A DNA stretch of 59,379 nucleotides, filler included. It is 3 parts of 3 records of this genome, joined end to end, with 100 filler letters (N's around TTAATTAATTAA, not from the genome) between each part and the next. Parts side by side here need not be neighbours in the genome. Positions count along the whole stretch, not along the records: positions 23,916 to 50,729 come from SRR20825006_290; 2 more parts are not named here. The stretch is one strand, 5' to 3'. This document shows, piece after piece, positions 1 through 59,379 of the stretch. The translations under genes and the position numbers were made by a program. Positions within the stretch are counted from its first letter, which is position 1; every line of letters starts with the position of its first letter. The notes under the pieces were generated by a model. That model had not been told where the DNA came from. It did not search any database and saw only the letters and a program-made list of their open reading frames with translations.

Positions 1-39
1 CCAGAACGACAAAAATCAACACGCTGCTAGACAGAAGTG

Positions 40-70
40 AGCGGCCAGCAAAAAGCTGGCCGCTTTTTTT
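40..70 (+). terminator. Rho-independent terminator of an upstream gene outside the window
   Basis: Perfect 10-bp stem AGCGGCCAGC-AAAAA-GCTGGCCGCT followed by a T run. Confidence 0.8.
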
Positions 71-261
71 GTATCCAGCCAATCCGACTCGGTTATCGAA
101 GCAACAAGTGGAAAAGAGCCACAAAGTCCATCGACTTAGCCAGGAACACCCACATAGGGCGAACTAAACCACCTAGAATGCGAGTTCTGCAGCGCAGGCA
201 GCCATTCCGAGACTGCTCTGTCGCTCAAGATTTCTGGATACTCGATTCATTGAGGCATCAA

Positions 262-1497
262 ATGCAAAGGAACAGAAAACGGAGACGAGGGTTCACGTTG
301 GTGGAACTCCTTGTCGTGATCGCGATCATCGGCGTATTGGTGGGCCTGTTGCTCCCCGCCGTGCAAGCCGCACGCGAGGCAGCCAGACGCATGAGCTGCA
401 GCAACAATTTCAAGCAAATTGGCTTGGCGATCCACAACTACCATTCGGCTTACAACAATCTTCCAGTCCATGCATCGGGAACCTATGCCGTGGGTGGGCG
501 AGACCCTTGGGATACAAATCCAGGTCGCGAAATTTCGTCTAACAAGCGTTTGTCATTTCTGGTTGGCACTTTGCCGTTCCTTGAACAGCAAGGCCTTTGG
601 GAACAAATATCCAATCCACTCAGCGTGAATTCGGATGGATCGACCAAGAGCCCACCATGGCAGCCCATGGGTCCTCACCCCGACCGCGTTCAGTATCCGC
701 CATGGGCCACTGAAATTCCGTCATTCCGCTGCCCTAGCGATCCAGGCCGTGGCTTACCATCGCTTGGGCGAACAAACTACGCGGCCTGCATGGGAGACTC
801 AGCGGTTTACTCTCGAGACTCTTACTTGGACGTGGACGAAGTTGCGTCGGGCGCTACATTGCCCTATCGAACCGACACCGCGCACGCGGCGGCTTCTAAT
901 TCAGCCCAGCGCGGCATGTTCGTCAACGGTCGAGAAGTCCAATTTCGCGATACGCTCGACGGACTCTCCAACACGATTATGTGCGGCGAGATCACGACGG
1001 ACTTGGGCAACAACGACAAACGCACGACGGTTCCGACCAATACCGGAGGACATGCGGCGCCAAACGAAAAGAACCAGTGTCGACTGGATCCATCTTATGC
1101 CGAGCCCTACATCGATCCTGAACGCCCTCAGTTTTGGTCGCCATCCGGCTTGACCAAGCAAGCTGTTTGGGGACGTGGTTTTCGCTGGCACGACTACATG
1201 CCACCCTATTCCCAGATGACCACGGTGTTATCGCCCAATCGCGAACTATGCTCCGACGGTCGAGACCATCGCGATGTCGTTTCGCCCCCTTCGAGCCAAC
1301 ACCAGGGCGGAGTCCATGTGTTGATGGGAGACGGCGCAGTCAGGTTCGTTACCGATTCGATTGAAGCTGGTAATAAAAATGCACCGCAGGTATCAAACCG
1401 AGCCGGGTCGCCCCCGCCAGGCAGCCCCAGCCCATACGGACTGTGGGGATCACTCGGGTCACGTGCTGCAAAAGAAGTGATCGACGGAGAGTTCTAG
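262..1497 (+). CDS. DUF1559 family prepilin-type N-terminal cleavage/methylation domain protein (planctomycete)
   Basis: RRG/FTLVELLVVIAIIGVLVGLLLPAVQAAREAARRMSC N-terminus, CPSD motif and C-terminal H-x9-DG (HQGGVHVLMGDG). ATG at 262 has GAGG upstream; the track start at 37 lies in the terminator. Confidence 0.93.
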   Translation: MQRNRKRRRGFTLVELLVVIAIIGVLVGLLLPAVQAAREAARRMSCSNNFKQIGLAIHNYHSAYNNLPVHASGTYAVGGRDPWDTNPGREISSNKRLSFLVGTLPFLEQQGLWEQISNPLSVNSDGSTKSPPWQPMGPHPDRVQYPPWATEIPSFRCPSDPGRGLPSLGRTNYAACMGDSAVYSRDSYLDVDEVASGATLPYRTDTAHAAASNSAQRGMFVNGREVQFRDTLDGLSNTIMCGEITTDLGNNDKRTTVPTNTGGHAAPNEKNQCRLDPSYAEPYIDPERPQFWSPSGLTKQAVWGRGFRWHDYMPPYSQMTTVLSPNRELCSDGRDHRDVVSPPSSQHQGGVHVLMGDGAVRFVTDSIEAGNKNAPQVSNRAGSPPPGSPSPYGLWGSLGSRAAKEVIDGEF

Positions 1498-1531
1498 TCA
1501 CTCCCACCCGAATCCATTGCCAACTATTACG

Positions 1532-1570
1532 AACTGCTGCCATGAGTCACTCATGGCGGCAGTTTCTTTG
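1532..1570. terminator. Hairpin, probably a bidirectional terminator between convergent genes
   Basis: AACTGCTGCCATGAG-TCA-CTCATGGCGGCAGTT followed by TCTTT. Confidence 0.65.
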
Positions 1571-1587
1571 TATTCAAAACTCTCGCT

Positions 1588-2220
1588 CTAGACCGACTCC
1601 GGAAACAGTGCGTCCAGTGTAAGTTGGCTCCAGGTTTCCAGGTGCTCGCGTTCTTGGCGGAGCTGCTTTACGGAAACGAACTGACCTTCGGCGAGTTCGG
1701 GCTCGTTGCTGGTGACGAGTGGTTGCTCCAAGACGAACCGATGGACGACTCCCAAGTGCACCCGACCAACTTCGTTGCTCGGGTCATAAAGCAAACCTTC
1801 TCGTTGATCGACGTAGGGTGCTCCAATCGTCACTTCTTCTTCTAGCTCGCGACGCATGCCGATGGTGTACGGGTCTTCTTCGCCACCCGCATCTTCTTGG
1901 CTGATGTGACCACCGACACCGATGCTGCGTTTGGCGTGCAGACGTTTTTCACCCGAACCACCACCGCGAGTGTATTGAAACCATTTGACCGCGCCGTCAG
2001 CCGGGTCGGTCCACTGCATCACCACGTAGGGAATCAATTGCTTGAAACTCGGATCGAGCTCCATTGCACCGCGTGGGCGATAAGACAATTCGTCGCTGGC
2101 AAGAATAGGCTGCAGGAATCGGTCCACGTTGCGGTCAAACCCTTCCAAATGCCCAATCGATTCGATCAAGGTCGCGGGAATGACAAGGACGTGTTCTTCG
2201 GTGGTGGCGTTGGAGGACAT
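1588..2220 (-). CDS. Predicted NUDIX-family phosphoesterase
   Basis: E-x-DPSFKQLIPY, GEKRLH..SIGVGGHI, partial Nudix box RELEEEV and VGRVHLG. Start placed at MSSNATTEE. Confidence 0.8.
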   Translation of the reverse strand: MSSNATTEEHVLVIPATLIESIGHLEGFDRNVDRFLQPILASDELSYRPRGAMELDPSFKQLIPYVVMQWTDPADGAVKWFQYTRGGGSGEKRLHAKRSIGVGGHISQEDAGGEEDPYTIGMRRELEEEVTIGAPYVDQREGLLYDPSNEVGRVHLGVVHRFVLEQPLVTSNEPELAEGQFVSVKQLRQEREHLETWSQLTLDALFPESV

Positions 2221-2315
2221 TCTGCAATCGAGGTCGTGGACAAGCTGGAAGTTCAAACCAACCGGGGCTATCAAATTCGCTCCCGCTTGGCCGTTGGCAG
2301 TGTAACGAATTCTCG

Positions 2316-3014
2316 TCAGAGCGAATCCCGTCGAGGTCGACGATGGTGACGGACCAAACCGCTGACGTAGCGATTCCCGTCGACGAAAAACCGCAGTGGC
2401 AATTCAGCGGACTGCGATATTCCGATTCGAGGCGTGGTGGTGACACGACTGCTCGGAAGCTTGGGACCAGAGAAAACACACCAGTTCGGATCGCGAATCG
2501 GATCCACTCCGTCGCATGTCCGATCAATCGCGAGAGATTGGCACAAACGGCCGGGGCCCGTCGTCAATGCTCTTCCGTCGGTCGTTTCCGATCGGTCGAG
2601 ACCTCGATGCTGACACATTCGGCCGATGCCCCAAACCGGCTGAAGAGCCCGGATCAAAACTGCCGAACCACAGCCGACCGATTCGGTGACCAGATTCACA
2701 CAGTGCTTGGCATGAATCGGATAGACATACAATGTACTTGGCCGCCCAAACATCGAAGCGTTTCCTGGTTTCTCACCCCGCGCACTGTGACTCGCAGCAT
2801 CGCGACTGGACAGGTAGGCTTCGGTTTCCACAATCCAACCTCCGACCCAAACCCCTTCGATTCGTCGAGCGAAACCGCAACCCAAAAGCTGGCGAGCGAC
2901 GACAGCTGGACGACGGTCAAAAAATTGCGACTGCAACGACTGCGTCGATCCCCAATTGATCGGCCGATCTTCCTCGTCATCCCCACGGAACTGATTTCGC
3001 TTTGCATCATTCAT
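2316..3014 (-). CDS. mpg: DNA-3-methyladenine glycosylase (AAG/MPG family)
   Basis: IVETEAY, D-x-ASHS, YVY, AVLIRA, GPGRLCQ, RIGI..LRF motifs. Start uncertain. Confidence 0.9.
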   Translation of the reverse strand: MNDAKRNQFRGDDEEDRPINWGSTQSLQSQFFDRRPAVVARQLLGCGFARRIEGVWVGGWIVETEAYLSSRDAASHSARGEKPGNASMFGRPSTLYVYPIHAKHCVNLVTESVGCGSAVLIRALQPVWGIGRMCQHRGLDRSETTDGRALTTGPGRLCQSLAIDRTCDGVDPIRDPNWCVFSGPKLPSSRVTTTPRIGISQSAELPLRFFVDGNRYVSGLVRHHRRPRRDSL

Positions 3015-4240
3015 CGAAACAAACTTATCGCGCGCGTTGGGTGATGCCCATCGACGGTGATCCGATTCCCAACGGAATGATGATTGTTCAATCGGGCCGG
3101 ATCGCTTCGATCGGTTCATTCCAAGATTCGAAGGTCGAAGGTGAATTGATCGACTTGGGAGACGTCGCAATTTTGCCGGGTTTGGTCAACACTCATACGC
3201 ACCTGGAATTCAGCGACCTCCCCAAACCCGTCGGACACCCCGGCATGGAATTGGCCGACTGGATTCGCGAAGTCATCACGACTCGAGGGATGGTCGATCA
3301 CCAAACGCGACAACAAAACGTTCTCGAAGGGCACGCGGAAGCAACTGCGTCAGGCACACAGCTGATCGCGGACATCGTGACCACGCCGCTGGAAACGATC
3401 CCATCAAATACGATCGCATTCGCGGAAGTCCTCGGACTCAGCCAGGAACGAGGCGACGAACGGATGTCACAGGCTGAACGACATCTTGCCAACAACACTT
3501 CTCCTGATTCGCGATGTGACGTCGCTGCGATCAGCCCGCACTCCCCCTACTCGACACCGTTGCCGTTGATCGAGCGATGCGTGCAAGTTGCAAAGCAACG
3601 CAACACGACACTCGCCATGCACGTTGCGGAATCACCTGCCGAACGTGAGCTACTGACAAACGGATCCGGTCCATTTGCCGAATCATTACGAACTCTAGGA
3701 TTGCCTATCAAGGCGTTCTTTCCCTGGACAAAAGCGAATCCAGTCTCACGCCTGATTCAGCTGCTTGCCAAATCACCTCGTGCGTTGATCGTGCACGGAA
3801 ATGATTTGAGTGAGACCGAAATCGAGCAGGTTAAATCGCACCCGAACTGCAGCATCGTGTACTGCCCAAGAACGCATCATTTCTTTCAGCATTCCAATCA
3901 TCCCGTCGCAGAATTGCTAGCCGCAGGAATCAACGTAGCCATCGGGACTGATTCACGCGCCAGCAATCCTGATCTGGATCTTTGGGGCGAGGTCCAGCAC
4001 TTGCTCAAGCATCGGCCTGACCTGAATCCGACCGACGCGCTTCGCATGGCGACCGCCAACGGTGCCGACGCATTGGGACGCTCAGCAACTCACGGACGGT
4101 TGGCCGCCGGGATGCCAGCCAACTTTATCACCGTCGCAACAAGCGCTGATCGAGTCGATCAGCTTTGGTCGGACTTTTCATCCTCATCCGTGTCATCTTC
4201 ATCCATGTCTTCTGCCGCTCGCCCAGCACCCCAAAGCTGA
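3002..4240 (+). CDS. Amidohydrolase family metal-dependent deaminase/hydrolase
   Basis: PGLVNTHTHLE (HxH), SPHSPYS, HVAES, HGN and GTDS-x-ASN metal-ligand motifs. Confidence 0.87.
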   Translation: MHHSSKQTYRARWVMPIDGDPIPNGMMIVQSGRIASIGSFQDSKVEGELIDLGDVAILPGLVNTHTHLEFSDLPKPVGHPGMELADWIREVITTRGMVDHQTRQQNVLEGHAEATASGTQLIADIVTTPLETIPSNTIAFAEVLGLSQERGDERMSQAERHLANNTSPDSRCDVAAISPHSPYSTPLPLIERCVQVAKQRNTTLAMHVAESPAERELLTNGSGPFAESLRTLGLPIKAFFPWTKANPVSRLIQLLAKSPRALIVHGNDLSETEIEQVKSHPNCSIVYCPRTHHFFQHSNHPVAELLAAGINVAIGTDSRASNPDLDLWGEVQHLLKHRPDLNPTDALRMATANGADALGRSATHGRLAAGMPANFITVATSADRVDQLWSDFSSSSVSSSSMSSAARPAPQS

Positions 4241-4956
4241 ACCGCGTCATAAAGAGCGTGAGCGGTGATTGGAATCAGCAGATTGCCGGTCACAATCAAC
4301 AAGGCACCAAAGTACAAACCCATCAACGCGGTGACGACGATATACAGCTTGGTGATTGGATGGAACATTCCAAACGCGAATGAGGAGACCAGCCAGGCTG
4401 CGGTTAACTCCCACCCTCCGACGCGAGACCACCAAGCCAGCAAACCTTCTTCCGGCCAAGCGAATTCGGTGACTGAGTTTGGCAAACTGCCCAGCCATCC
4501 GCCATAAGCCCACCAACGCGATGGGGCTTCTAAATCAGGAGCGAGCGACGCGGCGTCTCCGGCCAACCAAGGCAACAACCAACCGCGAAACAAGAGCTCC
4601 TCACCGACGCCGGCGCACAAACTGATCGCGAACAATTCCCAGGCGTTCAGTCGCAGCATCAAGCCGATCATGGGGTGATCGCTGAGCTTGTCGAGTTCTT
4701 CGATTGCCGGGTGTTTGATTCGCCGCAACACGGCAACGAACAACACCAATGGAATGGTCGCAACAATGCCCAGCCCGATACCGCCAATGACCGCGGACGA
4801 AGCGACTTCGTTTAGCGGCGGAACCAATTCACGGGCACTGGGACCGAGCAGGTATCCGAGAATCAACGCCAGCGCACCCAAGCCGGCTTCGACCGCGACA
4901 GCAGTCCGAAAGACATCGTCCGGGGTTTGTTCGTCGTCCGCGTTGGTTTGCGTCAC
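4159..4956 (-). CDS. CPBP (CAAX/Abi) family intramembrane glutamic endopeptidase
   Basis: EELLFRG, FGMFH and HALYD motifs with several hydrophobic segments. Confidence 0.9.
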   Translation of the reverse strand: MTQTNADDEQTPDDVFRTAVAVEAGLGALALILGYLLGPSARELVPPLNEVASSAVIGGIGLGIVATIPLVLFVAVLRRIKHPAIEELDKLSDHPMIGLMLRLNAWELFAISLCAGVGEELLFRGWLLPWLAGDAASLAPDLEAPSRWWAYGGWLGSLPNSVTEFAWPEEGLLAWWSRVGGWELTAAWLVSSFAFGMFHPITKLYIVVTALMGLYFGALLIVTGNLLIPITAHALYDAVQLWGAGRAAEDMDEDDTDEDEKSDQS

Positions 4957-4965
4957 ACGCCTCTC

Positions 4966-6846
4966 TCAGGATGGGCTTCGGTGTCGGTAGGGATTGAACA
5001 ACAAGTAGTTCAAGTGGCGATACAGATCGCTGGAATTCAGCAACTCGGTGTGACGTCCTTCGCCGACCAAATTGGGGCCATTGAGCAACATCACCCGATC
5101 ACATGAACGTAACGTCTTCAGCCGGTGAGGCAACATGACCACCAACGATCCCGCATCCGCCAACTCTCGCAGTGCGTTCAAACAAGGGTCTTCATTGACA
5201 TGCTCGGTCGGGGCAGGGGGCTCTTTCGCGAGCACGATCGGCGGCCGATGCAACATCGCCCGCGCGATCCCGACTGCGTAGCGAACATCGGTCCCGAGCG
5301 AATCCGAATCTTCGGTCGCTCCCAAATTGGAACCCGGTTCGATGATCGTCTCCAGTCCGTCAGGCAAGCGAGTGATTCGCTCGTAGATCCCGAGTTGCTC
5401 AAGCGTTTCGACCATGTCACGGTTGTCGACACTGCGGTCGACTCCCGCCATCAAGTTCTCTCGCAGAGTACCTTCCCAGAGCGGCCCGTCGGGACCGATC
5501 CACATCACGTTTTTAGCGAGAGCTTGCGGATGAACGTCGAGCAATGAGATCCCGTCGATCTGCACCTTGCCGCGATGCGGGCGACCAAACCCCATCAACA
5601 ATTCCAGCAGAGCTCGCGTCGAAACATCTTCGGTTCCTAAGAAAGCCACCAGCGACTTGGGCTGCAGCGACAAACTCAGGTCACGCAGGATCGCCTTGCC
5701 CGAAGAATCTTGCAGCGACACGTCTTCCATCGTCACGCAATCGCGAAGACCACCCAGTCCAACACGTTGCTCGCTCGGCGACACTTCGCTGTTGGGTTGC
5801 AGGTACAGATACACCGATTCACAAGCTTTGCTGCTGCGACGAAGTTGACGGTTCAGTTCGCTCAATCGAGCAGCCGCCAAGGCAGCACCGGTCAACGAAA
5901 GACCAAGCACCAATGCGGAGGGAAGACTCAATCCTTGTTCGCCTTGCAGCGTGTTCAGGCCGAGACCCAACAACATGACAGCGATGGCAACGCCGCCGGC
6001 CATCATCATGACCGGCCACAGTCGACCTCGACGCGCGTCATCGCCAGCGATCCGTCGATCCAATGCGTCCAACTCCGCCTCGTAGGCTTGGTCAGCCAAA
6101 CCACCGGCCTGCAATCGAGCCATCATGGGTGCGTCGCCAATCAAACCGATCAAGCGATCACGAATTTGTGGGATCTCGAATCGCGACAACTCCAGCCAAT
6201 CCGGATTGCGAAGCTTGGCGTACAAACGCCACAACGCCACGCCACTGATGACCGCGAGAATCGCCAGCCAAACGTTCACGAGCAGTGCGAGTGTCACACA
6301 CCCGATCAACATCAGCACGCTTCGCGGGATGGATCGATACCACAGTGACAGACCGCGTCCGACTTCGGGCAAGTGGCGACCGATGATGACACGGGCTCGT
6401 TCACGCTGAGCTGCGGCACCTTCGACTTCTGCGCGACGCAAACTTTGCTTTAGCGTTCGCGAATGCAACATCTTGATCACTCGCCGCGAACGAGCATCGG
6501 CGGATCGTCGATGCAACCAAACGGCCAAACAAAAGACAGCTGCGATTGCCAATGACAATCCAACCAAACCAAACAGCTGAGAGACTTTGCTTTGCGCCAG
6601 AAAGAACTCCGGCACGGGGATCGACAGGTGTGTTCCCAGGCGAACGGGCGACTGCGTCAGCCCATCGCCTTCATCGACCAGTGCCGCGATGATGCCAAAG
6701 ACCAGCACCAGAACTGGAATGATCAAACCCGCGATGGCGGCCCAAACCAAATGCAGGGGCGCGCCCGCTGCCTCGGGTTCGCGACGTGGTTGTTTCAGAC
6801 TGGAAAAGCGATTCACCGTTGCGAGCCTCGTTGGATATCTAGCCAC
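4966..6846 (-). CDS. ABC exporter-like TMD-NBD fusion with degenerate ATPase motifs
   Basis: N-terminal TM helices and NBD-like segments (GKVQIDG, TLRENL, LPDGLETII, IARAML, HRL..CDRV..GRHTELL), but non-canonical Walker A/B and signature. Confidence 0.8.
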   Translation of the reverse strand: MARYPTRLATVNRFSSLKQPRREPEAAGAPLHLVWAAIAGLIIPVLVLVFGIIAALVDEGDGLTQSPVRLGTHLSIPVPEFFLAQSKVSQLFGLVGLSLAIAAVFCLAVWLHRRSADARSRRVIKMLHSRTLKQSLRRAEVEGAAAQRERARVIIGRHLPEVGRGLSLWYRSIPRSVLMLIGCVTLALLVNVWLAILAVISGVALWRLYAKLRNPDWLELSRFEIPQIRDRLIGLIGDAPMMARLQAGGLADQAYEAELDALDRRIAGDDARRGRLWPVMMMAGGVAIAVMLLGLGLNTLQGEQGLSLPSALVLGLSLTGAALAAARLSELNRQLRRSSKACESVYLYLQPNSEVSPSEQRVGLGGLRDCVTMEDVSLQDSSGKAILRDLSLSLQPKSLVAFLGTEDVSTRALLELLMGFGRPHRGKVQIDGISLLDVHPQALAKNVMWIGPDGPLWEGTLRENLMAGVDRSVDNRDMVETLEQLGIYERITRLPDGLETIIEPGSNLGATEDSDSLGTDVRYAVGIARAMLHRPPIVLAKEPPAPTEHVNEDPCLNALRELADAGSLVVMLPHRLKTLRSCDRVMLLNGPNLVGEGRHTELLNSSDLYRHLNYLLFNPYRHRSPS

Positions 6847-6946
6847 CGTTCGTTTGTCATCACGACCGCATTCGTTGCGATCGACGATCCGTCACGACCG
6901 GTCACCGTTATCCTCAAACGAGTTTCCAATGCAACAGATATGGCGA

Positions 6947-8716
6947 TCAAGCCAAATCGCGATCTTCGAACAACAACATCGCAACCATCCAAATGGCAAT
7001 GACAAAGACCACAAGATAGTTGAACGCGGCGGCCAAGTAGATCAGCGGGATGGCATTTCCCGCATCCACCGCCGCCTGGACGTTGAATGAGTTCAGGTTG
7101 GGGACCACGACCGCTATCAATTTACCAACAAATCCGACCAGCTCGGTGTTTTCCCTCGCAGAAGCGACCAGCGGACTGAGCAGGTTGCCGACAACATAGA
7201 TCGCGAAACAGGTGATGAAGTTCGCCAACAGCGGCAAACGAGTCGCCAAAGCCACCGCGATTCCGCCGATCGCCATTGTTTCCATGAAGTACAAACCCAA
7301 GATCGGAAGCGTCGTGATGATCTCTTCGTGACCGACTTGCCATGGTGGTTGTTGCTGGCTGGTTTCGCGAGCGTCGTAAATTGGCTTGTAGGACATCACC
7401 ACCAGCAGGACCGCCGCCAAGATCACGAACAGCACCAACACTGCCAACATGATTCCGGTGTACTTGCCCAAGATGAACGAACGTCGACTAACTGGTTTGC
7501 TGAGCACGGTCAAAGCGGTTCGGCCATCAATTTCATCGCTAACCGATGTTCCCGCACTCCAAACGGCGAGCAACATGCCCAGAACCATGATCATCGTCAC
7601 GCCGCTGTCCTTCAGCAGACGGATGTCATCACCGAGTGTGTTGAACGGGAAGATCCCAAAGAGAAGCACGGCAAAAATTCCGATGGCCAACAGCAACAGA
7701 TAAAGCGGCTGAGCCATTTCGTTTTTCGCGGTCGACAAAGCCAGTGCCCAAACGCGCGGGGCCGCTTGTCGCATTGCCATGAAGCCCGTCAGCGTCAGGA
7801 ACAGGGCGACGGCGGAGAAGACAATCGACGAAGCCTGCGGAATTTGCGGCAGGTTTTTAAACGTGAAAGTCACTTCAGCCGGGTCAATCTCTTGGTTGTA
7901 GATGTGCAGCTTGGCCGGGTCGCCTGGAATTGGTGGCTGCTCACGGTCTTGATATTTGTAGGTAACCGCTTCGGTGCTGCCCGGGTTCAATTCGATGGGA
8001 GCACGGCTGAAGGCTTCCGCTTTGTCCGAGTCAGCCAGGAAGACTTTCTTGTCACTCTCAATTCGCAATTCGGCAACGTTGCGGAAGTTGTAAGTGATTC
8101 CGGCTGGCAGGAACTCGGGGATGTCTGGGTCAGCCGAAGGTTCGATTGTCGCGACTTCCACGACCGTACCATCACCGACCAAATTGACCGCGGGGACGCT
8201 TTCGAGAATCGCCATCGGGTTTTCAACAAACGGCGTCGAGCCCAAACCAATCACGGCAAAAAGACCCAATGTGCCCAAGATGTACGGGATGACACCTTCG
8301 CCCAGAATCGACATCCACTCCGATCGAGTCCGATGCCACATTCCGTAGATCAGCCCAAAGCCCAAAATCATTCCCAACGTCACCAAGGGCAAGAAAAGCA
8401 ATTGGCCATTCTCGCCGCCTTGCGGAACATAGAAATAACACAGCAACGCGGAGAAGATCGCACCGGCAATCAGCGACAATGTCACGCCGCGTTTTGGATC
8501 GTCTGCCAAATTCCCGAGACCGGGAATGAAGGACAGGGCACTCAAGATGCCGTGGATCACAGCGGTCACCAAAGCCCCCAGCAGCAACCCCATCGACAGC
8601 ACCCAAATGGGAGTGACGAATACGGGCAACCACTTGCCGACCTGGGCCAGAGGGAGCAAACCCGATTCAGCACTAGCAAAATCGGAGAACAGTGAAATAG
8701 CGGACCCAGCAATCAT
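6947..8716 (-). CDS. ABC-2 type transporter permease with extra N-terminal membrane and soluble domains
   Basis: EIDGRTALTVLSKPVSRRSFILGKY motif, C-terminal LFEDRDL and multiple TM segments. Confidence 0.82.
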   Translation of the reverse strand: MIAGSAISLFSDFASAESGLLPLAQVGKWLPVFVTPIWVLSMGLLLGALVTAVIHGILSALSFIPGLGNLADDPKRGVTLSLIAGAIFSALLCYFYVPQGGENGQLLFLPLVTLGMILGFGLIYGMWHRTRSEWMSILGEGVIPYILGTLGLFAVIGLGSTPFVENPMAILESVPAVNLVGDGTVVEVATIEPSADPDIPEFLPAGITYNFRNVAELRIESDKKVFLADSDKAEAFSRAPIELNPGSTEAVTYKYQDREQPPIPGDPAKLHIYNQEIDPAEVTFTFKNLPQIPQASSIVFSAVALFLTLTGFMAMRQAAPRVWALALSTAKNEMAQPLYLLLLAIGIFAVLLFGIFPFNTLGDDIRLLKDSGVTMIMVLGMLLAVWSAGTSVSDEIDGRTALTVLSKPVSRRSFILGKYTGIMLAVLVLFVILAAVLLVVMSYKPIYDARETSQQQPPWQVGHEEIITTLPILGLYFMETMAIGGIAVALATRLPLLANFITCFAIYVVGNLLSPLVASARENTELVGFVGKLIAVVVPNLNSFNVQAAVDAGNAIPLIYLAAAFNYLVVFVIAIWMVAMLLFEDRDLA

Positions 8717-8880
8717 GCTTGGCGACTCGTGTCGAGAAAAGTACGAAATGAACCTTCGGTCAGGCTGCTACGTGAGACCAACCCATTTGGTTTGCCGCCG
8801 AGGCTCGGATTCAGTGGATTTGTTGGCCGGCGTGATCAACTTGATCGAACGAGCCATGAAGCGAGCCATGAAACGGCGAA

Positions 8881-9477
8881 TCAAACCTTCGGACCGGGCT
8901 TCACCCCGGGGGTTTTCTTTACCCCAACGCGAAAGCCGCCGGTCGCTTTCAAATGCTGACGCAGTCGGCTCCGGCAGTTTGCTGCAAAGCTCGCAACCGT
9001 TTCGGTGCGGTAATCAGGGTAGCTCCATCGGTGATGAATCCAACGCCCACCAACATAGTTCAGGGTGACTTCCGCAAAGATCCCATCACGCAAATAGATT
9101 CGGTGGTCGCGGTCCTTGATCGTCGCCAACACCAATTTTGCTTGGCTGACGTACCCCGGATCCAAATTCAACGGCCGCGGTTCGGAATGATCCGACAGCG
9201 ATGCGTATTCGGATTCCCATTCGTTGGTGACGTTTTTCCAGTCCGCCAATCCGGCCGGATCCGCGAATTCAGCGATTCCGATCAATTCTTTCGTCAACAC
9301 ATCGCCCATTTCAGGTTGGTAAAACCCGCCGGCTTCGAACGGACTGGGCTCACCTTTTTCGCCCAGCTCGCCCCAGCGTTCCGCCAATCGCTGCTTCGCC
9401 CACTGACGAGCCTCCTGATGCCGCGAGATCACGGCGCAGAAACGGACCACCGGTTCGATCAATCGAATTTCGCTCAT
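8881..9477 (-). CDS. DUF4416 family protein
   Basis: YxxEMG, RPLNLDPGY, LVLATIKDRDHRIYL.DGIFAEVTL and WSYPDY motifs. Confidence 0.82.
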   Translation of the reverse strand: MSEIRLIEPVVRFCAVISRHQEARQWAKQRLAERWGELGEKGEPSPFEAGGFYQPEMGDVLTKELIGIAEFADPAGLADWKNVTNEWESEYASLSDHSEPRPLNLDPGYVSQAKLVLATIKDRDHRIYLRDGIFAEVTLNYVGGRWIHHRWSYPDYRTETVASFAANCRSRLRQHLKATGGFRVGVKKTPGVKPGPKV

Positions 9478-9581
9478 TCCGTCACGGTCATCCTTCGCAC
9501 GCCAGTTCCTCTTCGCAAATCAGTCTCTCCCTTTCCGCCATCAACAAACTCACCACTAGACATCCGAACCTAGTCGGGCGT

Positions 9582-9657
9582 CCGATCTTGGCCGGGCATT
9601 CAATCTTGGGCGGCCCCACCGATCTTAAGCGAGCCCTCGGATCTTGAGCGACACAGG
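9582..9657. repeat. Four degenerate ~19-bp units with an ATCTT core in a divergent intergenic region
   Basis: ATCTT at 9585, 9603, 9622 and 9641; units 3 and 4 share GATCTT(A/G)AGCGA. Confidence 0.45.
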
Positions 9658-9814
9658 GCAGGGGTGTCAATCGATCGAGCCCTCGCCCCAAACACGGACT
9701 ACCGCAAGCCGAAGCGAATGATATCCTGATCCGCGAAACGAGCATGATTTGCCTGAGGTTTCTTCCGCAAGCAACCATCGCTTTCAACCTTCATTCAACA
9801 GGCAACGAGTCAAT

Positions 9815-10930
9815 ATGCATCCCTGGATCGCGGATCGAACGGCCTCCTTTGATAGCAGCGGAATTCGAAAAGTCTTCGATCTCGCTGCGAAACTGAAAGA
9901 CCCGATCAACTTGTCCATCGGGCAACCGGACTTTGATGTTCCCGAGGAAATTCAGGACGCGACCGTCGATGCAATTCGATCGGGCAAAAACGCATACTCG
10001 CCAACCCAGGGTATCGCGCCGCTGCGTGAGAAACTGCTAGCTGAAATCAATGCCAAGTATCCCGGCCAAAATCGCGACGTGTTTGTCAGTAGCGGCACCT
10101 CGGGCGGTTTGGTCCTTTCGCTGCTTTCGATGATCAATCCGGGTGATGAGGTCATCTTCCTGGACCCCTATTTCGTCATGTACCCGGCTCTCGTGAGCTT
10201 GTGCGGTGGCATCCCCGTGACGGTCGATTCGTACCCGGATTTCCGGTTGGATCCAGCCAAGATCGAAGCCGCGATCACACCCAAGACCAAGATGATCTTG
10301 GTCAACAGTCCCGCCAATCCAACCGGCGTGACCGCGTCGGAGCAAGATCTTCGAGATGTCGGCGATTTGGCGGCCAAGCACAACATCGCGCTGCTTTCGG
10401 ACGAGATCTACAGCCGATTCTTCTACGACGGCGACTTCGCATCTCCCGCGGCCACCAATCCCGACACAATCGTGATCGACGGTTTCAGCAAATCGCACGC
10501 GATGACCGGATGGCGAGTGGGCTACGTCCACGGACCGCCCGAAATCATTGCGACGATGCTCAAGATCCAACAGTATTCGTTCGTCTGCTCGCCCCAGCCC
10601 GCTCAGTGGGGAGCCCTCCGTGCGATGGAAATTTCACTGGACGGCCACATTGACGACTACCGTCGCAAACGCGACTTCATGGTGGAACAACTTTCGCCGC
10701 ACTTCGAACTGACCAGCCCCGGCGGTGCATTTTATCTGTTCCCGAAAGCCCCCGGCACCGAAGGCGGGACGGCGTTTGTCGAAAGAGCGATCGCGGACGG
10801 CCTACTGATCATTCCCGGCAAGATTTTCAGCAGCCGCGATTCTCACTTCCGCGTCAGCTTCGCCGCCAGCGATGACACGCTGCGTCGGGGTGCCGAACGC
10901 CTGATCAAGCTGGCTGGCGACAATCGCTGA
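9815..10930 (+). CDS. PLP-dependent aminotransferase class I/II (aspartate aminotransferase-like)
   Basis: LSIGQPDF, NSPANPTG, SDEIY and SKSHAMTGWRVG (PLP lysine). Confidence 0.92.
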   Translation: MHPWIADRTASFDSSGIRKVFDLAAKLKDPINLSIGQPDFDVPEEIQDATVDAIRSGKNAYSPTQGIAPLREKLLAEINAKYPGQNRDVFVSSGTSGGLVLSLLSMINPGDEVIFLDPYFVMYPALVSLCGGIPVTVDSYPDFRLDPAKIEAAITPKTKMILVNSPANPTGVTASEQDLRDVGDLAAKHNIALLSDEIYSRFFYDGDFASPAATNPDTIVIDGFSKSHAMTGWRVGYVHGPPEIIATMLKIQQYSFVCSPQPAQWGALRAMEISLDGHIDDYRRKRDFMVEQLSPHFELTSPGGAFYLFPKAPGTEGGTAFVERAIADGLLIIPGKIFSSRDSHFRVSFAASDDTLRRGAERLIKLAGDNR

Positions 10931-11002
10931 CCGATTTGTTAGCCTGCTGCGTTCCCAACGCAGAAATTTCCTACTTTCAAACATCCCTGATCGAGTTTTT
11001 GC

Positions 11003-12322
11003 ATGTCCGCCGATCCGACCCAAAATCATCGTCTGGCCACCCGTGCTCTCCATGCCGGACAAGTCGCTGACCCAACGACCAAAAGCCGCGCGGTGCCGAT
11101 CTACGCCACCACCAGCTACCAGTTCGATAGCACGGAACACGCGGCGGCCCTGTTTGGACTAGCTGAATTTGGCAACATCTACAGCCGGTTGATGAATCCA
11201 ACGGTCGATGTGCTGGAAAAACGCATCGCGGCACTGGACGGCGGTGTAACGGGATTGTGCTTCGCCTCCGGTCAGGCGGCCATCACGGCAGCGGTTTTGG
11301 CGATCGCACACAGCGGTCAAAACATTGTCAGCAGCACCTCGCTGTATGGCGGAACATGGACCCTGTTCACACAAACGTTGAAGAACCTTGGTATCGAAGT
11401 TCGCTTCTTCGATCCGGATCACCCCGAGCAAATCCACGGCTTGGTCGATGAAAACACTCGACTGGTCTACATGGAGAGCATCGGCAACCCAAGAAACGAT
11501 GTCCCTGACTTCAAGGCAATCGCCGACGCAGCTCACTCGGCACCACACGGGGCGATCCCAGTGTTGTGCGACAACACCGTGATGACGCCCTACTTGCTGC
11601 GTCCGATCGATCACGGCATCGACATTGTGATCTACAGCACGACGAAGTTCTTGGGCGGACACGGCACTCACATCGGTGGCTGCATCGTCGATAGCGGAAA
11701 TTTCAAATGGGCCGACCAACCTGAAAAGTGGCCTGAGTTCTGTGGCCCCAGCCCGTCTTACCACGGTGCCGTTTTCGAAGAGCACCTGCGTGGCATGGGC
11801 AACATCGCCTACAACGTTCACATCCGCACCCACTGGTTGCGTGACACAGGTGCGGCCATGAGCCCCTTCGCGGCGTTCCTGTTCCTGCAAGGCATCGAGA
11901 CTCTTCACCTTCGCATGCCTCGCCACTGCGAAAATGCGATGAAGGTTGCTGAGTTCCTGGAAGCTCACGACGCAGTTGAGTGGGTCAATTACCCCGGACT
12001 GAAAACGCACTCGCACAACAAATTGGCTGAGCAGTACCTGACCAACGGCAAAGGCGCGATCCTTGGCTTTGGCATCAAAGGTGGCATGGAAGCGGGCAAG
12101 AAATTTATCAACGCCTGCCAACTGTGCTCTCACTTAGCCAACATTGGCGATGCCAAAACATTGGTCATTCATCCCGCCAGCACCACACACCAACAGCTTG
12201 CCGAAGACGAACAACGCCGAGCGGGCGTCAGCCCAGAGTACATTCGCGTTTCGGTTGGAATCGAAGACATCGACGATATCCTCGATGACTTGAAACAGGC
12301 TCTTGCTGTTGCGACCGCGTGA
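11003..12322 (+). CDS. metY: O-acetylhomoserine aminocarboxypropyltransferase (sulfhydrylase)
   Basis: PIYATTSY, NIYSRLMNPT, STTKFLGGHG, HLANIGDAKTLVIHPASTTHQQL, RVSVGIE; adjacent to metX. Confidence 0.93.
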   Translation: MSADPTQNHRLATRALHAGQVADPTTKSRAVPIYATTSYQFDSTEHAAALFGLAEFGNIYSRLMNPTVDVLEKRIAALDGGVTGLCFASGQAAITAAVLAIAHSGQNIVSSTSLYGGTWTLFTQTLKNLGIEVRFFDPDHPEQIHGLVDENTRLVYMESIGNPRNDVPDFKAIADAAHSAPHGAIPVLCDNTVMTPYLLRPIDHGIDIVIYSTTKFLGGHGTHIGGCIVDSGNFKWADQPEKWPEFCGPSPSYHGAVFEEHLRGMGNIAYNVHIRTHWLRDTGAAMSPFAAFLFLQGIETLHLRMPRHCENAMKVAEFLEAHDAVEWVNYPGLKTHSHNKLAEQYLTNGKGAILGFGIKGGMEAGKKFINACQLCSHLANIGDAKTLVIHPASTTHQQLAEDEQRRAGVSPEYIRVSVGIEDIDDILDDLKQALAVATA

Positions 12323-12372
12323 CCGTCAAAGCAATCGAAACGTTGCTTCCGAACAATTGATCCTCCCGCGAA

Positions 12373-14244
12373 ATGACATCCGGGAGATCCACTCGGGTAA
12401 CGATGTTCGAGAGCCAAGCTTCTATGGGTGAGCCTTCCAACGAGGATCTGTCCAGCACCGATGATGTGCGGACTGATGCGCCATTGGCGTACGCCAAGTA
12501 CGTGACGTTTGACCAGCCGCTGCCGCTCGAACGCGGCGGCGAACTGCCCGAAGTTCGATGCTGCTACGAAACGTGGGGCACACTCAACGACGACGCATCC
12601 AATGCCGTGTTGGTCTGCCACGCCGTTTCAGGCGACTCACATGCGGCTCGCCACGACGAAGACGACCAACCAGGTTGGTGGGACGGCTTGATCGGCCCCG
12701 GACTTCCCATCGACACGGACCGGTTGTTCGTGGTCTGTCCCAATGTCCTGGGCGGTTGTCGCGGCAGTACCGGACCGGGCGACGCGGACCCAACCTCGCC
12801 CGATGGCAAACCCTACGGCGCAAACTTCCCTCGGATCACCATCGGCGACATCGTCGAAGCCCAAAAACTCCTGGCTGACCACCTGGGAATCCGGCAGTGG
12901 CGGGCGGTTGTCGGCGGTTCGCTGGGCGGTCACCAAGTCTTGCAGTGGATCAATCGCTATCCCGACGCGGCGAACACTTGCATCGCCATCGCTACCTCTC
13001 CTCGACTGAACAGCCAAGCACTCGGTTTCGATGTCATCGCCCGCAATGCGATTCAAACCGACCCACACTACGCCGGCGGCCAGTACTACGACAAAGACCA
13101 ACGCCCGGACACGGGATTGGCAATCGCACGGATGCTGGGTCACATCACTTATCTTTCCGTCGAAGCGATGGAGGCCAAATTCGACCCTGATCGCCACGAC
13201 CCACGGCAGATCGCATCACAGTTCGAGCAACGATTCAGCATCGGCTCCTACTTGGCACACCAAGGCCAAAAGTTCACGACACGCTTCGATGCGAATAGCT
13301 ACGTGACTCTGTCGATGGCGATGGATCTATTCGACCTGGGCGGCACGCGACTGAAGCTGATGGAAACGTTTGACGAAGCAACTTGCGATTTCCTGCTTAT
13401 CAGTTTCAGCAGCGATTGGTTGTTCCCACCTGCTCAATCCAGAGAAATCGTCAATGCTCTGACCGCTTTGGACAAACGCGTCACCTATGCCGAAATCACC
13501 ACCAACGCCGGCCACGATGCATTCCTGATCGCGAAAGACATTGCGACTTATGGACCGCTGATCCGCGAACGACTGAGAGACACCGAAACGCATCCCGCGG
13601 TTCCATCCGACATCACGTTGAACGTGGACGAAGAATCAATCCTGGAGATCATTCCCGCCGGATCCAGCGTGCTGGACCTCGGTTGTGGCAACGGACAACT
13701 GCTCGCCGCGATTCGTGATCGACATCGCACGCCAGGACCGCCAACAACGGAACATCGATTGATGGGCGTCGAGGTGGCGCAGGAGAACCTGCTGGCAACG
13801 GCAATGCGAGGCATCGATGTGATTGACTACGACCTCAATCACGGACTGCCCGCATTCATCGATGACCAGTTCGACTACGTGATCCTCAACGCGACGTTGC
13901 AAGCGGTTGAGAACGTGGTGGAACTACTCAACGAGATGCTGCGAGTTGGCCGACATGCCATCATCAGCTTTCCCAACTTTGCGTATCGCCAACTCAGAGA
14001 TCACTACGTGACACATGGGCGATCGCCGAAAGCCCCCGGCGAGTTCGACTTCGATTGGCACAACACGCCTAACCGACGCTTCCCCACGATCGCCGACGTT
14101 CGCGACCTCTTGGGCCAACTGAACGTCGTGATCGATGAAGAAGTCTTCTGGGATGTTGATCAGGGTCAACGCATTGAACCCGACAACGATCCCAATCTGA
14201 ATGCCGATACCGCGGTGATTGCTTTTCACCGCGAAAACCGCTGA
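12373..14244 (+). CDS. metX: Homoserine O-acetyltransferase fused to a C-terminal MetW methyltransferase-like domain
   Basis: HAVSGDSH, GWWD..IGPG, GGSLGG nucleophile elbow, SSDWLFP, GHDAFL; then VLDLGCGNG and IISFPNFAY..WHNTPN (MetW). Start uncertain. Confidence 0.9.
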   Translation: MTSGRSTRVTMFESQASMGEPSNEDLSSTDDVRTDAPLAYAKYVTFDQPLPLERGGELPEVRCCYETWGTLNDDASNAVLVCHAVSGDSHAARHDEDDQPGWWDGLIGPGLPIDTDRLFVVCPNVLGGCRGSTGPGDADPTSPDGKPYGANFPRITIGDIVEAQKLLADHLGIRQWRAVVGGSLGGHQVLQWINRYPDAANTCIAIATSPRLNSQALGFDVIARNAIQTDPHYAGGQYYDKDQRPDTGLAIARMLGHITYLSVEAMEAKFDPDRHDPRQIASQFEQRFSIGSYLAHQGQKFTTRFDANSYVTLSMAMDLFDLGGTRLKLMETFDEATCDFLLISFSSDWLFPPAQSREIVNALTALDKRVTYAEITTNAGHDAFLIAKDIATYGPLIRERLRDTETHPAVPSDITLNVDEESILEIIPAGSSVLDLGCGNGQLLAAIRDRHRTPGPPTTEHRLMGVEVAQENLLATAMRGIDVIDYDLNHGLPAFIDDQFDYVILNATLQAVENVVELLNEMLRVGRHAIISFPNFAYRQLRDHYVTHGRSPKAPGEFDFDWHNTPNRRFPTIADVRDLLGQLNVVIDEEVFWDVDQGQRIEPDNDPNLNADTAVIAFHRENR

Positions 14245-14257
14245 ATTCGATTCACAA

Positions 14258-14290
14258 TGACCTCGGGCGACGAGCGTCGTCCGAAGGTCA
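14258..14290. terminator. Hairpin between convergent genes
   Basis: TGACCTCGGGCGACG-AG-CGTCGTCCGAAGGTCA imperfect stem with no clear U-tail. Confidence 0.45.
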
Positions 14291-14295
14291 ATCGA

Positions 14296-15471
14296 TCAAA
14301 ATTCGGTATCGATGATTTCGCGTGCGGCGCGAGTGCCCAAGGCTCCCCAGACACCGAACGGTGACTTCGAACCAGGCGTCAAAAATCCGCCACCTTCGCG
14401 AACTTGAGCGCTGTTGCTGTTTCCAGCTTCGATCGAATCGGTGATGAACTTCACCGCTCCATCGCACATCAGGACGTGGACTCCACCTTGGTGGCGACTA
14501 CTAGGCGTCACATCACCTTCGCGTTCTTGGTTGCCCTGGAAACAAAGCTCATCATTGGGCGCCAACACTGTGACGAAACCGGTGTACAGCGGACGGGCGA
14601 GGGCCCATTTGAATCCGCGACGCTGCTCCGCATCTCCGGTGAAGGGTGTCGAGCCATCGTTCCGCCAGAACTGAGGACGCTCCACATCGATGAATTGACG
14701 GCACGACAACGCGTTGCCTTCTCGCCAAACCTCAACCGGGCTGTCGACAGCATGCGAACGCGTGTCGTAGTCGCCCAAGTCAGTGATGATTTCGCCCATA
14801 GCGAGGGTATTGGACAAACCATCGAGGATGTCTCGGAACTTTGTCTGCGTTCGTGGAATGAAAGCACCACGGCAGGCACTCTGCTGATAAATCCGTAGAC
14901 CACGACTGGTACCATTGTCAGCGGTGTCGCCGACATCACATAGCGTTCCCGAGTCGCCCAAGCACACGGCATAGTTCGTACGCCCGTGAGCGGGCAAGCC
15001 AACGCCAGGATCACTGGGGCAACGGAAGCTAGGAAGGTTCGTCAACCAAGGGTCGTAAGGAATCGCGGCGTGGTCGGCCAACTGACGGTTGGGCCATGGC
15101 CCCATTGCTTGAAAACCGGTGTCGGTCGGATTGCTGATTACTTCCCATAAACCTTGTTGCTCGATGAATGGCAACATGCCAACCAAAGCAGACAAGTCGG
15201 ACCGGTTACCGCCGGGTGGGTTGATCCCTGTGTCTGGTGGATACTGTGTGTACGTGCCCGATCCGTGCTTCGGCATCGCGTTGTACGCCGAGTGATAGTT
15301 GTGGATTGCTAAACCAAGTTGCTTGAAATTGTTGCTGCAACTCATTCGGCGAGCGGCTTCCCGGGCCGCTTGTACGGCGGGCAGAAGCAAACCAACCAGA
15401 ACGCCTATGATGGCGATCACCACCAGCAACTCCACCAACGTGAAGCCCCGGTGCTTTCTTTGAAAACTCAT
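14296..15471 (-). CDS. DUF1559 family prepilin-type protein (second paralog)
   Basis: RG/FTLVELLVVIAIIGVLVGLLLPAVQAAREAARRMSC, CPSD and HQGGVHVLMCDG. Start set at MSFQRKHRG. Confidence 0.93.
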   Translation of the reverse strand: MSFQRKHRGFTLVELLVVIAIIGVLVGLLLPAVQAAREAARRMSCSNNFKQLGLAIHNYHSAYNAMPKHGSGTYTQYPPDTGINPPGGNRSDLSALVGMLPFIEQQGLWEVISNPTDTGFQAMGPWPNRQLADHAAIPYDPWLTNLPSFRCPSDPGVGLPAHGRTNYAVCLGDSGTLCDVGDTADNGTSRGLRIYQQSACRGAFIPRTQTKFRDILDGLSNTLAMGEIITDLGDYDTRSHAVDSPVEVWREGNALSCRQFIDVERPQFWRNDGSTPFTGDAEQRRGFKWALARPLYTGFVTVLAPNDELCFQGNQEREGDVTPSSRHQGGVHVLMCDGAVKFITDSIEAGNSNSAQVREGGGFLTPGSKSPFGVWGALGTRAAREIIDTEF

Positions 15472-15551
15472 TGAAAAGACCTTGAAGGAGAAAGATGTCC
15501 GATGAAAAGGCGGGGCGTGACAGGTCAACGACGAGCATGCCCGGTAAACAA

Positions 15552-15740
15552 TTAGGGCTTGGTCGGATCCGATGGAAAAACCTCGGGCTTGGGCTCTTTC
15601 AGCTCTGGGTTCTCATTCAGAAACTGCGTCAACTCGTCGGTCGAGGTGGCTTCCGGCTCGGAAGAACCACCGCACCCACTGATCGCGGCGACACCGAGCA
15701 ACGCAGCCAAGCCGCACGCTTTGAAGCGACAAAAATTCAC
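15552..15740 (-). CDS. Small (~62 aa) predicted lipoprotein upstream of DUF1559
   Basis: GTG start with GGAG upstream; hydrophobic LAALLGVAAISG/CGG lipobox and an acidic/Pro-rich tail. Confidence 0.65.
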   Translation of the reverse strand: MNFCRFKACGLAALLGVAAISGCGGSSEPEATSTDELTQFLNENPELKEPKPEVFPSDPTKP

Positions 15741-16180
15741 AGGCAAAACTCCATAGACTTGTGATTGATCGTGACAACGCCAGATCAAGAAAACTTCTGA
15801 TTTTTCCTTGGCCACAAACCACTCGGCGAAGTGAGAGCTCAAGATTGGCCAAAAAGTGAAAAGCAATTAACGAGCAGGAATCATGCTCAAACGACACGTT
15901 AAATCAACCGATTTTCACATTAGCATGCAAATATGACACGTTTTCCGCCATCTTTCACTCCCGAAACTGTATCGATTTCAAGAAGTTTGCCTGTTCCGAT
16001 ATGGGGCCAGCCATACGAAGGAGGAAAGAGTCATCGGTCGAAAACCCGTGCCAAAAACGCATGGGCGGACTGAAAACCCCTCCTCCTAAGCGAAGGAAGG
16101 CACCGCAAAGCAGGCCTATAGAGAGACTCAGCAACTTAGAGACACAGGCCTGTTTCGCGGCGAACGGTGTACGAGCCCGA

Positions 16181-17218
16181 TCAGCTTTGCTTCTTGTCAG
16201 CGATCAGAATGACTCGATCCCCGATTTTGACCGGCACCCCGGTCACGGTGACTTGGTCGCCCTCACTCGGCTTTTTGGCCTCCGATGAGAGTCCCATGTC
16301 GACGGTCATCATCTTGTCGCCCTTGGTCTTTAACTTGACGACTAAGTGTTCTTTCCCACGGACCTTGGCAGTCTTGGTTGACTGAACTTGACCGGTGTAT
16401 CGACTGCCGGAGCGTTCGACCTTGTACATTCCGTGCTTCGGTAAATCGACAGCGGTCGCTACTAGCACTTCCTTTTCGCCCCTCGTTACAATCGGTCCAT
16501 AGAAGGTGGCCTGGTCATCTTTGAAGAGCTGGACTCCGGTTGCATGTCCGCCGAGATCAATCCAGACGTCTTTTCCGTCTTGCGACTTCACCTGCATCAT
16601 CAACGAGTACTCGTTGCCTCGTTGAACGGTTTTGATATCGCGAACCGTGCCCTTCACTTCATGACGTTTGCCGCTCAAGCCGTCTTTTACCGACTGTGCG
16701 ATCCTGGACGGTGGGACCGCGTTCTTTAACGTGCTGCCCAGTTCCGAATAGTCGTAGTTTTCGTACACGCCATCGCCGTCTTCATCGTCGTAGGTGACGT
16801 AGGCGTCATTCAGGTAATCACCGTCACTATCGATGTACCGCGTCGATCGCTCGTACGTTCCGTCCTCATCGCGATCCTCGTAGGACACATAGCTTTCGTT
16901 GTAGTCCTCGCCATAGAAAGTATCGGCGGGGATGATCAGCTGATCGTTGTCTGAGTCGCTGCTTGTTCGAGCGTCTTCATAGGAAAAGATCTCGTCGTCC
17001 CAACGTCCGATAGCCTCGTCCGTCGGGTTGTAATCGTTGCCGTCAAACCATTCCGAGATGTCGTACCAGGCATCGTCCTCAACTTTGCTGCCGCGGTCTT
17101 CCGGGTCAAAGTCTCCGGTTTGTCCCATCGCGATCGGCGTGCAAGCCAACGGAAAAGAGACGGCGGCGGTCGCGACCAAGGAACGAAGAAGTGGTTGTTG
17201 GCGATGAAGGAATTTCAT
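16181..17218 (-). CDS. Secreted hypothetical protein: Asp-rich DxDxDG repeats followed by two tandem OB-fold-like repeats
   Basis: Signal-like N-terminus; DRDEDG, DSDGD and DEDGDG loops; duplicated G-x-V..K-T..V-x-(I/V)D(L/M)G..DQ..G unit. Confidence 0.75.
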   Translation of the reverse strand: MKFLHRQQPLLRSLVATAAVSFPLACTPIAMGQTGDFDPEDRGSKVEDDAWYDISEWFDGNDYNPTDEAIGRWDDEIFSYEDARTSSDSDNDQLIIPADTFYGEDYNESYVSYEDRDEDGTYERSTRYIDSDGDYLNDAYVTYDDEDGDGVYENYDYSELGSTLKNAVPPSRIAQSVKDGLSGKRHEVKGTVRDIKTVQRGNEYSLMMQVKSQDGKDVWIDLGGHATGVQLFKDDQATFYGPIVTRGEKEVLVATAVDLPKHGMYKVERSGSRYTGQVQSTKTAKVRGKEHLVVKLKTKGDKMMTVDMGLSSEAKKPSEGDQVTVTGVPVKIGDRVILIADKKQS

Positions 17219-17547
17219 GGGGTGAACCTTTTGGTTGGTGTTGTCGAGTGCCCGCGACTGCTGCGGACATGGGTGAAAACACCACCAAAAGAGGCAAACG
17301 GCGCGCCACCTGGCCCGTTTACGGCCGCATGACAGACCTCACGCGATTGCACCACCTGATCTCGCACCACTGCGGTCGCCGAGCGATCATTTCGCATCGT
17401 CGCGCGAAATCGACTCGCACCCGAAAAATGCTTGCATACTTGCGGCATCCCGCATCAAATCGGGCAACCAGACGGTTTGCCGTGTGCTGAACCGACCGGT
17501 AGACTCCGGCGATTCTGCCTTTTTGACGCTAACAAGAGATTGCGAGC

Positions 17548-18060
17548 ATGAGCTTTGGTGCCGGTGCAGACACGCAATTCGAAACCATGCGCGGTCGCGA
17601 ATTTCCTGCGATTCGTCAATTCACCATCTTCCTCGAGAACCGAGTCGGGCAGTTGCTCGAGGTCGTTCGGCGATTTGAGGGGACTGGGATCCGAATTGTG
17701 GCCCTGTCGATCAACGACGCGGCGGAATGTGCGTTCGTTCGCTTTCTGATCAGCGACGCGGACCGCGGCCGAGAGATTCTTGAGCGAGCCGGGCTGGCCA
17801 TCATCGAATCCGATCTGGTTGGCGTGGAGCTTCCCGAAGGCCCCCAACCACTGCTCCGTGTTTGCACGGCGTTGTTGCAAGCGGAACTGAACATCATCCA
17901 GGCGTACCCATTGTTCATGCGTCCGCACGGCAAGCCAGCGGTCGCAATCATGGTCGAGAACATCGACTTGGCGATGAAAACGCTGACGGAGAAAGGTTTC
18001 CGAATCATCACCGAGGATGACTTGGACGCTGACAATCTTCCGCCGCAAGACATCTACTGA
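17548..18060 (+). CDS. Tandem ACT domain-containing protein
   Basis: QFTIFLENRVGQL..IRIVALSI and a second ACT repeat ..LNIIQAY. Confidence 0.82.
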   Translation: MSFGAGADTQFETMRGREFPAIRQFTIFLENRVGQLLEVVRRFEGTGIRIVALSINDAAECAFVRFLISDADRGREILERAGLAIIESDLVGVELPEGPQPLLRVCTALLQAELNIIQAYPLFMRPHGKPAVAIMVENIDLAMKTLTEKGFRIITEDDLDADNLPPQDIY

Positions 18061-18232
18061 GTCGACTTGCTTCTCAGGCCGCACCGTACGATGGTTGATC
18101 ACTCCGTACGATGGCCTTCCAAGGCCGTCGAATCCTATGCTGGCGACTTCCCACGGCCATCTGAATCAGGTTCGACAGCCTTGGAAGGACATCGCACATC
18201 TCATCCAACCGCCGCCTTCTTGACTTCCCGCC

Positions 18233-19288
18233 ATGAGTGAACTGCCTCCTTACGATTCGTTTTTGCTGGTGTCCTTTGGAGGCCCGGAGGGGCAGGACGA
18301 TGTGATGCCGTTTCTCGAAAACGTTTTGCGAGGCAAGAACGTGCCGCGTGAACGGATGCTGGAAGTTGCCGAGCACTACAAACACTTCGGCGGCGTCAGC
18401 CCCATCAACGAGCAAAACCGTCAGCTTATCGCAGCGCTGCAAAAGCGATTTGATGCCAACGGAATCGACTTGCCGATCTATTGGGGCAATCGGAACTGGG
18501 ATCCATACTTTGCCGACACGCTTCGCCAAATGAAGGCGGATGGCAAGAAGCGATCGCTGGCGTTTTTCACCAGCATGTTCAGCTGCTATAGCGGTTGTCG
18601 CCAGTATCGCGAAAACATCATTCAGGCTCGCGAAGAAGTTGGCGAGGGAGCACCGCTGGTCGAGAAAGTTCGGATGGGATTCAACCATCCTGGCTTCATC
18701 GCCGCGATGGCGGACAACGTTTCAAAAGCGGCCCAGACCATCGGGGCATCGCCGGCCGGAACCAAAGTGCTGTTCACCGCCCATAGCATTCCGATGGGCA
18801 TGGCTGACAATTGCGACTACGAAAAACAACTTCGAGAATCATGCCGTTTGGTTGCCGATGCTTGCGGTGCGGTGGATTGGGACTTGGTTTACCAAAGTCG
18901 CAGCGGGCCACCATCGCAGCCTTGGTTGGAACCAGACGTGCTGGACGCGATCGCGGAGATGGACGACGCCAAAAAACTGGAATCGTTGTTGATCCTTCCG
19001 ATCGGATTTGTCAGCGACCACATGGAGGTTCTGTTTGACTTGGACGAGGAAGCCGCCCAGCTTTGCCAAGAACGCGGGATCAAAATGGCACGAGCCTCCG
19101 CGGCGGGAACCCACCCAGATTTCGTCGAGATGATCTGCAAATTGGTGCAAGAACGGCTCGGAAAACTGAACGAAAAACCCGCTCTGGGTGAACTGGGTCC
19201 CTGGCATGATGTCTGCCCGCAGGATTGCTGCTTGTACACGCCGCGGCGGCCTCCGGTGGCGGGCGGGCGACCGGTTCAAGCCAATTGA
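18233..19288 (+). CDS. hemH: Ferrochelatase with Cys-rich C-terminus
   Basis: SFGGPEG, GGVSPIN, FTAHSIP, YQSRSGPP..WLEPD, GFVSDHMEV..DLD; C-terminal CPQDCC. Confidence 0.93.
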   Translation: MSELPPYDSFLLVSFGGPEGQDDVMPFLENVLRGKNVPRERMLEVAEHYKHFGGVSPINEQNRQLIAALQKRFDANGIDLPIYWGNRNWDPYFADTLRQMKADGKKRSLAFFTSMFSCYSGCRQYRENIIQAREEVGEGAPLVEKVRMGFNHPGFIAAMADNVSKAAQTIGASPAGTKVLFTAHSIPMGMADNCDYEKQLRESCRLVADACGAVDWDLVYQSRSGPPSQPWLEPDVLDAIAEMDDAKKLESLLILPIGFVSDHMEVLFDLDEEAAQLCQERGIKMARASAAGTHPDFVEMICKLVQERLGKLNEKPALGELGPWHDVCPQDCCLYTPRRPPVAGGRPVQAN

Positions 19289-19395
19289 TGCGGCGGCTAG
19301 AATCACCGACGAGCCATCCTGATTCCGGCCACATCGGCTTCGTCGTCTGTCCACGAAGCGGTGTTTCTGCCCCTTTTCGATCCTTCGTGAGCACC

Positions 19396-19707
19396 ATGCC
19401 TCGACTCGCCCACCAAGTCTTCTTCACGACCAAAGACCGCAGCGACGAAACCATCAACGCGTTGTTGGACGATTGCCAAACCTACCTGAACGATCATCCC
19501 GGTTTGGTGAGCTTCGCCGTGGGACGCTGCGAGCCCGAATACGATCGTCCGGTCAACATGGACTTCGATGTGGTGCTGCATACAGTCTTCGAAGACCGTG
19601 CCGCCCATGACGCTTATCAAACAGCACCTCGGCACCTGGAATTCATCGAGCGTCAAAAACCCAATTGGGCCGAAGTTCGCGTGTTCGATTCGAATCTTCG
19701 CGACTGA
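19396..19707 (+). CDS. Dabb family stress-responsive alpha/beta barrel protein
   Basis: HQVFF, FDVVLHTVF, AYQ..PRHLEF and VFDS motifs. Confidence 0.85.
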   Translation: MPRLAHQVFFTTKDRSDETINALLDDCQTYLNDHPGLVSFAVGRCEPEYDRPVNMDFDVVLHTVFEDRAAHDAYQTAPRHLEFIERQKPNWAEVRVFDSNLRD

Positions 19708-19761
19708 TGCCATCCAACCTTCACAACCACGTTTCACTCTTTTTAAAAAGCTAATATCACC

Positions 19762-20358
19762 ATGAGTGTTTTGGTCACCCAAAAAGCCCCTGATTTCACC
19801 GCCACCGCCGTCATGCCCGATGGCACGTTCAAAGACGACTTCAAGTTGTCGGATTACAAGGGCAAGTACGTCCTGTTGTTCTTCTGGCCACTCGACTTCA
19901 CTTTCGTCTGCCCAACCGAAATCATCGCGTTCAGCGACCGGGCCAAGGACTTCGAAGACCTTGGTGTGAACATTGTCGGCGTTTCGATCGACAGCCATTT
20001 CACTCACTTGGCATGGACCAACACGCCACGCAACGAAGGTGGCATCGGCAAGACTGCTTACCCATTGGTCGCCGACTTGAACAAGCAAATCTCGCGTGAT
20101 TACGACGTGCTGCTGGACGGCGGCGTCGCACTGCGTGGTTTGTTCTTGATCGACCAAGAAGGCGTTGTGCGCCACCAAGTCGTCAACGACTTGCCGCTGG
20201 GCCGCAGCGTCGACGAAGCACTGCGAATGGTCAAAGCCCTCCAGTACTTCGAAACCAATGGCGAAGTCTGCCCAGCCAACTGGCAAGAAGGCTCGCGTAC
20301 AATCAAAGCGGACGTGGAAGGCAGCAAAGAGTTCTTCGGCGCCGAATACAAAAGCTAA
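19762..20358 (+). CDS. ahpC: 2-Cys peroxiredoxin (AhpC/TSA)
   Basis: [12 protein letters not shown] peroxidatic Cys and GEVCPANW resolving Cys. Confidence 0.95.
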
Positions 20359-20379
20359 GCAAGCAATCGAGCTGATCCC

Positions 20380-21087
20380 ATGTGGCAATTTCAAGATTTC
20401 GCGGCGCCAACCCCTGGCTCCGCTTGTGACCAGAACGCAGGCCAGTGCTTCACCGCGCACTGGAATGCGGACGGGCACGATTGGGTTTGCCACACCGCGG
20501 GCGGTTCCAAAGGAATCAGCTTCGGCGATCCCGATGGTTCTTTGCACGTGAATTTGTTGCCGGTTGGCGACGACACGCTTCCTGTCGCCACGGAACAATC
20601 CGTCCGAGGCGACGTTTGGAACGTGACGCTTCCTCAAGCCGACAGCCAGTACTCACTTCGTCTGGCTCTGCGAGTCGTGGAAGCCACGGAAACTCGACTG
20701 GTCATTGAACCCACGCTGTCGATTCAAACACTGTTGCTGGACACGCACCCAACGCTCGACCTGACCGCCTTGGGCGATTGCGGTGTGATCTTCGACGAGG
20801 GCGACACCCTGGGTGACGGCAGTCCACCGATTTCAACCGTTCAATTGCATGGTGAAACCGGCTCCATTGCCGTGCTGCTCGCACCCACCGATGCCCCGTT
20901 CACGACCGATTTGCGTCGAGAAGGGCACCTGCAACTGCGTCTCTTCGGCGAATTCCTAGAAAAAGGCGTGATCCGCAAGGCTCGGCCCTGGATTGTGCTG
21001 GATCGCTCCGAACAGGGCGTTTCCGAGGCGGATCTCCAAGCGTATTTGAAACGATTGTGCGAAACGCCCCTGCCTTTGACGGCTTGA
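20380..21087 (+). CDS. Hypothetical protein
   Basis: 235-aa ORF co-directional between ahpC and yidC; C-terminal LFGEFLEKGVIRKAR; no function recognised. Confidence 0.65.
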   Translation: MWQFQDFAAPTPGSACDQNAGQCFTAHWNADGHDWVCHTAGGSKGISFGDPDGSLHVNLLPVGDDTLPVATEQSVRGDVWNVTLPQADSQYSLRLALRVVEATETRLVIEPTLSIQTLLLDTHPTLDLTALGDCGVIFDEGDTLGDGSPPISTVQLHGETGSIAVLLAPTDAPFTTDLRREGHLQLRLFGEFLEKGVIRKARPWIVLDRSEQGVSEADLQAYLKRLCETPLPLTA

Positions 21088-21192
21088 GCTTGCGTTTTTG
21101 GACCTCCAGGCTGCCTCGCGCATTGAGTTTGGCTTTTCAAGAACGCGTCGGGCGGCAAGAATAGCGGGCTTCCCCACCCGCCTCCCTTCTGA

Positions 21193-23685
21193 TTGGCCGA
21201 CAGTTCAGTGGAACGCCGACTATTTTCGTTCATCCTCTCGTCGATGGCGTTTTTCCTGATCTACATGTCCCTTCGGACCATGTTCGCGCCACCACTGCCA
21301 CCGGAGGAAGACGCGATCGCCGAAGTCGACGGCGAAACCGTTGAAACAGCCGAGGACTTGGTTGCCGACACGGATGCATCCGAGCCCGGCGAAGGTGAAG
21401 GCGAAGAAGCTAACGAAGACACGGATGCGGTTGAGCGTCCCAGCTCGCCAACATGGTCGACCCTCGGTTCCATGGATCCGACCAGTGGCTATGTGATGCT
21501 GGTGACATTGAACAGTCGCGGCGGTGGCATCGAACGAATTGAACTGACCGAACGCAAAGAGAACGGACGTCTGAAATACAGACGCGTCGATGTTCGCTCC
21601 GGCTACCTCGGCTACTTGGCCGCCGACCCGACCGCCACGGATCTCGGGATCCGAGTCAACGTGGTCGGACCGGGAACTCCCGCGGATCTGGCGACCGCTT
21701 CTAGCGTGCAAGGCGGCCTGAAACCCGGCGACATCATCACCGGGTTCAACCAAAACAACGTCAACAACCTGTCCATGCTTCGCGAAGCGATGCTGGAAAC
21801 CAAACCAGGTGAATCCGCCACTGTCACGGTTCTGCGGAACGAGAAATCGATCGACTTCACGACCACGCTGACCGAACACCCGCTGGATCTGGTTCGCTTG
21901 GCCGAACACGGTGGCGACGATGAAGTCGAAGGCAACCTCTCCCGTCTGTCATGCCTGTTGACGGTGGGACGCGTCGGTCGCCGCGAAATTCAATCCGGCG
22001 AGAAGACCATCGAAGGCATGGTCGACACCGGCGATCTGATTTGGGATGCCTCCCAAGACGGAGACCAAGTCTCCTACCAACTGCAATTGTCTGACTCGGA
22101 AATGAAGCCCGTATTGGGCAAATCGGTCGGACTGCAACGGACCTACTCGCTGAAGCCGAATAGCTACTCGCTGGACATGGATGTCCAGATCGACAACCGC
22201 GCCGAGGAAGCCCAAGAACTGGCTTACCGAATCGAAGGTGCCAACGGCATCACGTTGGAAGGCTGGTGGTACAGCAATAAAATCAGTCCCAACTGGGGCG
22301 GCTCGGCCGCTCGCGACATCGTCTACAAAACCACCGCCGAAGGTCACGAACTAGTCTCCGGTTACGCTTTGCTGAAACGGGCGAAGAACGAATCCGAAGC
22401 GGATGACCAAACACTGTTCGCTCCCGATTCCGCACCACCGGCTCGCAACCTGAGCTACATCGGCGTCGATGCCCAGTACTTCACCGTCGCGATGTTGCCA
22501 CCCGAAGGGCAAGAGTCACTCAAGACCTTCCGTCGTGCCGCCGCGAATATCATCGCTGATCCAAGTGCTGTTCCCGACAACAAAGAACGCGCCGTCAACG
22601 CCAGCTTCTATCTCGACAGTGCCATCGCAGACGTGCCTCCGGGATCGTCCCTGAAACAATCCCTGCGATTGTTCGCTGGGCCCAAACAGCCCGATGTGAT
22701 GGAAGCCTACGGTTTGGGCGATTGCATCTATTACGGTTGGTTCTCGTTCGTCGCTAAACCTCTTGGCGGGTTGCTGCACCTGTTCTCCAACGTCGGCAAC
22801 TATGCCTTGGCAATTGTTCTGCTGACACTGTGTGTGCGAGGTCTGATGTTCCCGCTTTCACGAAAAGCGGCGATCAACGCCCAACGCATGCAAGAGTTGG
22901 CACCTGAGCTGAAGAAGATTGCCGAGAAGCACAAAGACGACATGGAAGCTCGCGTCCGAGCCCAACGGGAACTGCAACAACGCGTCGGGTTCAACCCGAT
23001 GGCAGGTTGTGCCCCCATGTTCCTGCAGTTGCCAATTTTCATTGGCTTGTACCGAACACTCTCCGTCGACATTGAACTGCGACAAGCTGCGTTTGCCTCC
23101 TGGACCACCTGGGCGTCAAACCTGGCCGCTCCCGACATGATGTATTACTGGGGCGACTGGATGTGGGACTACTTGGGAGGCCGCGGCACCGGTTGGTTGG
23201 GTCCGTACTTCAACATCCTGCCGATGATTGTGGTTTCGTTGTTCCTGGCTCAACAAAAGATGTTCATGCCACCGGCAACGGACGAGCAAACCGCGATGAC
23301 GCAGAAGATGATGAACTACATGACGTTGGTCATGGGCTTGTTCTTCTTCCGTGTCCCGGCTGGTTTGTGCATCTACTTCATCACCAGCAGTCTGTGGGGA
23401 ATCGGCGAGCGGATCTTGGTCAAGAAAACGCTGCCGTCGAAGCCTCACTTCGATCCAGCAACCCTGCAGGGCGCAGCCGCGGGTGGCGGCACGGTCGATG
23501 GCAAAGTCAACAATTCGGCGGGTGCCAATGGAAAGAAAAGCTCCGACGGCAAACCCAAAACGATGGCCGACCGACTTCGCGAGCGATTGGGAACCCCGGA
23601 GGAAGAAGCCGCCCCGCTGCCAAAAGACCGCAAACGGCCACCATCCGGGAAGTCCGGAAAATCCGGCAATAAGAAACGCCGCTAG
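21193..23685 (+). CDS. yidC: Membrane protein insertase YidC with inserted PDZ domain and long basic C-tail
   Basis: [45 protein letters not shown] and [11 protein letters not shown] start. Confidence 0.92.
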
Positions 23686-23716
23686 CAGGCTCAGGACCTG
23701 CGATTCAAAACCAGAC

Positions 23717-23815
23717 GTAGCGAGTTCCGGCTGATGGGAGTGGCACTCTCCGTATCAGCCGCCGGGCGACCGCCCCGGATTGCGATCATGCCGACGGAGA
23801 GCCTCCGTCGGCTAC
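23717..23815. repeat. GTAG-type REP/REPIN-like palindromic element at the contig end
   Basis: Begins GTAG and ends CTAC; perfect stem GCCGACGGAG-AGC-CTCCGTCGGC (23790-23812) plus an imperfect GGCTGAT..ATCAGCC stem. Confidence 0.55.
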
Positions 23816-23915
23816 NNNNNNNNNNNNNNNNNNNNNNNNNNNNNNNNNNNNNNNNNNNNTTAATTAATTAANNNNNNNNNNNNNNNNNNNNNNNNNNNNN
23901 NNNNNNNNNNNNNNN
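23816..23915. other. Artificial contig spacer
   Basis: N44-TTAATTAATTAA-N44 with stops in all frames; gene content and codon style change across it. Confidence 0.98.
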
Positions 23916-24752
<837 letters not shown>

Positions 24753-24755
24753 GCG

Positions 24756-25118
24756 ATGCCAGCCCCCAAGGCAAAACCCAGCGCCGGCAACAGCAAGGGC
24801 AATGCCGAGCGGATGACGCTGTCACCCGCCCGACAGATCGCTCTGGCGTTGCTGGCGTTGCTGTTTCTGGGCCTGCAGGTCCGTTTGTGGTTTGGTGAAG
24901 GCAGCCTCCGGCATGTGGCCGCGCTGAAAAAGGACGTGGCCGTGTTGAAGGAAAGCAATGCCAAATTGGCAGAACGTAATCGACTGATGGCCGCGGATGT
25001 GAAGGACCTGAAGCAGGGCACGGAAGCCGTGGAAGAAATCGCGCGCAAGGACCTGGGCATGGTTCGTAACGGAGAAACCTTTTTCCTGATTCTTGAACAG
25101 CCCCGGGGCACCGAGTGA
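24756..25118 (+). CDS. ftsB: Cell division protein FtsB
   Basis: TM + LWFGEG + coiled coil + EEIARKDLGMV..GETF; eno-ftsB-ispD synteny; alternative start at 24813. Confidence 0.9.
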   Translation: MPAPKAKPSAGNSKGNAERMTLSPARQIALALLALLFLGLQVRLWFGEGSLRHVAALKKDVAVLKESNAKLAERNRLMAADVKDLKQGTEAVEEIARKDLGMVRNGETFFLILEQPRGTE

Positions 25119-25837
25119 ACCCTGTGATTTGCGGCCCGCTGTATGCCGTTGTTCCTGCTGCTGGAGTGGGGAGCAGAATGGGCGCGGGTTTTCCCAAACA
25201 ATATCTCTCCCTTGCCGGTCAAACCCTGGCCGAACATACCCTGAATCGATTGTTATCGTTCGCCCCGATCCACAAAGTGGTGGTGGCGGTGTCCGCTGAC
25301 GATCCCTGGTGGCCCACGCTAGCGGTATCCCGCCACCCTCGTGTCCAGACAGTGGCCGGTGGGGACACCCGGGCTGACTCGGTACGCAACGGGGTTGCGG
25401 CGGTGCTGGATGAGGGCGGTGCCGACGCCTGGGCGCTGGTGCACGATATGGCGCGTCCACTGATCCGGCTCTCGGATATTCAAACCCTGCTGGATCAGAC
25501 CGGCCCCCAGGGTGCCATTCTTGCCTTGCCGGTGGTGGATACCATCAAGCAGGCCGCTGGCGAACAGCATATTGCGGCCACCCTGGATCGCACGTGCATC
25601 TGGCGGGCCCTGACCCCTCAGCTTTTTCCGGCGAAAGCTTTGTTGGCCGCTCTCAACGGCGATCTTGCCAACATTACTGATGAAGCCTCTGCCATGGAGC
25701 GTGATGGTTGGCAGCCAGGTCTGGTGGCAGGGCACAGTGACAATATCAAGATAACGGTACCCGACGACCTGCCGCTGGCCCGGTTTTATCTGAGCCGGCA
25801 GCAAGGGGATGACAGCAGTGAAGGAGAGCAGTGGTGA
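25115..25837 (+). CDS. ispD: 2-C-methyl-D-erythritol 4-phosphate cytidylyltransferase
   Basis: [38 protein letters not shown]. Confidence 0.94.
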
Positions 25838-26313
25838 GCGTGCGTATTGGTCAGGGGTTTGATGTCCATGCTTTCGATGAAGGCGACCATGTCATGCTGG
25901 GGGGCGTTGTCATTCCTCACAGCCACGGGCTCAAGGCACATTCCGATGGCGATGTGGCGTTGCATGCATTATCCGATGCCTTGCTCGGTGCTCTGGCGCT
26001 GGGGGATATCGGGCACTATTTCCCGGATACCGACCCGCAATGGCAAGGGGCGGATTCCGGTCAGCTGCTGACCGCCATCTATTCATCCATTCTGGACGCT
26101 GGATGGCGGCTGGGTAATGCAGACCTCACGGTGATCTGCCAGGCGCCCAAGCTGGCGCCGCACATTGCCGCTATGCGTGAGCGCATCGCCGAATTGCTGC
26201 AGTGTGATCCGGGGCAGGTGTCGGTCAAGGCGACGACCACGGAAAAACTGGGCTTTACCGGTCGCAAGGAAGGCATAGCGGTGCAAGCCGTGGTGCTGCT
26301 GGAGAGCCAGTGA
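25831..26313 (+). CDS. ispF: 2-C-methyl-D-erythritol 2,4-cyclodiphosphate synthase
   Basis: [24 protein letters not shown] and [13 protein letters not shown]. Confidence 0.96.
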
Positions 26314-27365
26314 GTTTCCCGGCCGAAATGACCGAGAAAGGCTTGCCATGCGCCCACGGTGGTCCGGTGTGTCAGGGGGTATTGAAGGCCCGACCCGACG
26401 ATTTTTACGTTGCAGAACAAATGCACGTGACGCCGGAAGGGCAGGGCGAGCACCTCTGGCTGGAAATTGAGAAAATCGGTTGGAATACTGAAGACGTGGC
26501 CATGCTGCTGGCCAAACAGGCCCGTGTTCACCGCTTGTCAGTGGGCTACAGCGGCCTGAAAGACAAACACGCGGTGACCCGGCAATGGTTCAGCCTGCAT
26601 TTGCCGGGCAAGGATGATCCCGAATTCGACTGGCCCGAAGGGCTGACGGTGCTGCAAGCCGGTCGGCACCGCCGCAAACTCAACCGTGGCACCCACCGCG
26701 CCAATGACTTTCGGTTGCGTGTTACCGGTTTCCAGGGGGACCGTGACGCGCTGGAAAGCCAGTTGCACACCATCATGATGCACGGGGTGCCGAATTATTT
26801 TGGTGAGCAGCGTTTTGGCCGAGGGGCTGGCAATCTGGTGCGGGGGACCGAATGGTTATTGGGCGGCGAAGCGCCGCGCAAGAAAGCCCTGCGGGGCATG
26901 TGGTTGTCCGCCGTGCGTAGCAATTTGTTCAATCAGGTATTGGCAGAGCGAGTGCGTCGAGGTTGCTGGAACACGGTGCTGGCCGGCGATATTTTGCAGC
27001 CTGAAGGCAGTCGCGGATTATTCTTGGCCGATGATGAACCCGACGCAGTGGAGCGGGTCGCGAGCGGAGAGGTGCACCCCACCGCCCCTTTGCCGGGCCT
27101 GGCCGGCATGGCATCATCTGGCCCCTGTAATACGCTGGAGCAGCAGATACTGGCGCCCCATGCTCCAGTAATTGAGGGGCTGCGCCAGATCAAGGTAGAA
27201 GAAGCCCGCCGCGCCACACGTCTGCCGGTACGGGACTTGCAATGGGTCTGGCATACAGATCCGGAACGGGAAGGGGAAGACTGCCTGGAGCTGGCGTTTA
27301 CGCTGCCCACAGGCGCTTTTGCCACGACAGTAATGGCAGAGCTGATCAGTTCACCGGCTGATTGA
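26310..27365 (+). CDS. truD: tRNA pseudouridine(13) synthase
   Basis: [28 protein letters not shown] and [10 protein letters not shown]. Confidence 0.95.
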
Positions 27366-27390
27366 CTCGCATTGAGGCAAACGAACACAG

Positions 27391-28053
27391 ATGGATATCC
27401 AACTCAACGGCATCGGTATGACGTCTGCGCGGACCCGGGATCGGTTGGTCCAGCGGCTGCGTGATGCCGGCATTCAGGACGAGCGTGTACTGGACGCCAT
27501 TCGCAATACACCACGACACCTGTTTATTGAAGAAGCTCTGGCGCATCAGGCCTATGACGATACCGCCTTGCCGATTGGTCATGGGCAAACCATTTCCCAG
27601 CCCTGGGTAGTCGCTCGCATGACTGAGCTGCTGATCGCCAACGGGAAGCCCCGCAAGGTGCTGGAAATCGGCACCGGTTGCGGTTATCAAACCTCGGTGC
27701 TGGCACCGTTTTGTGATGAGCTGTATTCGGTGGAGCGGATCCGCCCCCTGCAGGACCAAGCCCGTAAACGTCTGTTGCAACTGGGGCTGGCCAAGGTGCA
27801 GCTCAAGCATGCGGATGGCGGCTTTGGCTGGAAAGTTGAGGCGCCGTTCGATGGCATTCTCGCCGCGTGTGCCCGTGCGGATATTCCTGACGATCTGTTG
27901 TCTCAACTGGCTGACGGCGGTCGCCTGGTGATGCCCGTTGGCGGAGATCGCCAGCAGATTCTCACCGTGGTTGATCGCGAGGGTGATCAATTTCATACCC
28001 AGACGCTGGACCCGGTACGCTTCGTGCCATTCCAGCGTGGGGTGATGCGGTAG
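27391..28053 (+). CDS. pcm: Protein-L-isoaspartate O-methyltransferase
   Basis: GIGMTSARTR, GQTISQP, VLEIGTGCGYQ and VRFVP. Confidence 0.95.
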   Translation: MDIQLNGIGMTSARTRDRLVQRLRDAGIQDERVLDAIRNTPRHLFIEEALAHQAYDDTALPIGHGQTISQPWVVARMTELLIANGKPRKVLEIGTGCGYQTSVLAPFCDELYSVERIRPLQDQARKRLLQLGLAKVQLKHADGGFGWKVEAPFDGILAACARADIPDDLLSQLADGGRLVMPVGGDRQQILTVVDREGDQFHTQTLDPVRFVPFQRGVMR

Positions 28054-28169
28054 AAGTTGAGAGTTTCAAGGCGCGATCAGAGGCGGGGACTAACGTATAA
28101 ATCCCTGCTTGCCGCGCACAGTCGCCTGCAACGCGACTCCTGGTGTTCGAGACAAATAACCCCAATCCA

Positions 28170-28200
28170 CGTTGTTGCGTGCAGCGTGATGCGTGAGGCG
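28170..28200 (+). repeat. CGTGNNG heptamer tandem repeat
   Basis: CGTTGTTG CGTGCAG CGTGATG CGTGAGG just upstream of the DUF368 start codon. Confidence 0.5.
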
Positions 28201-28205
28201 CAAAC

Positions 28206-29120
28206 ATGATTCGACCCGGTATTTTTTTTCGCGGCATGGCCATGGGCGCTGCCGATGTAGTGCCAGGCGTTTCTGGTGGCACCCTTGCCCTGATCACGGG
28301 CATCTATGAAGAACTGATCAATACCCTGGGCGGCATCACCCCGCGCTTGCTGATCGTGTGGCGCCAGCAGGGATTCGTGGCCGCCTGGCAGCAAGCTAAC
28401 CTCACCTTTTTGTTCACGTTGCTGGCCGGTATCTTCACCAGCATTGCGGTGCTGGCCCGGTTAATTACCTGGTTACTGGATACTCATCCAGTACCGGTAT
28501 GGGCGTTTTTTAGTGGCCTGATTCTTGCCAGCATTCTTCTGGTGTTGAAACCCTTGCAACAGCGTGGTCCGGTGCAGATAGGGGCCTTTCTGGTTGGCAC
28601 TGGTGTAGCAGTGGCCATTGGCCTGGCCCCGGCACTGTCGGCAGCGGGCAGCGGTGCCCTGGTGTTTTTCTTCAGTGGCATGCTGGCTATCTGCGCCATG
28701 ATCCTGCCGGGCATTTCTGGCAGTTTTATCCTTCTTTTACTGGGCATGTATCAGCCTGTGCTGGAAGCTGTGAAGCAGGCTGAGTTTGGTTTGCTGCTGG
28801 CGTTTCTGTCTGGATGTGCAGTGGGGCTGCTGAGCTTTGTGCATGTGCTCAAGTGGACGTTGCACCGTTTCCATGACACGGTCATGGCGTTGCTTGCCGG
28901 CTTTATGGCCGGTTCGTTACTGAAACTATGGCCGTGGCGGTTGAGCGGTGAGCAAGGAATTGGTGACACCTGGTTATGGCCGTCACAGTATGCTGCGGTC
29001 ACGGATCAATCCGCACAGCTGCCGTTGGCTTTGGCCATGGTGGTCATTGCTGCCGGGCTGGTGTGGTTACTTTACCGGGTTGCACCAGTGCATAATGTTG
29101 CGCAGGCACCGCAAGGCTGA
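28206..29120 (+). CDS. DUF368 family membrane protein (undecaprenyl-phosphate translocase family)
   Basis: GMAMGAADVVPGVSGGT..GIY and AMILPGISGS re-entrant motifs, WPW. Confidence 0.9.
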   Translation: MIRPGIFFRGMAMGAADVVPGVSGGTLALITGIYEELINTLGGITPRLLIVWRQQGFVAAWQQANLTFLFTLLAGIFTSIAVLARLITWLLDTHPVPVWAFFSGLILASILLVLKPLQQRGPVQIGAFLVGTGVAVAIGLAPALSAAGSGALVFFFSGMLAICAMILPGISGSFILLLLGMYQPVLEAVKQAEFGLLLAFLSGCAVGLLSFVHVLKWTLHRFHDTVMALLAGFMAGSLLKLWPWRLSGEQGIGDTWLWPSQYAAVTDQSAQLPLALAMVVIAAGLVWLLYRVAPVHNVAQAPQG

Positions 29121-29236
29121 ACGCTGGCTCCGTGAGGCCAACCGGACAGATTAGGTTTGTGCAATTTGAATTCAGGTTTCCTGGCAACGGGGTGGTTGAT
29201 GGCAGTTAATCTTCACACAGGCACCGACAGTCACTG

Positions 29237-30004
29237 ATGCGCGCACTGGCAGCGTTCATGGTCTGGATTTTGGTCAGTGGCTGCAGTGCCGGCAATTTTG
29301 CGCCGGTGGTGGATATTTATGGCCAGGAACCCAAGCCACGCAAGGTCACGTCCGGTACTCACCATGTGCGGGAAGGGGAGACCCTGTACTCCATTGCCTG
29401 GCGCTATGGTTGGGATTTTCGGGCGTTGGCCCGGGCCAACAATATTCCGGCACCGTACACCATTTATCCCGGCCAACGTATTTCACTGGGCATCAAGAGC
29501 TCCAGCCCGGTAGTTGCGAGCAAACCGGCGGCCTCTTCTTCCAAACCGGCCAGCAAGCCGGCAGTATCAAAACCTGCTTCCAAGCCAAAACCCGCTGCCA
29601 AACCCGCCACGAAGCCGGCAGTGCCGGTAGGCCCGGTGGAATGGCGCTGGCCTGCCAGCGGCCAAGTGGTGGAATCGTTTTCCAACGCCAGCCAGGGGCG
29701 CAAGGGCATTGCCATTTCCGGGCGTCGCAACAGCCCGGTAGTGGCCGCGGCTCCGGGCCGTGTGGTTTACCGGGGTAGTGGCCTGACAGGCTACGGTAAT
29801 CTGCTGATTATCAAGCACAGCGAACGCTGGTTAAGCGCCTATGCCCATAATGATAAGATGATGGTCAAGGAAGGGGATGCAGTGAAAGGGGGGCAGCAGG
29901 TTGCCACCATGGGCGCCAGTGGGACTTTCCGTACGCAGCTGCATTTTGAAATCCGCAAAGACGGTAAACCCGTCGACCCCATGGGCTATTTGCCCAAGCG
30001 CTGA
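29237..30004 (+). CDS. nlpD: LysM + M23 peptidase-like lipoprotein (NlpD type)
   Basis: Lipobox LVSG/C, LysM GETLYSIAW, KPA-repeat linker and M23 domain GYGNLLIIKH..AYAHN..LHFEIR. Confidence 0.9.
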   Translation: MRALAAFMVWILVSGCSAGNFAPVVDIYGQEPKPRKVTSGTHHVREGETLYSIAWRYGWDFRALARANNIPAPYTIYPGQRISLGIKSSSPVVASKPAASSSKPASKPAVSKPASKPKPAAKPATKPAVPVGPVEWRWPASGQVVESFSNASQGRKGIAISGRRNSPVVAAAPGRVVYRGSGLTGYGNLLIIKHSERWLSAYAHNDKMMVKEGDAVKGGQQVATMGASGTFRTQLHFEIRKDGKPVDPMGYLPKR

Positions 30005-30050
30005 TTCCCCGGCTCCGCGTTTCTTCAACCGATTGGAACGGAATACCTTT

Positions 30051-30965
30051 ATGCGTCGTGATGATCGCCGTGAACATCGTCTGCTGCTGATGGCAGGGTT
30101 GGCATCCGTCCTGACGGCACTGATTCTGATTGCGGCAAAAGCCATAGCCTGGTTGATGACGGGGTCTGTTAGCCTGCTGGCGTCACTGGTGGATTCGGTG
30201 ATGGATTCCATTGCCTCGTTGATCAACTTCTTCGCCATCCGTTATTCCCTGGTGCCCCCGGATGAAGAGCATCGCTTTGGGCATGGCAAGGCCGAGGCGT
30301 TAGCCGGGCTGGGGCAGGCAGTGTTCATTGCCGGTTCGTCGGTATTCCTGATTCACCAGTCGGTGATGAAGCTGATGGATCCGCAGCCGATCAGTGAAAA
30401 CGGTGCCGGTGTGGCGGTGATGGTGTTTTCCATCGTGCTGACATTCGGCTTGTTGTTGATCCAGAAATATGTGGTCCGGGAAACCGGTTCCACTGCCATT
30501 GAGGCGGATTCGCTGCACTACCTGTCGGACCTGGCGGTGAATGTGGGCATTATCGTCGTGTTGGTGCTCAGCCAGTTTGGCTATTTGTGGCTGGACGGTG
30601 TGGTGGGCCTGGTAATTGCGGTCTTTATTCTGTTCAGTGCCTGGCACATCGCTTATGAATCTGCGCAGCTCTTGCTGGACCGGGAAATTCCTGGAGAGGT
30701 GCGGGAAGTCATCACCGCCATTGTGGCAGATCATCCACAAGCACTGGGCTTTCATGATTTGCGCACGCGTCAATCCGGGCGCACCCAGTTTATTCAGCTA
30801 CACGTGGACATGGATCAGAACCTGACATTGTTGCAGGCCCATGATCTGGCCAGCCGGATTGAAACGCGTATCCAGCAGGCGTTTCCGATGGCCGACGTAA
30901 TTATCCACCAGGACCCGGTGGCCGTTGGGCCAAAAGTGACTCTCGACGATCGACCTCCAGCCTGA
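30051..30965 (+). CDS. fieF: Cation diffusion facilitator (FieF/YiiP type)
   Basis: SLLASLVDSVMD, PPDEEHRFGHGKAE, ADSLHYLSD, HDLRTRQSG and IIHQDP. Confidence 0.9.
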   Translation: MRRDDRREHRLLLMAGLASVLTALILIAAKAIAWLMTGSVSLLASLVDSVMDSIASLINFFAIRYSLVPPDEEHRFGHGKAEALAGLGQAVFIAGSSVFLIHQSVMKLMDPQPISENGAGVAVMVFSIVLTFGLLLIQKYVVRETGSTAIEADSLHYLSDLAVNVGIIVVLVLSQFGYLWLDGVVGLVIAVFILFSAWHIAYESAQLLLDREIPGEVREVITAIVADHPQALGFHDLRTRQSGRTQFIQLHVDMDQNLTLLQAHDLASRIETRIQQAFPMADVIIHQDPVAVGPKVTLDDRPPA

Positions 30966-31097
30966 CGCTTCCTCCCAAGCCCGCGCCAATGCTGGGCTGT
31001 ACTGTGCGGTCAAACCGGGCTGTGCAGGTAAACACATTGTTTTCATAGGGGCTTTTCAGTAGCTTCATCACTGACTTGTTTGTGTTGAGGACAGACC

Positions 31098-31739
31098 ATG
31101 AAAAGCCCTCGTTCCGCCCCCAATGTGGCGGCAATCTGGCAGCAGGGCATGGCCCGTCGGCGCTTTCTGAAATGGGGCCTGCTGGGTTCCGCCGGCATCG
31201 CTGCCGTGGCTGCCGGCGGTTTTGCCTTCCTGCGTCGCTCTCCGTTGGATAACCAGCCCGCACCTGAGTGGGCCACGGGACTGTCTGCCGGGGAATACCA
31301 TCTTTTTGATCGTGCCCGCCAGGTACTGTTACCGGTGGAGGGGACTGCGCTGACCCCCAGTGACCAGGTGCCGGTGGTGCGTAATGTTCAGGCACTGCTG
31401 AACAACCTGGACCCGGCCACGCGCAAGGAAATGGGCACGGGGCTGGGCTTGTTCGACAACGCGGCGGTGCTCAGTCACGGGCGCCGTTTTGTGGATTTAT
31501 CCGATGTGGATGCACGCGCCTACTTTGATAGCTGGGGACGCGCCAGCGTGATTCAGCGCACGCTGGCCACGGTGATCAAGCAACTGACCTACAGTGCCTA
31601 TTGGCAGGAGCCAGCGACCTGGGAGCCGACGGATTTCGATGGCCCGGTGAGCGACAAGTGGAGGCTTGCCTATCTCGGTAATGCGCCGTTGCCGGCGGAT
31701 GATGCGTTGCGTGCCAACCAGCCGGAGGAGCAGGCATGA
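31098..31739 (+). CDS. Tat-signal small subunit (gluconate 2-dehydrogenase subunit 3-like) of a GMC oxidoreductase
   Basis: RRRFLK Tat motif + hydrophobic helix; RFVDL..., YW..TW..FDGP; ATGA overlap with the GMC gene. Confidence 0.75.
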   Translation: MKSPRSAPNVAAIWQQGMARRRFLKWGLLGSAGIAAVAAGGFAFLRRSPLDNQPAPEWATGLSAGEYHLFDRARQVLLPVEGTALTPSDQVPVVRNVQALLNNLDPATRKEMGTGLGLFDNAAVLSHGRRFVDLSDVDARAYFDSWGRASVIQRTLATVIKQLTYSAYWQEPATWEPTDFDGPVSDKWRLAYLGNAPLPADDALRANQPEEQA

Positions 31740-33301
31740 GTGAAACAATAGTGACAAAAACGGCGAATCCGGCCGGGTGGCAGGCGACAGGGCTCGCGGT
31801 GCATCGGGCCAGTGATGTGGTTGGCGAACGTATAGACATTCAGGCCGATGTGGTGATCGTGGGCTCCGGGGCAGGGGGCGCGGTCAGTGCCTATGAGCTG
31901 GCACGGCGCGGCTTCAAGGTCGTGGTTCTGGAAGCTGGCGCCTATGTTCCGTCAAAGGATTTCACCGAACGCTTCACTGACAGCCTGGATACCCTGTACC
32001 AGGACCATGGTGGCCAGACTAACAGCAGCGGCGATTTGCTGGTGTTGCAGGGCGCCTGTGTGGGCGGCTCAACGGTGGTTAATGGCTGCGTGTGTTTCCG
32101 TACGCCGGATTTCATCCTGCAGGACTGGCAGCGGGATTTTGGTCTTGATGAGCTGACCACCGCAGAGCTGACGCCATACTTTGATGAAGTGGAAAAAAAT
32201 CTGGCTGTTCATGAAAACGGCGAGCATGAAATTCCCCGCCACGGTCGTTTGATCCGCGCGGGCGCCAACCGCCTGGGCTGGTCGGTGAAACCGCTGCAGC
32301 GCAATATCCGCCAGTGTGGCCTCACCGGGCACTGCCTGTCTGGCTGCAAGACCGAGCGCAAACAATCCATGCTGGTGACCTATTTACCCTGGGCTGCGGC
32401 TCACGGGGCGCAGATTTATGCGGATACCCGCGTGGACAACATTCTCACCGAAAACGGTAAGGCCAGTGGTGTGGAGGCGACGGTCACGCACCGTGATGGT
32501 TCTGTTGCAGCGAGCATGACGGTAACGGCACCCCGAGTCATTATCGCGGCAGGGGCGGTGCAGACCCCGCTGCTGCTGTTGAAAAGCGGGCTGGGGAACC
32601 GGTCCGGGCAGGTGGGAAAGAACTTCGCCTGTCACCCGTCGTTATATGTTCCTGCCCGCTACCCAGAGCCGGTTTATCCCTGGCGTGGCGCCATGCTCGG
32701 TGTGTACGTGGACGAGTTCATGCACCCGGATAAGGGAGGCTTTGTGCTGGAGGACGGCGGGGCCGGCTTGGTGGAGCTGACCATGGCGGCGGAGCCGGGA
32801 ACCGGCGAACCGTTCATGGATTACATGGCCAATGCCAAGTATCTGGGGGGCCTGGTCACGCTGATCCATGATCACAATGTGGGCACCATTGAATGGGACG
32901 GTGAGCGCAAGAAGATCAACTATCAGCTCAGCGACATGGATTTTCCCTCCATGCAGCGTGCCCTGAAAGCCGCCGCTCGTTTGCATCTGGCGTCGGGTGC
33001 TGAAGAAGTCTATGTGCCGGCCAGCGATAACCGGGTGATTCGTAGTGAGGCGGATATCGATGGGATGGTCGATACGCTGGAAAATCTGCCACAGCACCTG
33101 CGTATGGTCAGTTATCACCCCCAGGGCACCTGCCGGATGGGGGCAGACCCGGGCAACAGTGTGGTTGGCAGCGATGGCCAGAGCCATGATGTCCCCGGGT
33201 TGTACGTGGCAGACGCCAGCTTGTTACCCACCTCCATCATCGTGAACCCGCAGATTACGGTGTATGCACTGGCCACCCGGATTGCCCGGAAAATGGCATA
33301 A
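31736..33301 (+). CDS. GMC family FAD oxidoreductase (copy 1)
   Basis: VVIVGSGAGG, LEAG, GACVGGSTVVN, CGLTGHCLSGC, AAGAVQTP, HPQGTCRMG, ADASLLP..VNPQ. Confidence 0.92.
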   Translation: MSETIVTKTANPAGWQATGLAVHRASDVVGERIDIQADVVIVGSGAGGAVSAYELARRGFKVVVLEAGAYVPSKDFTERFTDSLDTLYQDHGGQTNSSGDLLVLQGACVGGSTVVNGCVCFRTPDFILQDWQRDFGLDELTTAELTPYFDEVEKNLAVHENGEHEIPRHGRLIRAGANRLGWSVKPLQRNIRQCGLTGHCLSGCKTERKQSMLVTYLPWAAAHGAQIYADTRVDNILTENGKASGVEATVTHRDGSVAASMTVTAPRVIIAAGAVQTPLLLLKSGLGNRSGQVGKNFACHPSLYVPARYPEPVYPWRGAMLGVYVDEFMHPDKGGFVLEDGGAGLVELTMAAEPGTGEPFMDYMANAKYLGGLVTLIHDHNVGTIEWDGERKKINYQLSDMDFPSMQRALKAAARLHLASGAEEVYVPASDNRVIRSEADIDGMVDTLENLPQHLRMVSYHPQGTCRMGADPGNSVVGSDGQSHDVPGLYVADASLLPTSIIVNPQITVYALATRIARKMA

Positions 33302-33425
33302 AATAGCGGGCAGGGATGCCCGCAGTGCCGCCTTTCGCGATAGCGTATTTCCCCTTGATCATAATGCCCACCCCCGGTTGCGCCGGGGGCTTTGGCGTTT
33401 GTAACGGTTTGTTATAGACTCAACC

Positions 33426-33466
33426 AATAATAACGATGGCAACTACCGCTCCACCAATAACAACAA
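33426..33466 (+). promoter_or_regulatory. Two A-rich AAnAAnAA motifs (Hfq/Crc-type) in the leader of the second Tat-GMC pair
   Basis: CCAATAATAAC and CCAATAACAACAA, 40-80 nt upstream of ATG 33507. Confidence 0.5.
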
Positions 33467-33506
33467 GGGCCTGAAAGAAAACAGGCCTGCCCAGGAGAGG
33501 GTCTCA

Positions 33507-34103
33507 ATGAAGAAGAATAACCGTGCGCCGCTGCCCGGCTTTCTGGGTGGCCTGGAGCCACTGAGCCGCCGTGGGTTCCTGCGTACCAGTGTGCTGGCGG
33601 GTGCCGCCTTCACCTCCGGCTGTTCCAGTCTGTTCGGCCGCCGTGAGGCACCGGAAACCCTCGAATATCACAGCCTCAATGACGACGAAGTCGAAGTGAT
33701 CACCCGCCTGACCGAGGTGATGATCCCCGCTGATCGTTATGGGTTGCCCTCCAGTACCGATGTCGTACCCACCATAAAAAACGTGGATGCCATGGCCCAG
33801 CGAATGCCGCCGCAGACCCGCGAATTGCTGGGACTGGGGATTTGGGTGTTCAACAACCGGCCCATGGTCAGTTTCAAATTCAGCCGCTTTACCGGTTTGC
33901 CCGATGACAAGGCGTTGGCTTATGTGGATGCCATGCAGGAAGGCTCGTTCTTTGAGCGCGGGCTGATGACCACCCTGAAAGCCTTGGTGGCATTGAACTA
34001 CTGGCGTGACGAGCGTACTTGGCCAGGGCTGGAATATCATGGGCCGGTGACGGAGTTGTGGGGTGTACGACGATTGGGGAATGCCCCGTTACCACGGGCG
34101 TAA
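33507..34103 (+). CDS. Tat lipoprotein small subunit (gluconate 2-dehydrogenase subunit 3-like), paralog of 31098
   Basis: SRRGFL Tat motif, lipobox FTSG/C; shares YW..TW..GPV..W..LGNAPLP with 31098..31739. Confidence 0.78.
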   Translation: MKKNNRAPLPGFLGGLEPLSRRGFLRTSVLAGAAFTSGCSSLFGRREAPETLEYHSLNDDEVEVITRLTEVMIPADRYGLPSSTDVVPTIKNVDAMAQRMPPQTRELLGLGIWVFNNRPMVSFKFSRFTGLPDDKALAYVDAMQEGSFFERGLMTTLKALVALNYWRDERTWPGLEYHGPVTELWGVRRLGNAPLPRA

Positions 34104-34118
34104 GGGCGGAGAATAATA

Positions 34119-35717
34119 ATGGCGTTTGTACGAGTAGCCCGGGACGGGGTTCCTGTCACCCAGGCAAAAGACGTGGCACTGGATGCCAGCCTGGGTAAGC
34201 GATTCACACTGAAAACCGATGTGGTGGTGGTGGGCTCCGGAGCCGCCGGTGCCATGGTGGCCTATGAAATGGCCAAGGCCGGTCGGGATGTGCTGGTGCT
34301 GGAATCCGGGCGGTACTATCCCAGCTCGGCCTTTACCGAGCACCTTGGCGATACCATGACCAAGATTTATCAGGATCAGGTAGGCCAGGTGAATACCACT
34401 GCAGATATCATTTTTGTGCAGGGCGCCTGCGTGGGGGGATCCACGGTGATTGGTGCCTGCGTGATGGAAGAGCCGGGCGATGATGTGCTCGATGGTTGGG
34501 CTGCCAAGTACGGGCTGGATAATTTGTCTGCGGAAAAGTTTCGCCCTTATCTGGATACCGTGGCCGACCAGCTACAGATTCACATCAACGAAGCCCACGA
34601 AATCAATGCCTGTGCCCACAAGGTGATTCAGGGCTGCGAGAAAATGCAGTTCTCCTGGAAGCCTGCCCAGCGCAATGTGAAGCAGTGCGCGCTCACAGGG
34701 CATTGCCTGGCAGGGTGCCCGTCGGACCGGAAGATGAGTTCCCTGGTGACCCATCTACCCTGGGCGGCCGCGCATGGCGCACGGATTTTCTCGGATACGG
34801 AAGTGGTAAAAGTGCGCACCCGCAACGGCCGGGCTAGCGGGGTGGAAGCCCGGGTGACTGACCCGGATAGCGGCGCCCATGTGGCAGATATGCAGGTGGA
34901 TGCGGATTTGGTGGTGTTGGCGGCGGGGGCCATTCACAGCCCGCTGATCATGCAGCGCAGTGACATTGCAGATCGCAGCGGGCAACTGGGTCGTAACTTG
35001 TCCATCCAGCCGTTCACCCAGGTGATGGGGAAATTCAAGGAGCCGCTTTACGGCTTCCGTGGTGCCTTGGTCGGGGTGCAGGTGGATGAGTTTACCCGCA
35101 CGGACGGCTACACCATTTTCTCGGGACTGGCGGAGCCGGAGTCCCTCATGGCGCAAGGCGATATGAAGGCCGGTAAGGCGCATATCGATTTCATGAAGGA
35201 CTACAAGTACTACGCCGGGGTGAACGCTTTCAGCACCGATCTGGGCCGGGGGTATGTGCAGTGGGATGGCGACGCCTATACCGGCGGCAAGACCATTCAC
35301 TGGAACCCCAACCGGGAAGAATTTGAGAACATGAAGGCATCGGCGGCGCTGGCCGCACGGATCTTCTTTTCCGGTGGCGCCGAGAAAGTGTTCATGCCGA
35401 CCTTCCAGAGTCTGGAAGTGGACTCTGTATTCAGCCTGGATGAAAAACTGGCGCAAGTGGATTATGGCATCAAGGGTATGTACACCTTTCGCTCCAACAG
35501 TTTCAGTCCCCACGGTACATGCCGCATGGGCGCTGACAGCTATACATCCGTGGTGGCGCCCAATGGTGAGGTCCATGGGACTGCGGGGCTGTTCGTGGCG
35601 GATGCCAGCCTGATTCCCGAGCCCATGAGCGCGCCACCCCAGTGGACGGTGCAGGCGCTGGCCAAGTATGTCAGTGACCAGATCAATGCCAAGGCGAGCA
35701 GCTACTTCATTGGTTGA
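34119..35717 (+). CDS. GMC family FAD oxidoreductase (copy 2)
   Basis: VVVVGSGAAG, GACVGGSTVIG, CALTGHCLAGC, AAGAIHSP, GTCRMG and ADASLIP. Confidence 0.9.
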   Translation: MAFVRVARDGVPVTQAKDVALDASLGKRFTLKTDVVVVGSGAAGAMVAYEMAKAGRDVLVLESGRYYPSSAFTEHLGDTMTKIYQDQVGQVNTTADIIFVQGACVGGSTVIGACVMEEPGDDVLDGWAAKYGLDNLSAEKFRPYLDTVADQLQIHINEAHEINACAHKVIQGCEKMQFSWKPAQRNVKQCALTGHCLAGCPSDRKMSSLVTHLPWAAAHGARIFSDTEVVKVRTRNGRASGVEARVTDPDSGAHVADMQVDADLVVLAAGAIHSPLIMQRSDIADRSGQLGRNLSIQPFTQVMGKFKEPLYGFRGALVGVQVDEFTRTDGYTIFSGLAEPESLMAQGDMKAGKAHIDFMKDYKYYAGVNAFSTDLGRGYVQWDGDAYTGGKTIHWNPNREEFENMKASAALAARIFFSGGAEKVFMPTFQSLEVDSVFSLDEKLAQVDYGIKGMYTFRSNSFSPHGTCRMGADSYTSVVAPNGEVHGTAGLFVADASLIPEPMSAPPQWTVQALAKYVSDQINAKASSYFIG

Positions 35718-35741
35718 TCGGGTCCCATCATGACGACTCAG

Positions 35742-35768
35742 AACGCGCCTTCGGGCGCGTTTTTTATT
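35742..35768 (+). terminator. Rho-independent terminator
   Basis: AACGCGCC-TTCG-GGCGCGTT followed by TTTTATT. Confidence 0.88.
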
Positions 35769-35875
35769 GATAAACAGATACACTTTTGGCGTGAAATCCG
35801 TGGGGATTGGCACCTCCGCCCATGGTCAGCTGTGCTAGCATAAAATCACATTCCAAATTTCGATGGAGAGACACC

Positions 35876-37033
35876 ATGGTGGGGTTTGAATTTGCCACCA
35901 CGCACCGAGTGTTGGTGGAAGCGGGGGCCGCAACCCGTTTGCCTGAACTGTGCCAGCAGCTGGGCGCCAGCCGGGTCATGCTGGTCACCGATCCCGGTAT
36001 TCGCAGCACGCCCTTGCTGGGGCCAGTGGAAGAGAGTTTCCGCAGCGCCAATATGCCCCTGGTGATTTTCGATCAGGTCAGTGCGGACCCTGCCGATTCG
36101 GTGGTGCTGGACGCCGCCGGGCAGGCCAAGGATGCTGGCGCGGATCTGGTGATTGGTTTTGGCGGTGGCTCATCCATGGATGTGGCCAAGCTGGTTGCCT
36201 TGCTGTCGCACCCCAAGGCCAGTCAGCAGTTGTCCGATATTTACGGCGTTGGCCTGGCAACGGGGCCGCGACTGCCATTGGTGCAGGTGCCGACTACGGC
36301 GGGTACAGGCTCTGAGGTGACGCCGGTGGCAATCGTGACCACCGGTGCGACCACCAAGGCGGGTGTGGTCGCGCCGTCGTTGTTGCCGGACCTGGCTGTG
36401 CTGGACGCCGAGCTGACCTTGGGGTTGCCGCCTCATGTTACGGCCGCCACTGGCATAGATGCCATGGTGCATGCCATCGAGGCCTACACCAGTGCCCACA
36501 AGAAAAATCCTTATTCCGACATGCTGGCCCGTGAAGCGCTGCGCCTGTTGGCGGGCAATCTGGCTACGGCAGTGAAGGAGGGCAGCAATCTGCTTGCCCG
36601 GGAAGCTTGCCTGCTGGGTGCAATGATGGCGGGGCAAGCCTTTGCCAATGCCCCGGTAGCGGCGGTACACGCGCTGGCTTACCCTCTGGGAGGGCATTTT
36701 CACATCCCCCATGGCTTGAGCAATTCTTTGGTTTTGCCGGAAGTGTTGCGTTTCAATTTGCCCAAGGCAGCGCCGCTCTATGCTGAACTGGCGCCGATTC
36801 TCAGTGACCGTCCCTTTGCTGACCATGAAGATGGCGCCGGCGTGCTGATCGCTGCGCTGGAGTCGCTGATCCGTGAGGTGGGCCTGCCGGTACGCCTGCG
36901 TGATGCCGGGGTCACCGAAGACAGCCTGGAAACGCTGGCCGCGGATGCCATGCTGCAGCAACGGCTGCTGGTGAATAACCCCCGGGAAGTAACGGAGGCG
37001 GATGCCCTGAATATTTACAAGGCAGTTTATTAA
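35876..37033 (+). CDS. Iron-containing alcohol dehydrogenase
   Basis: GGGSSMDVAK, PTTAGTGSE, GIDAMVHAIE, HALAY..HIPHG and NNPR; GGAGAG RBS. Confidence 0.93.
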   Translation: MVGFEFATTHRVLVEAGAATRLPELCQQLGASRVMLVTDPGIRSTPLLGPVEESFRSANMPLVIFDQVSADPADSVVLDAAGQAKDAGADLVIGFGGGSSMDVAKLVALLSHPKASQQLSDIYGVGLATGPRLPLVQVPTTAGTGSEVTPVAIVTTGATTKAGVVAPSLLPDLAVLDAELTLGLPPHVTAATGIDAMVHAIEAYTSAHKKNPYSDMLAREALRLLAGNLATAVKEGSNLLAREACLLGAMMAGQAFANAPVAAVHALAYPLGGHFHIPHGLSNSLVLPEVLRFNLPKAAPLYAELAPILSDRPFADHEDGAGVLIAALESLIREVGLPVRLRDAGVTEDSLETLAADAMLQQRLLVNNPREVTEADALNIYKAVY

Positions 37034-37077
37034 TTAAAGAGACGCGACACGCGCTGTTACTTTCAGGGAATACACGA

Positions 37078-37512
37078 ATGAGCGATAAACCAGGCCGTCC
37101 TCAGCGTGAGGAATACGGTTACCTCTGCCCGGTGGATAGCCGCTGGAGCGATAATGATATCTACGGCCACATCAACAATGTGGTGTATTACAGCTATTTT
37201 GATTCCACCATCAACCGGTACCTGGTCGACGAAGGCGGGTTGGATATCCATGATGGCGAGCACATCGCCTATGTGGTCAGCTCCGGTTGTGACTATCTGG
37301 AAGCGGCAGCCTATCCGGAATCTTTGGTGGTGGGGATGAAGGTGGACAAGCTGGGGAACAGCTCTGTGCGCTATGGCTTGGCTCTATTCGGCAGTGAAGG
37401 CCCGGCCAAGGCCACCGGTTTTGTGGTGCATGTGTTCGTGAATCGAACAACAGGGCGACCTGTAGCCATTCCTGATGCCCTGCGTGAAGCGTTAGCACGA
37501 CTGGCGCAGTAG
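37078..37512 (+). CDS. Acyl-CoA thioesterase (4HBT/YbgC hotdog family)
   Basis: RWSDNDIYGHINNVVYYSYFD and LGNSSVRY. Confidence 0.9.
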   Translation: MSDKPGRPQREEYGYLCPVDSRWSDNDIYGHINNVVYYSYFDSTINRYLVDEGGLDIHDGEHIAYVVSSGCDYLEAAAYPESLVVGMKVDKLGNSSVRYGLALFGSEGPAKATGFVVHVFVNRTTGRPVAIPDALREALARLAQ

Positions 37513-37658
37513 AGAGTTATCGTTGTCAGAAAAGGGTGATACTCAGTAACAGCTTGCTCATCATGTAGCTACATCACAGGCTCAGGGCCTCAGGTCGACT
37601 ACGGGTTGCCCGCCAGCAGTGGCGGAAGGGTAGCAAATCCTTACGCCGGAGAGACACA

Positions 37659-37688
37659 AGGTCGAATTAGGCGTAGCCGTAAGCCGAC
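37659..37688 (+). repeat. Degenerate REP-like palindrome
   Basis: AGGTCGAATTAGGCGTAGCCGTAAGCCGAC resembles the GTCGGATTA..TAATCCGAC REP-type stem. Confidence 0.4.
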
Positions 37689-37712
37689 AACACGCTACAC
37701 GGTTAATGATAG

Positions 37713-37754
37713 AAAAAAGGCGGAAATGGAGGTGAGTCCATTTCCGCCTTTTTC
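37713..37754. terminator. Bidirectional Rho-independent terminator
   Basis: AAAAAAGGCGGAAATGGA-GGTGAG-TCCATTTCCGCCTTTTT between convergent genes. Confidence 0.88.
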
Positions 37755-37760
37755 ATGTTG

Positions 37761-37788
37761 CCTGCGGCGTGTTGCGTGCCGCGTCCTG
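37761..37788 (+). repeat. CGTGNNG heptamer tandem repeat
   Basis: CCTGCGG CGTGTTG CGTGCCG CGTCCTG. Confidence 0.45.
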
Positions 37789-37791
37789 GTT

Positions 37792-38781
37792 TTAGTTAGG
37801 GAAAAAATTCATCTTGAAATCGCCTTTCCAGGTTTCCACGTCCATGGCGCCAAAGTTCATCTTTCGGGCCACCAGCAGGATCCGCCGTTCTAGCTTGTCA
37901 TCACCCAGCTGACTGGACTTGATCTTCACGTCCAGCACGTCGCCACTGGGGGCGATAGTGAGCGCAAGTACCACGGTTCCTTGCAGGGCAGGGTTGCTGC
38001 GCATGGCCCGCTGGTACTGACTGTAGAATTTGCCTTTGTAACGGTCAAATACTCGGGAGATTTGCTCTTGGCTGCGACGACTCTTGCCATCGCTACCTTT
38101 GCGCGAGGTGCTGGCCGCTTCACCGGCCTGGGCGATCTTGCTGTCCACCTGCTTGCCACCACTGCCCACGGTGCCGGAAGACAGTGTGCCACCGCCTCCG
38201 CCGCCACTTGAGGCACGGGCTACAGCAACGCCACCGGAGCCGCTGCCGGCACGGGTGCCGATCAGGTCACGTTCGGCCTTGGCGGTGGTGCTGCCACCGG
38301 TTCGCAGGTCATTGCCGGAGTTCACAAGCGGACCGATATCATCCAGCCCGGCCAGGGAATCGCCCAGGTCTTCTTCCAGTTTGGCCTGTGCTTTTTCACG
38401 GGCCTGCTGGCGCTCCTGAGGTTCCGGTACCGGTTTGGGCTTGGGTTCGGGTTTCGGCTCAGGCTTGGGCTCCGGTTTAGGCTCCTCTTTTTTGGGTTCT
38501 TCCTTTTTCTCTTCCGGCTCGGGTTCCGGTTCGGGCTCCGGAGGTGGTGGTTCTTTTTTCTTCTCCATGACCAGTTGCGCAAGGCGCTCCGGAATTTTCT
38601 GCTGCTCACGGCGATCCGGTTTCTCGATAGTCACCGCGTTCACCATGATCATGATCAGCAAAGAGAGAATCAGTAGAACGATCACGATGCCGTATAGGCG
38701 TCGGTCTTCCCCCTCCTGTTTGTCCCAAGGCAGCGAGCCGTCGATCAGTATGCGCAGCTTGTTATTGTTTTTCTGCGTCAT
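37792..38781 (-). CDS. TonB-like energy transducer with AgmX/PglI-type C-terminal domain (GltG-like)
   Basis: Single N-terminal TM, EP/KP-rich spacer, Gly/Ser-rich linker and C-terminal RS..I..V..YQRAMRSNPALQG.V....I.PSG.V. Confidence 0.82.
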   Translation of the reverse strand: MTQKNNNKLRILIDGSLPWDKQEGEDRRLYGIVIVLLILSLLIMIMVNAVTIEKPDRREQQKIPERLAQLVMEKKKEPPPPEPEPEPEPEEKKEEPKKEEPKPEPKPEPKPEPKPKPVPEPQERQQAREKAQAKLEEDLGDSLAGLDDIGPLVNSGNDLRTGGSTTAKAERDLIGTRAGSGSGGVAVARASSGGGGGGTLSSGTVGSGGKQVDSKIAQAGEAASTSRKGSDGKSRRSQEQISRVFDRYKGKFYSQYQRAMRSNPALQGTVVLALTIAPSGDVLDVKIKSSQLGDDKLERRILLVARKMNFGAMDVETWKGDFKMNFFPN

Positions 38782-39278
38782 TCTTCCTCCTCCTCTGCGA
38801 CTTTCAGCACAGCGAAGGCGACTTGTGTGTACGGGGTTTCCATACAGCTACGCATCAACTTCTTGATCACCGAGTAGGGCACCGAGCGGTCGGCAAGAAT
38901 CATTATTTCCCGGTCTTCGTCCGGGCTGATCGCCAGCCCCTGCGAGGCACGGAAATTCAATTCTTCCACCAGCGCCGCCACGGTACGCTCTTCCTGATTT
39001 CTGACTGTTTCGGTATCAGCGATTTTTTGCCCTTCAACAATGATGTCCGTAGGGCTTACCTGAATGGTCAGCACCTCGGTGGGCAGCTCCTGGGCAATGG
39101 ATTCCGGTAACTGGATATCCTGATTGTCCGGCAGCTTCGCCGCATTGTTGTTATTCACCAGCAGAAAGATCAGCAGGATGGTGAAAATGTCCATCAGGGA
39201 TGTCAGGTTCAGTGTGGCAACAGCCTTGTGCTTGCCGTGATGTCGGGCCATGCGGCGAGCACGGGATGACTTCTTCAT
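38778..39278 (-). CDS. ExbD/TolR family protein (AglS-like)
   Basis: LNLTSLMDIFTILLIFLL TM with conserved Asp; ILADRSVPY. Confidence 0.88.
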   Translation of the reverse strand: MKKSSRARRMARHHGKHKAVATLNLTSLMDIFTILLIFLLVNNNNAAKLPDNQDIQLPESIAQELPTEVLTIQVSPTDIIVEGQKIADTETVRNQEERTVAALVEELNFRASQGLAISPDEDREIMILADRSVPYSVIKKLMRSCMETPYTQVAFAVLKVAEEEEE

Positions 39279-39805
39279 GCATCACCTCCCTGGCCGGCGC
39301 TTTGATCCTTGGGGGCTGAACCGATGCTGATGCTCGGGAACAACTCTTTCTTGATGGTTTGGCCGTTGACCTCGCTGTTGTACAGACGCACGGCGTCCAT
39401 AGTCTGGATCATCACCTCGTAGGGGGTGTCATCCTCGCACAGCAGGGTAATAGCGGTTTCCTGAGGAAACTTTTCTTTTACCTTCACAAGGTAATCGTGC
39501 AGGCCGGTGCTATTGGGCTTCTCGCCATTGCTTTTCACAATCTTGAGTACCGCACTGGTATTACGGTCGACCACTTCATAGCGGTTGCCATAAATCAGTA
39601 CTTCAAGCACCAGCTTGTCTTTTTCGTCGTCTTCCGAGGGGGTGCTGCTGTCATTCACCGCGGGCAGGTCGAGTTGCAGGATGGATACCTGCGCGAAGAC
39701 CGCGTTGATCAGCAGAAAAGGAATCAGCACTACCATCAAATTCAAAAAGGCAGTGATGTTCAGTTCCACCTCGGTGTCGTGCGAACGTCGTCTGCGAAAA
39801 CGCAT
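39275..39805 (-). CDS. ExbD/TolR family protein (AglQ-like) with Asn at the channel position
   Basis: ELNITAFLNLMVVLIPFLL TM; TPYEVMIQTMDAVR. Confidence 0.85.
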   Translation of the reverse strand: MRFRRRRSHDTEVELNITAFLNLMVVLIPFLLINAVFAQVSILQLDLPAVNDSSTPSEDDEKDKLVLEVLIYGNRYEVVDRNTSAVLKIVKSNGEKPNSTGLHDYLVKVKEKFPQETAITLLCEDDTPYEVMIQTMDAVRLYNSEVNGQTIKKELFPSISIGSAPKDQSAGQGGDA

Positions 39806-39846
39806 ACCAGATCCTTACACCAGGTTAGCGAAAACAAGAAATCGGC

Positions 39847-40539
39847 TTATTGGCCGTCGTTCTTGCGCTCTTGCTGGGCAGAAACCTGGCGGAATACGTT
39901 AACGAATTTCACCGAGGCCATTTCCATGCTGTCGACCAGTTTGCCGGTCATGGAATTGATAAAGGCGAAAGCCAACAACATGGGGATCGCAGCGATCAGG
40001 CCGAACGCGGTGGTGTTCATGGCCACAGAGATAGAGGCAGACAGCAGGTCAGCTTTCTGGGCCGGGTCTGCACTGGCTACGGCGGTAAAGGCGCTGATCA
40101 GGCCGAGAATAGTACCGAGCAGACCGAGCAGGGTGGCGATGTTCGCAAAGGTGGCGATGTAAGGCGTGCGGGTTTCCAGGCGCGGAATGATTTCCATCAG
40201 GCCTTCTTCCATGGCCAGTTCGATATCATCGTGACGCTTGGCGGATTTGGCACGTTCCAGACCGTAGCCAATCACCTTGGCCATGCCGGTGTTGCTGTTG
40301 CTGACCACATCCAGAGCCTGACGGAACTGGCCCTTGGCAATCAGTGGGTAAACGTCTTTCCAGGTTTTCTGGTTTTTTGCTTTGGTGGCCTGGAGGTAGA
40401 TGATGCGTTCCAGAGACAGGGCCAGGCCCAGTGCCAACACAATCAGAATGGGGTACATGAAGAACCCGCCATCCTGAATAAATTTGATAGAGGTCTCAAT
40501 GACACCCAGGTTTTGGGCGGCAGCGGCGGTGGTGGGCAT
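39847..40539 (-). CDS. MotA/TolQ/ExbB proton channel family protein (AglR-like)
   Basis: GGFFMYPI, ATLLGLLGTILGLI and AMNTTAFGL. Confidence 0.92.
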   Translation of the reverse strand: MPTTAAAAQNLGVIETSIKFIQDGGFFMYPILIVLALGLALSLERIIYLQATKAKNQKTWKDVYPLIAKGQFRQALDVVSNSNTGMAKVIGYGLERAKSAKRHDDIELAMEEGLMEIIPRLETRTPYIATFANIATLLGLLGTILGLISAFTAVASADPAQKADLLSASISVAMNTTAFGLIAAIPMLLAFAFINSMTGKLVDSMEMASVKFVNVFRQVSAQQERKNDGQ

Positions 40540-40688
40540 GAACTTCTCCTGCGATGTTTCTGTTTAGCGTTATTGTTGGGCGCCGCGACGTTTCGGCTGG
40601 TGTGAACGTGCTGGCGCCTTTCCCCAAAGTGTTCGTTTTTATCAGAAAAAAAGCGTGCACGCACGCTAATGCTATTTACGGTGTTGGT

Positions 40689-40976
40689 TTATTCCAGAAA
40701 CAGGCCGTCATTGTCCGGTTCCTGGGTCAGTAGCTGGTGATACTCGATTTCACGCATGAGCACTTCCTGGTCCAGTGGCTCCAGCACCCGATTGAGCAAT
40801 GACGAGGTGGGATCCTTCTTTTCCAGCTTTACTTCACGGTCTTTCCAGGGAACCACGTTCAGCACCGTGGGGGCTTCCTGGGTCCCGATCACGTTGGTCG
40901 ATGGTTCGCTCGAGTCATCGGCGGCATGGCTGGCAGCAGCCAACAGCAGTGCAGCAAGAGTCAACAGGCTTCGCAT
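40689..40976 (-). CDS. Small secreted protein, GltF/CglF-like
   Basis: Sec signal ending ASHA; VIGTQEAPTVLNVVPWK motif; position between the TPR lipoprotein and motor genes. Confidence 0.65.
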   Translation of the reverse strand: MRSLLTLAALLLAAASHAADDSSEPSTNVIGTQEAPTVLNVVPWKDREVKLEKKDPTSSLLNRVLEPLDQEVLMREIEYHQLLTQEPDNDGLFLE

Positions 40977-41740
40977 CAGTTTATCTCCCCGGGGTTAAGG
41001 GTCGAGCCGTTTTCGGCCACTGGTTGGCTGGGCTGTTCCGGTGCACGACGCTCCAGATCGACAATCCAGTTGGCCACGTTTTCGTCCGGCAGTTTCTGAA
41101 GATTCTGGTAGGCACGGAAATGATTGAGCGCCAGGTTCATGTCTTGCAGGTACAGCTCGCCGAGTACGGCCAGGTTGAAATGGGCGCGGGCATACTTGGG
41201 ATCAAGCACCAGGGCGCGTTCATAATGAATACGAGCGTTATCGAATTCGCCTTGCTCGCGCAGGGCCAGGCCCAGCCCATTGTGGGCATAGGGGTTGGCA
41301 TCATTGATGGCCAGGGACTGCTCGAAGGCCGCACGGGCCTTGTCGTAATCCTCCAGTTCCATCTGTATCAAGCCGATGTTGAGCTGCGGGCCGGACAGTT
41401 GCGGATAACGTTCGGCCAGGGACTGGAACATGACCAGTGCCTGTTCGTTGTTGCCTGCCATGCGAGTTTGCAGGGCACGGGCGTACTCGCCCATGGCCTG
41501 TTGCGCGACTTTTTCGACTTTCGGGTCGTGGGGCACGGGTGGAATATGCACGGCATCACTGTCGGCGGCAGCGGCGCCACTTTTTTGCTGTTCATATTTG
41601 CTGGTGTTGCCTTCGGCAGTGCCGTCCAGTCCGCCCCCCTGGTTAATGGCACAGCCCGCGAAGAGCAGTGCCAGCAAGAGGGCCGCGCCGCGTGTTACGT
41701 GCTGCGTGCAGCGTGTGGCGTTAATAAATAATGTCGACAT
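40976..41740 (-). CDS. TPR lipoprotein (GltE/AglT-like)
   Basis: Lipobox LFAG/C; TPRs (AHNGLGLALREQGEFDNA, AHFNLAVL..LY). ATG at 41740 has a GAGAG RBS. Confidence 0.82.
   Translation of the reverse strand: MSTLFINATRCTQHVTRGAALLLALLFAGCAINQGGGLDGTAEGNTSKYEQQKSGAAAADSDAVHIPPVPHDPKVEKVAQQAMGEYARALQTRMAGNNEQALVMFQSLAERYPQLSGPQLNIGLIQMELEDYDKARAAFEQSLAINDANPYAHNGLGLALREQGEFDNARIHYERALVLDPKYARAHFNLAVLGELYLQDMNLALNHFRAYQNLQKLPDENVANWIVDLERRAPEQPSQPVAENGSTLNPGEIN
41691..41722 (+). repeat. CGTGNNR heptamer tandem repeat inside the signal-peptide n-region
   Basis: CGTGTTA CGTGCTG CGTGCAG CGTGTGG CGTT; encodes NATRCTQHVTR on the minus strand. Confidence 0.55.
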
Positions 41741-44666
41741 AGCTCTCAACCTGTTCAAACTTCGCATAACGGCCGGGAATCAGCTCTGCTAACGCGGTAA
41801 AGCTCTTTTTTACCCACTGGTCATAGATGTCATCGGTGACCAGATTGGCATTGGCGATAAGAATATCGATGGCCTGGTCCTCATAGGGGAGGGCCTTGTC
41901 TTCAAGCAGCATGGTGTACTCTTCAAGCTCCAGTTCATCCATGCCGTTGGGGCGTTCCGACTTGATCAGGTCCTTGGCCAGCACGCGATACATCTCACCA
42001 ATTTTGTAGTTGGCTGCGGTGGCGTATTCAGCGACGCCAATATGGGCAACAGCCTGGTAATCGGCCAGTGCTGTTTTCATCACCGTGGTCTTGGCGGCCA
42101 GCGAGGTTTTCAGCGGCTGCTCAAGCTTGATGCGATTGAACTCCTGGAAGTTCGGTTCGGCCAGGGTGAAGCTGGCATAAGCGGCCAGCCAGGCCACGCG
42201 ATCATTGGCATCATTGCCGGCATCACGATAACTGGTGACGAGCTGTTGCAGCCAGTAGGTTTCCCGCCCGCTGTTGCCGGTTTTGCGGTTCAGTTCTACC
42301 AGCCTGAACTGGGCTTCAGAGCGGAAGTCATAAGGCTGCGGCCATTCCTGCAGGTACTGCTCGTAGAGCGCAATGGACGCCTGCGGCTTCTCGGCGCGGT
42401 CCTGCATTTCTGCGGCGCGCCACATGGCCTGGCGGGCCAGTTCATCGTTCTCGCCTTTATGGTTGGCGGCGATCAGGGTCAGCTCACCGGCAGCGGCGGT
42501 ATAGTTGCCTTGCTGTTCGTAGGCCACCGCCAGTTTGTCCGGGATGGTATCGGCCAGCGGATCGTTCGGGTAACGCTGACGGAAGGCTTCCAGGACCGGA
42601 ATGGCATCGGCACTGCGCTGCTGCTGGATGAACAGGGTGGCCGCGTCAAACTCCGCATTCTTGCGCACGGAGGCTTCCGGCACCGCCTCGCCAACCCGCA
42701 GGAAGGTGGCGGCTGCCACATCCAGGTTGCCCTGATCACGCTGCTGTTCGCCCTGACGATAGATGCTGAGTGCCAGTTTTTCTCGGTACTCGGCGCGTTG
42801 CTCAGGCTCCACTTCCAGCAGCAAAAGTTTGTTGTAGGCCATCTCGGCGACCTTGAAGCGGCCCAGATCGAATTCACCGTTAGCAATGGTGGCCCAGCCG
42901 TAGCGGAGCATTGCCGGTTCGGGGGTCGGTTCGCGGGTGACCAGAATGCCGGCGGTTTTTACTGCCCCTTCCACGTCGCCCAGTGCCAGCTGATCTTCGG
43001 CGGTATCGTGTAGCACGTTGGTAGCCTGGGGGTGTTGCGGGAAGTTTTGTCCAAACTTCTGGGCGCTGGCGATTTTCTGTTGGCGCCACTGGGTTGTCTG
43101 TTCTGGCTCCAGCTCGCCATCGAGAATTTTCTGGTAGGCAACCAGACCTGAGAAGGCTGCGTCGCCACCGGTGGTGTGTTCGGGGTAGCCATAGGCGGTG
43201 CGTTCGAACTGCGCAATCGCAGCCGGGTAATCGTTGGCGGCGAACAGCACATCGGCGTAGCGGTGGTTCACGTCACCCTGATTGGCGCTGACGGGGGGCG
43301 TGTCCAGGTATTCCTTGTACCAGCGTGCTGGCGCCTGGTAGTCCGCTGGCTTGCCGGATTTCTGGGCGAGTACATGGTGGTATTCGGCCAGATCAAGAAT
43401 GTGCCCCTTGAGCAGATCCACGTACTGCTGGCGGATATCCGGGTGGCGATTCCAGTACTCGCTGTTCACCCCATAGTGGTCGATGAATTTTTCTTTAGCC
43501 GGTAGTACCAGGGTCGGGAAGCCCCCTTTCTGGTAAGACTCGATCTGCAGGGTGGAAAACTCCGGCGCCAGGCGAGAATCCGGGTACACCTGCACGAACA
43601 TATCGTAGGTTTCAGCCGCATCGCGGAAGCGTTCCTGGTTCAGGTAGACGTCGCCGAGGTTGCGGTAAATGTCCGGTTCGTAATCCCGGTTGCCGTTGCG
43701 GGCAAACCAGGCTTTTACGGACTTGGCACCGTTCAGGTTACTGAAGCTGAGGCTGACGACCCGCTGGGTATCACTGAACAGTTTACTTTCCATGCTGGTG
43801 TTATCGGCCAGCACGGCCTGGCCGTTCAGGTTGTCCAGCAGGGTAAAGAAGCTGTCTTGGGCGCGTTCGTATTCACCCAGCTTGTAGTAACTCCAGCCGT
43901 GCTTGTACAACGCCTGGTTATAGAATTCGTTGCGCTCGCCCCGTTCGATGACGTCAGCGTAGGCTTTCTCTGCGTATTCGTAGTCGCCTTCGGAGAACAG
44001 CATTTCGCCGCGACGGAACTGGGATTCCAGTGCCCATTCGCTGTTGGGGTATTGCTCGACCAGGGAATCCAGGCTGCTACGGGCCTTGTCCAGATCCCCA
44101 TCCATGGCGTAGGCCTTGGAGAGCAGATAGTAGGCTTCGGCACGTTCGTTGGCGTCGCTGGTGCTGTTTAGCAGCTCCTGATAGAGCTGGATCGCCGTGC
44201 TGTAGTCCACATCCTCATCGGCGAGCGTGGGGGACATGGTGCCTGCCAGGTCTAGCAGGGCCAGCTTCCGTTCGGTGTCGTCGGTGGTCTGCACCTGGGA
44301 CATGGTGTTGTCGTACACCAACTTGTCGACTTTTTGCTCCAGCTGCTCGTCTTCTTGCTGGGCAATCTGCATGTCCTGCTCGGTGGCAGAGGCCAGTGCC
44401 AGGTCGGCCATGCGCCGCAGGGTTTTGGCCCGGCGTTGCGGGTCGTCGAACAGTTCAGCCGCCTGGCGGTAGCTGTTCAGGGCATCCTGAGTGGAGGCGC
44501 TTTCCAGTTGCTGCTCTTCAATGACAATGTCTGTGCTTTCCAGGTCCGCCAGGGTGGTTCCCCCGAAACGGGCCTGTTGCTCCAGGGTGCCACTTGGCGG
44601 TGCGGATGCGCAGCCCCCCAAGGCCACCATCGCTGCAGCCAGACTGTGCAGGCGAAATCGTTTCAC
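41721..44666 (-). CDS. Large TPR lipoprotein (GltD/AgmU-like)
   Basis: 981 aa, lipobox LGG/C and many TPR-like helical repeats (EAYYLLSKAY, ESQFRRGEMLF, ALYKHGWSYYK). Confidence 0.85.
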   Translation of the reverse strand: MKRFRLHSLAAAMVALGGCASAPPSGTLEQQARFGGTTLADLESTDIVIEEQQLESASTQDALNSYRQAAELFDDPQRRAKTLRRMADLALASATEQDMQIAQQEDEQLEQKVDKLVYDNTMSQVQTTDDTERKLALLDLAGTMSPTLADEDVDYSTAIQLYQELLNSTSDANERAEAYYLLSKAYAMDGDLDKARSSLDSLVEQYPNSEWALESQFRRGEMLFSEGDYEYAEKAYADVIERGERNEFYNQALYKHGWSYYKLGEYERAQDSFFTLLDNLNGQAVLADNTSMESKLFSDTQRVVSLSFSNLNGAKSVKAWFARNGNRDYEPDIYRNLGDVYLNQERFRDAAETYDMFVQVYPDSRLAPEFSTLQIESYQKGGFPTLVLPAKEKFIDHYGVNSEYWNRHPDIRQQYVDLLKGHILDLAEYHHVLAQKSGKPADYQAPARWYKEYLDTPPVSANQGDVNHRYADVLFAANDYPAAIAQFERTAYGYPEHTTGGDAAFSGLVAYQKILDGELEPEQTTQWRQQKIASAQKFGQNFPQHPQATNVLHDTAEDQLALGDVEGAVKTAGILVTREPTPEPAMLRYGWATIANGEFDLGRFKVAEMAYNKLLLLEVEPEQRAEYREKLALSIYRQGEQQRDQGNLDVAAATFLRVGEAVPEASVRKNAEFDAATLFIQQQRSADAIPVLEAFRQRYPNDPLADTIPDKLAVAYEQQGNYTAAAGELTLIAANHKGENDELARQAMWRAAEMQDRAEKPQASIALYEQYLQEWPQPYDFRSEAQFRLVELNRKTGNSGRETYWLQQLVTSYRDAGNDANDRVAWLAAYASFTLAEPNFQEFNRIKLEQPLKTSLAAKTTVMKTALADYQAVAHIGVAEYATAANYKIGEMYRVLAKDLIKSERPNGMDELELEEYTMLLEDKALPYEDQAIDILIANANLVTDDIYDQWVKKSFTALAELIPGRYAKFEQVESYVDIIY

Positions 44667-46579
44667 GATCCTTTCCTCTGATTTTTCTCACCGGAGACAG
44701 ACGAATCCTGCAGGCGGGCAATGGCCAGATGTGCCTCGGCCAACTGGTCAGCCAGCTTTTGCTGGTTGGCGTGGAGCAGGGCGAGGGCGTCGGCCTGCAT
44801 GTTTTGCTCCAGGGCCAGCAAGGTGTCTTCTGTCAGATGCTTTATTTGTTTTATTTTCTGGTCTTGTGCGGCGAGGCGTTGGCCTACGTCGTCACGGGTA
44901 CGCAGGGTGGCGTCCCGGATCTGTTGGCTTATCGCCGCAATACGTTGTGCCAGTATCTGGCTTTCTTCGCGTAATTGGGTAGCAGCTTGCACTTGTTGTT
45001 CGCGTTGTTCCACCGACTGGTGGGCAATATCCCAAAGTAACAGGCCGCGAACCCGGCGCAGGCGAATGGCGTTGTTGTGGTCGGAACCGGGGATACGGCC
45101 GAATTGATGGGCGAGGGCGTCGACTTTCTTCCACATGATGGCCTGTTCAGCATTGGCCACATCGGCAGGCTTCACCAGGTCCACATAGTTGGGGATGCGG
45201 TTGGCCAGTTTGTCGCTGGCCTGGCTGAGCGCCTCCTGGCGGCTCATCAGGCCGGTGACCTGCCCGCGAACATGGGGCAGGTTTCGGCTCAGCATCTCAC
45301 GCTGTTGCTGGTAGCTTTGCTGCAAGGCGGGCAGTGATTCCTGCCAATGCTCCACCATGCTCTTGATCTGCTGGATCTGGCGGTAGTGCTCAAAGCGTTG
45401 GGCAAAGTGGTTACTGGAGAACAGCTTGTACAAATACGAGAGTTCGCCACCTCTGGCCATGTCATCGGTGTTGGCGGGCAGCAGGCCGGCGGCATTTTCG
45501 TCTTCAGGGAGCAGCGCTTCGGACCAGCCGGGTTTGGCGATGTTGTCGATGGCGCGCTGAATGTCCTTGAGGCCCTCACGGTATTGCGTGGCCGCATATT
45601 GATAGCCCGACAGGGCCTGGGGTAAGCCGCCGAGTTCTTCGTAGGCGCGTGGGGCGAGCATCAGCGCTTCCTGTACGGACGGGTGGCTGCTGTTGCGGCG
45701 CACGGCTTCCAGCCACAGGGGCAGGGCGCGTTTCACGTCGCCGGCACGGTAGTTCGCCAGGCCCAGAGCGAGCAGGGCATCTTCGGAGAAAGGACCGTCG
45801 CTGCGTACCTGGCGCAGATCAGCGCGGGCACTTTCCAGGTTGCCGTCTTTCAGTTCTGTCAGGCCTGACGCCAAGGCCGCCCGGTCACGCAGAGCCAGCG
45901 CCTGATCGCTGCTGCCCCCTGCGGACAGCAAGGATTTAAGCAGCTCAAGGCCCTGATCCTGATGGCCGGCCCGAATCAGCGCTACGCCCATGTTGTAGCT
46001 GGCGTAACGGCCTTCATCGGTATTCAGGGGTACGGAATGGAGGTAGTCCAGGGCACCGGTAAAGTCGCCCTCGGCCATGAAGATATTGGCCAGCATCAGG
46101 CGGCGGCGAGCTTCGTCAACGGCCTCCAGCCCTTTCATGTTTTCGCCATCGAGAATCATGGCCGCGTCGGTGTAGTTGCCTTCGCGGTAATGCAAGGCGG
46201 CCTTGTGCAGCCAGGTCTGGGCGCGGGTGCGGCTGAGGATGTCCTTGGCCAGCAGCCGGTTGAAGATGGTTTCGGCTTTGTCGGGCAGGCCGTAGGTGAC
46301 GTAGAGGTCCCCGAGAACCAGTTCGGCGTAGTCGGTATCTTCGTTGAATAGCTGTTGCTGTTGGTTCACCAGCAGCAGGTTGATGGCATCGAAGTTGGCT
46401 TCGCGATAGTAGTCATACATGACTTCACCGAACGCCAGGTAGCGGTGTTCTTCTGCGCCGAGAATCTGCGGGCCGGTGTCTAGGTCATCAAAAAACTCGA
46501 CTTTTGCCGCGTGGGCAGGCGATAGATTGACCGCAAGCAGCGAATATAACAGCCACCGTTTCATCCGGGGTCGTGTCAT
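44663..46579 (-). CDS. Secreted TPR + coiled-coil protein (GltC-like)
   Basis: Sec signal ending AHA, TPRs and a C-terminal coiled coil; ATGA overlap with the upstream gene. Confidence 0.8.
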   Translation of the reverse strand: MTRPRMKRWLLYSLLAVNLSPAHAAKVEFFDDLDTGPQILGAEEHRYLAFGEVMYDYYREANFDAINLLLVNQQQQLFNEDTDYAELVLGDLYVTYGLPDKAETIFNRLLAKDILSRTRAQTWLHKAALHYREGNYTDAAMILDGENMKGLEAVDEARRRLMLANIFMAEGDFTGALDYLHSVPLNTDEGRYASYNMGVALIRAGHQDQGLELLKSLLSAGGSSDQALALRDRAALASGLTELKDGNLESARADLRQVRSDGPFSEDALLALGLANYRAGDVKRALPLWLEAVRRNSSHPSVQEALMLAPRAYEELGGLPQALSGYQYAATQYREGLKDIQRAIDNIAKPGWSEALLPEDENAAGLLPANTDDMARGGELSYLYKLFSSNHFAQRFEHYRQIQQIKSMVEHWQESLPALQQSYQQQREMLSRNLPHVRGQVTGLMSRQEALSQASDKLANRIPNYVDLVKPADVANAEQAIMWKKVDALAHQFGRIPGSDHNNAIRLRRVRGLLLWDIAHQSVEQREQQVQAATQLREESQILAQRIAAISQQIRDATLRTRDDVGQRLAAQDQKIKQIKHLTEDTLLALEQNMQADALALLHANQQKLADQLAEAHLAIARLQDSSVSGEKNQRKGS

Positions 46580-47094
46580 TGCTGATTCCATTCACGGAAT
46601 TCGAATTTGTGCTGCTGGCTATTCAGGTCATCGACCACCTGCATCTCCACCATTTTGCGGCCGGGGCCCTTGGTGAAGTTGTAGCTGGTGGTTTTCTGGT
46701 AGTCCTTGCCGAGGGGGTCATAGCCGGTGATGGTGGCTTCCATGACATGGCGGCCGCTGGTCAGGTTACCGGTATACAAACGCTGAATACCGCCCTTGGT
46801 GAGGGCTTCGAATTCCTGGTCGGAATAGAAGTGGTAGCCAACATGGTCACCGTCGATGGTCAGGTTGATGTCCACCAGGCGGATTGGGGTGCCCACGTCT
46901 ACAGAGACAAAGATGCTGGTCTGGGGGCTGGCGTAGAGTAATTCCTGCTCCAGCAGGGTGAGGTCCCGGTTCAGGTTGAGGGCTTCGCTCTTGAGTTGGC
47001 GAATCTGCTCGGACAGGCCATCGTCGTCAGCCGCACCGGCAATGGAACACAGGCTCACTAACACGGCGCCGCAGAAGGGCAAAAATGCTTTCAT
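46576..47094 (-). CDS. Secreted hypothetical protein, first gene of the TPR/motor operon
   Basis: Sec signal ending AGA, short coiled coil (LNRDLTLLEQELL) and a beta-rich domain GGIQRLYTGNL..G.H. Confidence 0.78.
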   Translation of the reverse strand: MKAFLPFCGAVLVSLCSIAGAADDDGLSEQIRQLKSEALNLNRDLTLLEQELLYASPQTSIFVSVDVGTPIRLVDINLTIDGDHVGYHFYSDQEFEALTKGGIQRLYTGNLTSGRHVMEATITGYDPLGKDYQKTTSYNFTKGPGRKMVEMQVVDDLNSQQHKFEFREWNQQ

Positions 47095-47246
47095 GGGGTG
47101 GCGATCGCTTCTTTTGTTGTTATGGGCCGGAATCCCGGCGTGCTTTATAGCGTTAGTTGTAATCAGAAGAACGGCTTAAATCAAGGGTAACCATCGGTCA
47201 TGATTGGCCCTTAGCACCACCGGCGGAGGCCTCTATAGTCAAGTTT

Positions 47247-48125
47247 ATGGATAGTAATGATGCGAATTTGCCACTAGTGCTGCGACGGGCACTGTCCGCA
47301 AGGGGCTGGAACCAGCAGATGCAGTATCGGTCCGGTGCGGGTGGGGACACTGCCAATAGCGGTTTGCTGACGCATTCGGGGGGCCGTTGTTTTGTGAAAA
47401 TGCACTCCAATGCCGCATTGCTGGAAGCGGAAGAAGCCGGGTTGCGGGCCTTGGAGCCGTGGCTACGGGTGCCGCGGGTAGAGGGCCGGTACGCCGATGG
47501 GGCGGGCGGGGTGCTGTTTCTGGAAGCCCTGGCGCTGGAGCCTTTGGGGCAGGCTGGGTGGCGGGCTGCCGGGCAAGCCCTGGCCAGGCTTCACAGCGGG
47601 GCCACAAACACGGTGTATGGAGGTGTGGCGGACAACTTTATTGGTGGCATGGCGCAGTACAACAGTGATGAAACCGAATGGCCCCGTTTTTTCGCCCGTC
47701 AGCGGCTGCAGCCACAGTTGCAATGGGCAAGGCAGAAGGGGTTGCCGGCATCGGCCGGCCGGGTTGTGCATCGGGTTATCGACCATCTGTCGAACTGGTT
47801 GCCGCGCAGGCCTGCCAGTGCGTTGTTGCACGGGGATCTGTGGATGGGGAATCTGGGCCAGATTGACGGCGCAGAGCCGGTGTTCTTCGATCCGGCCTGT
47901 TATTATGGCGACCCGCAGGTGGACCTGGCCATGCTGAACCTGTTCGGCCGACCGCCCGAGGTGTTCTACCATGGCTACCAGGGGCATTTGCCGACACCGG
48001 AGCAACGGGCGCGGTGGCCGGTGTATGACCTGTATCACTGGCTGAATCACTTCAACCTGTTTGGTCATCCCTATACTTCAGCCGTTACCAATACGGCCCG
48101 ATTGCTTTGCCGGGAGCTGGAATAG
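47247..48125 (+). CDS. Fructosamine kinase family protein
   Basis: FVK, E..GL, DNFIG..Q.N, LLHGDLW.GN, FDPA.YYG...DLAM and NHFNLFG. Confidence 0.9.
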   Translation: MDSNDANLPLVLRRALSARGWNQQMQYRSGAGGDTANSGLLTHSGGRCFVKMHSNAALLEAEEAGLRALEPWLRVPRVEGRYADGAGGVLFLEALALEPLGQAGWRAAGQALARLHSGATNTVYGGVADNFIGGMAQYNSDETEWPRFFARQRLQPQLQWARQKGLPASAGRVVHRVIDHLSNWLPRRPASALLHGDLWMGNLGQIDGAEPVFFDPACYYGDPQVDLAMLNLFGRPPEVFYHGYQGHLPTPEQRARWPVYDLYHWLNHFNLFGHPYTSAVTNTARLLCRELE

Positions 48126-48161
48126 CTGGCGGCAATACTGATGCTTAACCCAAGGATACCG

Positions 48162-49289
48162 ATGCACATTATCGCCGATGCCAACATGCCCGGTTTGGAA
48201 CCTTTCGAGGCTTTTGCCACCGTTGAGCGAGTGGACGGCCGCACTCTGACCCGGGAACAGCTGGGCGAGGCGGAGATTCTGTTGGTGCGCTCTGTCACCC
48301 GAGTGGACGCCACCTTGCTGGCCGGTTCGCGAGTACGCTTTGTAGGTTCCGCCACCATTGGTACGGACCACGTGGATCTGACGTACCTGGCCCAGGCGGG
48401 CATTCCGTTTGCCCATGCGCCGGGCTGTAATGCCCGTGCGGTGGCGGAATATGTGCTGCAATCCGTGCTATTGCTGTGCGCGGCCCAGGGGCGATGCCCA
48501 CGGGAACCCCGGGTGGCGGTGGTTGGCTTGGGGAACGTGGGGCGCCGCGTAGCGGATTGGCTGGGTGCGCTGGGCATGACAGTTCACGGCTGTGACCCCC
48601 TGCTGGAGAGGGCTGGTTACGCCGGGCCGGTGAGCCTGGCCCCGCTGGATCAGGTGCTGGATGCCGATATCATCACCTTGCATGTGCCGCTGACCCGCAC
48701 AGGGGATGATGCCACCTGGCATTTACTGAATGCCGACCGACTTTCCCGGTTGGGGCCGGAACAGATGCTGATCAATACCTGCCGTGGGCCGGTTATCGAC
48801 AATGCGGCGCTGTCCCGGCAGCTGGCCGATGGTACCGGGCCGTTAACGGTGCTGGATGTGTGGGAGGAAGAGCCGACGGTGCCGCCGACGCTGTATCAAC
48901 AGGTTCTGATGGGCTCGCCGCATATTGCGGGTTACAGCCTGGAAGGCAAGCTCAAGGGGACTCGCATGCTCTATGACGCGGTGTGCGAGTGGGCGGGCAG
49001 GGAAGCGGTGGCTGAGACGGCTGGGGCGGAGGCGCCGGTGTTGCGCCAGTCGGTGGCGAGTGATGCGGACCTGTTGGCGTTACTGCAAGCAGCATATCGA
49101 CTGGACGATGATTACCGGCGATTGGGTGAAAGCTTGAATGAAGCGGCCCCTGCTGCGGCCTTTGATCGCCTGCGTAAGCAGTATCCTGTCCGTCACGAAC
49201 TGCACCACTGGCAGCATGACGGGCCTGTCGCGGACGCCTGGGCGGCGATTATCAGCCGACTTTTTGAGCCCGATGGTATTGCGCGGTAG
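48162..49289 (+). CDS. pdxB: Erythronate-4-phosphate dehydrogenase
   Basis: [41 protein letters not shown] and [11 protein letters not shown]. Confidence 0.94.
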
Positions 49290-49425
49290 GGTATTGCCAC
49301 TGATCTTCCAGGTGCTCACAGGCGCGCTGGATCATGTCTTCGGTAATGGGGATTTCCCGGCCGTCCTCATCGATGATGGCCGCGCCGTGGAACGGTGATG
49401 GTGACGCTGTATTGTTCAGGTTCAT
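49252..49425 (-). CDS. 57-aa small protein (PA1571-like), absent from the ORF track
   Basis: Manual translation [65 protein letters not shown]; divergent from the ATP-NAD kinase. Confidence 0.75.
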
Positions 49426-49518
49426 GTTGAATCCCCGCGTTATGCAGATGGTCTTTAAATTTACTTAGGCGCTGCCGGTGACAGCAACGCCATTTTTGTA
49501 TCTGGATATGACCCTTTT

Positions 49519-50664
49519 ATGAAAGTCGATCAAGGTCTTTGTCTCGGTGTGCTGGTCAACCCTTATGCCGGCCTGGGTGGCAGCGTTGCGCTGAAAGGCA
49601 GTGACGGGGTACAGACCCGTGATGAAGCCCTGCGCCGTGGTGCTGAGCCCCAGGCGCCTGGCCGGATGAGCCGGGCGCTCAAGGCGCTGTCCGCCGTCAG
49701 TAATGTGTCCGTTCTGACCTGGGGCGGTGACATGGGCGAGAGCAGTTGCCGGGCAGCCAACGTGCCTTGCACGGTGATTGGTGAGTCGCCCATGCCGAGC
49801 AGCCCGGATGACACCCGTGCCGCCGCTGCCGCACTGAAAGCGGCCGGGGCTGAACTGATCCTGTTTGCCGGTGGCGATGGCACCGCCCGGGATCTGGTGG
49901 ATGCCATTGGTCTGGGCACCCCTGTGTTGGGCGTACCAGCGGGCTGCAAGATGCATTCTGCCGTGTATGCGGTGAATCCCGAGGCGGCGGGAAGTCTGCT
50001 GGCGGAGTTGGCCGGTGGGGGGCTGGTGGCGCTGGAGAGTGCCGAGGTGAGGGACATCGACGAAGCCGCGTTCCGCGAGGGCGTGGTCAAGGCCCGTCAC
50101 TATGGGGAGCTGCAAGTACCAGCAGAAGCCCGTTACCTGCAGCAGGTGAAATGCGGCGGCCGGGAAGTGGAGGACCTGGTGGTTACCGAAGTGGCGGCCT
50201 GGGTGGCAGACAGTCTGGAAGACGACACCTGGTACCTGATGGGCTCTGGCTCCACAGTGGCTGTGGTGATGGAGCAGCTGGGGCTGGACAATACACTGCT
50301 GGGCGTGGATCTGGTCCGCAATGGCGAAGTGGTTGCCGCCGATCTGGGGGCCAGGCAGCTACTGGAGCACATTGGCGATGCGCCGGCCAAAGCCGTGATC
50401 ACCGTGATTGGCGGACAGGGGCATCTGTTCGGCCGTGGCAACCAGCAATTCAGCCCGGCGCTGATTCGCCGCCTGGGCAAAGAAAATATCCAGATACTGG
50501 CTACCCGAACCAAACTGGAAACGCTGGAGGGCAGGCCCTTGCTGGTCGACAGTGGCGACGCGAAGCTGGATAAACAGCTGTGCGGGTTATGGCCGGTGAC
50601 GACCGGCTATGAGGATCAGATCCTTTACCGCGTGGGGACAAATGCGTCTTTAATTGAGGGTTGA
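49519..50664 (+). CDS. ATP-NAD kinase family protein
   Basis: VNPYAGLGG.VALKGSDG, FAGGDGTARD, GVPAGCKMHS and GRGNQQ. Confidence 0.88.
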   Translation: MKVDQGLCLGVLVNPYAGLGGSVALKGSDGVQTRDEALRRGAEPQAPGRMSRALKALSAVSNVSVLTWGGDMGESSCRAANVPCTVIGESPMPSSPDDTRAAAAALKAAGAELILFAGGDGTARDLVDAIGLGTPVLGVPAGCKMHSAVYAVNPEAAGSLLAELAGGGLVALESAEVRDIDEAAFREGVVKARHYGELQVPAEARYLQQVKCGGREVEDLVVTEVAAWVADSLEDDTWYLMGSGSTVAVVMEQLGLDNTLLGVDLVRNGEVVAADLGARQLLEHIGDAPAKAVITVIGGQGHLFGRGNQQFSPALIRRLGKENIQILATRTKLETLEGRPLLVDSGDAKLDKQLCGLWPVTTGYEDQILYRVGTNASLIEG

Positions 50665-50707
50665 TAGCTCTCGCTTGAAGGTTGATTGGTCCGAAAATTA
50701 AAGAGGC

Positions 50708-50729
50708 CGCGCCCATGGCCATGGGCGCG
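50708..50729. repeat. Perfect 22-bp palindrome at the contig end
   Basis: CGCGCCCATGG|CCATGGGCGCG. Confidence 0.5.
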
Positions 50730-50829
50730 NNNNNNNNNNNNNNNNNNNNNNNNNNNNNNNNNNNNNNNNNNNNTTAATTAATTAANNNNNNNNNNNNNNN
50801 NNNNNNNNNNNNNNNNNNNNNNNNNNNNN
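50730..50829. other. Artificial contig spacer
   Basis: N44-TTAATTAATTAA-N44; GC and codon style change afterwards. Confidence 0.98.
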
Positions 50830-50873
50830 GCGGGGGGTGCGAGGGCCGCGGGGGGCGCGGGGCCTCGAGGATC

Positions 50874-52487
50874 TCACATCACCAGCGCGCGGAGTTTGCG
50901 CTCGCGCGCGGCCAGCTCTTTTTGCCCGAGACCTTCGTACGCCTTGGCCAGGAGCTCGTGGACTTCCGGGTCGAACGGGTTGATGCGGGCGGCCTCGAGC
51001 AGGTTGTCGCGCGCGGCGCTCCACTGCTTGTTGGCGATTTGCGCGCGACCGAGCTCGAGCCAGGTCACGACATAGGAGGGGTAGGTGTCGCGCACGGGCT
51101 CGAGCGCGAGCAGGGCGTCCTTGGGACGATCGATGGCCATAAAGCACTGCGCCATACGCGTCTGGAGCAGCGGGTTCTTATCACCCATCAACGCCGCGGC
51201 CTTCTGGTACTGCACGATCGCCGCCTTGTAGCGCGAGCGCGTCTGGAGCATCTGCCCCAGGTGCACGTGATCGCGCGCGGCGGGTTTGGGGATCTGCTTG
51301 AGGTCTGTCAGCGCGGCGTCGCCGTTCTCGTCTTTAAAGCGGAGCTTCTCGTCAAAGCCCGTCTCGCCATCGGGGAAGTCCACGCGAGGTCGCGTCTTGA
51401 GGTATGCCTGCCACTTCTTCTCGAACTCGGGGAAGGTCGTCGAGAGCGGCCTGGCGAACGCTTGCTGCGCATCCAACCCCTCGTTGATCCCATCGAGCAC
51501 CTTGGCGAACGCGCCCTCGCCGACCTCACCGCGCAGATACTCCATCACCGTGTAGACCTCGGCAAAGGCCACCGCGGCGTCATCCTGGCTCGGGAGCTTG
51601 GCCATCGAGGGGTGCATCTGCGCGAAGGTGATCAGATTGTTGGCGTCGACGCGCTTCCTGAGCAGGTGCTCGTAGGATGGCGCCAGACGGTTGGCGCCAT
51701 CACCGCGCCAGCGGCGCTCCAGATACTTGGCCATCCCCTCGTGCATCCAGATCGGGACGCGGTTCTGAGTCTTGTGATTGATGATGTAGTGCACGTACTC
51801 GTGCACCAGCGTGTCGACCCAGCCGTAGCCGCGAAGCAGCGCCTTGGGGCTCGTGATCATCAACCTGTTGTACTTGCACAGCGCGATCGTGCCCGAGGTT
51901 CGGATCTCTTCCTCGGTCAGCGAGGAGACGCGAGCGAGCGTCGCCGTCGTGGGATACACCTCGACCCGGATCGGCGTCTCGGGGTAGTGCCCGAGCTCCT
52001 TGCCGAGCTCGTCATAGGCCGCATCGAGCGCCTCGAAGGCATATGGCAACAGGACGCGATCTCTGCCCGGCTCGATGTAGACGATGAACTTCCCGTCCGG
52101 GCTCGTGTGCTTCTCGTAGCTCTTCGTGACCTCGCGTGTGGCGTCGATGATCTCGCGATCCGCCTTCCACATCGCGTTATCCGAGGACTTGGCGATCGCC
52201 CTGTCCATCAGCTTGACCGCCTCGCCATAATCCCCTTCAAAGAAGGCGAAGCGCCCCTTCAAATACAACGCATCGGCGCTATCCTCGCCGTTTTTTTGCG
52301 TGAAGCTCTCGAGGGATTGCTTTGCCTCCTTCATGCGCCAGGCATCGAGCAGAGCGTTGACCTGTCGCGTGCTCTGCGCGTGCGCTGCGGTCGGCAGGAT
52401 GCCCGCGCAGGCGACGACGAGCAGTGCCGTGGCGATCAGGCGCGCGATGGCTTTGTATGCGGTGTATCGAAGGTTTTGCTGTCTCAT
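50874..52487 (-). CDS. Secreted TPR protein with peptidase MA-like (gluzincin) domain
   Basis: Signal ending AHA, N- and C-terminal TPRs, HEYVH..P.WMHEGMA zinc motif; ATGA overlap with the upstream gene. Confidence 0.85.
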   Translation of the reverse strand: MRQQNLRYTAYKAIARLIATALLVVACAGILPTAAHAQSTRQVNALLDAWRMKEAKQSLESFTQKNGEDSADALYLKGRFAFFEGDYGEAVKLMDRAIAKSSDNAMWKADREIIDATREVTKSYEKHTSPDGKFIVYIEPGRDRVLLPYAFEALDAAYDELGKELGHYPETPIRVEVYPTTATLARVSSLTEEEIRTSGTIALCKYNRLMITSPKALLRGYGWVDTLVHEYVHYIINHKTQNRVPIWMHEGMAKYLERRWRGDGANRLAPSYEHLLRKRVDANNLITFAQMHPSMAKLPSQDDAAVAFAEVYTVMEYLRGEVGEGAFAKVLDGINEGLDAQQAFARPLSTTFPEFEKKWQAYLKTRPRVDFPDGETGFDEKLRFKDENGDAALTDLKQIPKPAARDHVHLGQMLQTRSRYKAAIVQYQKAAALMGDKNPLLQTRMAQCFMAIDRPKDALLALEPVRDTYPSYVVTWLELGRAQIANKQWSAARDNLLEAARINPFDPEVHELLAKAYEGLGQKELAARERKLRALVM

Positions 52488-55400
52488 TTGACGAGGCTCT
52501 CGTAGTAACGTTCGATCTCGGATTCGTAGCCGTCGAGGCGCTCTTCCTTCATCGTGTCCTTGATCTCATCGCGGTAGCGCGACTTCTTGCCGCCCTCACC
52601 CGCGCCTGGGATCTTGACCTCATCCTTCTGATTGTTCTGGCCATTCGGTCCGTTTTGCTCGCGCTGGCGCTGCTTCTGGAGCGCTTCCTTCATCTTCGAG
52701 TTCATCTGTCGAAGCTCTTCGAGCGCCTGACGTTCGGCGTCGAGCGCGCGCTGAGAGCGCTGCTTGTCGAGCGCCTGCTTGGCATCCTCCATCGACCGCT
52801 GCGCGCGCTCCATGCCAGGGCCAAGCTCTTGCTCGAGCTGAGGGTATTCGCTGCTCGAGTCCTTGATCTTCTGGCGAAGCCCCTGCGCTTGCTCCTTGAT
52901 TCCTTGCTGCTTCTTGGAGAGCTGCTGCGCGCGAGGATCTTGCTGCTGATCTCTCTCCTCGGCGCGGCTCATCATCTCGTCGAGCGAGTCGACGATCTGT
53001 TGGCCTCGCTCGACCATCGGCTCGGTCTTGCGCTTTGCCTCCGAGAGCTTGCGCGACTCCGGGCTGGATTTGGGCGTGTAGTGCTTGGCGAGCTGCATCG
53101 AGAAGCGCAGCTTCTCCATATCCTCGAGCGCGTCCTGGGCATGATCCAGGCTGCTCTCGATGTCGCGCTGCTCGAGTGATTCCTCGAGCTGGCGCAAGCT
53201 CGACTTGGCCTTCTGGATATTGGCGTCGAGGTGGTCTGGCAGCTCCCCCTTCTTCTCGAGGTTGTCCAGCTCGCGCTTCTGCTGCTTGACCTTGTCCATC
53301 ATCTGCTGGGCGAAGTCCTCGACCATCTGACGGTTTTGCTCTCTTCGCTCCTCCTGGAGTTGCTTCTGGAGCTCGCGCGTCTCCTGCTCGAGCGCCTGCT
53401 GACGCATGCTCAGGTCGTTGACATCATCCATCAACTCGCTGACCTGCTTGTCGAACTCGCTCAAACGCTGCGGCGCCGCGCTCGCCGAGTTCTTGTCCAG
53501 GTTCTCGGTGAACTTGTCGAGGTTCTCGCCCATCTTCTCGAGCGCCTCGAGCGCGCCGTCGATGTCATCCTTGTCGAGCATCTCCTCGATGCTCGTGAAG
53601 TCGTCGGCGAGCTTCTTGGCGTCGCTCTCCATCCTCGCCTGCTGGAGGGCCTCGCGGTTGATGTGCTCCCTGGGCAGCTCGCGCATCTGCTGGTTCATGC
53701 GCTGCATGAGCTCCTGCATGCGCTGGCGCAGCCGCTGGATCTCGCGCTTGATCGCCTCCTTGAGCTCCGGGTCGCCTGTCTCCTTGTACTTCTGGAGCAG
53801 CTCCTTGAGCCGCTCCTTGAGCTTGTCGATCTCATCGGCGGTGGCCTGAGCGCTGGCCATCTGCTGCTCGAGCAGCAGATCCTCGAGGCGCAGAATCCCC
53901 TTCTCCATCGCCTCTTCGCTCTCCATCGCCCAGGTCGCGAATCGCTGCATCTGCCCGAGCGAGAGCTCGTTCTTGGGCACCTCGTTCATCGTGTTGGAGA
54001 AGAGTGATTTGCCGCGCTCGTGCAACTTCTCGAGCTGCTTGTGGAGCGCGGTGAACATCTTCAGATCACGCGGCGCCATCAGTGGGTCTTCCTGCATCCT
54101 CGCGGCGAGGTCTCCCATCTTGACGAGCAACTTGCCGTGGGTCATGTGCGCTTGCAGCAATGCCGCGCGGCGCGCGGTGCGATCCTCGGGTGAGATGCCC
54201 GGCTCGACCACCTGCCTCCAGGTGTTGTCGCGGGTGTACTCTCGGTTGCCGATCGGCGTCTCCAGGAAATCAGCCAGCGACAGCAGCAGCTCTTCGACGA
54301 GCTCGCGTTGCTCTTCGAGCAACTTCATGTGCTTGTCATCCGGGCTCGCCACGACCAACACCAACGCCTCCGAACGCCCGACGCCAGGACCTGTCAACGT
54401 GTTGTTGTCAGTGGCTTCGAGGTACAGCGTGACGCGATCCTTGGGCTGGAGGCCCATGGTGGACAGGTCGAGCGTGTGCTTCCCCTGATGTTGTGGTGGG
54501 CTGTTTTGTAGCTCGGGGATGACGAGCGCCTGGCGCTCGGGCTCCTCGGTGTCGAGGAATGCGTGAAGACGGCTGACGCCCGTGATGCCAAAGTCATCGT
54601 TGGCGGCGTACTCGAGCTCGAGCACATCCTCGGTGCCCACCTGCAGTTCCCCCTTGTGCGAGAGGATCTCGACGGTGGGGGCTTTGTCGGGCACGACCTC
54701 GATGGTTTGCGTGGTCGGGCTCTCGACCAGGGTGCCATCATCGAGCTTCGCGCGGAACGTGTACGTGAGTGAGCCGGTCGCCACCAGCGTGGCGCTCACG
54801 CGACCGCTGCGCGAGAGCTCCATCGGGCGGATTTGAGGCTCCTCGCCAGTTTGCTCGAGGATCAGGTCGATCTGCACCGCGCGCCCCAACAGCGAGTAGC
54901 CCTGGAGCGTGACTTCACTCCCGCTCAGGACGCTGGCGTTCCCCGTGGTGAACTGTTGATAGTCCGCCTGAAGTCCCGTGTACGCTGGAGGCTGGAGCTT
55001 TAAACTCAGGTTGCCGACGACTGGGTATTTCGGGTTCTGCGCCTTCGTCGCGGTGGTCGCCACGATCTTCTCGTGCGCCTCTCCCATGAGGCGATCGATC
55101 ACCCAACCCGGCGCGATGGCGGTCGGGATAAGCAGCAATAACAAGGCGCCCGAGAACGCCCACATCGCAGGCTTGAAGTCGCGCGTCGGGAGCAAATGTC
55201 CCAGATGCCCCGACTCCAGCATACGCGCCATGCGCGAGCTCGCCTTCTTGACGTGCGCACGCGCGAGCGATGGGCTCGAGTTTTCCGCGTCGAAGCTCCC
55301 GTCGAGCAATGCTCGCCCGAACTTCAGCGCGGCCACCAGATCATGGCGAAGCTCCGGCGCGTGCTGCTGGAGCATCCTCGCCATCCCGAGCGCGTCCTCG

Positions 55401-55930
55401 CGTCGCGTATAACGCGCATACGCTGCGCTGATGGCCGCGATCGAGGTCAGCACGATTCCCACCGACGCGATGATCGAGGGCACCAGCGAGAGGCTGTCAG
55501 AGGAGAACAGCAGCGCGAACAATAGCGCGCTCAACAGGCAGGCGATGCACGTGGTCAGGTACCAGAGAGCGCCCTCGAAGTAGAGCGGGCCCTCGATCGA
55601 GCGCCGCGTCTTCTCCATGACGAGCTCGACGCCCTGAACCTGTCGACGCAACGCATCCTGAGGATCTGTTTTGACCTCGGGCAGCTCCGGCGCGGTCGCG
55701 TCCGTGGCTTCAGGTTCAGAGGTCGCCGCTTCTGACTCGGATTCATCCTCGAACTCGGGCTCGGAGTTTAGCTCGAGGGACTGCTCGTCATCCTCGAACT
55801 CCTCTTCCTCGAGGTCTTGTTCGCCGACGTCATCATCAGTGATGGCGTTGGCGTCCGCTTCCTCTTGCAGAGCCTGTTCCTCGTCGCTCGGGTCGACTGA
55901 TTCCGTGTCTTGTTTGTCTGTCTCACTCAT
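52484..55930 (-). CDS. DUF4175-like membrane-anchored long coiled-coil protein
   Basis: Acidic N-terminus, 3 TM segments, PPAYTG, D.APTV, ANDDFGI, EATDNN..GPG.GRS, Gln/Glu-rich coils and C-terminal YYESL. Confidence 0.8.
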   Translation of the reverse strand: MSETDKQDTESVDPSDEEQALQEEADANAITDDDVGEQDLEEEEFEDDEQSLELNSEPEFEDESESEAATSEPEATDATAPELPEVKTDPQDALRRQVQGVELVMEKTRRSIEGPLYFEGALWYLTTCIACLLSALLFALLFSSDSLSLVPSIIASVGIVLTSIAAISAAYARYTRREDALGMARMLQQHAPELRHDLVAALKFGRALLDGSFDAENSSPSLARAHVKKASSRMARMLESGHLGHLLPTRDFKPAMWAFSGALLLLLIPTAIAPGWVIDRLMGEAHEKIVATTATKAQNPKYPVVGNLSLKLQPPAYTGLQADYQQFTTGNASVLSGSEVTLQGYSLLGRAVQIDLILEQTGEEPQIRPMELSRSGRVSATLVATGSLTYTFRAKLDDGTLVESPTTQTIEVVPDKAPTVEILSHKGELQVGTEDVLELEYAANDDFGITGVSRLHAFLDTEEPERQALVIPELQNSPPQHQGKHTLDLSTMGLQPKDRVTLYLEATDNNTLTGPGVGRSEALVLVVASPDDKHMKLLEEQRELVEELLLSLADFLETPIGNREYTRDNTWRQVVEPGISPEDRTARRAALLQAHMTHGKLLVKMGDLAARMQEDPLMAPRDLKMFTALHKQLEKLHERGKSLFSNTMNEVPKNELSLGQMQRFATWAMESEEAMEKGILRLEDLLLEQQMASAQATADEIDKLKERLKELLQKYKETGDPELKEAIKREIQRLRQRMQELMQRMNQQMRELPREHINREALQQARMESDAKKLADDFTSIEEMLDKDDIDGALEALEKMGENLDKFTENLDKNSASAAPQRLSEFDKQVSELMDDVNDLSMRQQALEQETRELQKQLQEERREQNRQMVEDFAQQMMDKVKQQKRELDNLEKKGELPDHLDANIQKAKSSLRQLEESLEQRDIESSLDHAQDALEDMEKLRFSMQLAKHYTPKSSPESRKLSEAKRKTEPMVERGQQIVDSLDEMMSRAEERDQQQDPRAQQLSKKQQGIKEQAQGLRQKIKDSSSEYPQLEQELGPGMERAQRSMEDAKQALDKQRSQRALDAERQALEELRQMNSKMKEALQKQRQREQNGPNGQNNQKDEVKIPGAGEGGKKSRYRDEIKDTMKEERLDGYESEIERYYESLVK

Positions 55931-56021
55931 CGAGTGGTCCACAAAGGATCGCGCGTTACATCGCCCACGATGTGTGGGGAAGAAGGGCAAGGCACAAGGT
56001 TAAACCTCGCGCTACAGGGCA

Positions 56022-56810
56022 TCATTCCACAACAAAGAGGCGCACTTCGCCGAGACCATCCATTCTCAGGCAGACGTGATCGCCGGGGTGGACAAATTCG
56101 GCGGCGGTGGCCGCGCCAGCGAGCACGATGCTGCCAGCCTCGATCTCCTCGTCGTGCTCGGCGAGCATGTTCGCCAGCGCTGCGAGCGACCTGGCGGGGT
56201 GCTCGTAGATCGCTGCCGTGGAGCCGACCTGCTTGACCTCGCCGTTGACCTCGAACACGACGCCCAGGTTGCCGATGTCGAGCTCTTCGGGACGAACCAT
56301 CTTCGAGCCGAGCACGAAGCGCGAGGAGGAGGCGTTATCCGCCACCACATCGGGGAGCTTGAACTCGAAGTTCTCGAAGCGCGAGTCGATGACCTCGATC
56401 GCGGCGCACACCCCCTCGACATAAAGCATCGCTTGCGCTGGCGTGACCGGGCCGCGCAAGTGGTCGCTGATCAGGAACGCGAGCTCTGGCTCGGCGCGCG
56501 GGTGAATGTGCTCGGCGCGCGAGATGGACTCGCCATCCGAGAGCATCATCGTCTCGGTCAGGTGCCCATAAATTGGCTGGTGCACGCCGACCTGCTTCAT
56601 CTTGGCGACGCTTGTCAAACCCATCTTCATCCCCACGAGCACGTCGCCACGTTCGTGACGGCGCGCCATCGAGAGGCGTTGGATCTTGTAGGCATCCTCG
56701 AAGTCGAGTTCGGGAAATTCAGCGGTGAGTTTGGTGATCGCCTGGTTTTCGAGCGCGGCATCATCCACGCGCGCGGCGAGCTTCTCGAGCTTTTTGGCAT
56801 CGAGCGCCAT
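56022..56810 (-). CDS. FAH-family 4-oxalocrotonate decarboxylase / 2-keto-4-pentenoate hydratase
   Basis: AYKIQ, GMKMGLTS.AKMKQVGV..PIYG.L, PRAEPE, AIEVIDSRF and VADNASS. Confidence 0.88.
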   Translation of the reverse strand: MALDAKKLEKLAARVDDAALENQAITKLTAEFPELDFEDAYKIQRLSMARRHERGDVLVGMKMGLTSVAKMKQVGVHQPIYGHLTETMMLSDGESISRAEHIHPRAEPELAFLISDHLRGPVTPAQAMLYVEGVCAAIEVIDSRFENFEFKLPDVVADNASSSRFVLGSKMVRPEELDIGNLGVVFEVNGEVKQVGSTAAIYEHPARSLAALANMLAEHDEEIEAGSIVLAGAATAAEFVHPGDHVCLRMDGLGEVRLFVVE

Positions 56811-56853
56811 GGGGCAGACTCCCGGATAAGGTATGGAATGAAAGGTGTGGCGT

Positions 56854-57870
56854 TTACTTTCGACGCAAGGTCAAAAAGAGGTGCTGATTCGCACCTGGCG
56901 AAACGTATAACTCACGCTCGAGCCGATGATAACCGTCTTTTTCGATCACGATCGTGTGCTGACGATCCGCCACGATCGGTATCGAACGCAGCGGCGTCTG
57001 GCCGATCAAGACGCCATCGAGCAGGACATCCGCGCCATCGGGGGTCGTGCTCAGGTTCAGCTCGACCTTGACGAGCTCGGTGCGCTCGAGGCGCTCTTCC
57101 GAACGCGCGCCTGACTTTTCGGACTTCGTCGCTGGCAGCGGCGAGAGCGTGGGCGGTTGCCCGAAGGTCTCCTCGAGGACCTCTCGCGCGGGACGACGTG
57201 ATTGATCTGGTCGATCCTTCAGGGGGAGCGATTCGATACGCTTGCTCCCAGGTACTCCGGCCGCGCCTCGGTGCCTCTCTCCCAACGGGATGCTCGTGAT
57301 GTAGCGGTCTGCGTCGAGCCCGCCCGGCGCAGGATCGAGGTTGAGAGAGGGAACCTCGTTGCCGGTCATCGGGAAGAGCTCGCTCGGAGGACGGCGCCCG
57401 AAGCGCTCGTCCTTTCCAGAAGTCGATGAGGTCACCTTTGGTCCGAGGTCAGCATCGGCCACGGCCGTCGATGGCGCCGTCGGGGGCGTCTCGTTCAGGT
57501 CGTGCAACCTGCGCTGCATCTGCCAACTCGAGCGATAGCGCGCGGCGATCTTTGGCTCCCCCATGTCCTCGTGGACAATGGCCAGGAACCACAACACCTC
57601 GTCGTCGACGCAGATGCGTAGCGCATCCTCGAGCGAGCGCTGCGCCTGCTCGAGGTTTCCTTGCGCCATCGCCAGATGACCGGCACCGTAGCGCTTGTGA
57701 AACTGATCGCGTTGCACCGCGTCGAGTTTGCAGCGAGGAAACCTGTTGATGTCTGTCGAGTCCGGCTCACCCGCCACACCTGTTGCTGGCGCTCCGATGG
57801 CCAATATGATGGCCAGGAGCCCGAGCGCGCTCGTCGCGCGTCCTTGGAGCCCGTTCATGTGTCGCGGCAT
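56854..57870 (-). CDS. Secreted TPR-like + PEGA domain protein
   Basis: GGAGG RBS before ATG 57870, hydrophobic signal, helical repeat, Pro-rich linker and C-terminal TTPDGADVLLDG..IGQTPL..H.I.I.K.GY. Confidence 0.8.
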   Translation of the reverse strand: MPRHMNGLQGRATSALGLLAIILAIGAPATGVAGEPDSTDINRFPRCKLDAVQRDQFHKRYGAGHLAMAQGNLEQAQRSLEDALRICVDDEVLWFLAIVHEDMGEPKIAARYRSSWQMQRRLHDLNETPPTAPSTAVADADLGPKVTSSTSGKDERFGRRPPSELFPMTGNEVPSLNLDPAPGGLDADRYITSIPLGERHRGAAGVPGSKRIESLPLKDRPDQSRRPAREVLEETFGQPPTLSPLPATKSEKSGARSEERLERTELVKVELNLSTTPDGADVLLDGVLIGQTPLRSIPIVADRQHTIVIEKDGYHRLERELYVSPGANQHLFLTLRRK

Positions 57871-59379
57871 AAAATCCTCCTCTCTTCGCGAGTTTATCAG
57901 CCCTCTCCTGCTTCTCCAAGTCGCGAGCGCACTTATGCTCGCCTCCTGCGCAGATTGCGAGCGCGCCAGAGGCGCGCGATACCCCGGATCGATCCATCCC
58001 TGTGAGGTCCCGCTCCCGACCACATCCCCCGGCGAGCAGCGCTCACGCGAGGCTGGTCTCGCCGCATCGAAAGCAAAACGTTTCTGGGAGCTTGGGCCTT
58101 ATTACGCCTGGAACACCTCGCCGCTTCGCGAGTGCGCCTTTAACCCTGAGACCGAACAGAAAATCGCTGGCGAACAGGTGCCTTATTACCTGACTTATCC
58201 GGCTGGCAAATCACCGACCGAGGACAACGCCGCCGAGGTCGCCGCGGGGCCATTTCCACTGATTGTGTTCGCGCACGCCAACCATGACCGCGTCTGCCAG
58301 GTCTTCGATGGCTACTACTCGCTGCACGATCACTGGGCGAGCTGGGGGTTTGTGGTGGCGAGCGTGGACTCGACGCGCTGGAACTGTATGAGCGGGGATC
58401 GTGAAAATATTCGCAACCGCGCTCGCGAGCAGCGCGCCGTGATCGAGGACATGCTCGCGCGAAACGAGGACCCCGAGAGCCCCTACTATCAGCGCATCGA
58501 CCCCGAAAAGATCATCCTCGCAGGTCACAGCCGAGGCGGCGGCGCGAGCCTGCTCAACGCCGCTCAGATGAGTGACCTCGGCGCCGTGATCAACCTGCAA
58601 GGGGTCAGCTTGCAGAACTATGGCCTGGGCGCGCCAGCGATCGATGTCCCCTTGATGGGAATCACCGCGGGCAATGATGTCGATCTGAACTTCCCCGCCG
58701 TCGAGGGGAACGAGGATCTGGCCACTGGTCCCTACACCTGGCTCGACTTCAAAGGCGCGATCCACGCCTGGACCGCAGACATCAGCCCCGAGGAGCCCGA
58801 TGATCGACCAGACCTCGAGAGAGAGGAGCAACAAGACCTCACCGAGTTCTTTACCACCGCGCATCTGCTCCACCACGTCGGCTCGCCAGCTTACGAGCCA
58901 GGCCAACTCGGCGACCTACTCTTTTCATACGAGGGTGCGCGGGTTGCTGAGTCGCGAATCCTCGATGAGTCCGTCAGGATGCGGTGGCGGGAGCATTCGG
59001 AAAAAGAGATCCTCGTCGATGACTTCCAGATCCTCGATCGCATCGAGACCAATGACCTTGGAGGAAGGCGCCAGGCCATCGGCTTCACCAGAGCGCAGGT
59101 GACCTACGCCTACAACCCCGAGCGCGAGGAGCGCTACAATCCGCCCGCGGCCAAGGCGCTCTGGCTCGAGACGCGCACCTGGCCAGGGCTTGTCATCGAG
59201 CACCTCTCGCCAAAACCTGGCGGGCACCTCGAGGTGCCCGCCGATTATAGGTTGAGGGCGCGCGTGCGCGGGCGGACCGAATGGAGCAAGCCCGTGATAC
59301 GCCTGGAGATCGTGCTCGATAATGGGACCTCATATTTTCTGAATGACGCGCGCGAGGAGGTCGCGGGAGGGGCCATCCC
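57857..59379 (+). CDS. Lipoprotein alpha/beta-hydrolase (chlorophyllase/dienelactone hydrolase-like), 3' truncated; absent from the ORF track
   Basis: Manual translation is open to the window end: lipobox LAS/C, GPFPLIVFAH, HWASWGFVVAS, GHSRGG (58523-58540), AGNDVD and GAIH. Confidence 0.85.
   Translation, partial: MCRGIKSSSLREFISPLLLLQVASALMLASCADCERARGARYPGSIHPCEVPLPTTSPGEQRSREAGLAASKAKRFWELGPYYAWNTSPLRECAFNPETEQKIAGEQVPYYLTYPAGKSPTEDNAAEVAAGPFPLIVFAHANHDRVCQVFDGYYSLHDHWASWGFVVASVDSTRWNCMSGDRENIRNRAREQRAVIEDMLARNEDPESPYYQRIDPEKIILAGHSRGGGASLLNAAQMSDLGAVINLQGVSLQNYGLGAPAIDVPLMGITAGNDVDLNFPAVEGNEDLATGPYTWLDFKGAIHAWTADISPEEPDDRPDLEREEQQDLTEFFTTAHLLHHVGSPAYEPGQLGDLLFSYEGARVAESRILDESVRMRWREHSEKEILVDDFQILDRIETNDLGGRRQAIGFTRAQVTYAYNPEREERYNPPAAKALWLETRTWPGLVIEHLSPKPGGHLEVPADYRLRARVRGRTEWSKPVIRLEIVLDNGTSYFLNDAREEVAGGAI

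Follow-up and report, generated by a model that had tools for sequence, protein, structure and literature searches.

A nine-gene operon as the likely Alcanivorax orthologue of the stand-alone Agl-Glt/Nfs core complex

Analysis of a 59,379-nt stretch of DNA (referred to as the window) revealed an operon of nine conserved genes, P1 to P9, which is likely to be the Alcanivorax orthologue of the stand-alone Agl-Glt/Nfs "core complex" and to work as the proton-driven machine proposed at the end of this text. As part of this proposal, the machine would neither drive gliding nor serve receptor-mediated uptake in the manner of a TonB system. The system itself has been in print since 2011, and literature searches retrieved no experiment on any gammaproteobacterial core complex.

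Operon architecture

The nine genes run in one direction between 47094 and 37792, as had been described in an earlier note on this DNA, and all nine ORFs were confirmed on the minus strand at the coordinates below. Apparent signal peptides and lipoboxes were assigned by visual inspection of the protein sequences, without a predictor.

P1: 46576-47094, minus strand, 172 aa, apparent signal peptide, no Pfam match
P2: 44663-46591, minus strand, 642 aa, apparent signal peptide, TPR
P3: 41721-44666, minus strand, 981 aa, apparent lipobox LGGC, TPR
P4: 40976-41767, minus strand, 263 aa, apparent lipobox FAGC, TPR
P5: 40689-40976, minus strand, 95 aa, apparent signal peptide, no Pfam match
P5/P6 spacer: 40540-40688, minus strand, 149 nt, separating the Glt-like block (P1-P5) from the motor block (P6-P9)
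P6: 39847-40539, minus strand, 230 aa, MotA_ExbB
P7: 39275-39805, minus strand, 176 aa, ExbD
P8: 38778-39278, minus strand, 166 aa, ExbD
P9: 37792-38781, minus strand, 329 aa, TM helix, Pro/Glu/Lys-rich stretch, TonB-type C-terminal domain
Intrinsic terminator 3' of P9: 37707-37754, minus strand, between an A-run and a T-run

The run had also been called mostly overlapping and closed by a strong terminator, and both statements hold. Measured on the longest ORFs, neighboring genes share 1-47 nt at six of the eight junctions, and the only two spacers are those of P5/P6 (149 nt) and P6/P7 (41 nt). The true start of P4 is probably the ATG at 41740. The terminator hairpin (37713-37754), followed by a U-tract, has a folding energy of -30.1 kcal/mol (z = -6.9), with none of 200 shuffled sequences folding as well; it is possibly bidirectional, since an A-run and a T-run flank its two sides. 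In the P5/P6 spacer, the hairpin with T-run (40652-40667) has a folding energy of just -7.7 kcal/mol (z = 0.41) and is therefore weak, with 126 of 200 shuffled sequences folding as well. Neither the operon nor the large ORFs scanned at positions 23916-59379 contain TonB-dependent receptor, TolB, Pal, or outer-membrane barrel domains, which agrees with the earlier note on receptor, TolB, and Pal. They likewise encode no outer-membrane partner and no cargo. Its two caveats were right as well: the domain scan of the operon found no barrel gene, and the GltG-like P9, with only about 30 cytoplasmic residues, gave no FHA match.

Conservation of the nine-gene unit

The nine-gene arrangement is more than chance: among 80 related loci of other species, 53 show the identical P1-P9 order. 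Considering only loci with room on the contig, homologues were present for P1, the conserved first gene of the unit, in 66/68 (upstream room), P2 in 67/70, P4 in 71/76, P5 in 75/76, P6 in 69/73, P7 in 68/71, P8 in 67/70, and P9 in 63/66, i.e., for each of these genes in at least 93% of such loci. The P5/P6 spacer is kept across loci as well; its median length is 82 nt, and 39 of 53 loci have 40 nt or more. Within each block the junctions overlap, and conserved spacers are limited to P5/P6 and, shorter, P6/P7.

Gene fusions were observed between P2 and P3 (L027 and L028) and between P3 and P4 (L065); two of the three loci missing a separate P2 are the P2-P3 fusions. Residues 39-504 of a fused 1508-aa form align to P2 (E = 5e-25). 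The P3 family comprises 1039 clusters at 50% identity (E <= 1e-30), and several of the 150 cluster representatives listed reach approximately 1380-1550 aa with the P3-like part at the C-terminus. These GltC-GltD-like and GltD-GltE-like fusions can be taken as hints of physical contacts, and they agree with the work of Cambillau and Mignot (2025, PMC11761067), whose AlphaFold model presents GltD as the pillar binding GltC, GltE, and GltG.

Motor and transducer

P6 matches PF01618 (MotA_ExbB) with 93.2 bits and scores 67.3 bits on the NCBIfam TolQ model compared with 35-36 bits on ExbB, all below the equivalog cutoffs. Its closest solved chains are TolQ (3.7e-11) followed by ExbB (4.8e-6), and P6 stands closer to TolQ than to either ExbB or MotA. 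By its sequence, P6 is an AglR-like proton channel subunit of the MotA/TolQ/ExbB family; AglR, like P6, has been reported to be closest to TolQ. P7 (PF02472, 50.9 bits) has an asparagine, N22, aligned to the Asp of the PLLDVLL motif in the E. coli TolR chain, which we take to be Asp23. Of 70 P7-family sequences, 61 have N at this transmembrane position, 7 have D, and 2 have S, whereas P8 (PF02472, 57.1 bits) retains the transmembrane Asp as D30, with D in 69 of 70 family members and a gap in the other one. The two subunits are asymmetric, with Asn in P7 and Asp in P8 at the proton-binding position. In Myxococcus, the exchange D28N in aglQ abolishes proton conductance (PMC3858216), and the model in PMC11761067 shows an AglQ/AglS hetero-pair inserted in an AglR pentamer.

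In P9, a short cytoplasmic N-terminus, in which an LPW motif is conserved, precedes a single TM helix and a Pro/Glu/Lys-rich spacer; the middle segment that follows is conserved as well and leads to the C-terminal domain. P9 scores 58.2 bits (cutoff 40) on the AgmX/PglI C-terminal model NF033768, 33.6 bits (cutoff 27.1) on TIGR01352 (TonB C-terminal), 29.7 bits (cutoff 59.45) on TolA, and 48.9 bits (cutoff 650) on the GltG equivalog. Longer FHA-bearing GltG-like proteins were found by P9 with database-wide E-values of 7.7e-11 and 2.9e-9, and these score 137-161 bits on the GltG model. The equivalog models for GltG, TolQ, TolR, TolA, ExbB, ExbD, and TonB all stay far below their cutoffs for the operon proteins.

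TPR proteins and small secreted proteins

P2, with TPR_16 and TPR_14 matches at residues 170-340, is predicted to be periplasmic and appears GltC-like by position and size. P3 would correspondingly be GltD-like by position and size and is probably the central scaffold; it matches TPR_6 with 95.7 bits, plus further TPR families. Its score on the YbgF/CpoB TPR model (98.1 bits, cutoff 90.1) shows no orthology, because it is a sum over many (5-7) TPR_6-type repeats of a 981-aa protein on a model of 119 positions. With PorW/SprE, a lipoprotein of type IX secretion, P3 also gave a weak match (50.8 bits, cutoff 250). P4, which has TPR matches in Pfam, appears GltE-like by position; on the NCBIfam GltE model it reaches 38.6 bits (cutoff 225), which does not exceed its scores on unrelated TPR families. 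For P2 and P3, the NCBIfam search (E <= 10) returned no match to Glt models. A lipobox-like motif was detected in 68 of 73 P4 homologues and in 46 of 83 P3-family ORFs, fragments counted.

P1 and P5 are both without match in Pfam and NCBIfam. The AlphaFold2 model of P1 consists of one long helix (26-51) and a beta-sandwich (58-171), with a mean pLDDT of 79 and values >90 over the sandwich; a fold search of the PDB yielded nothing beyond weak matches of transthyretin-like type (E >= 2.7e-3). Its automatic family name, "AraC family transcriptional regulator", is contradicted by the signal peptide and the fold. P5 is a conserved subunit, standing where the published core complex has its "additional gene". 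Its extended motif is conserved (consensus GNxExPKVLYIVPWK) and followed by two helices, with P36, P43, and W44 invariant in a 30-sequence alignment; the AlphaFold2 model (mean pLDDT 68) is confident only in helices 56-65 and 70-84. According to Luciano et al. (PMC3169522), gltF is restricted to Myxococcales and Bdellovibrionales and the extra core gene has no homologue there. Equivalence of the small secreted protein to GltF, which the earlier note names among the Myxococcus components, is not supported.

Comparison with known systems

Luciano et al. (2011, PMC3169522) describe a gammaproteobacterial core composed of gltC, gltD, gltE, an extra gene, aglR, aglQ, aglS, and gltG, bearing out the earlier statement that similar cores exist in gammaproteobacteria without an assigned function. 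In Marinobacter aquaeolei it is represented by Maqu_1807-1814 (324, 166, 170, 235 aa, an unlisted gene, 189, 952, and 648 aa), mapped to the MXAN genes gltG, aglS, aglQ, aglR, gltE, gltD, and gltC; Saccharophagus Sde_2954-2960 is another published example, and the trees of the same study hold Alcanivorax sp. DG881 (PMC3169522). The operon shares with this core the gene order and the single same-direction cluster in a non-gliding host, with sizes of 642/981/263/230/176/166/329 aa compared with 648/952/189/235/170/166/324 aa in Marinobacter. The published core tables hold seven genes and one extra at the P5 position, P1 being absent from the gene tables and text consulted (PMC3169522); otherwise nothing essential differs from the tabulated core. 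This match in order, sizes, and content, together with a P9 that passes the AgmX/PglI model and a P6 nearest to TolQ, supports the Agl-Glt-like core proposed in the earlier note.

The operon shares three features with the Myxococcus xanthus Agl-Glt gliding machinery (the bacterial focal adhesion complex): its motor is of the TolQR type and has two different ExbD-like subunits, its TonB-like transducer is of the GltG type and carries an AgmX/PglI tail, and its three TPR proteins have GltC/GltD/GltE sizes and order. In contrast to Agl-Glt, however, it has neither the GltA/B/H/K barrels nor GltI, GltJ, or the CglB adhesin, its GltG-like protein is without FHA domains, and there is no link to MglA or AglZ. 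The Agl-Nfs spore-coat machinery is a derivative of the same core, with AglRQS driving via the GltG paralogue NfsG (PMC3858216), but its Nfs-specific outer-membrane components and sporulation link are missing here.

Alternative readings

A specialised TonB-ExbB-ExbD system with TPR accessories, energising receptors encoded elsewhere, e.g., for uptake of hydrophobic or polymeric substrates, appears very improbable. It would account for the TonB C-terminal match and proline-rich region of P9 and for the ExbB and ExbD Pfam families of P6, P7, and P8, and the Vibrio-type TonB2/TonB3 clusters (TtpB, TtpC, TtpD) likewise contain TPR accessory proteins (PMC10734418). However, TtpB and TtpC are missing here, gene content and order differ, the channel is nearer to TolQ (67 vs 35 bits), the P9 tail to AgmX/PglI (58.2 vs 33.6 bits), and TonB, ExbB, and ExbD equivalogs are far from reached. 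A TonB-dependent receptor partner was found neither within the ORFs scanned at 23916-59379 nor within the 35 neighbor clusters scanned (from the 40 most frequent of the 80 loci). Furthermore, Teredinibacter turnerae T7901 loses growth on low iron and carboxymethyl cellulose upon deletion of its four canonical tonB genes (PMC10734418), despite core-complex homologues that stand in the trees of Luciano et al. (PMC3169522); assuming these genes to be intact and expressed, GltG-like proteins probably do not replace TonB. A paralogue of Tol-Pal, acting as a proton-driven tether between inner membrane and outer-membrane lipoproteins for envelope integrity, lipid balance, or constriction, fits the TolQ-like channel, the TolR-like plug, and the periplasm-spanning transducer with its weak TolA match. 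It also fits the YbgF-type TPR component and an output end on lipoproteins (P3, P4) comparable to Pal. Nevertheless, we consider it quite unlikely: the operon has no TolB or Pal homologue, one of its two ExbD/TolR paralogues is without the Asp, the P9 tail is of AgmX/PglI type, and three large TPR and two small secreted proteins make its content unlike tolQRA-tolB-pal-cpoB, while the YbgF score of P3 reflects summed repeats.

The genomic neighborhood bears on two further readings. In 59 of 80 loci, at least one co-directional gene for ApbE, a TlpA-like thioredoxin, or DUF3570 was found within 6 kb, the distance usually being no more than a few hundred nt. The same holds for 42 of the 47 loci whose operon is complete and whose flanks measure at least 2.5 kb on both sides. 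These counts overstate independence since related genomes inherit neighborhoods by descent. They occur in eight arrangements, e.g., Trx-[operon]-ApbE in Kangiellaceae, Pleioneaceae, and Permianibacter, and on the P3 tree (FastTree) the arrangement classes require at least 12 changes, and absence 5, over both main clades. Of 34 neighboring thioredoxins, 29 carry a WCxxC-type motif, and a flavinylation-associated cluster that combines ApbE, DUF3570, and thioredoxin has been described without a known function (PMC8238504). The machine might accordingly cooperate with an extracytoplasmic redox module, providing proton-driven force with which a redox protein associated with the outer membrane would be assembled, gated, or brought into contact, with the Alcanivorax partner genes elsewhere in the genome or lost. 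This is unlikely on balance: all three genes are missing beside the operon in the window and in the Alcanivoracaceae loci L001-L003, the flavinylation motif [S/T]G[A/G/S][S/T] is not conserved in any of the nine operon families, only 3 of 10 neighboring DUF3570 proteins have [S/T]GA[S/T], and the consulted part of the flavinylation paper (PMC8238504) mentions no link to the operon. Somewhat unlikely, too, is a basal secretion or surface-transport device whose cargo, be it polysaccharide, lipid, or protein, would be brought to the outer membrane or moved along it, as for the spore-coat polymer in Agl-Nfs or the exposure of CglB by Agl-Glt. This tentative reading draws on gene context and on proposals for Myxococcus, where Wartel et al. 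(2013) term the core a possible "basal transport machinery" (PMC3858216). The operon lies directly 3' of type II secretion genes gspJ, K, L, M, N in 11-12 Cellvibrionales loci, and the PorW/SprE match of P3 points the same way; yet this adjacency is limited to one clade, and no channel, secretin, barrel, or cargo gene is kept with the operon among the neighbor clusters of the 80 loci.

Proposed mechanism and significance

For the core-complex machine that we favor, P6 would assemble in the inner membrane into a ring-shaped proton channel of the TolQ/ExbB type, plugged by an ExbD-type hetero-pair of P7 and P8 with the protonatable Asp on P8 only. Proton flow would be converted into conformational work on P9, which would be anchored in the inner membrane in a TonB-like manner and span the periplasm with its proline-rich spacer. 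Its middle segment and AgmX/PglI-type C-terminal domain may bind a TPR scaffold that sits on the inner face of the outer membrane and is composed of the lipoproteins P3 (GltD-like) and P4 (GltE-like), the periplasmic P2 (GltC-like), and the small secreted P1 and P5. In this way, proton-motive force would be transmitted to an outer-membrane-associated lipoprotein complex, and cargo encoded elsewhere would probably be moved, positioned, or released. This reading agrees with the trans-envelope machine driven by proton-motive force that the earlier note had suggested; subunit stoichiometry, contacts, energy coupling, and task are what we infer, and what was directly observed are gene content, domain identities, the conservation of the nine-gene unit, the Asn/Asp asymmetry, and the gene fusions. 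To the published core, this analysis adds the nine-gene order, P1 and P5 as conserved subunits, the Asn/Asp asymmetry, the fusions, and the redox neighbors.

Architecture and genomic context of the operon

ORF listing and translation of the minus strand between 47094 and 37792 revealed nine co-directional genes, numbered P1 to P9 in transcription order. Neighbouring genes overlap at six of the eight junctions, with the two spacers (149 nt at P5/P6 and 41 nt at P6/P7) situated on either side of P6. The domain assignments below are from Pfam (for P1 and P5 also NCBIfam); signal peptides and lipoboxes were recognized by eye.

Genes of the operon (all on the minus strand)
46576-47094: P1, 172 aa, cleavable-type signal peptide; no Pfam or NCBIfam match
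P2: 642 aa, cleavable-type signal peptide; TPR families
P3: 981 aa, lipobox LGGC; TPR families
P4: 263 aa, lipobox FAGC; TPR families
P5: 95 aa, cleavable-type signal peptide; no Pfam or NCBIfam match
P6: MotA_ExbB, 93 bits
P7 and P8: ExbD, both
P9: TonB_C, weak match

The start codon of P4 is probably the ATG at 41740, not 41767. At 37713-37754 the run ends in a terminator consisting of a hairpin and a U-tract (-30.1 kcal/mol, z = -6.9; none of 200 shuffles folded as well). ORFs, junctions and folding hence bear out what had been described before, a nine-gene co-directional, mostly overlapping run closed by a strong terminator. A hairpin in the P5/P6 spacer was rejected as internal terminator, shuffled sequence being equally good (z = 0.41). 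Scanning upstream of P1 for promoters returned no minus-strand promoter-like site, and an Rfam search over 36500-48000 gave nothing besides a sub-threshold Hammerhead_II match on the minus strand within the P2 coding sequence (45234-45289; 31.7 bits against a gathering score of 37, E = 0.0031), which is probably a chance hit.

P3 has 82% identity with proteins assigned by name to Alcanivorax species, rising to 96-97% for an Alcanivorax metagenome-assembled genome, and the operon-bearing right part of the window (from 23916) is Alcanivorax-like. One flank of the operon carries GMC oxidoreductases, an iron alcohol dehydrogenase and a thioesterase; along the window, the other flank holds a fructosamine kinase, a PdxB-like dehydrogenase, a NAD kinase-like gene, a TPR peptidase, DUF4175 and PEGA proteins. 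Domain scans of the operon and of its right-part neighbours (from 23916) detected no TonB-dependent receptor, TolB, Pal or outer-membrane barrel, in agreement with the absences reported in the earlier note. Two gene sets in this surrounding were recorded:

31736-37512, plus strand: two GMC oxidoreductases, an iron-containing alcohol dehydrogenase and a thioesterase, converging on the operon terminator
50874-58023, minus strand, upstream side along the window: separate envelope-looking set encoding a 537-aa protein with TPR and Peptidase_MA, a 1168-aa DUF4175 protein, an ORF with an FAA-hydrolase domain and a 389-aa PEGA-domain protein

The former could serve alcohol- or alkane-derived metabolism in Alcanivorax. 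The join at 23816-23915 is composed of an N run, a six-frame stop linker (TTAATTAATTAA, 23860-23871) and a further N run. GC skew switches sign there, and the enolase gene at 23949-24752 is truncated at its 5' end because of this artificial join. The left part (1-23815) encodes two DUF1559 (SBP_bac_10) proteins carrying prepilin N-methylation motifs (37-1497, plus strand; 14296-15528, minus strand), as well as a PDZ-domain YidC (21193-23685, plus strand). DUF1559/prepilin-type genes are typical of Planctomycetes rather than Alcanivorax, and left and right parts may derive from separate organisms within the same bin or sample.

Assignment to the published core complex

In the account of Luciano et al. 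2011 (PMC3169522), a core complex is formed by gltC, D, E and G together with aglR, Q and S in one clustered region, found in gammaproteobacteria, one betaproteobacterium, Geobacter and Fibrobacter, and accompanied by one additional gene described as having no homologue in Myxococcales or Bdellovibrionales. Its function was given as unknown, a role in driving motility being judged unlikely (PMC3169522). Read from P9 to P2, the operon follows Maqu_1807-1814 (324, 166, 170, 235, a gap, 189, 952 and 648 aa; PMC3169522) in the same order, with nearly the same sizes and matching domain content, and proteins of Alcanivorax sp. DG881 appear in four trees of that study (PMC3169522). P5, located between the gltE-like and aglR-like genes, coincides with the locus-tag gaps Maqu_1811, Sde_2958 and Mpe_A1227 of the published tables; judged by this position in the cluster, it appears to be the additional core gene. 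P1 is not listed in the gene tables of Luciano et al. (PMC3169522).

Profile comparisons were performed for the individual subunits. The C-terminal domain of P9 (its tail) passes the AgmX/PglI C-terminal model NF033768 (58.2 bits, cutoff 40). The GltG equivalog model aligns with P9 residues 34-307, covering model positions 344-625 of 650, TM helix through tail, and gives 48.9 bits; P9 stays below the cutoff of 650 because reaching it requires the FHA half. Restricting the P9 search to longer proteins yielded four matches at E <= 0.001, three of them with FHA domains. Two of these, P0390 and P0391, reach database-wide E-values of 7.7e-11 and 2.9e-9, scoring 137 and 161 bits with the GltG model and 114-115 bits with the tail model; the third, P0393, is more distant (E = 3.1e-4; 49 and 78 bits, respectively). 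The fourth, from an Oscillospiraceae metagenome-assembled genome, carries no FHA domain. Conserved within the P9 family are an N-terminal LPW motif, a proline-rich spacer, a middle segment with AREKA...LRD followed by SGG, and the tail. P9 thus combines a TM helix, a TonB-like motif rich in proline and an AgmX/PglI-type tail, as is characteristic of GltG-type transducers. The best model for P6 is TolQ (67.3 bits), with TolQ (3.7e-11) and ExbB (4.8e-6) as nearest solved chains. This TolQ-like channel, followed by the two distinct ExbD paralogues P7 and P8, reproduces the AglR/AglQ/AglS set.

For the TPR proteins, P2 and P3 found no match among the NCBIfam Glt models even at E <= 10, and P4 obtained 38.6 bits with the GltE model (cutoff 225), ranking under PrsT (42.2 bits) and no better than other TPR families. 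The putative grouping of P2, P3 and P4 in one clade with M. xanthus GltC, GltD and GltE rests on the published trees (PMC3169522). A prediction without alignments of P5 (residues 20-95) in complex with the P9 tail (228-329), aimed at a GltF-like strand insertion, gave a score of 0.00 where the mark was 0.34, and it counts neither way.

Taken as a whole, content, order and sizes together with the tail model identify the operon as the already described core complex; by this match, the interpretation in the earlier note as an Agl-Glt-like core motor operon was correct, and the system is already known. Its two reservations hold as well: no FHA domain was matched in P9, of which about 30 residues are cytoplasmic, and the domain scan detected no outer-membrane barrel gene in the operon. 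The complete Agl-Glt gliding motor differs from the operon in possessing such barrels and cytoplasmic FHA domains on GltG, as well as gltA, B, F, H, I, J and K of Group A, which are not found in the operon.

Two other machines share the general logic of a channel, ExbD-type proteins and a transducer. A conventional TonB-ExbB-ExbD system would account for P9 passing the generic TonB C-terminal model (33.6 bits, cutoff 27.1), yet this is the sole TonB-system model passed: the scores for ExbB (35-36 bits, cutoffs 135-206), ExbD (19-24, 123-216) and TonB (18-26, 265-377) fall far short of equivalog level, the channel P6 is TolQ-like, and a cognate receptor is found neither in the operon and the right part of the window nor among the frequent neighbours of 80 related loci. 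Furthermore, T. turnerae T7901 devoid of its four canonical tonB genes fails to grow when iron is low or on carboxymethyl cellulose (PMC10734418), despite the core-complex homologues of this strain in the trees of Luciano et al. Taken together, these points make a conventional TonB system unlikely. A Tol-Pal paralogue would fit the ranking of TolQ as best P6 model, but TolQ itself stays at 67.3 bits against a cutoff of 221, TolR (25-35 bits, cutoff 127) and TolA (29.7, 59.45) are likewise below equivalog level, TolB and Pal domains are lacking in the operon, and the tail domain is a different one.

Conservation of the nine-gene unit

With an alignment of 23 P3 homologues as the basis, a conserved P3-family peptide motif was searched in species-representative genomes. 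At least 600 stretches matched, 589 confirmed P3 relatives being among the matches listed, and the P3 family comprised 1039 clusters of 50% identity at E <= 1e-30. From those matches, 80 related loci of Gammaproteobacteria of many families and some Burkholderiales were examined, with homologues of P1 to P9 assigned by searching the locus ORFs iteratively with HMMs. The exact P1-P9 order is preserved in 53 of the 80 loci, most others being interrupted by contig ends. Where the contig has room, the genes are present at the following frequencies: P1 66/68, P2 67/70, P4 71/76, P5 75/76, P6 69/73, P7 68/71, P8 67/70 and P9 63/66. Since P1 and P5 occur in nearly all of these loci, they are integral to the unit, which accordingly consists of nine genes and not of seven plus one. 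Gene spacing across the loci displays two translationally coupled blocks, P1-P5 and P6-P9. A lipobox-like motif was recognized in 68 of 73 P4-family and 46 of 83 P3-family ORFs. Deviating arrangements were also seen: one locus (L004) has P1-P2 after P9 instead of before P3, and another (L020) lacks P1 and P2 within 9.6 kb upstream and 6.3 kb downstream.

The AlphaFold2 model of P1 comprises a helix and a confident beta-sandwich. Its fold search against the PDB retrieved generic transthyretin/Ig-like sandwiches alone (E >= 2.7e-3, TM 0.3-0.54), thus providing no functional lead. In public records and ESM Atlas clusters the family is auto-named 'AraC family transcriptional regulator', which looks like a propagated mis-annotation, as signal peptide and beta-sandwich model make this name a misnomer. 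In the ESM Atlas, P1 and P5 fall into their own unnamed or mis-named clusters, with nothing further retrieved. Alignment and AlphaFold2 model of P5 show a conserved extended motif, GNxExPKVLYIVPWK, and two confident helices. By analogy, P5 may recall in kind the largely disordered GltF as described by Cambillau and Mignot (PMC11761067), and its place after the gltE-like gene would be analogous to that of GltF.

Stator asymmetry and fused TPR subunits

P7 carries an Asn at the position aligned with the Asp (Asp23) of the E. coli TolR motif PLLDVLL. Of 70 family members, 61 have N at this position, 7 have D and 2 have S, whereas 69 of 70 P8-family members have Asp at theirs. Only one of the two partners that plug the stator, which form a hetero-pair, thus contributes a protonatable Asp. 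The exchange D28N in Myxococcus aglQ is reported to abolish proton conductance (PMC3858216); P7 and P8 correspond to AglQ/AglS as a pair.

Natural fusions connect the TPR subunits, with P2-P3 joined in L027 (1508 aa) and L028 (1536 aa), and P3-P4 in L065 (1483 aa). Among the matches listed, several long P3-family representatives (~1380-1550 aa) have their P3 part at the C-terminus, and P2 aligns with the N-terminal part of one such long form (E = 5e-25). In the AlphaFold model of the Myxococcus complex presented by Cambillau and Mignot (PMC11761067), a GltD pillar binds GltC, GltE and GltG, and AglQ/AglS reside within an AglR pentamer; the P2-P3 and P3-P4 fusions fit this pillar model.

Neighbourhood of the operon and possible tasks

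The flanking ORFs of the 80 loci were clustered and 35 cluster representatives were scanned with Pfam. ApbE adjoins the operon, upstream or downstream, in 36 of 80 loci; a TlpA-like thioredoxin (Trx) lies directly upstream of P1 in 34, with a WCxxC-type motif in 29 of these; and DUF3570 neighbours it in 10. One or more of these three genes occur in 59 of 80 loci; among the 47 loci whose operon is complete and flanked by at least 2.5 kb on each side, the figure is 42. Eight arrangements were distinguished, e.g., Trx-[operon]-ApbE (L018), ApbE-Trx-[operon] (L053) and Trx-DUF3570-[operon] (L037). On a P3 FastTree phylogeny, explaining these arrangements takes at least 12 changes and explaining absence takes 5, spread across both main clades.

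Further gene sets adjoining the operon are listed with their loci:

Type II secretion genes gspJ, K, L, M and N (Cellvibrionales and relatives), co-directional, operon right after them, mostly with ApbE in between: L010, L019, L023, L030, L034, L036, L041, L048, L054, L063, L069
Upstream module 1 (within 6 kb), beta-propeller/HZS_alpha protein of 930-1070 aa, SH3 protein of 420 aa, OMP_b-brl barrel of 313 aa, Trx and DUF3570: L029, L032, L037, L050, L051, L056, L064, L075, L078 (DUF3570 missing in L032 and L056)
Upstream module 2, Laminin_G_3 protein of 1265 aa and Pfam-unmatched families of ~460, 540-590 and 330-610 aa: L007, L016, L024, L025, L039, L045, L047, L049, L057, L060, L062, L065, L067

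The OMP_b-brl barrel of module 1 could be an outer-membrane partner in those species.

ApbE, DUF3570 and thioredoxin are known to form a cluster that is associated with flavinylation and whose function is unknown (Méheust et al. 2021, PMC8238504). We consider it rather unlikely that the nine-gene machine acts as force generator for an extracytoplasmic thiol/flavin redox module made up of TlpA-like thioredoxin, ApbE and DUF3570. Were it so, a TonB/Tol-type motor would serve outer-membrane-associated redox chemistry and not import, tethering or motility, and in Alcanivorax motor and redox part would have become separated or the redox part lost. The flanking of the operon by Trx, ApbE or DUF3570 in most gammaproteobacterial lineages speaks for such a coupling. 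Against it, related genomes inherit neighbourhoods, a conserved flavinylation motif occurs in none of the nine families P1-P9 and in only 3 of 10 DUF3570 neighbours, the window and the other Alcanivoracaceae loci contain no ApbE, Trx or DUF3570, and in Cellvibrionales the operon follows type II secretion genes instead. Surface transport or secretion is a second proposal for the task, in line with later work that still regards the function of the core as unknown and suggests a basal transport or secretion role (PMC3858216; bioRxiv 10.1101/2020.07.22.216333). Both proposals are compatible with the same machine. A literature search, with most subscription journals outside its coverage, retrieved no functional study of the gammaproteobacterial core complex and no function outside Myxococcota.

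The window itself holds no new kind of system, but the comparisons made around it sharpen what to test: a unit of nine genes, an asymmetric stator plug with a single Asp, TPR subunits fused in nature, and a usual setting among ApbE, thioredoxin and DUF3570 genes. As the operon stands alone in Alcanivorax, this genus would offer a clean background for deletion phenotypes. The core complex is widespread and presumably gave rise to the gliding and spore-coat machines of Myxococcus; if true, the redox partnership would be a concrete, testable answer to the long-open role of the ancestral Glt core.
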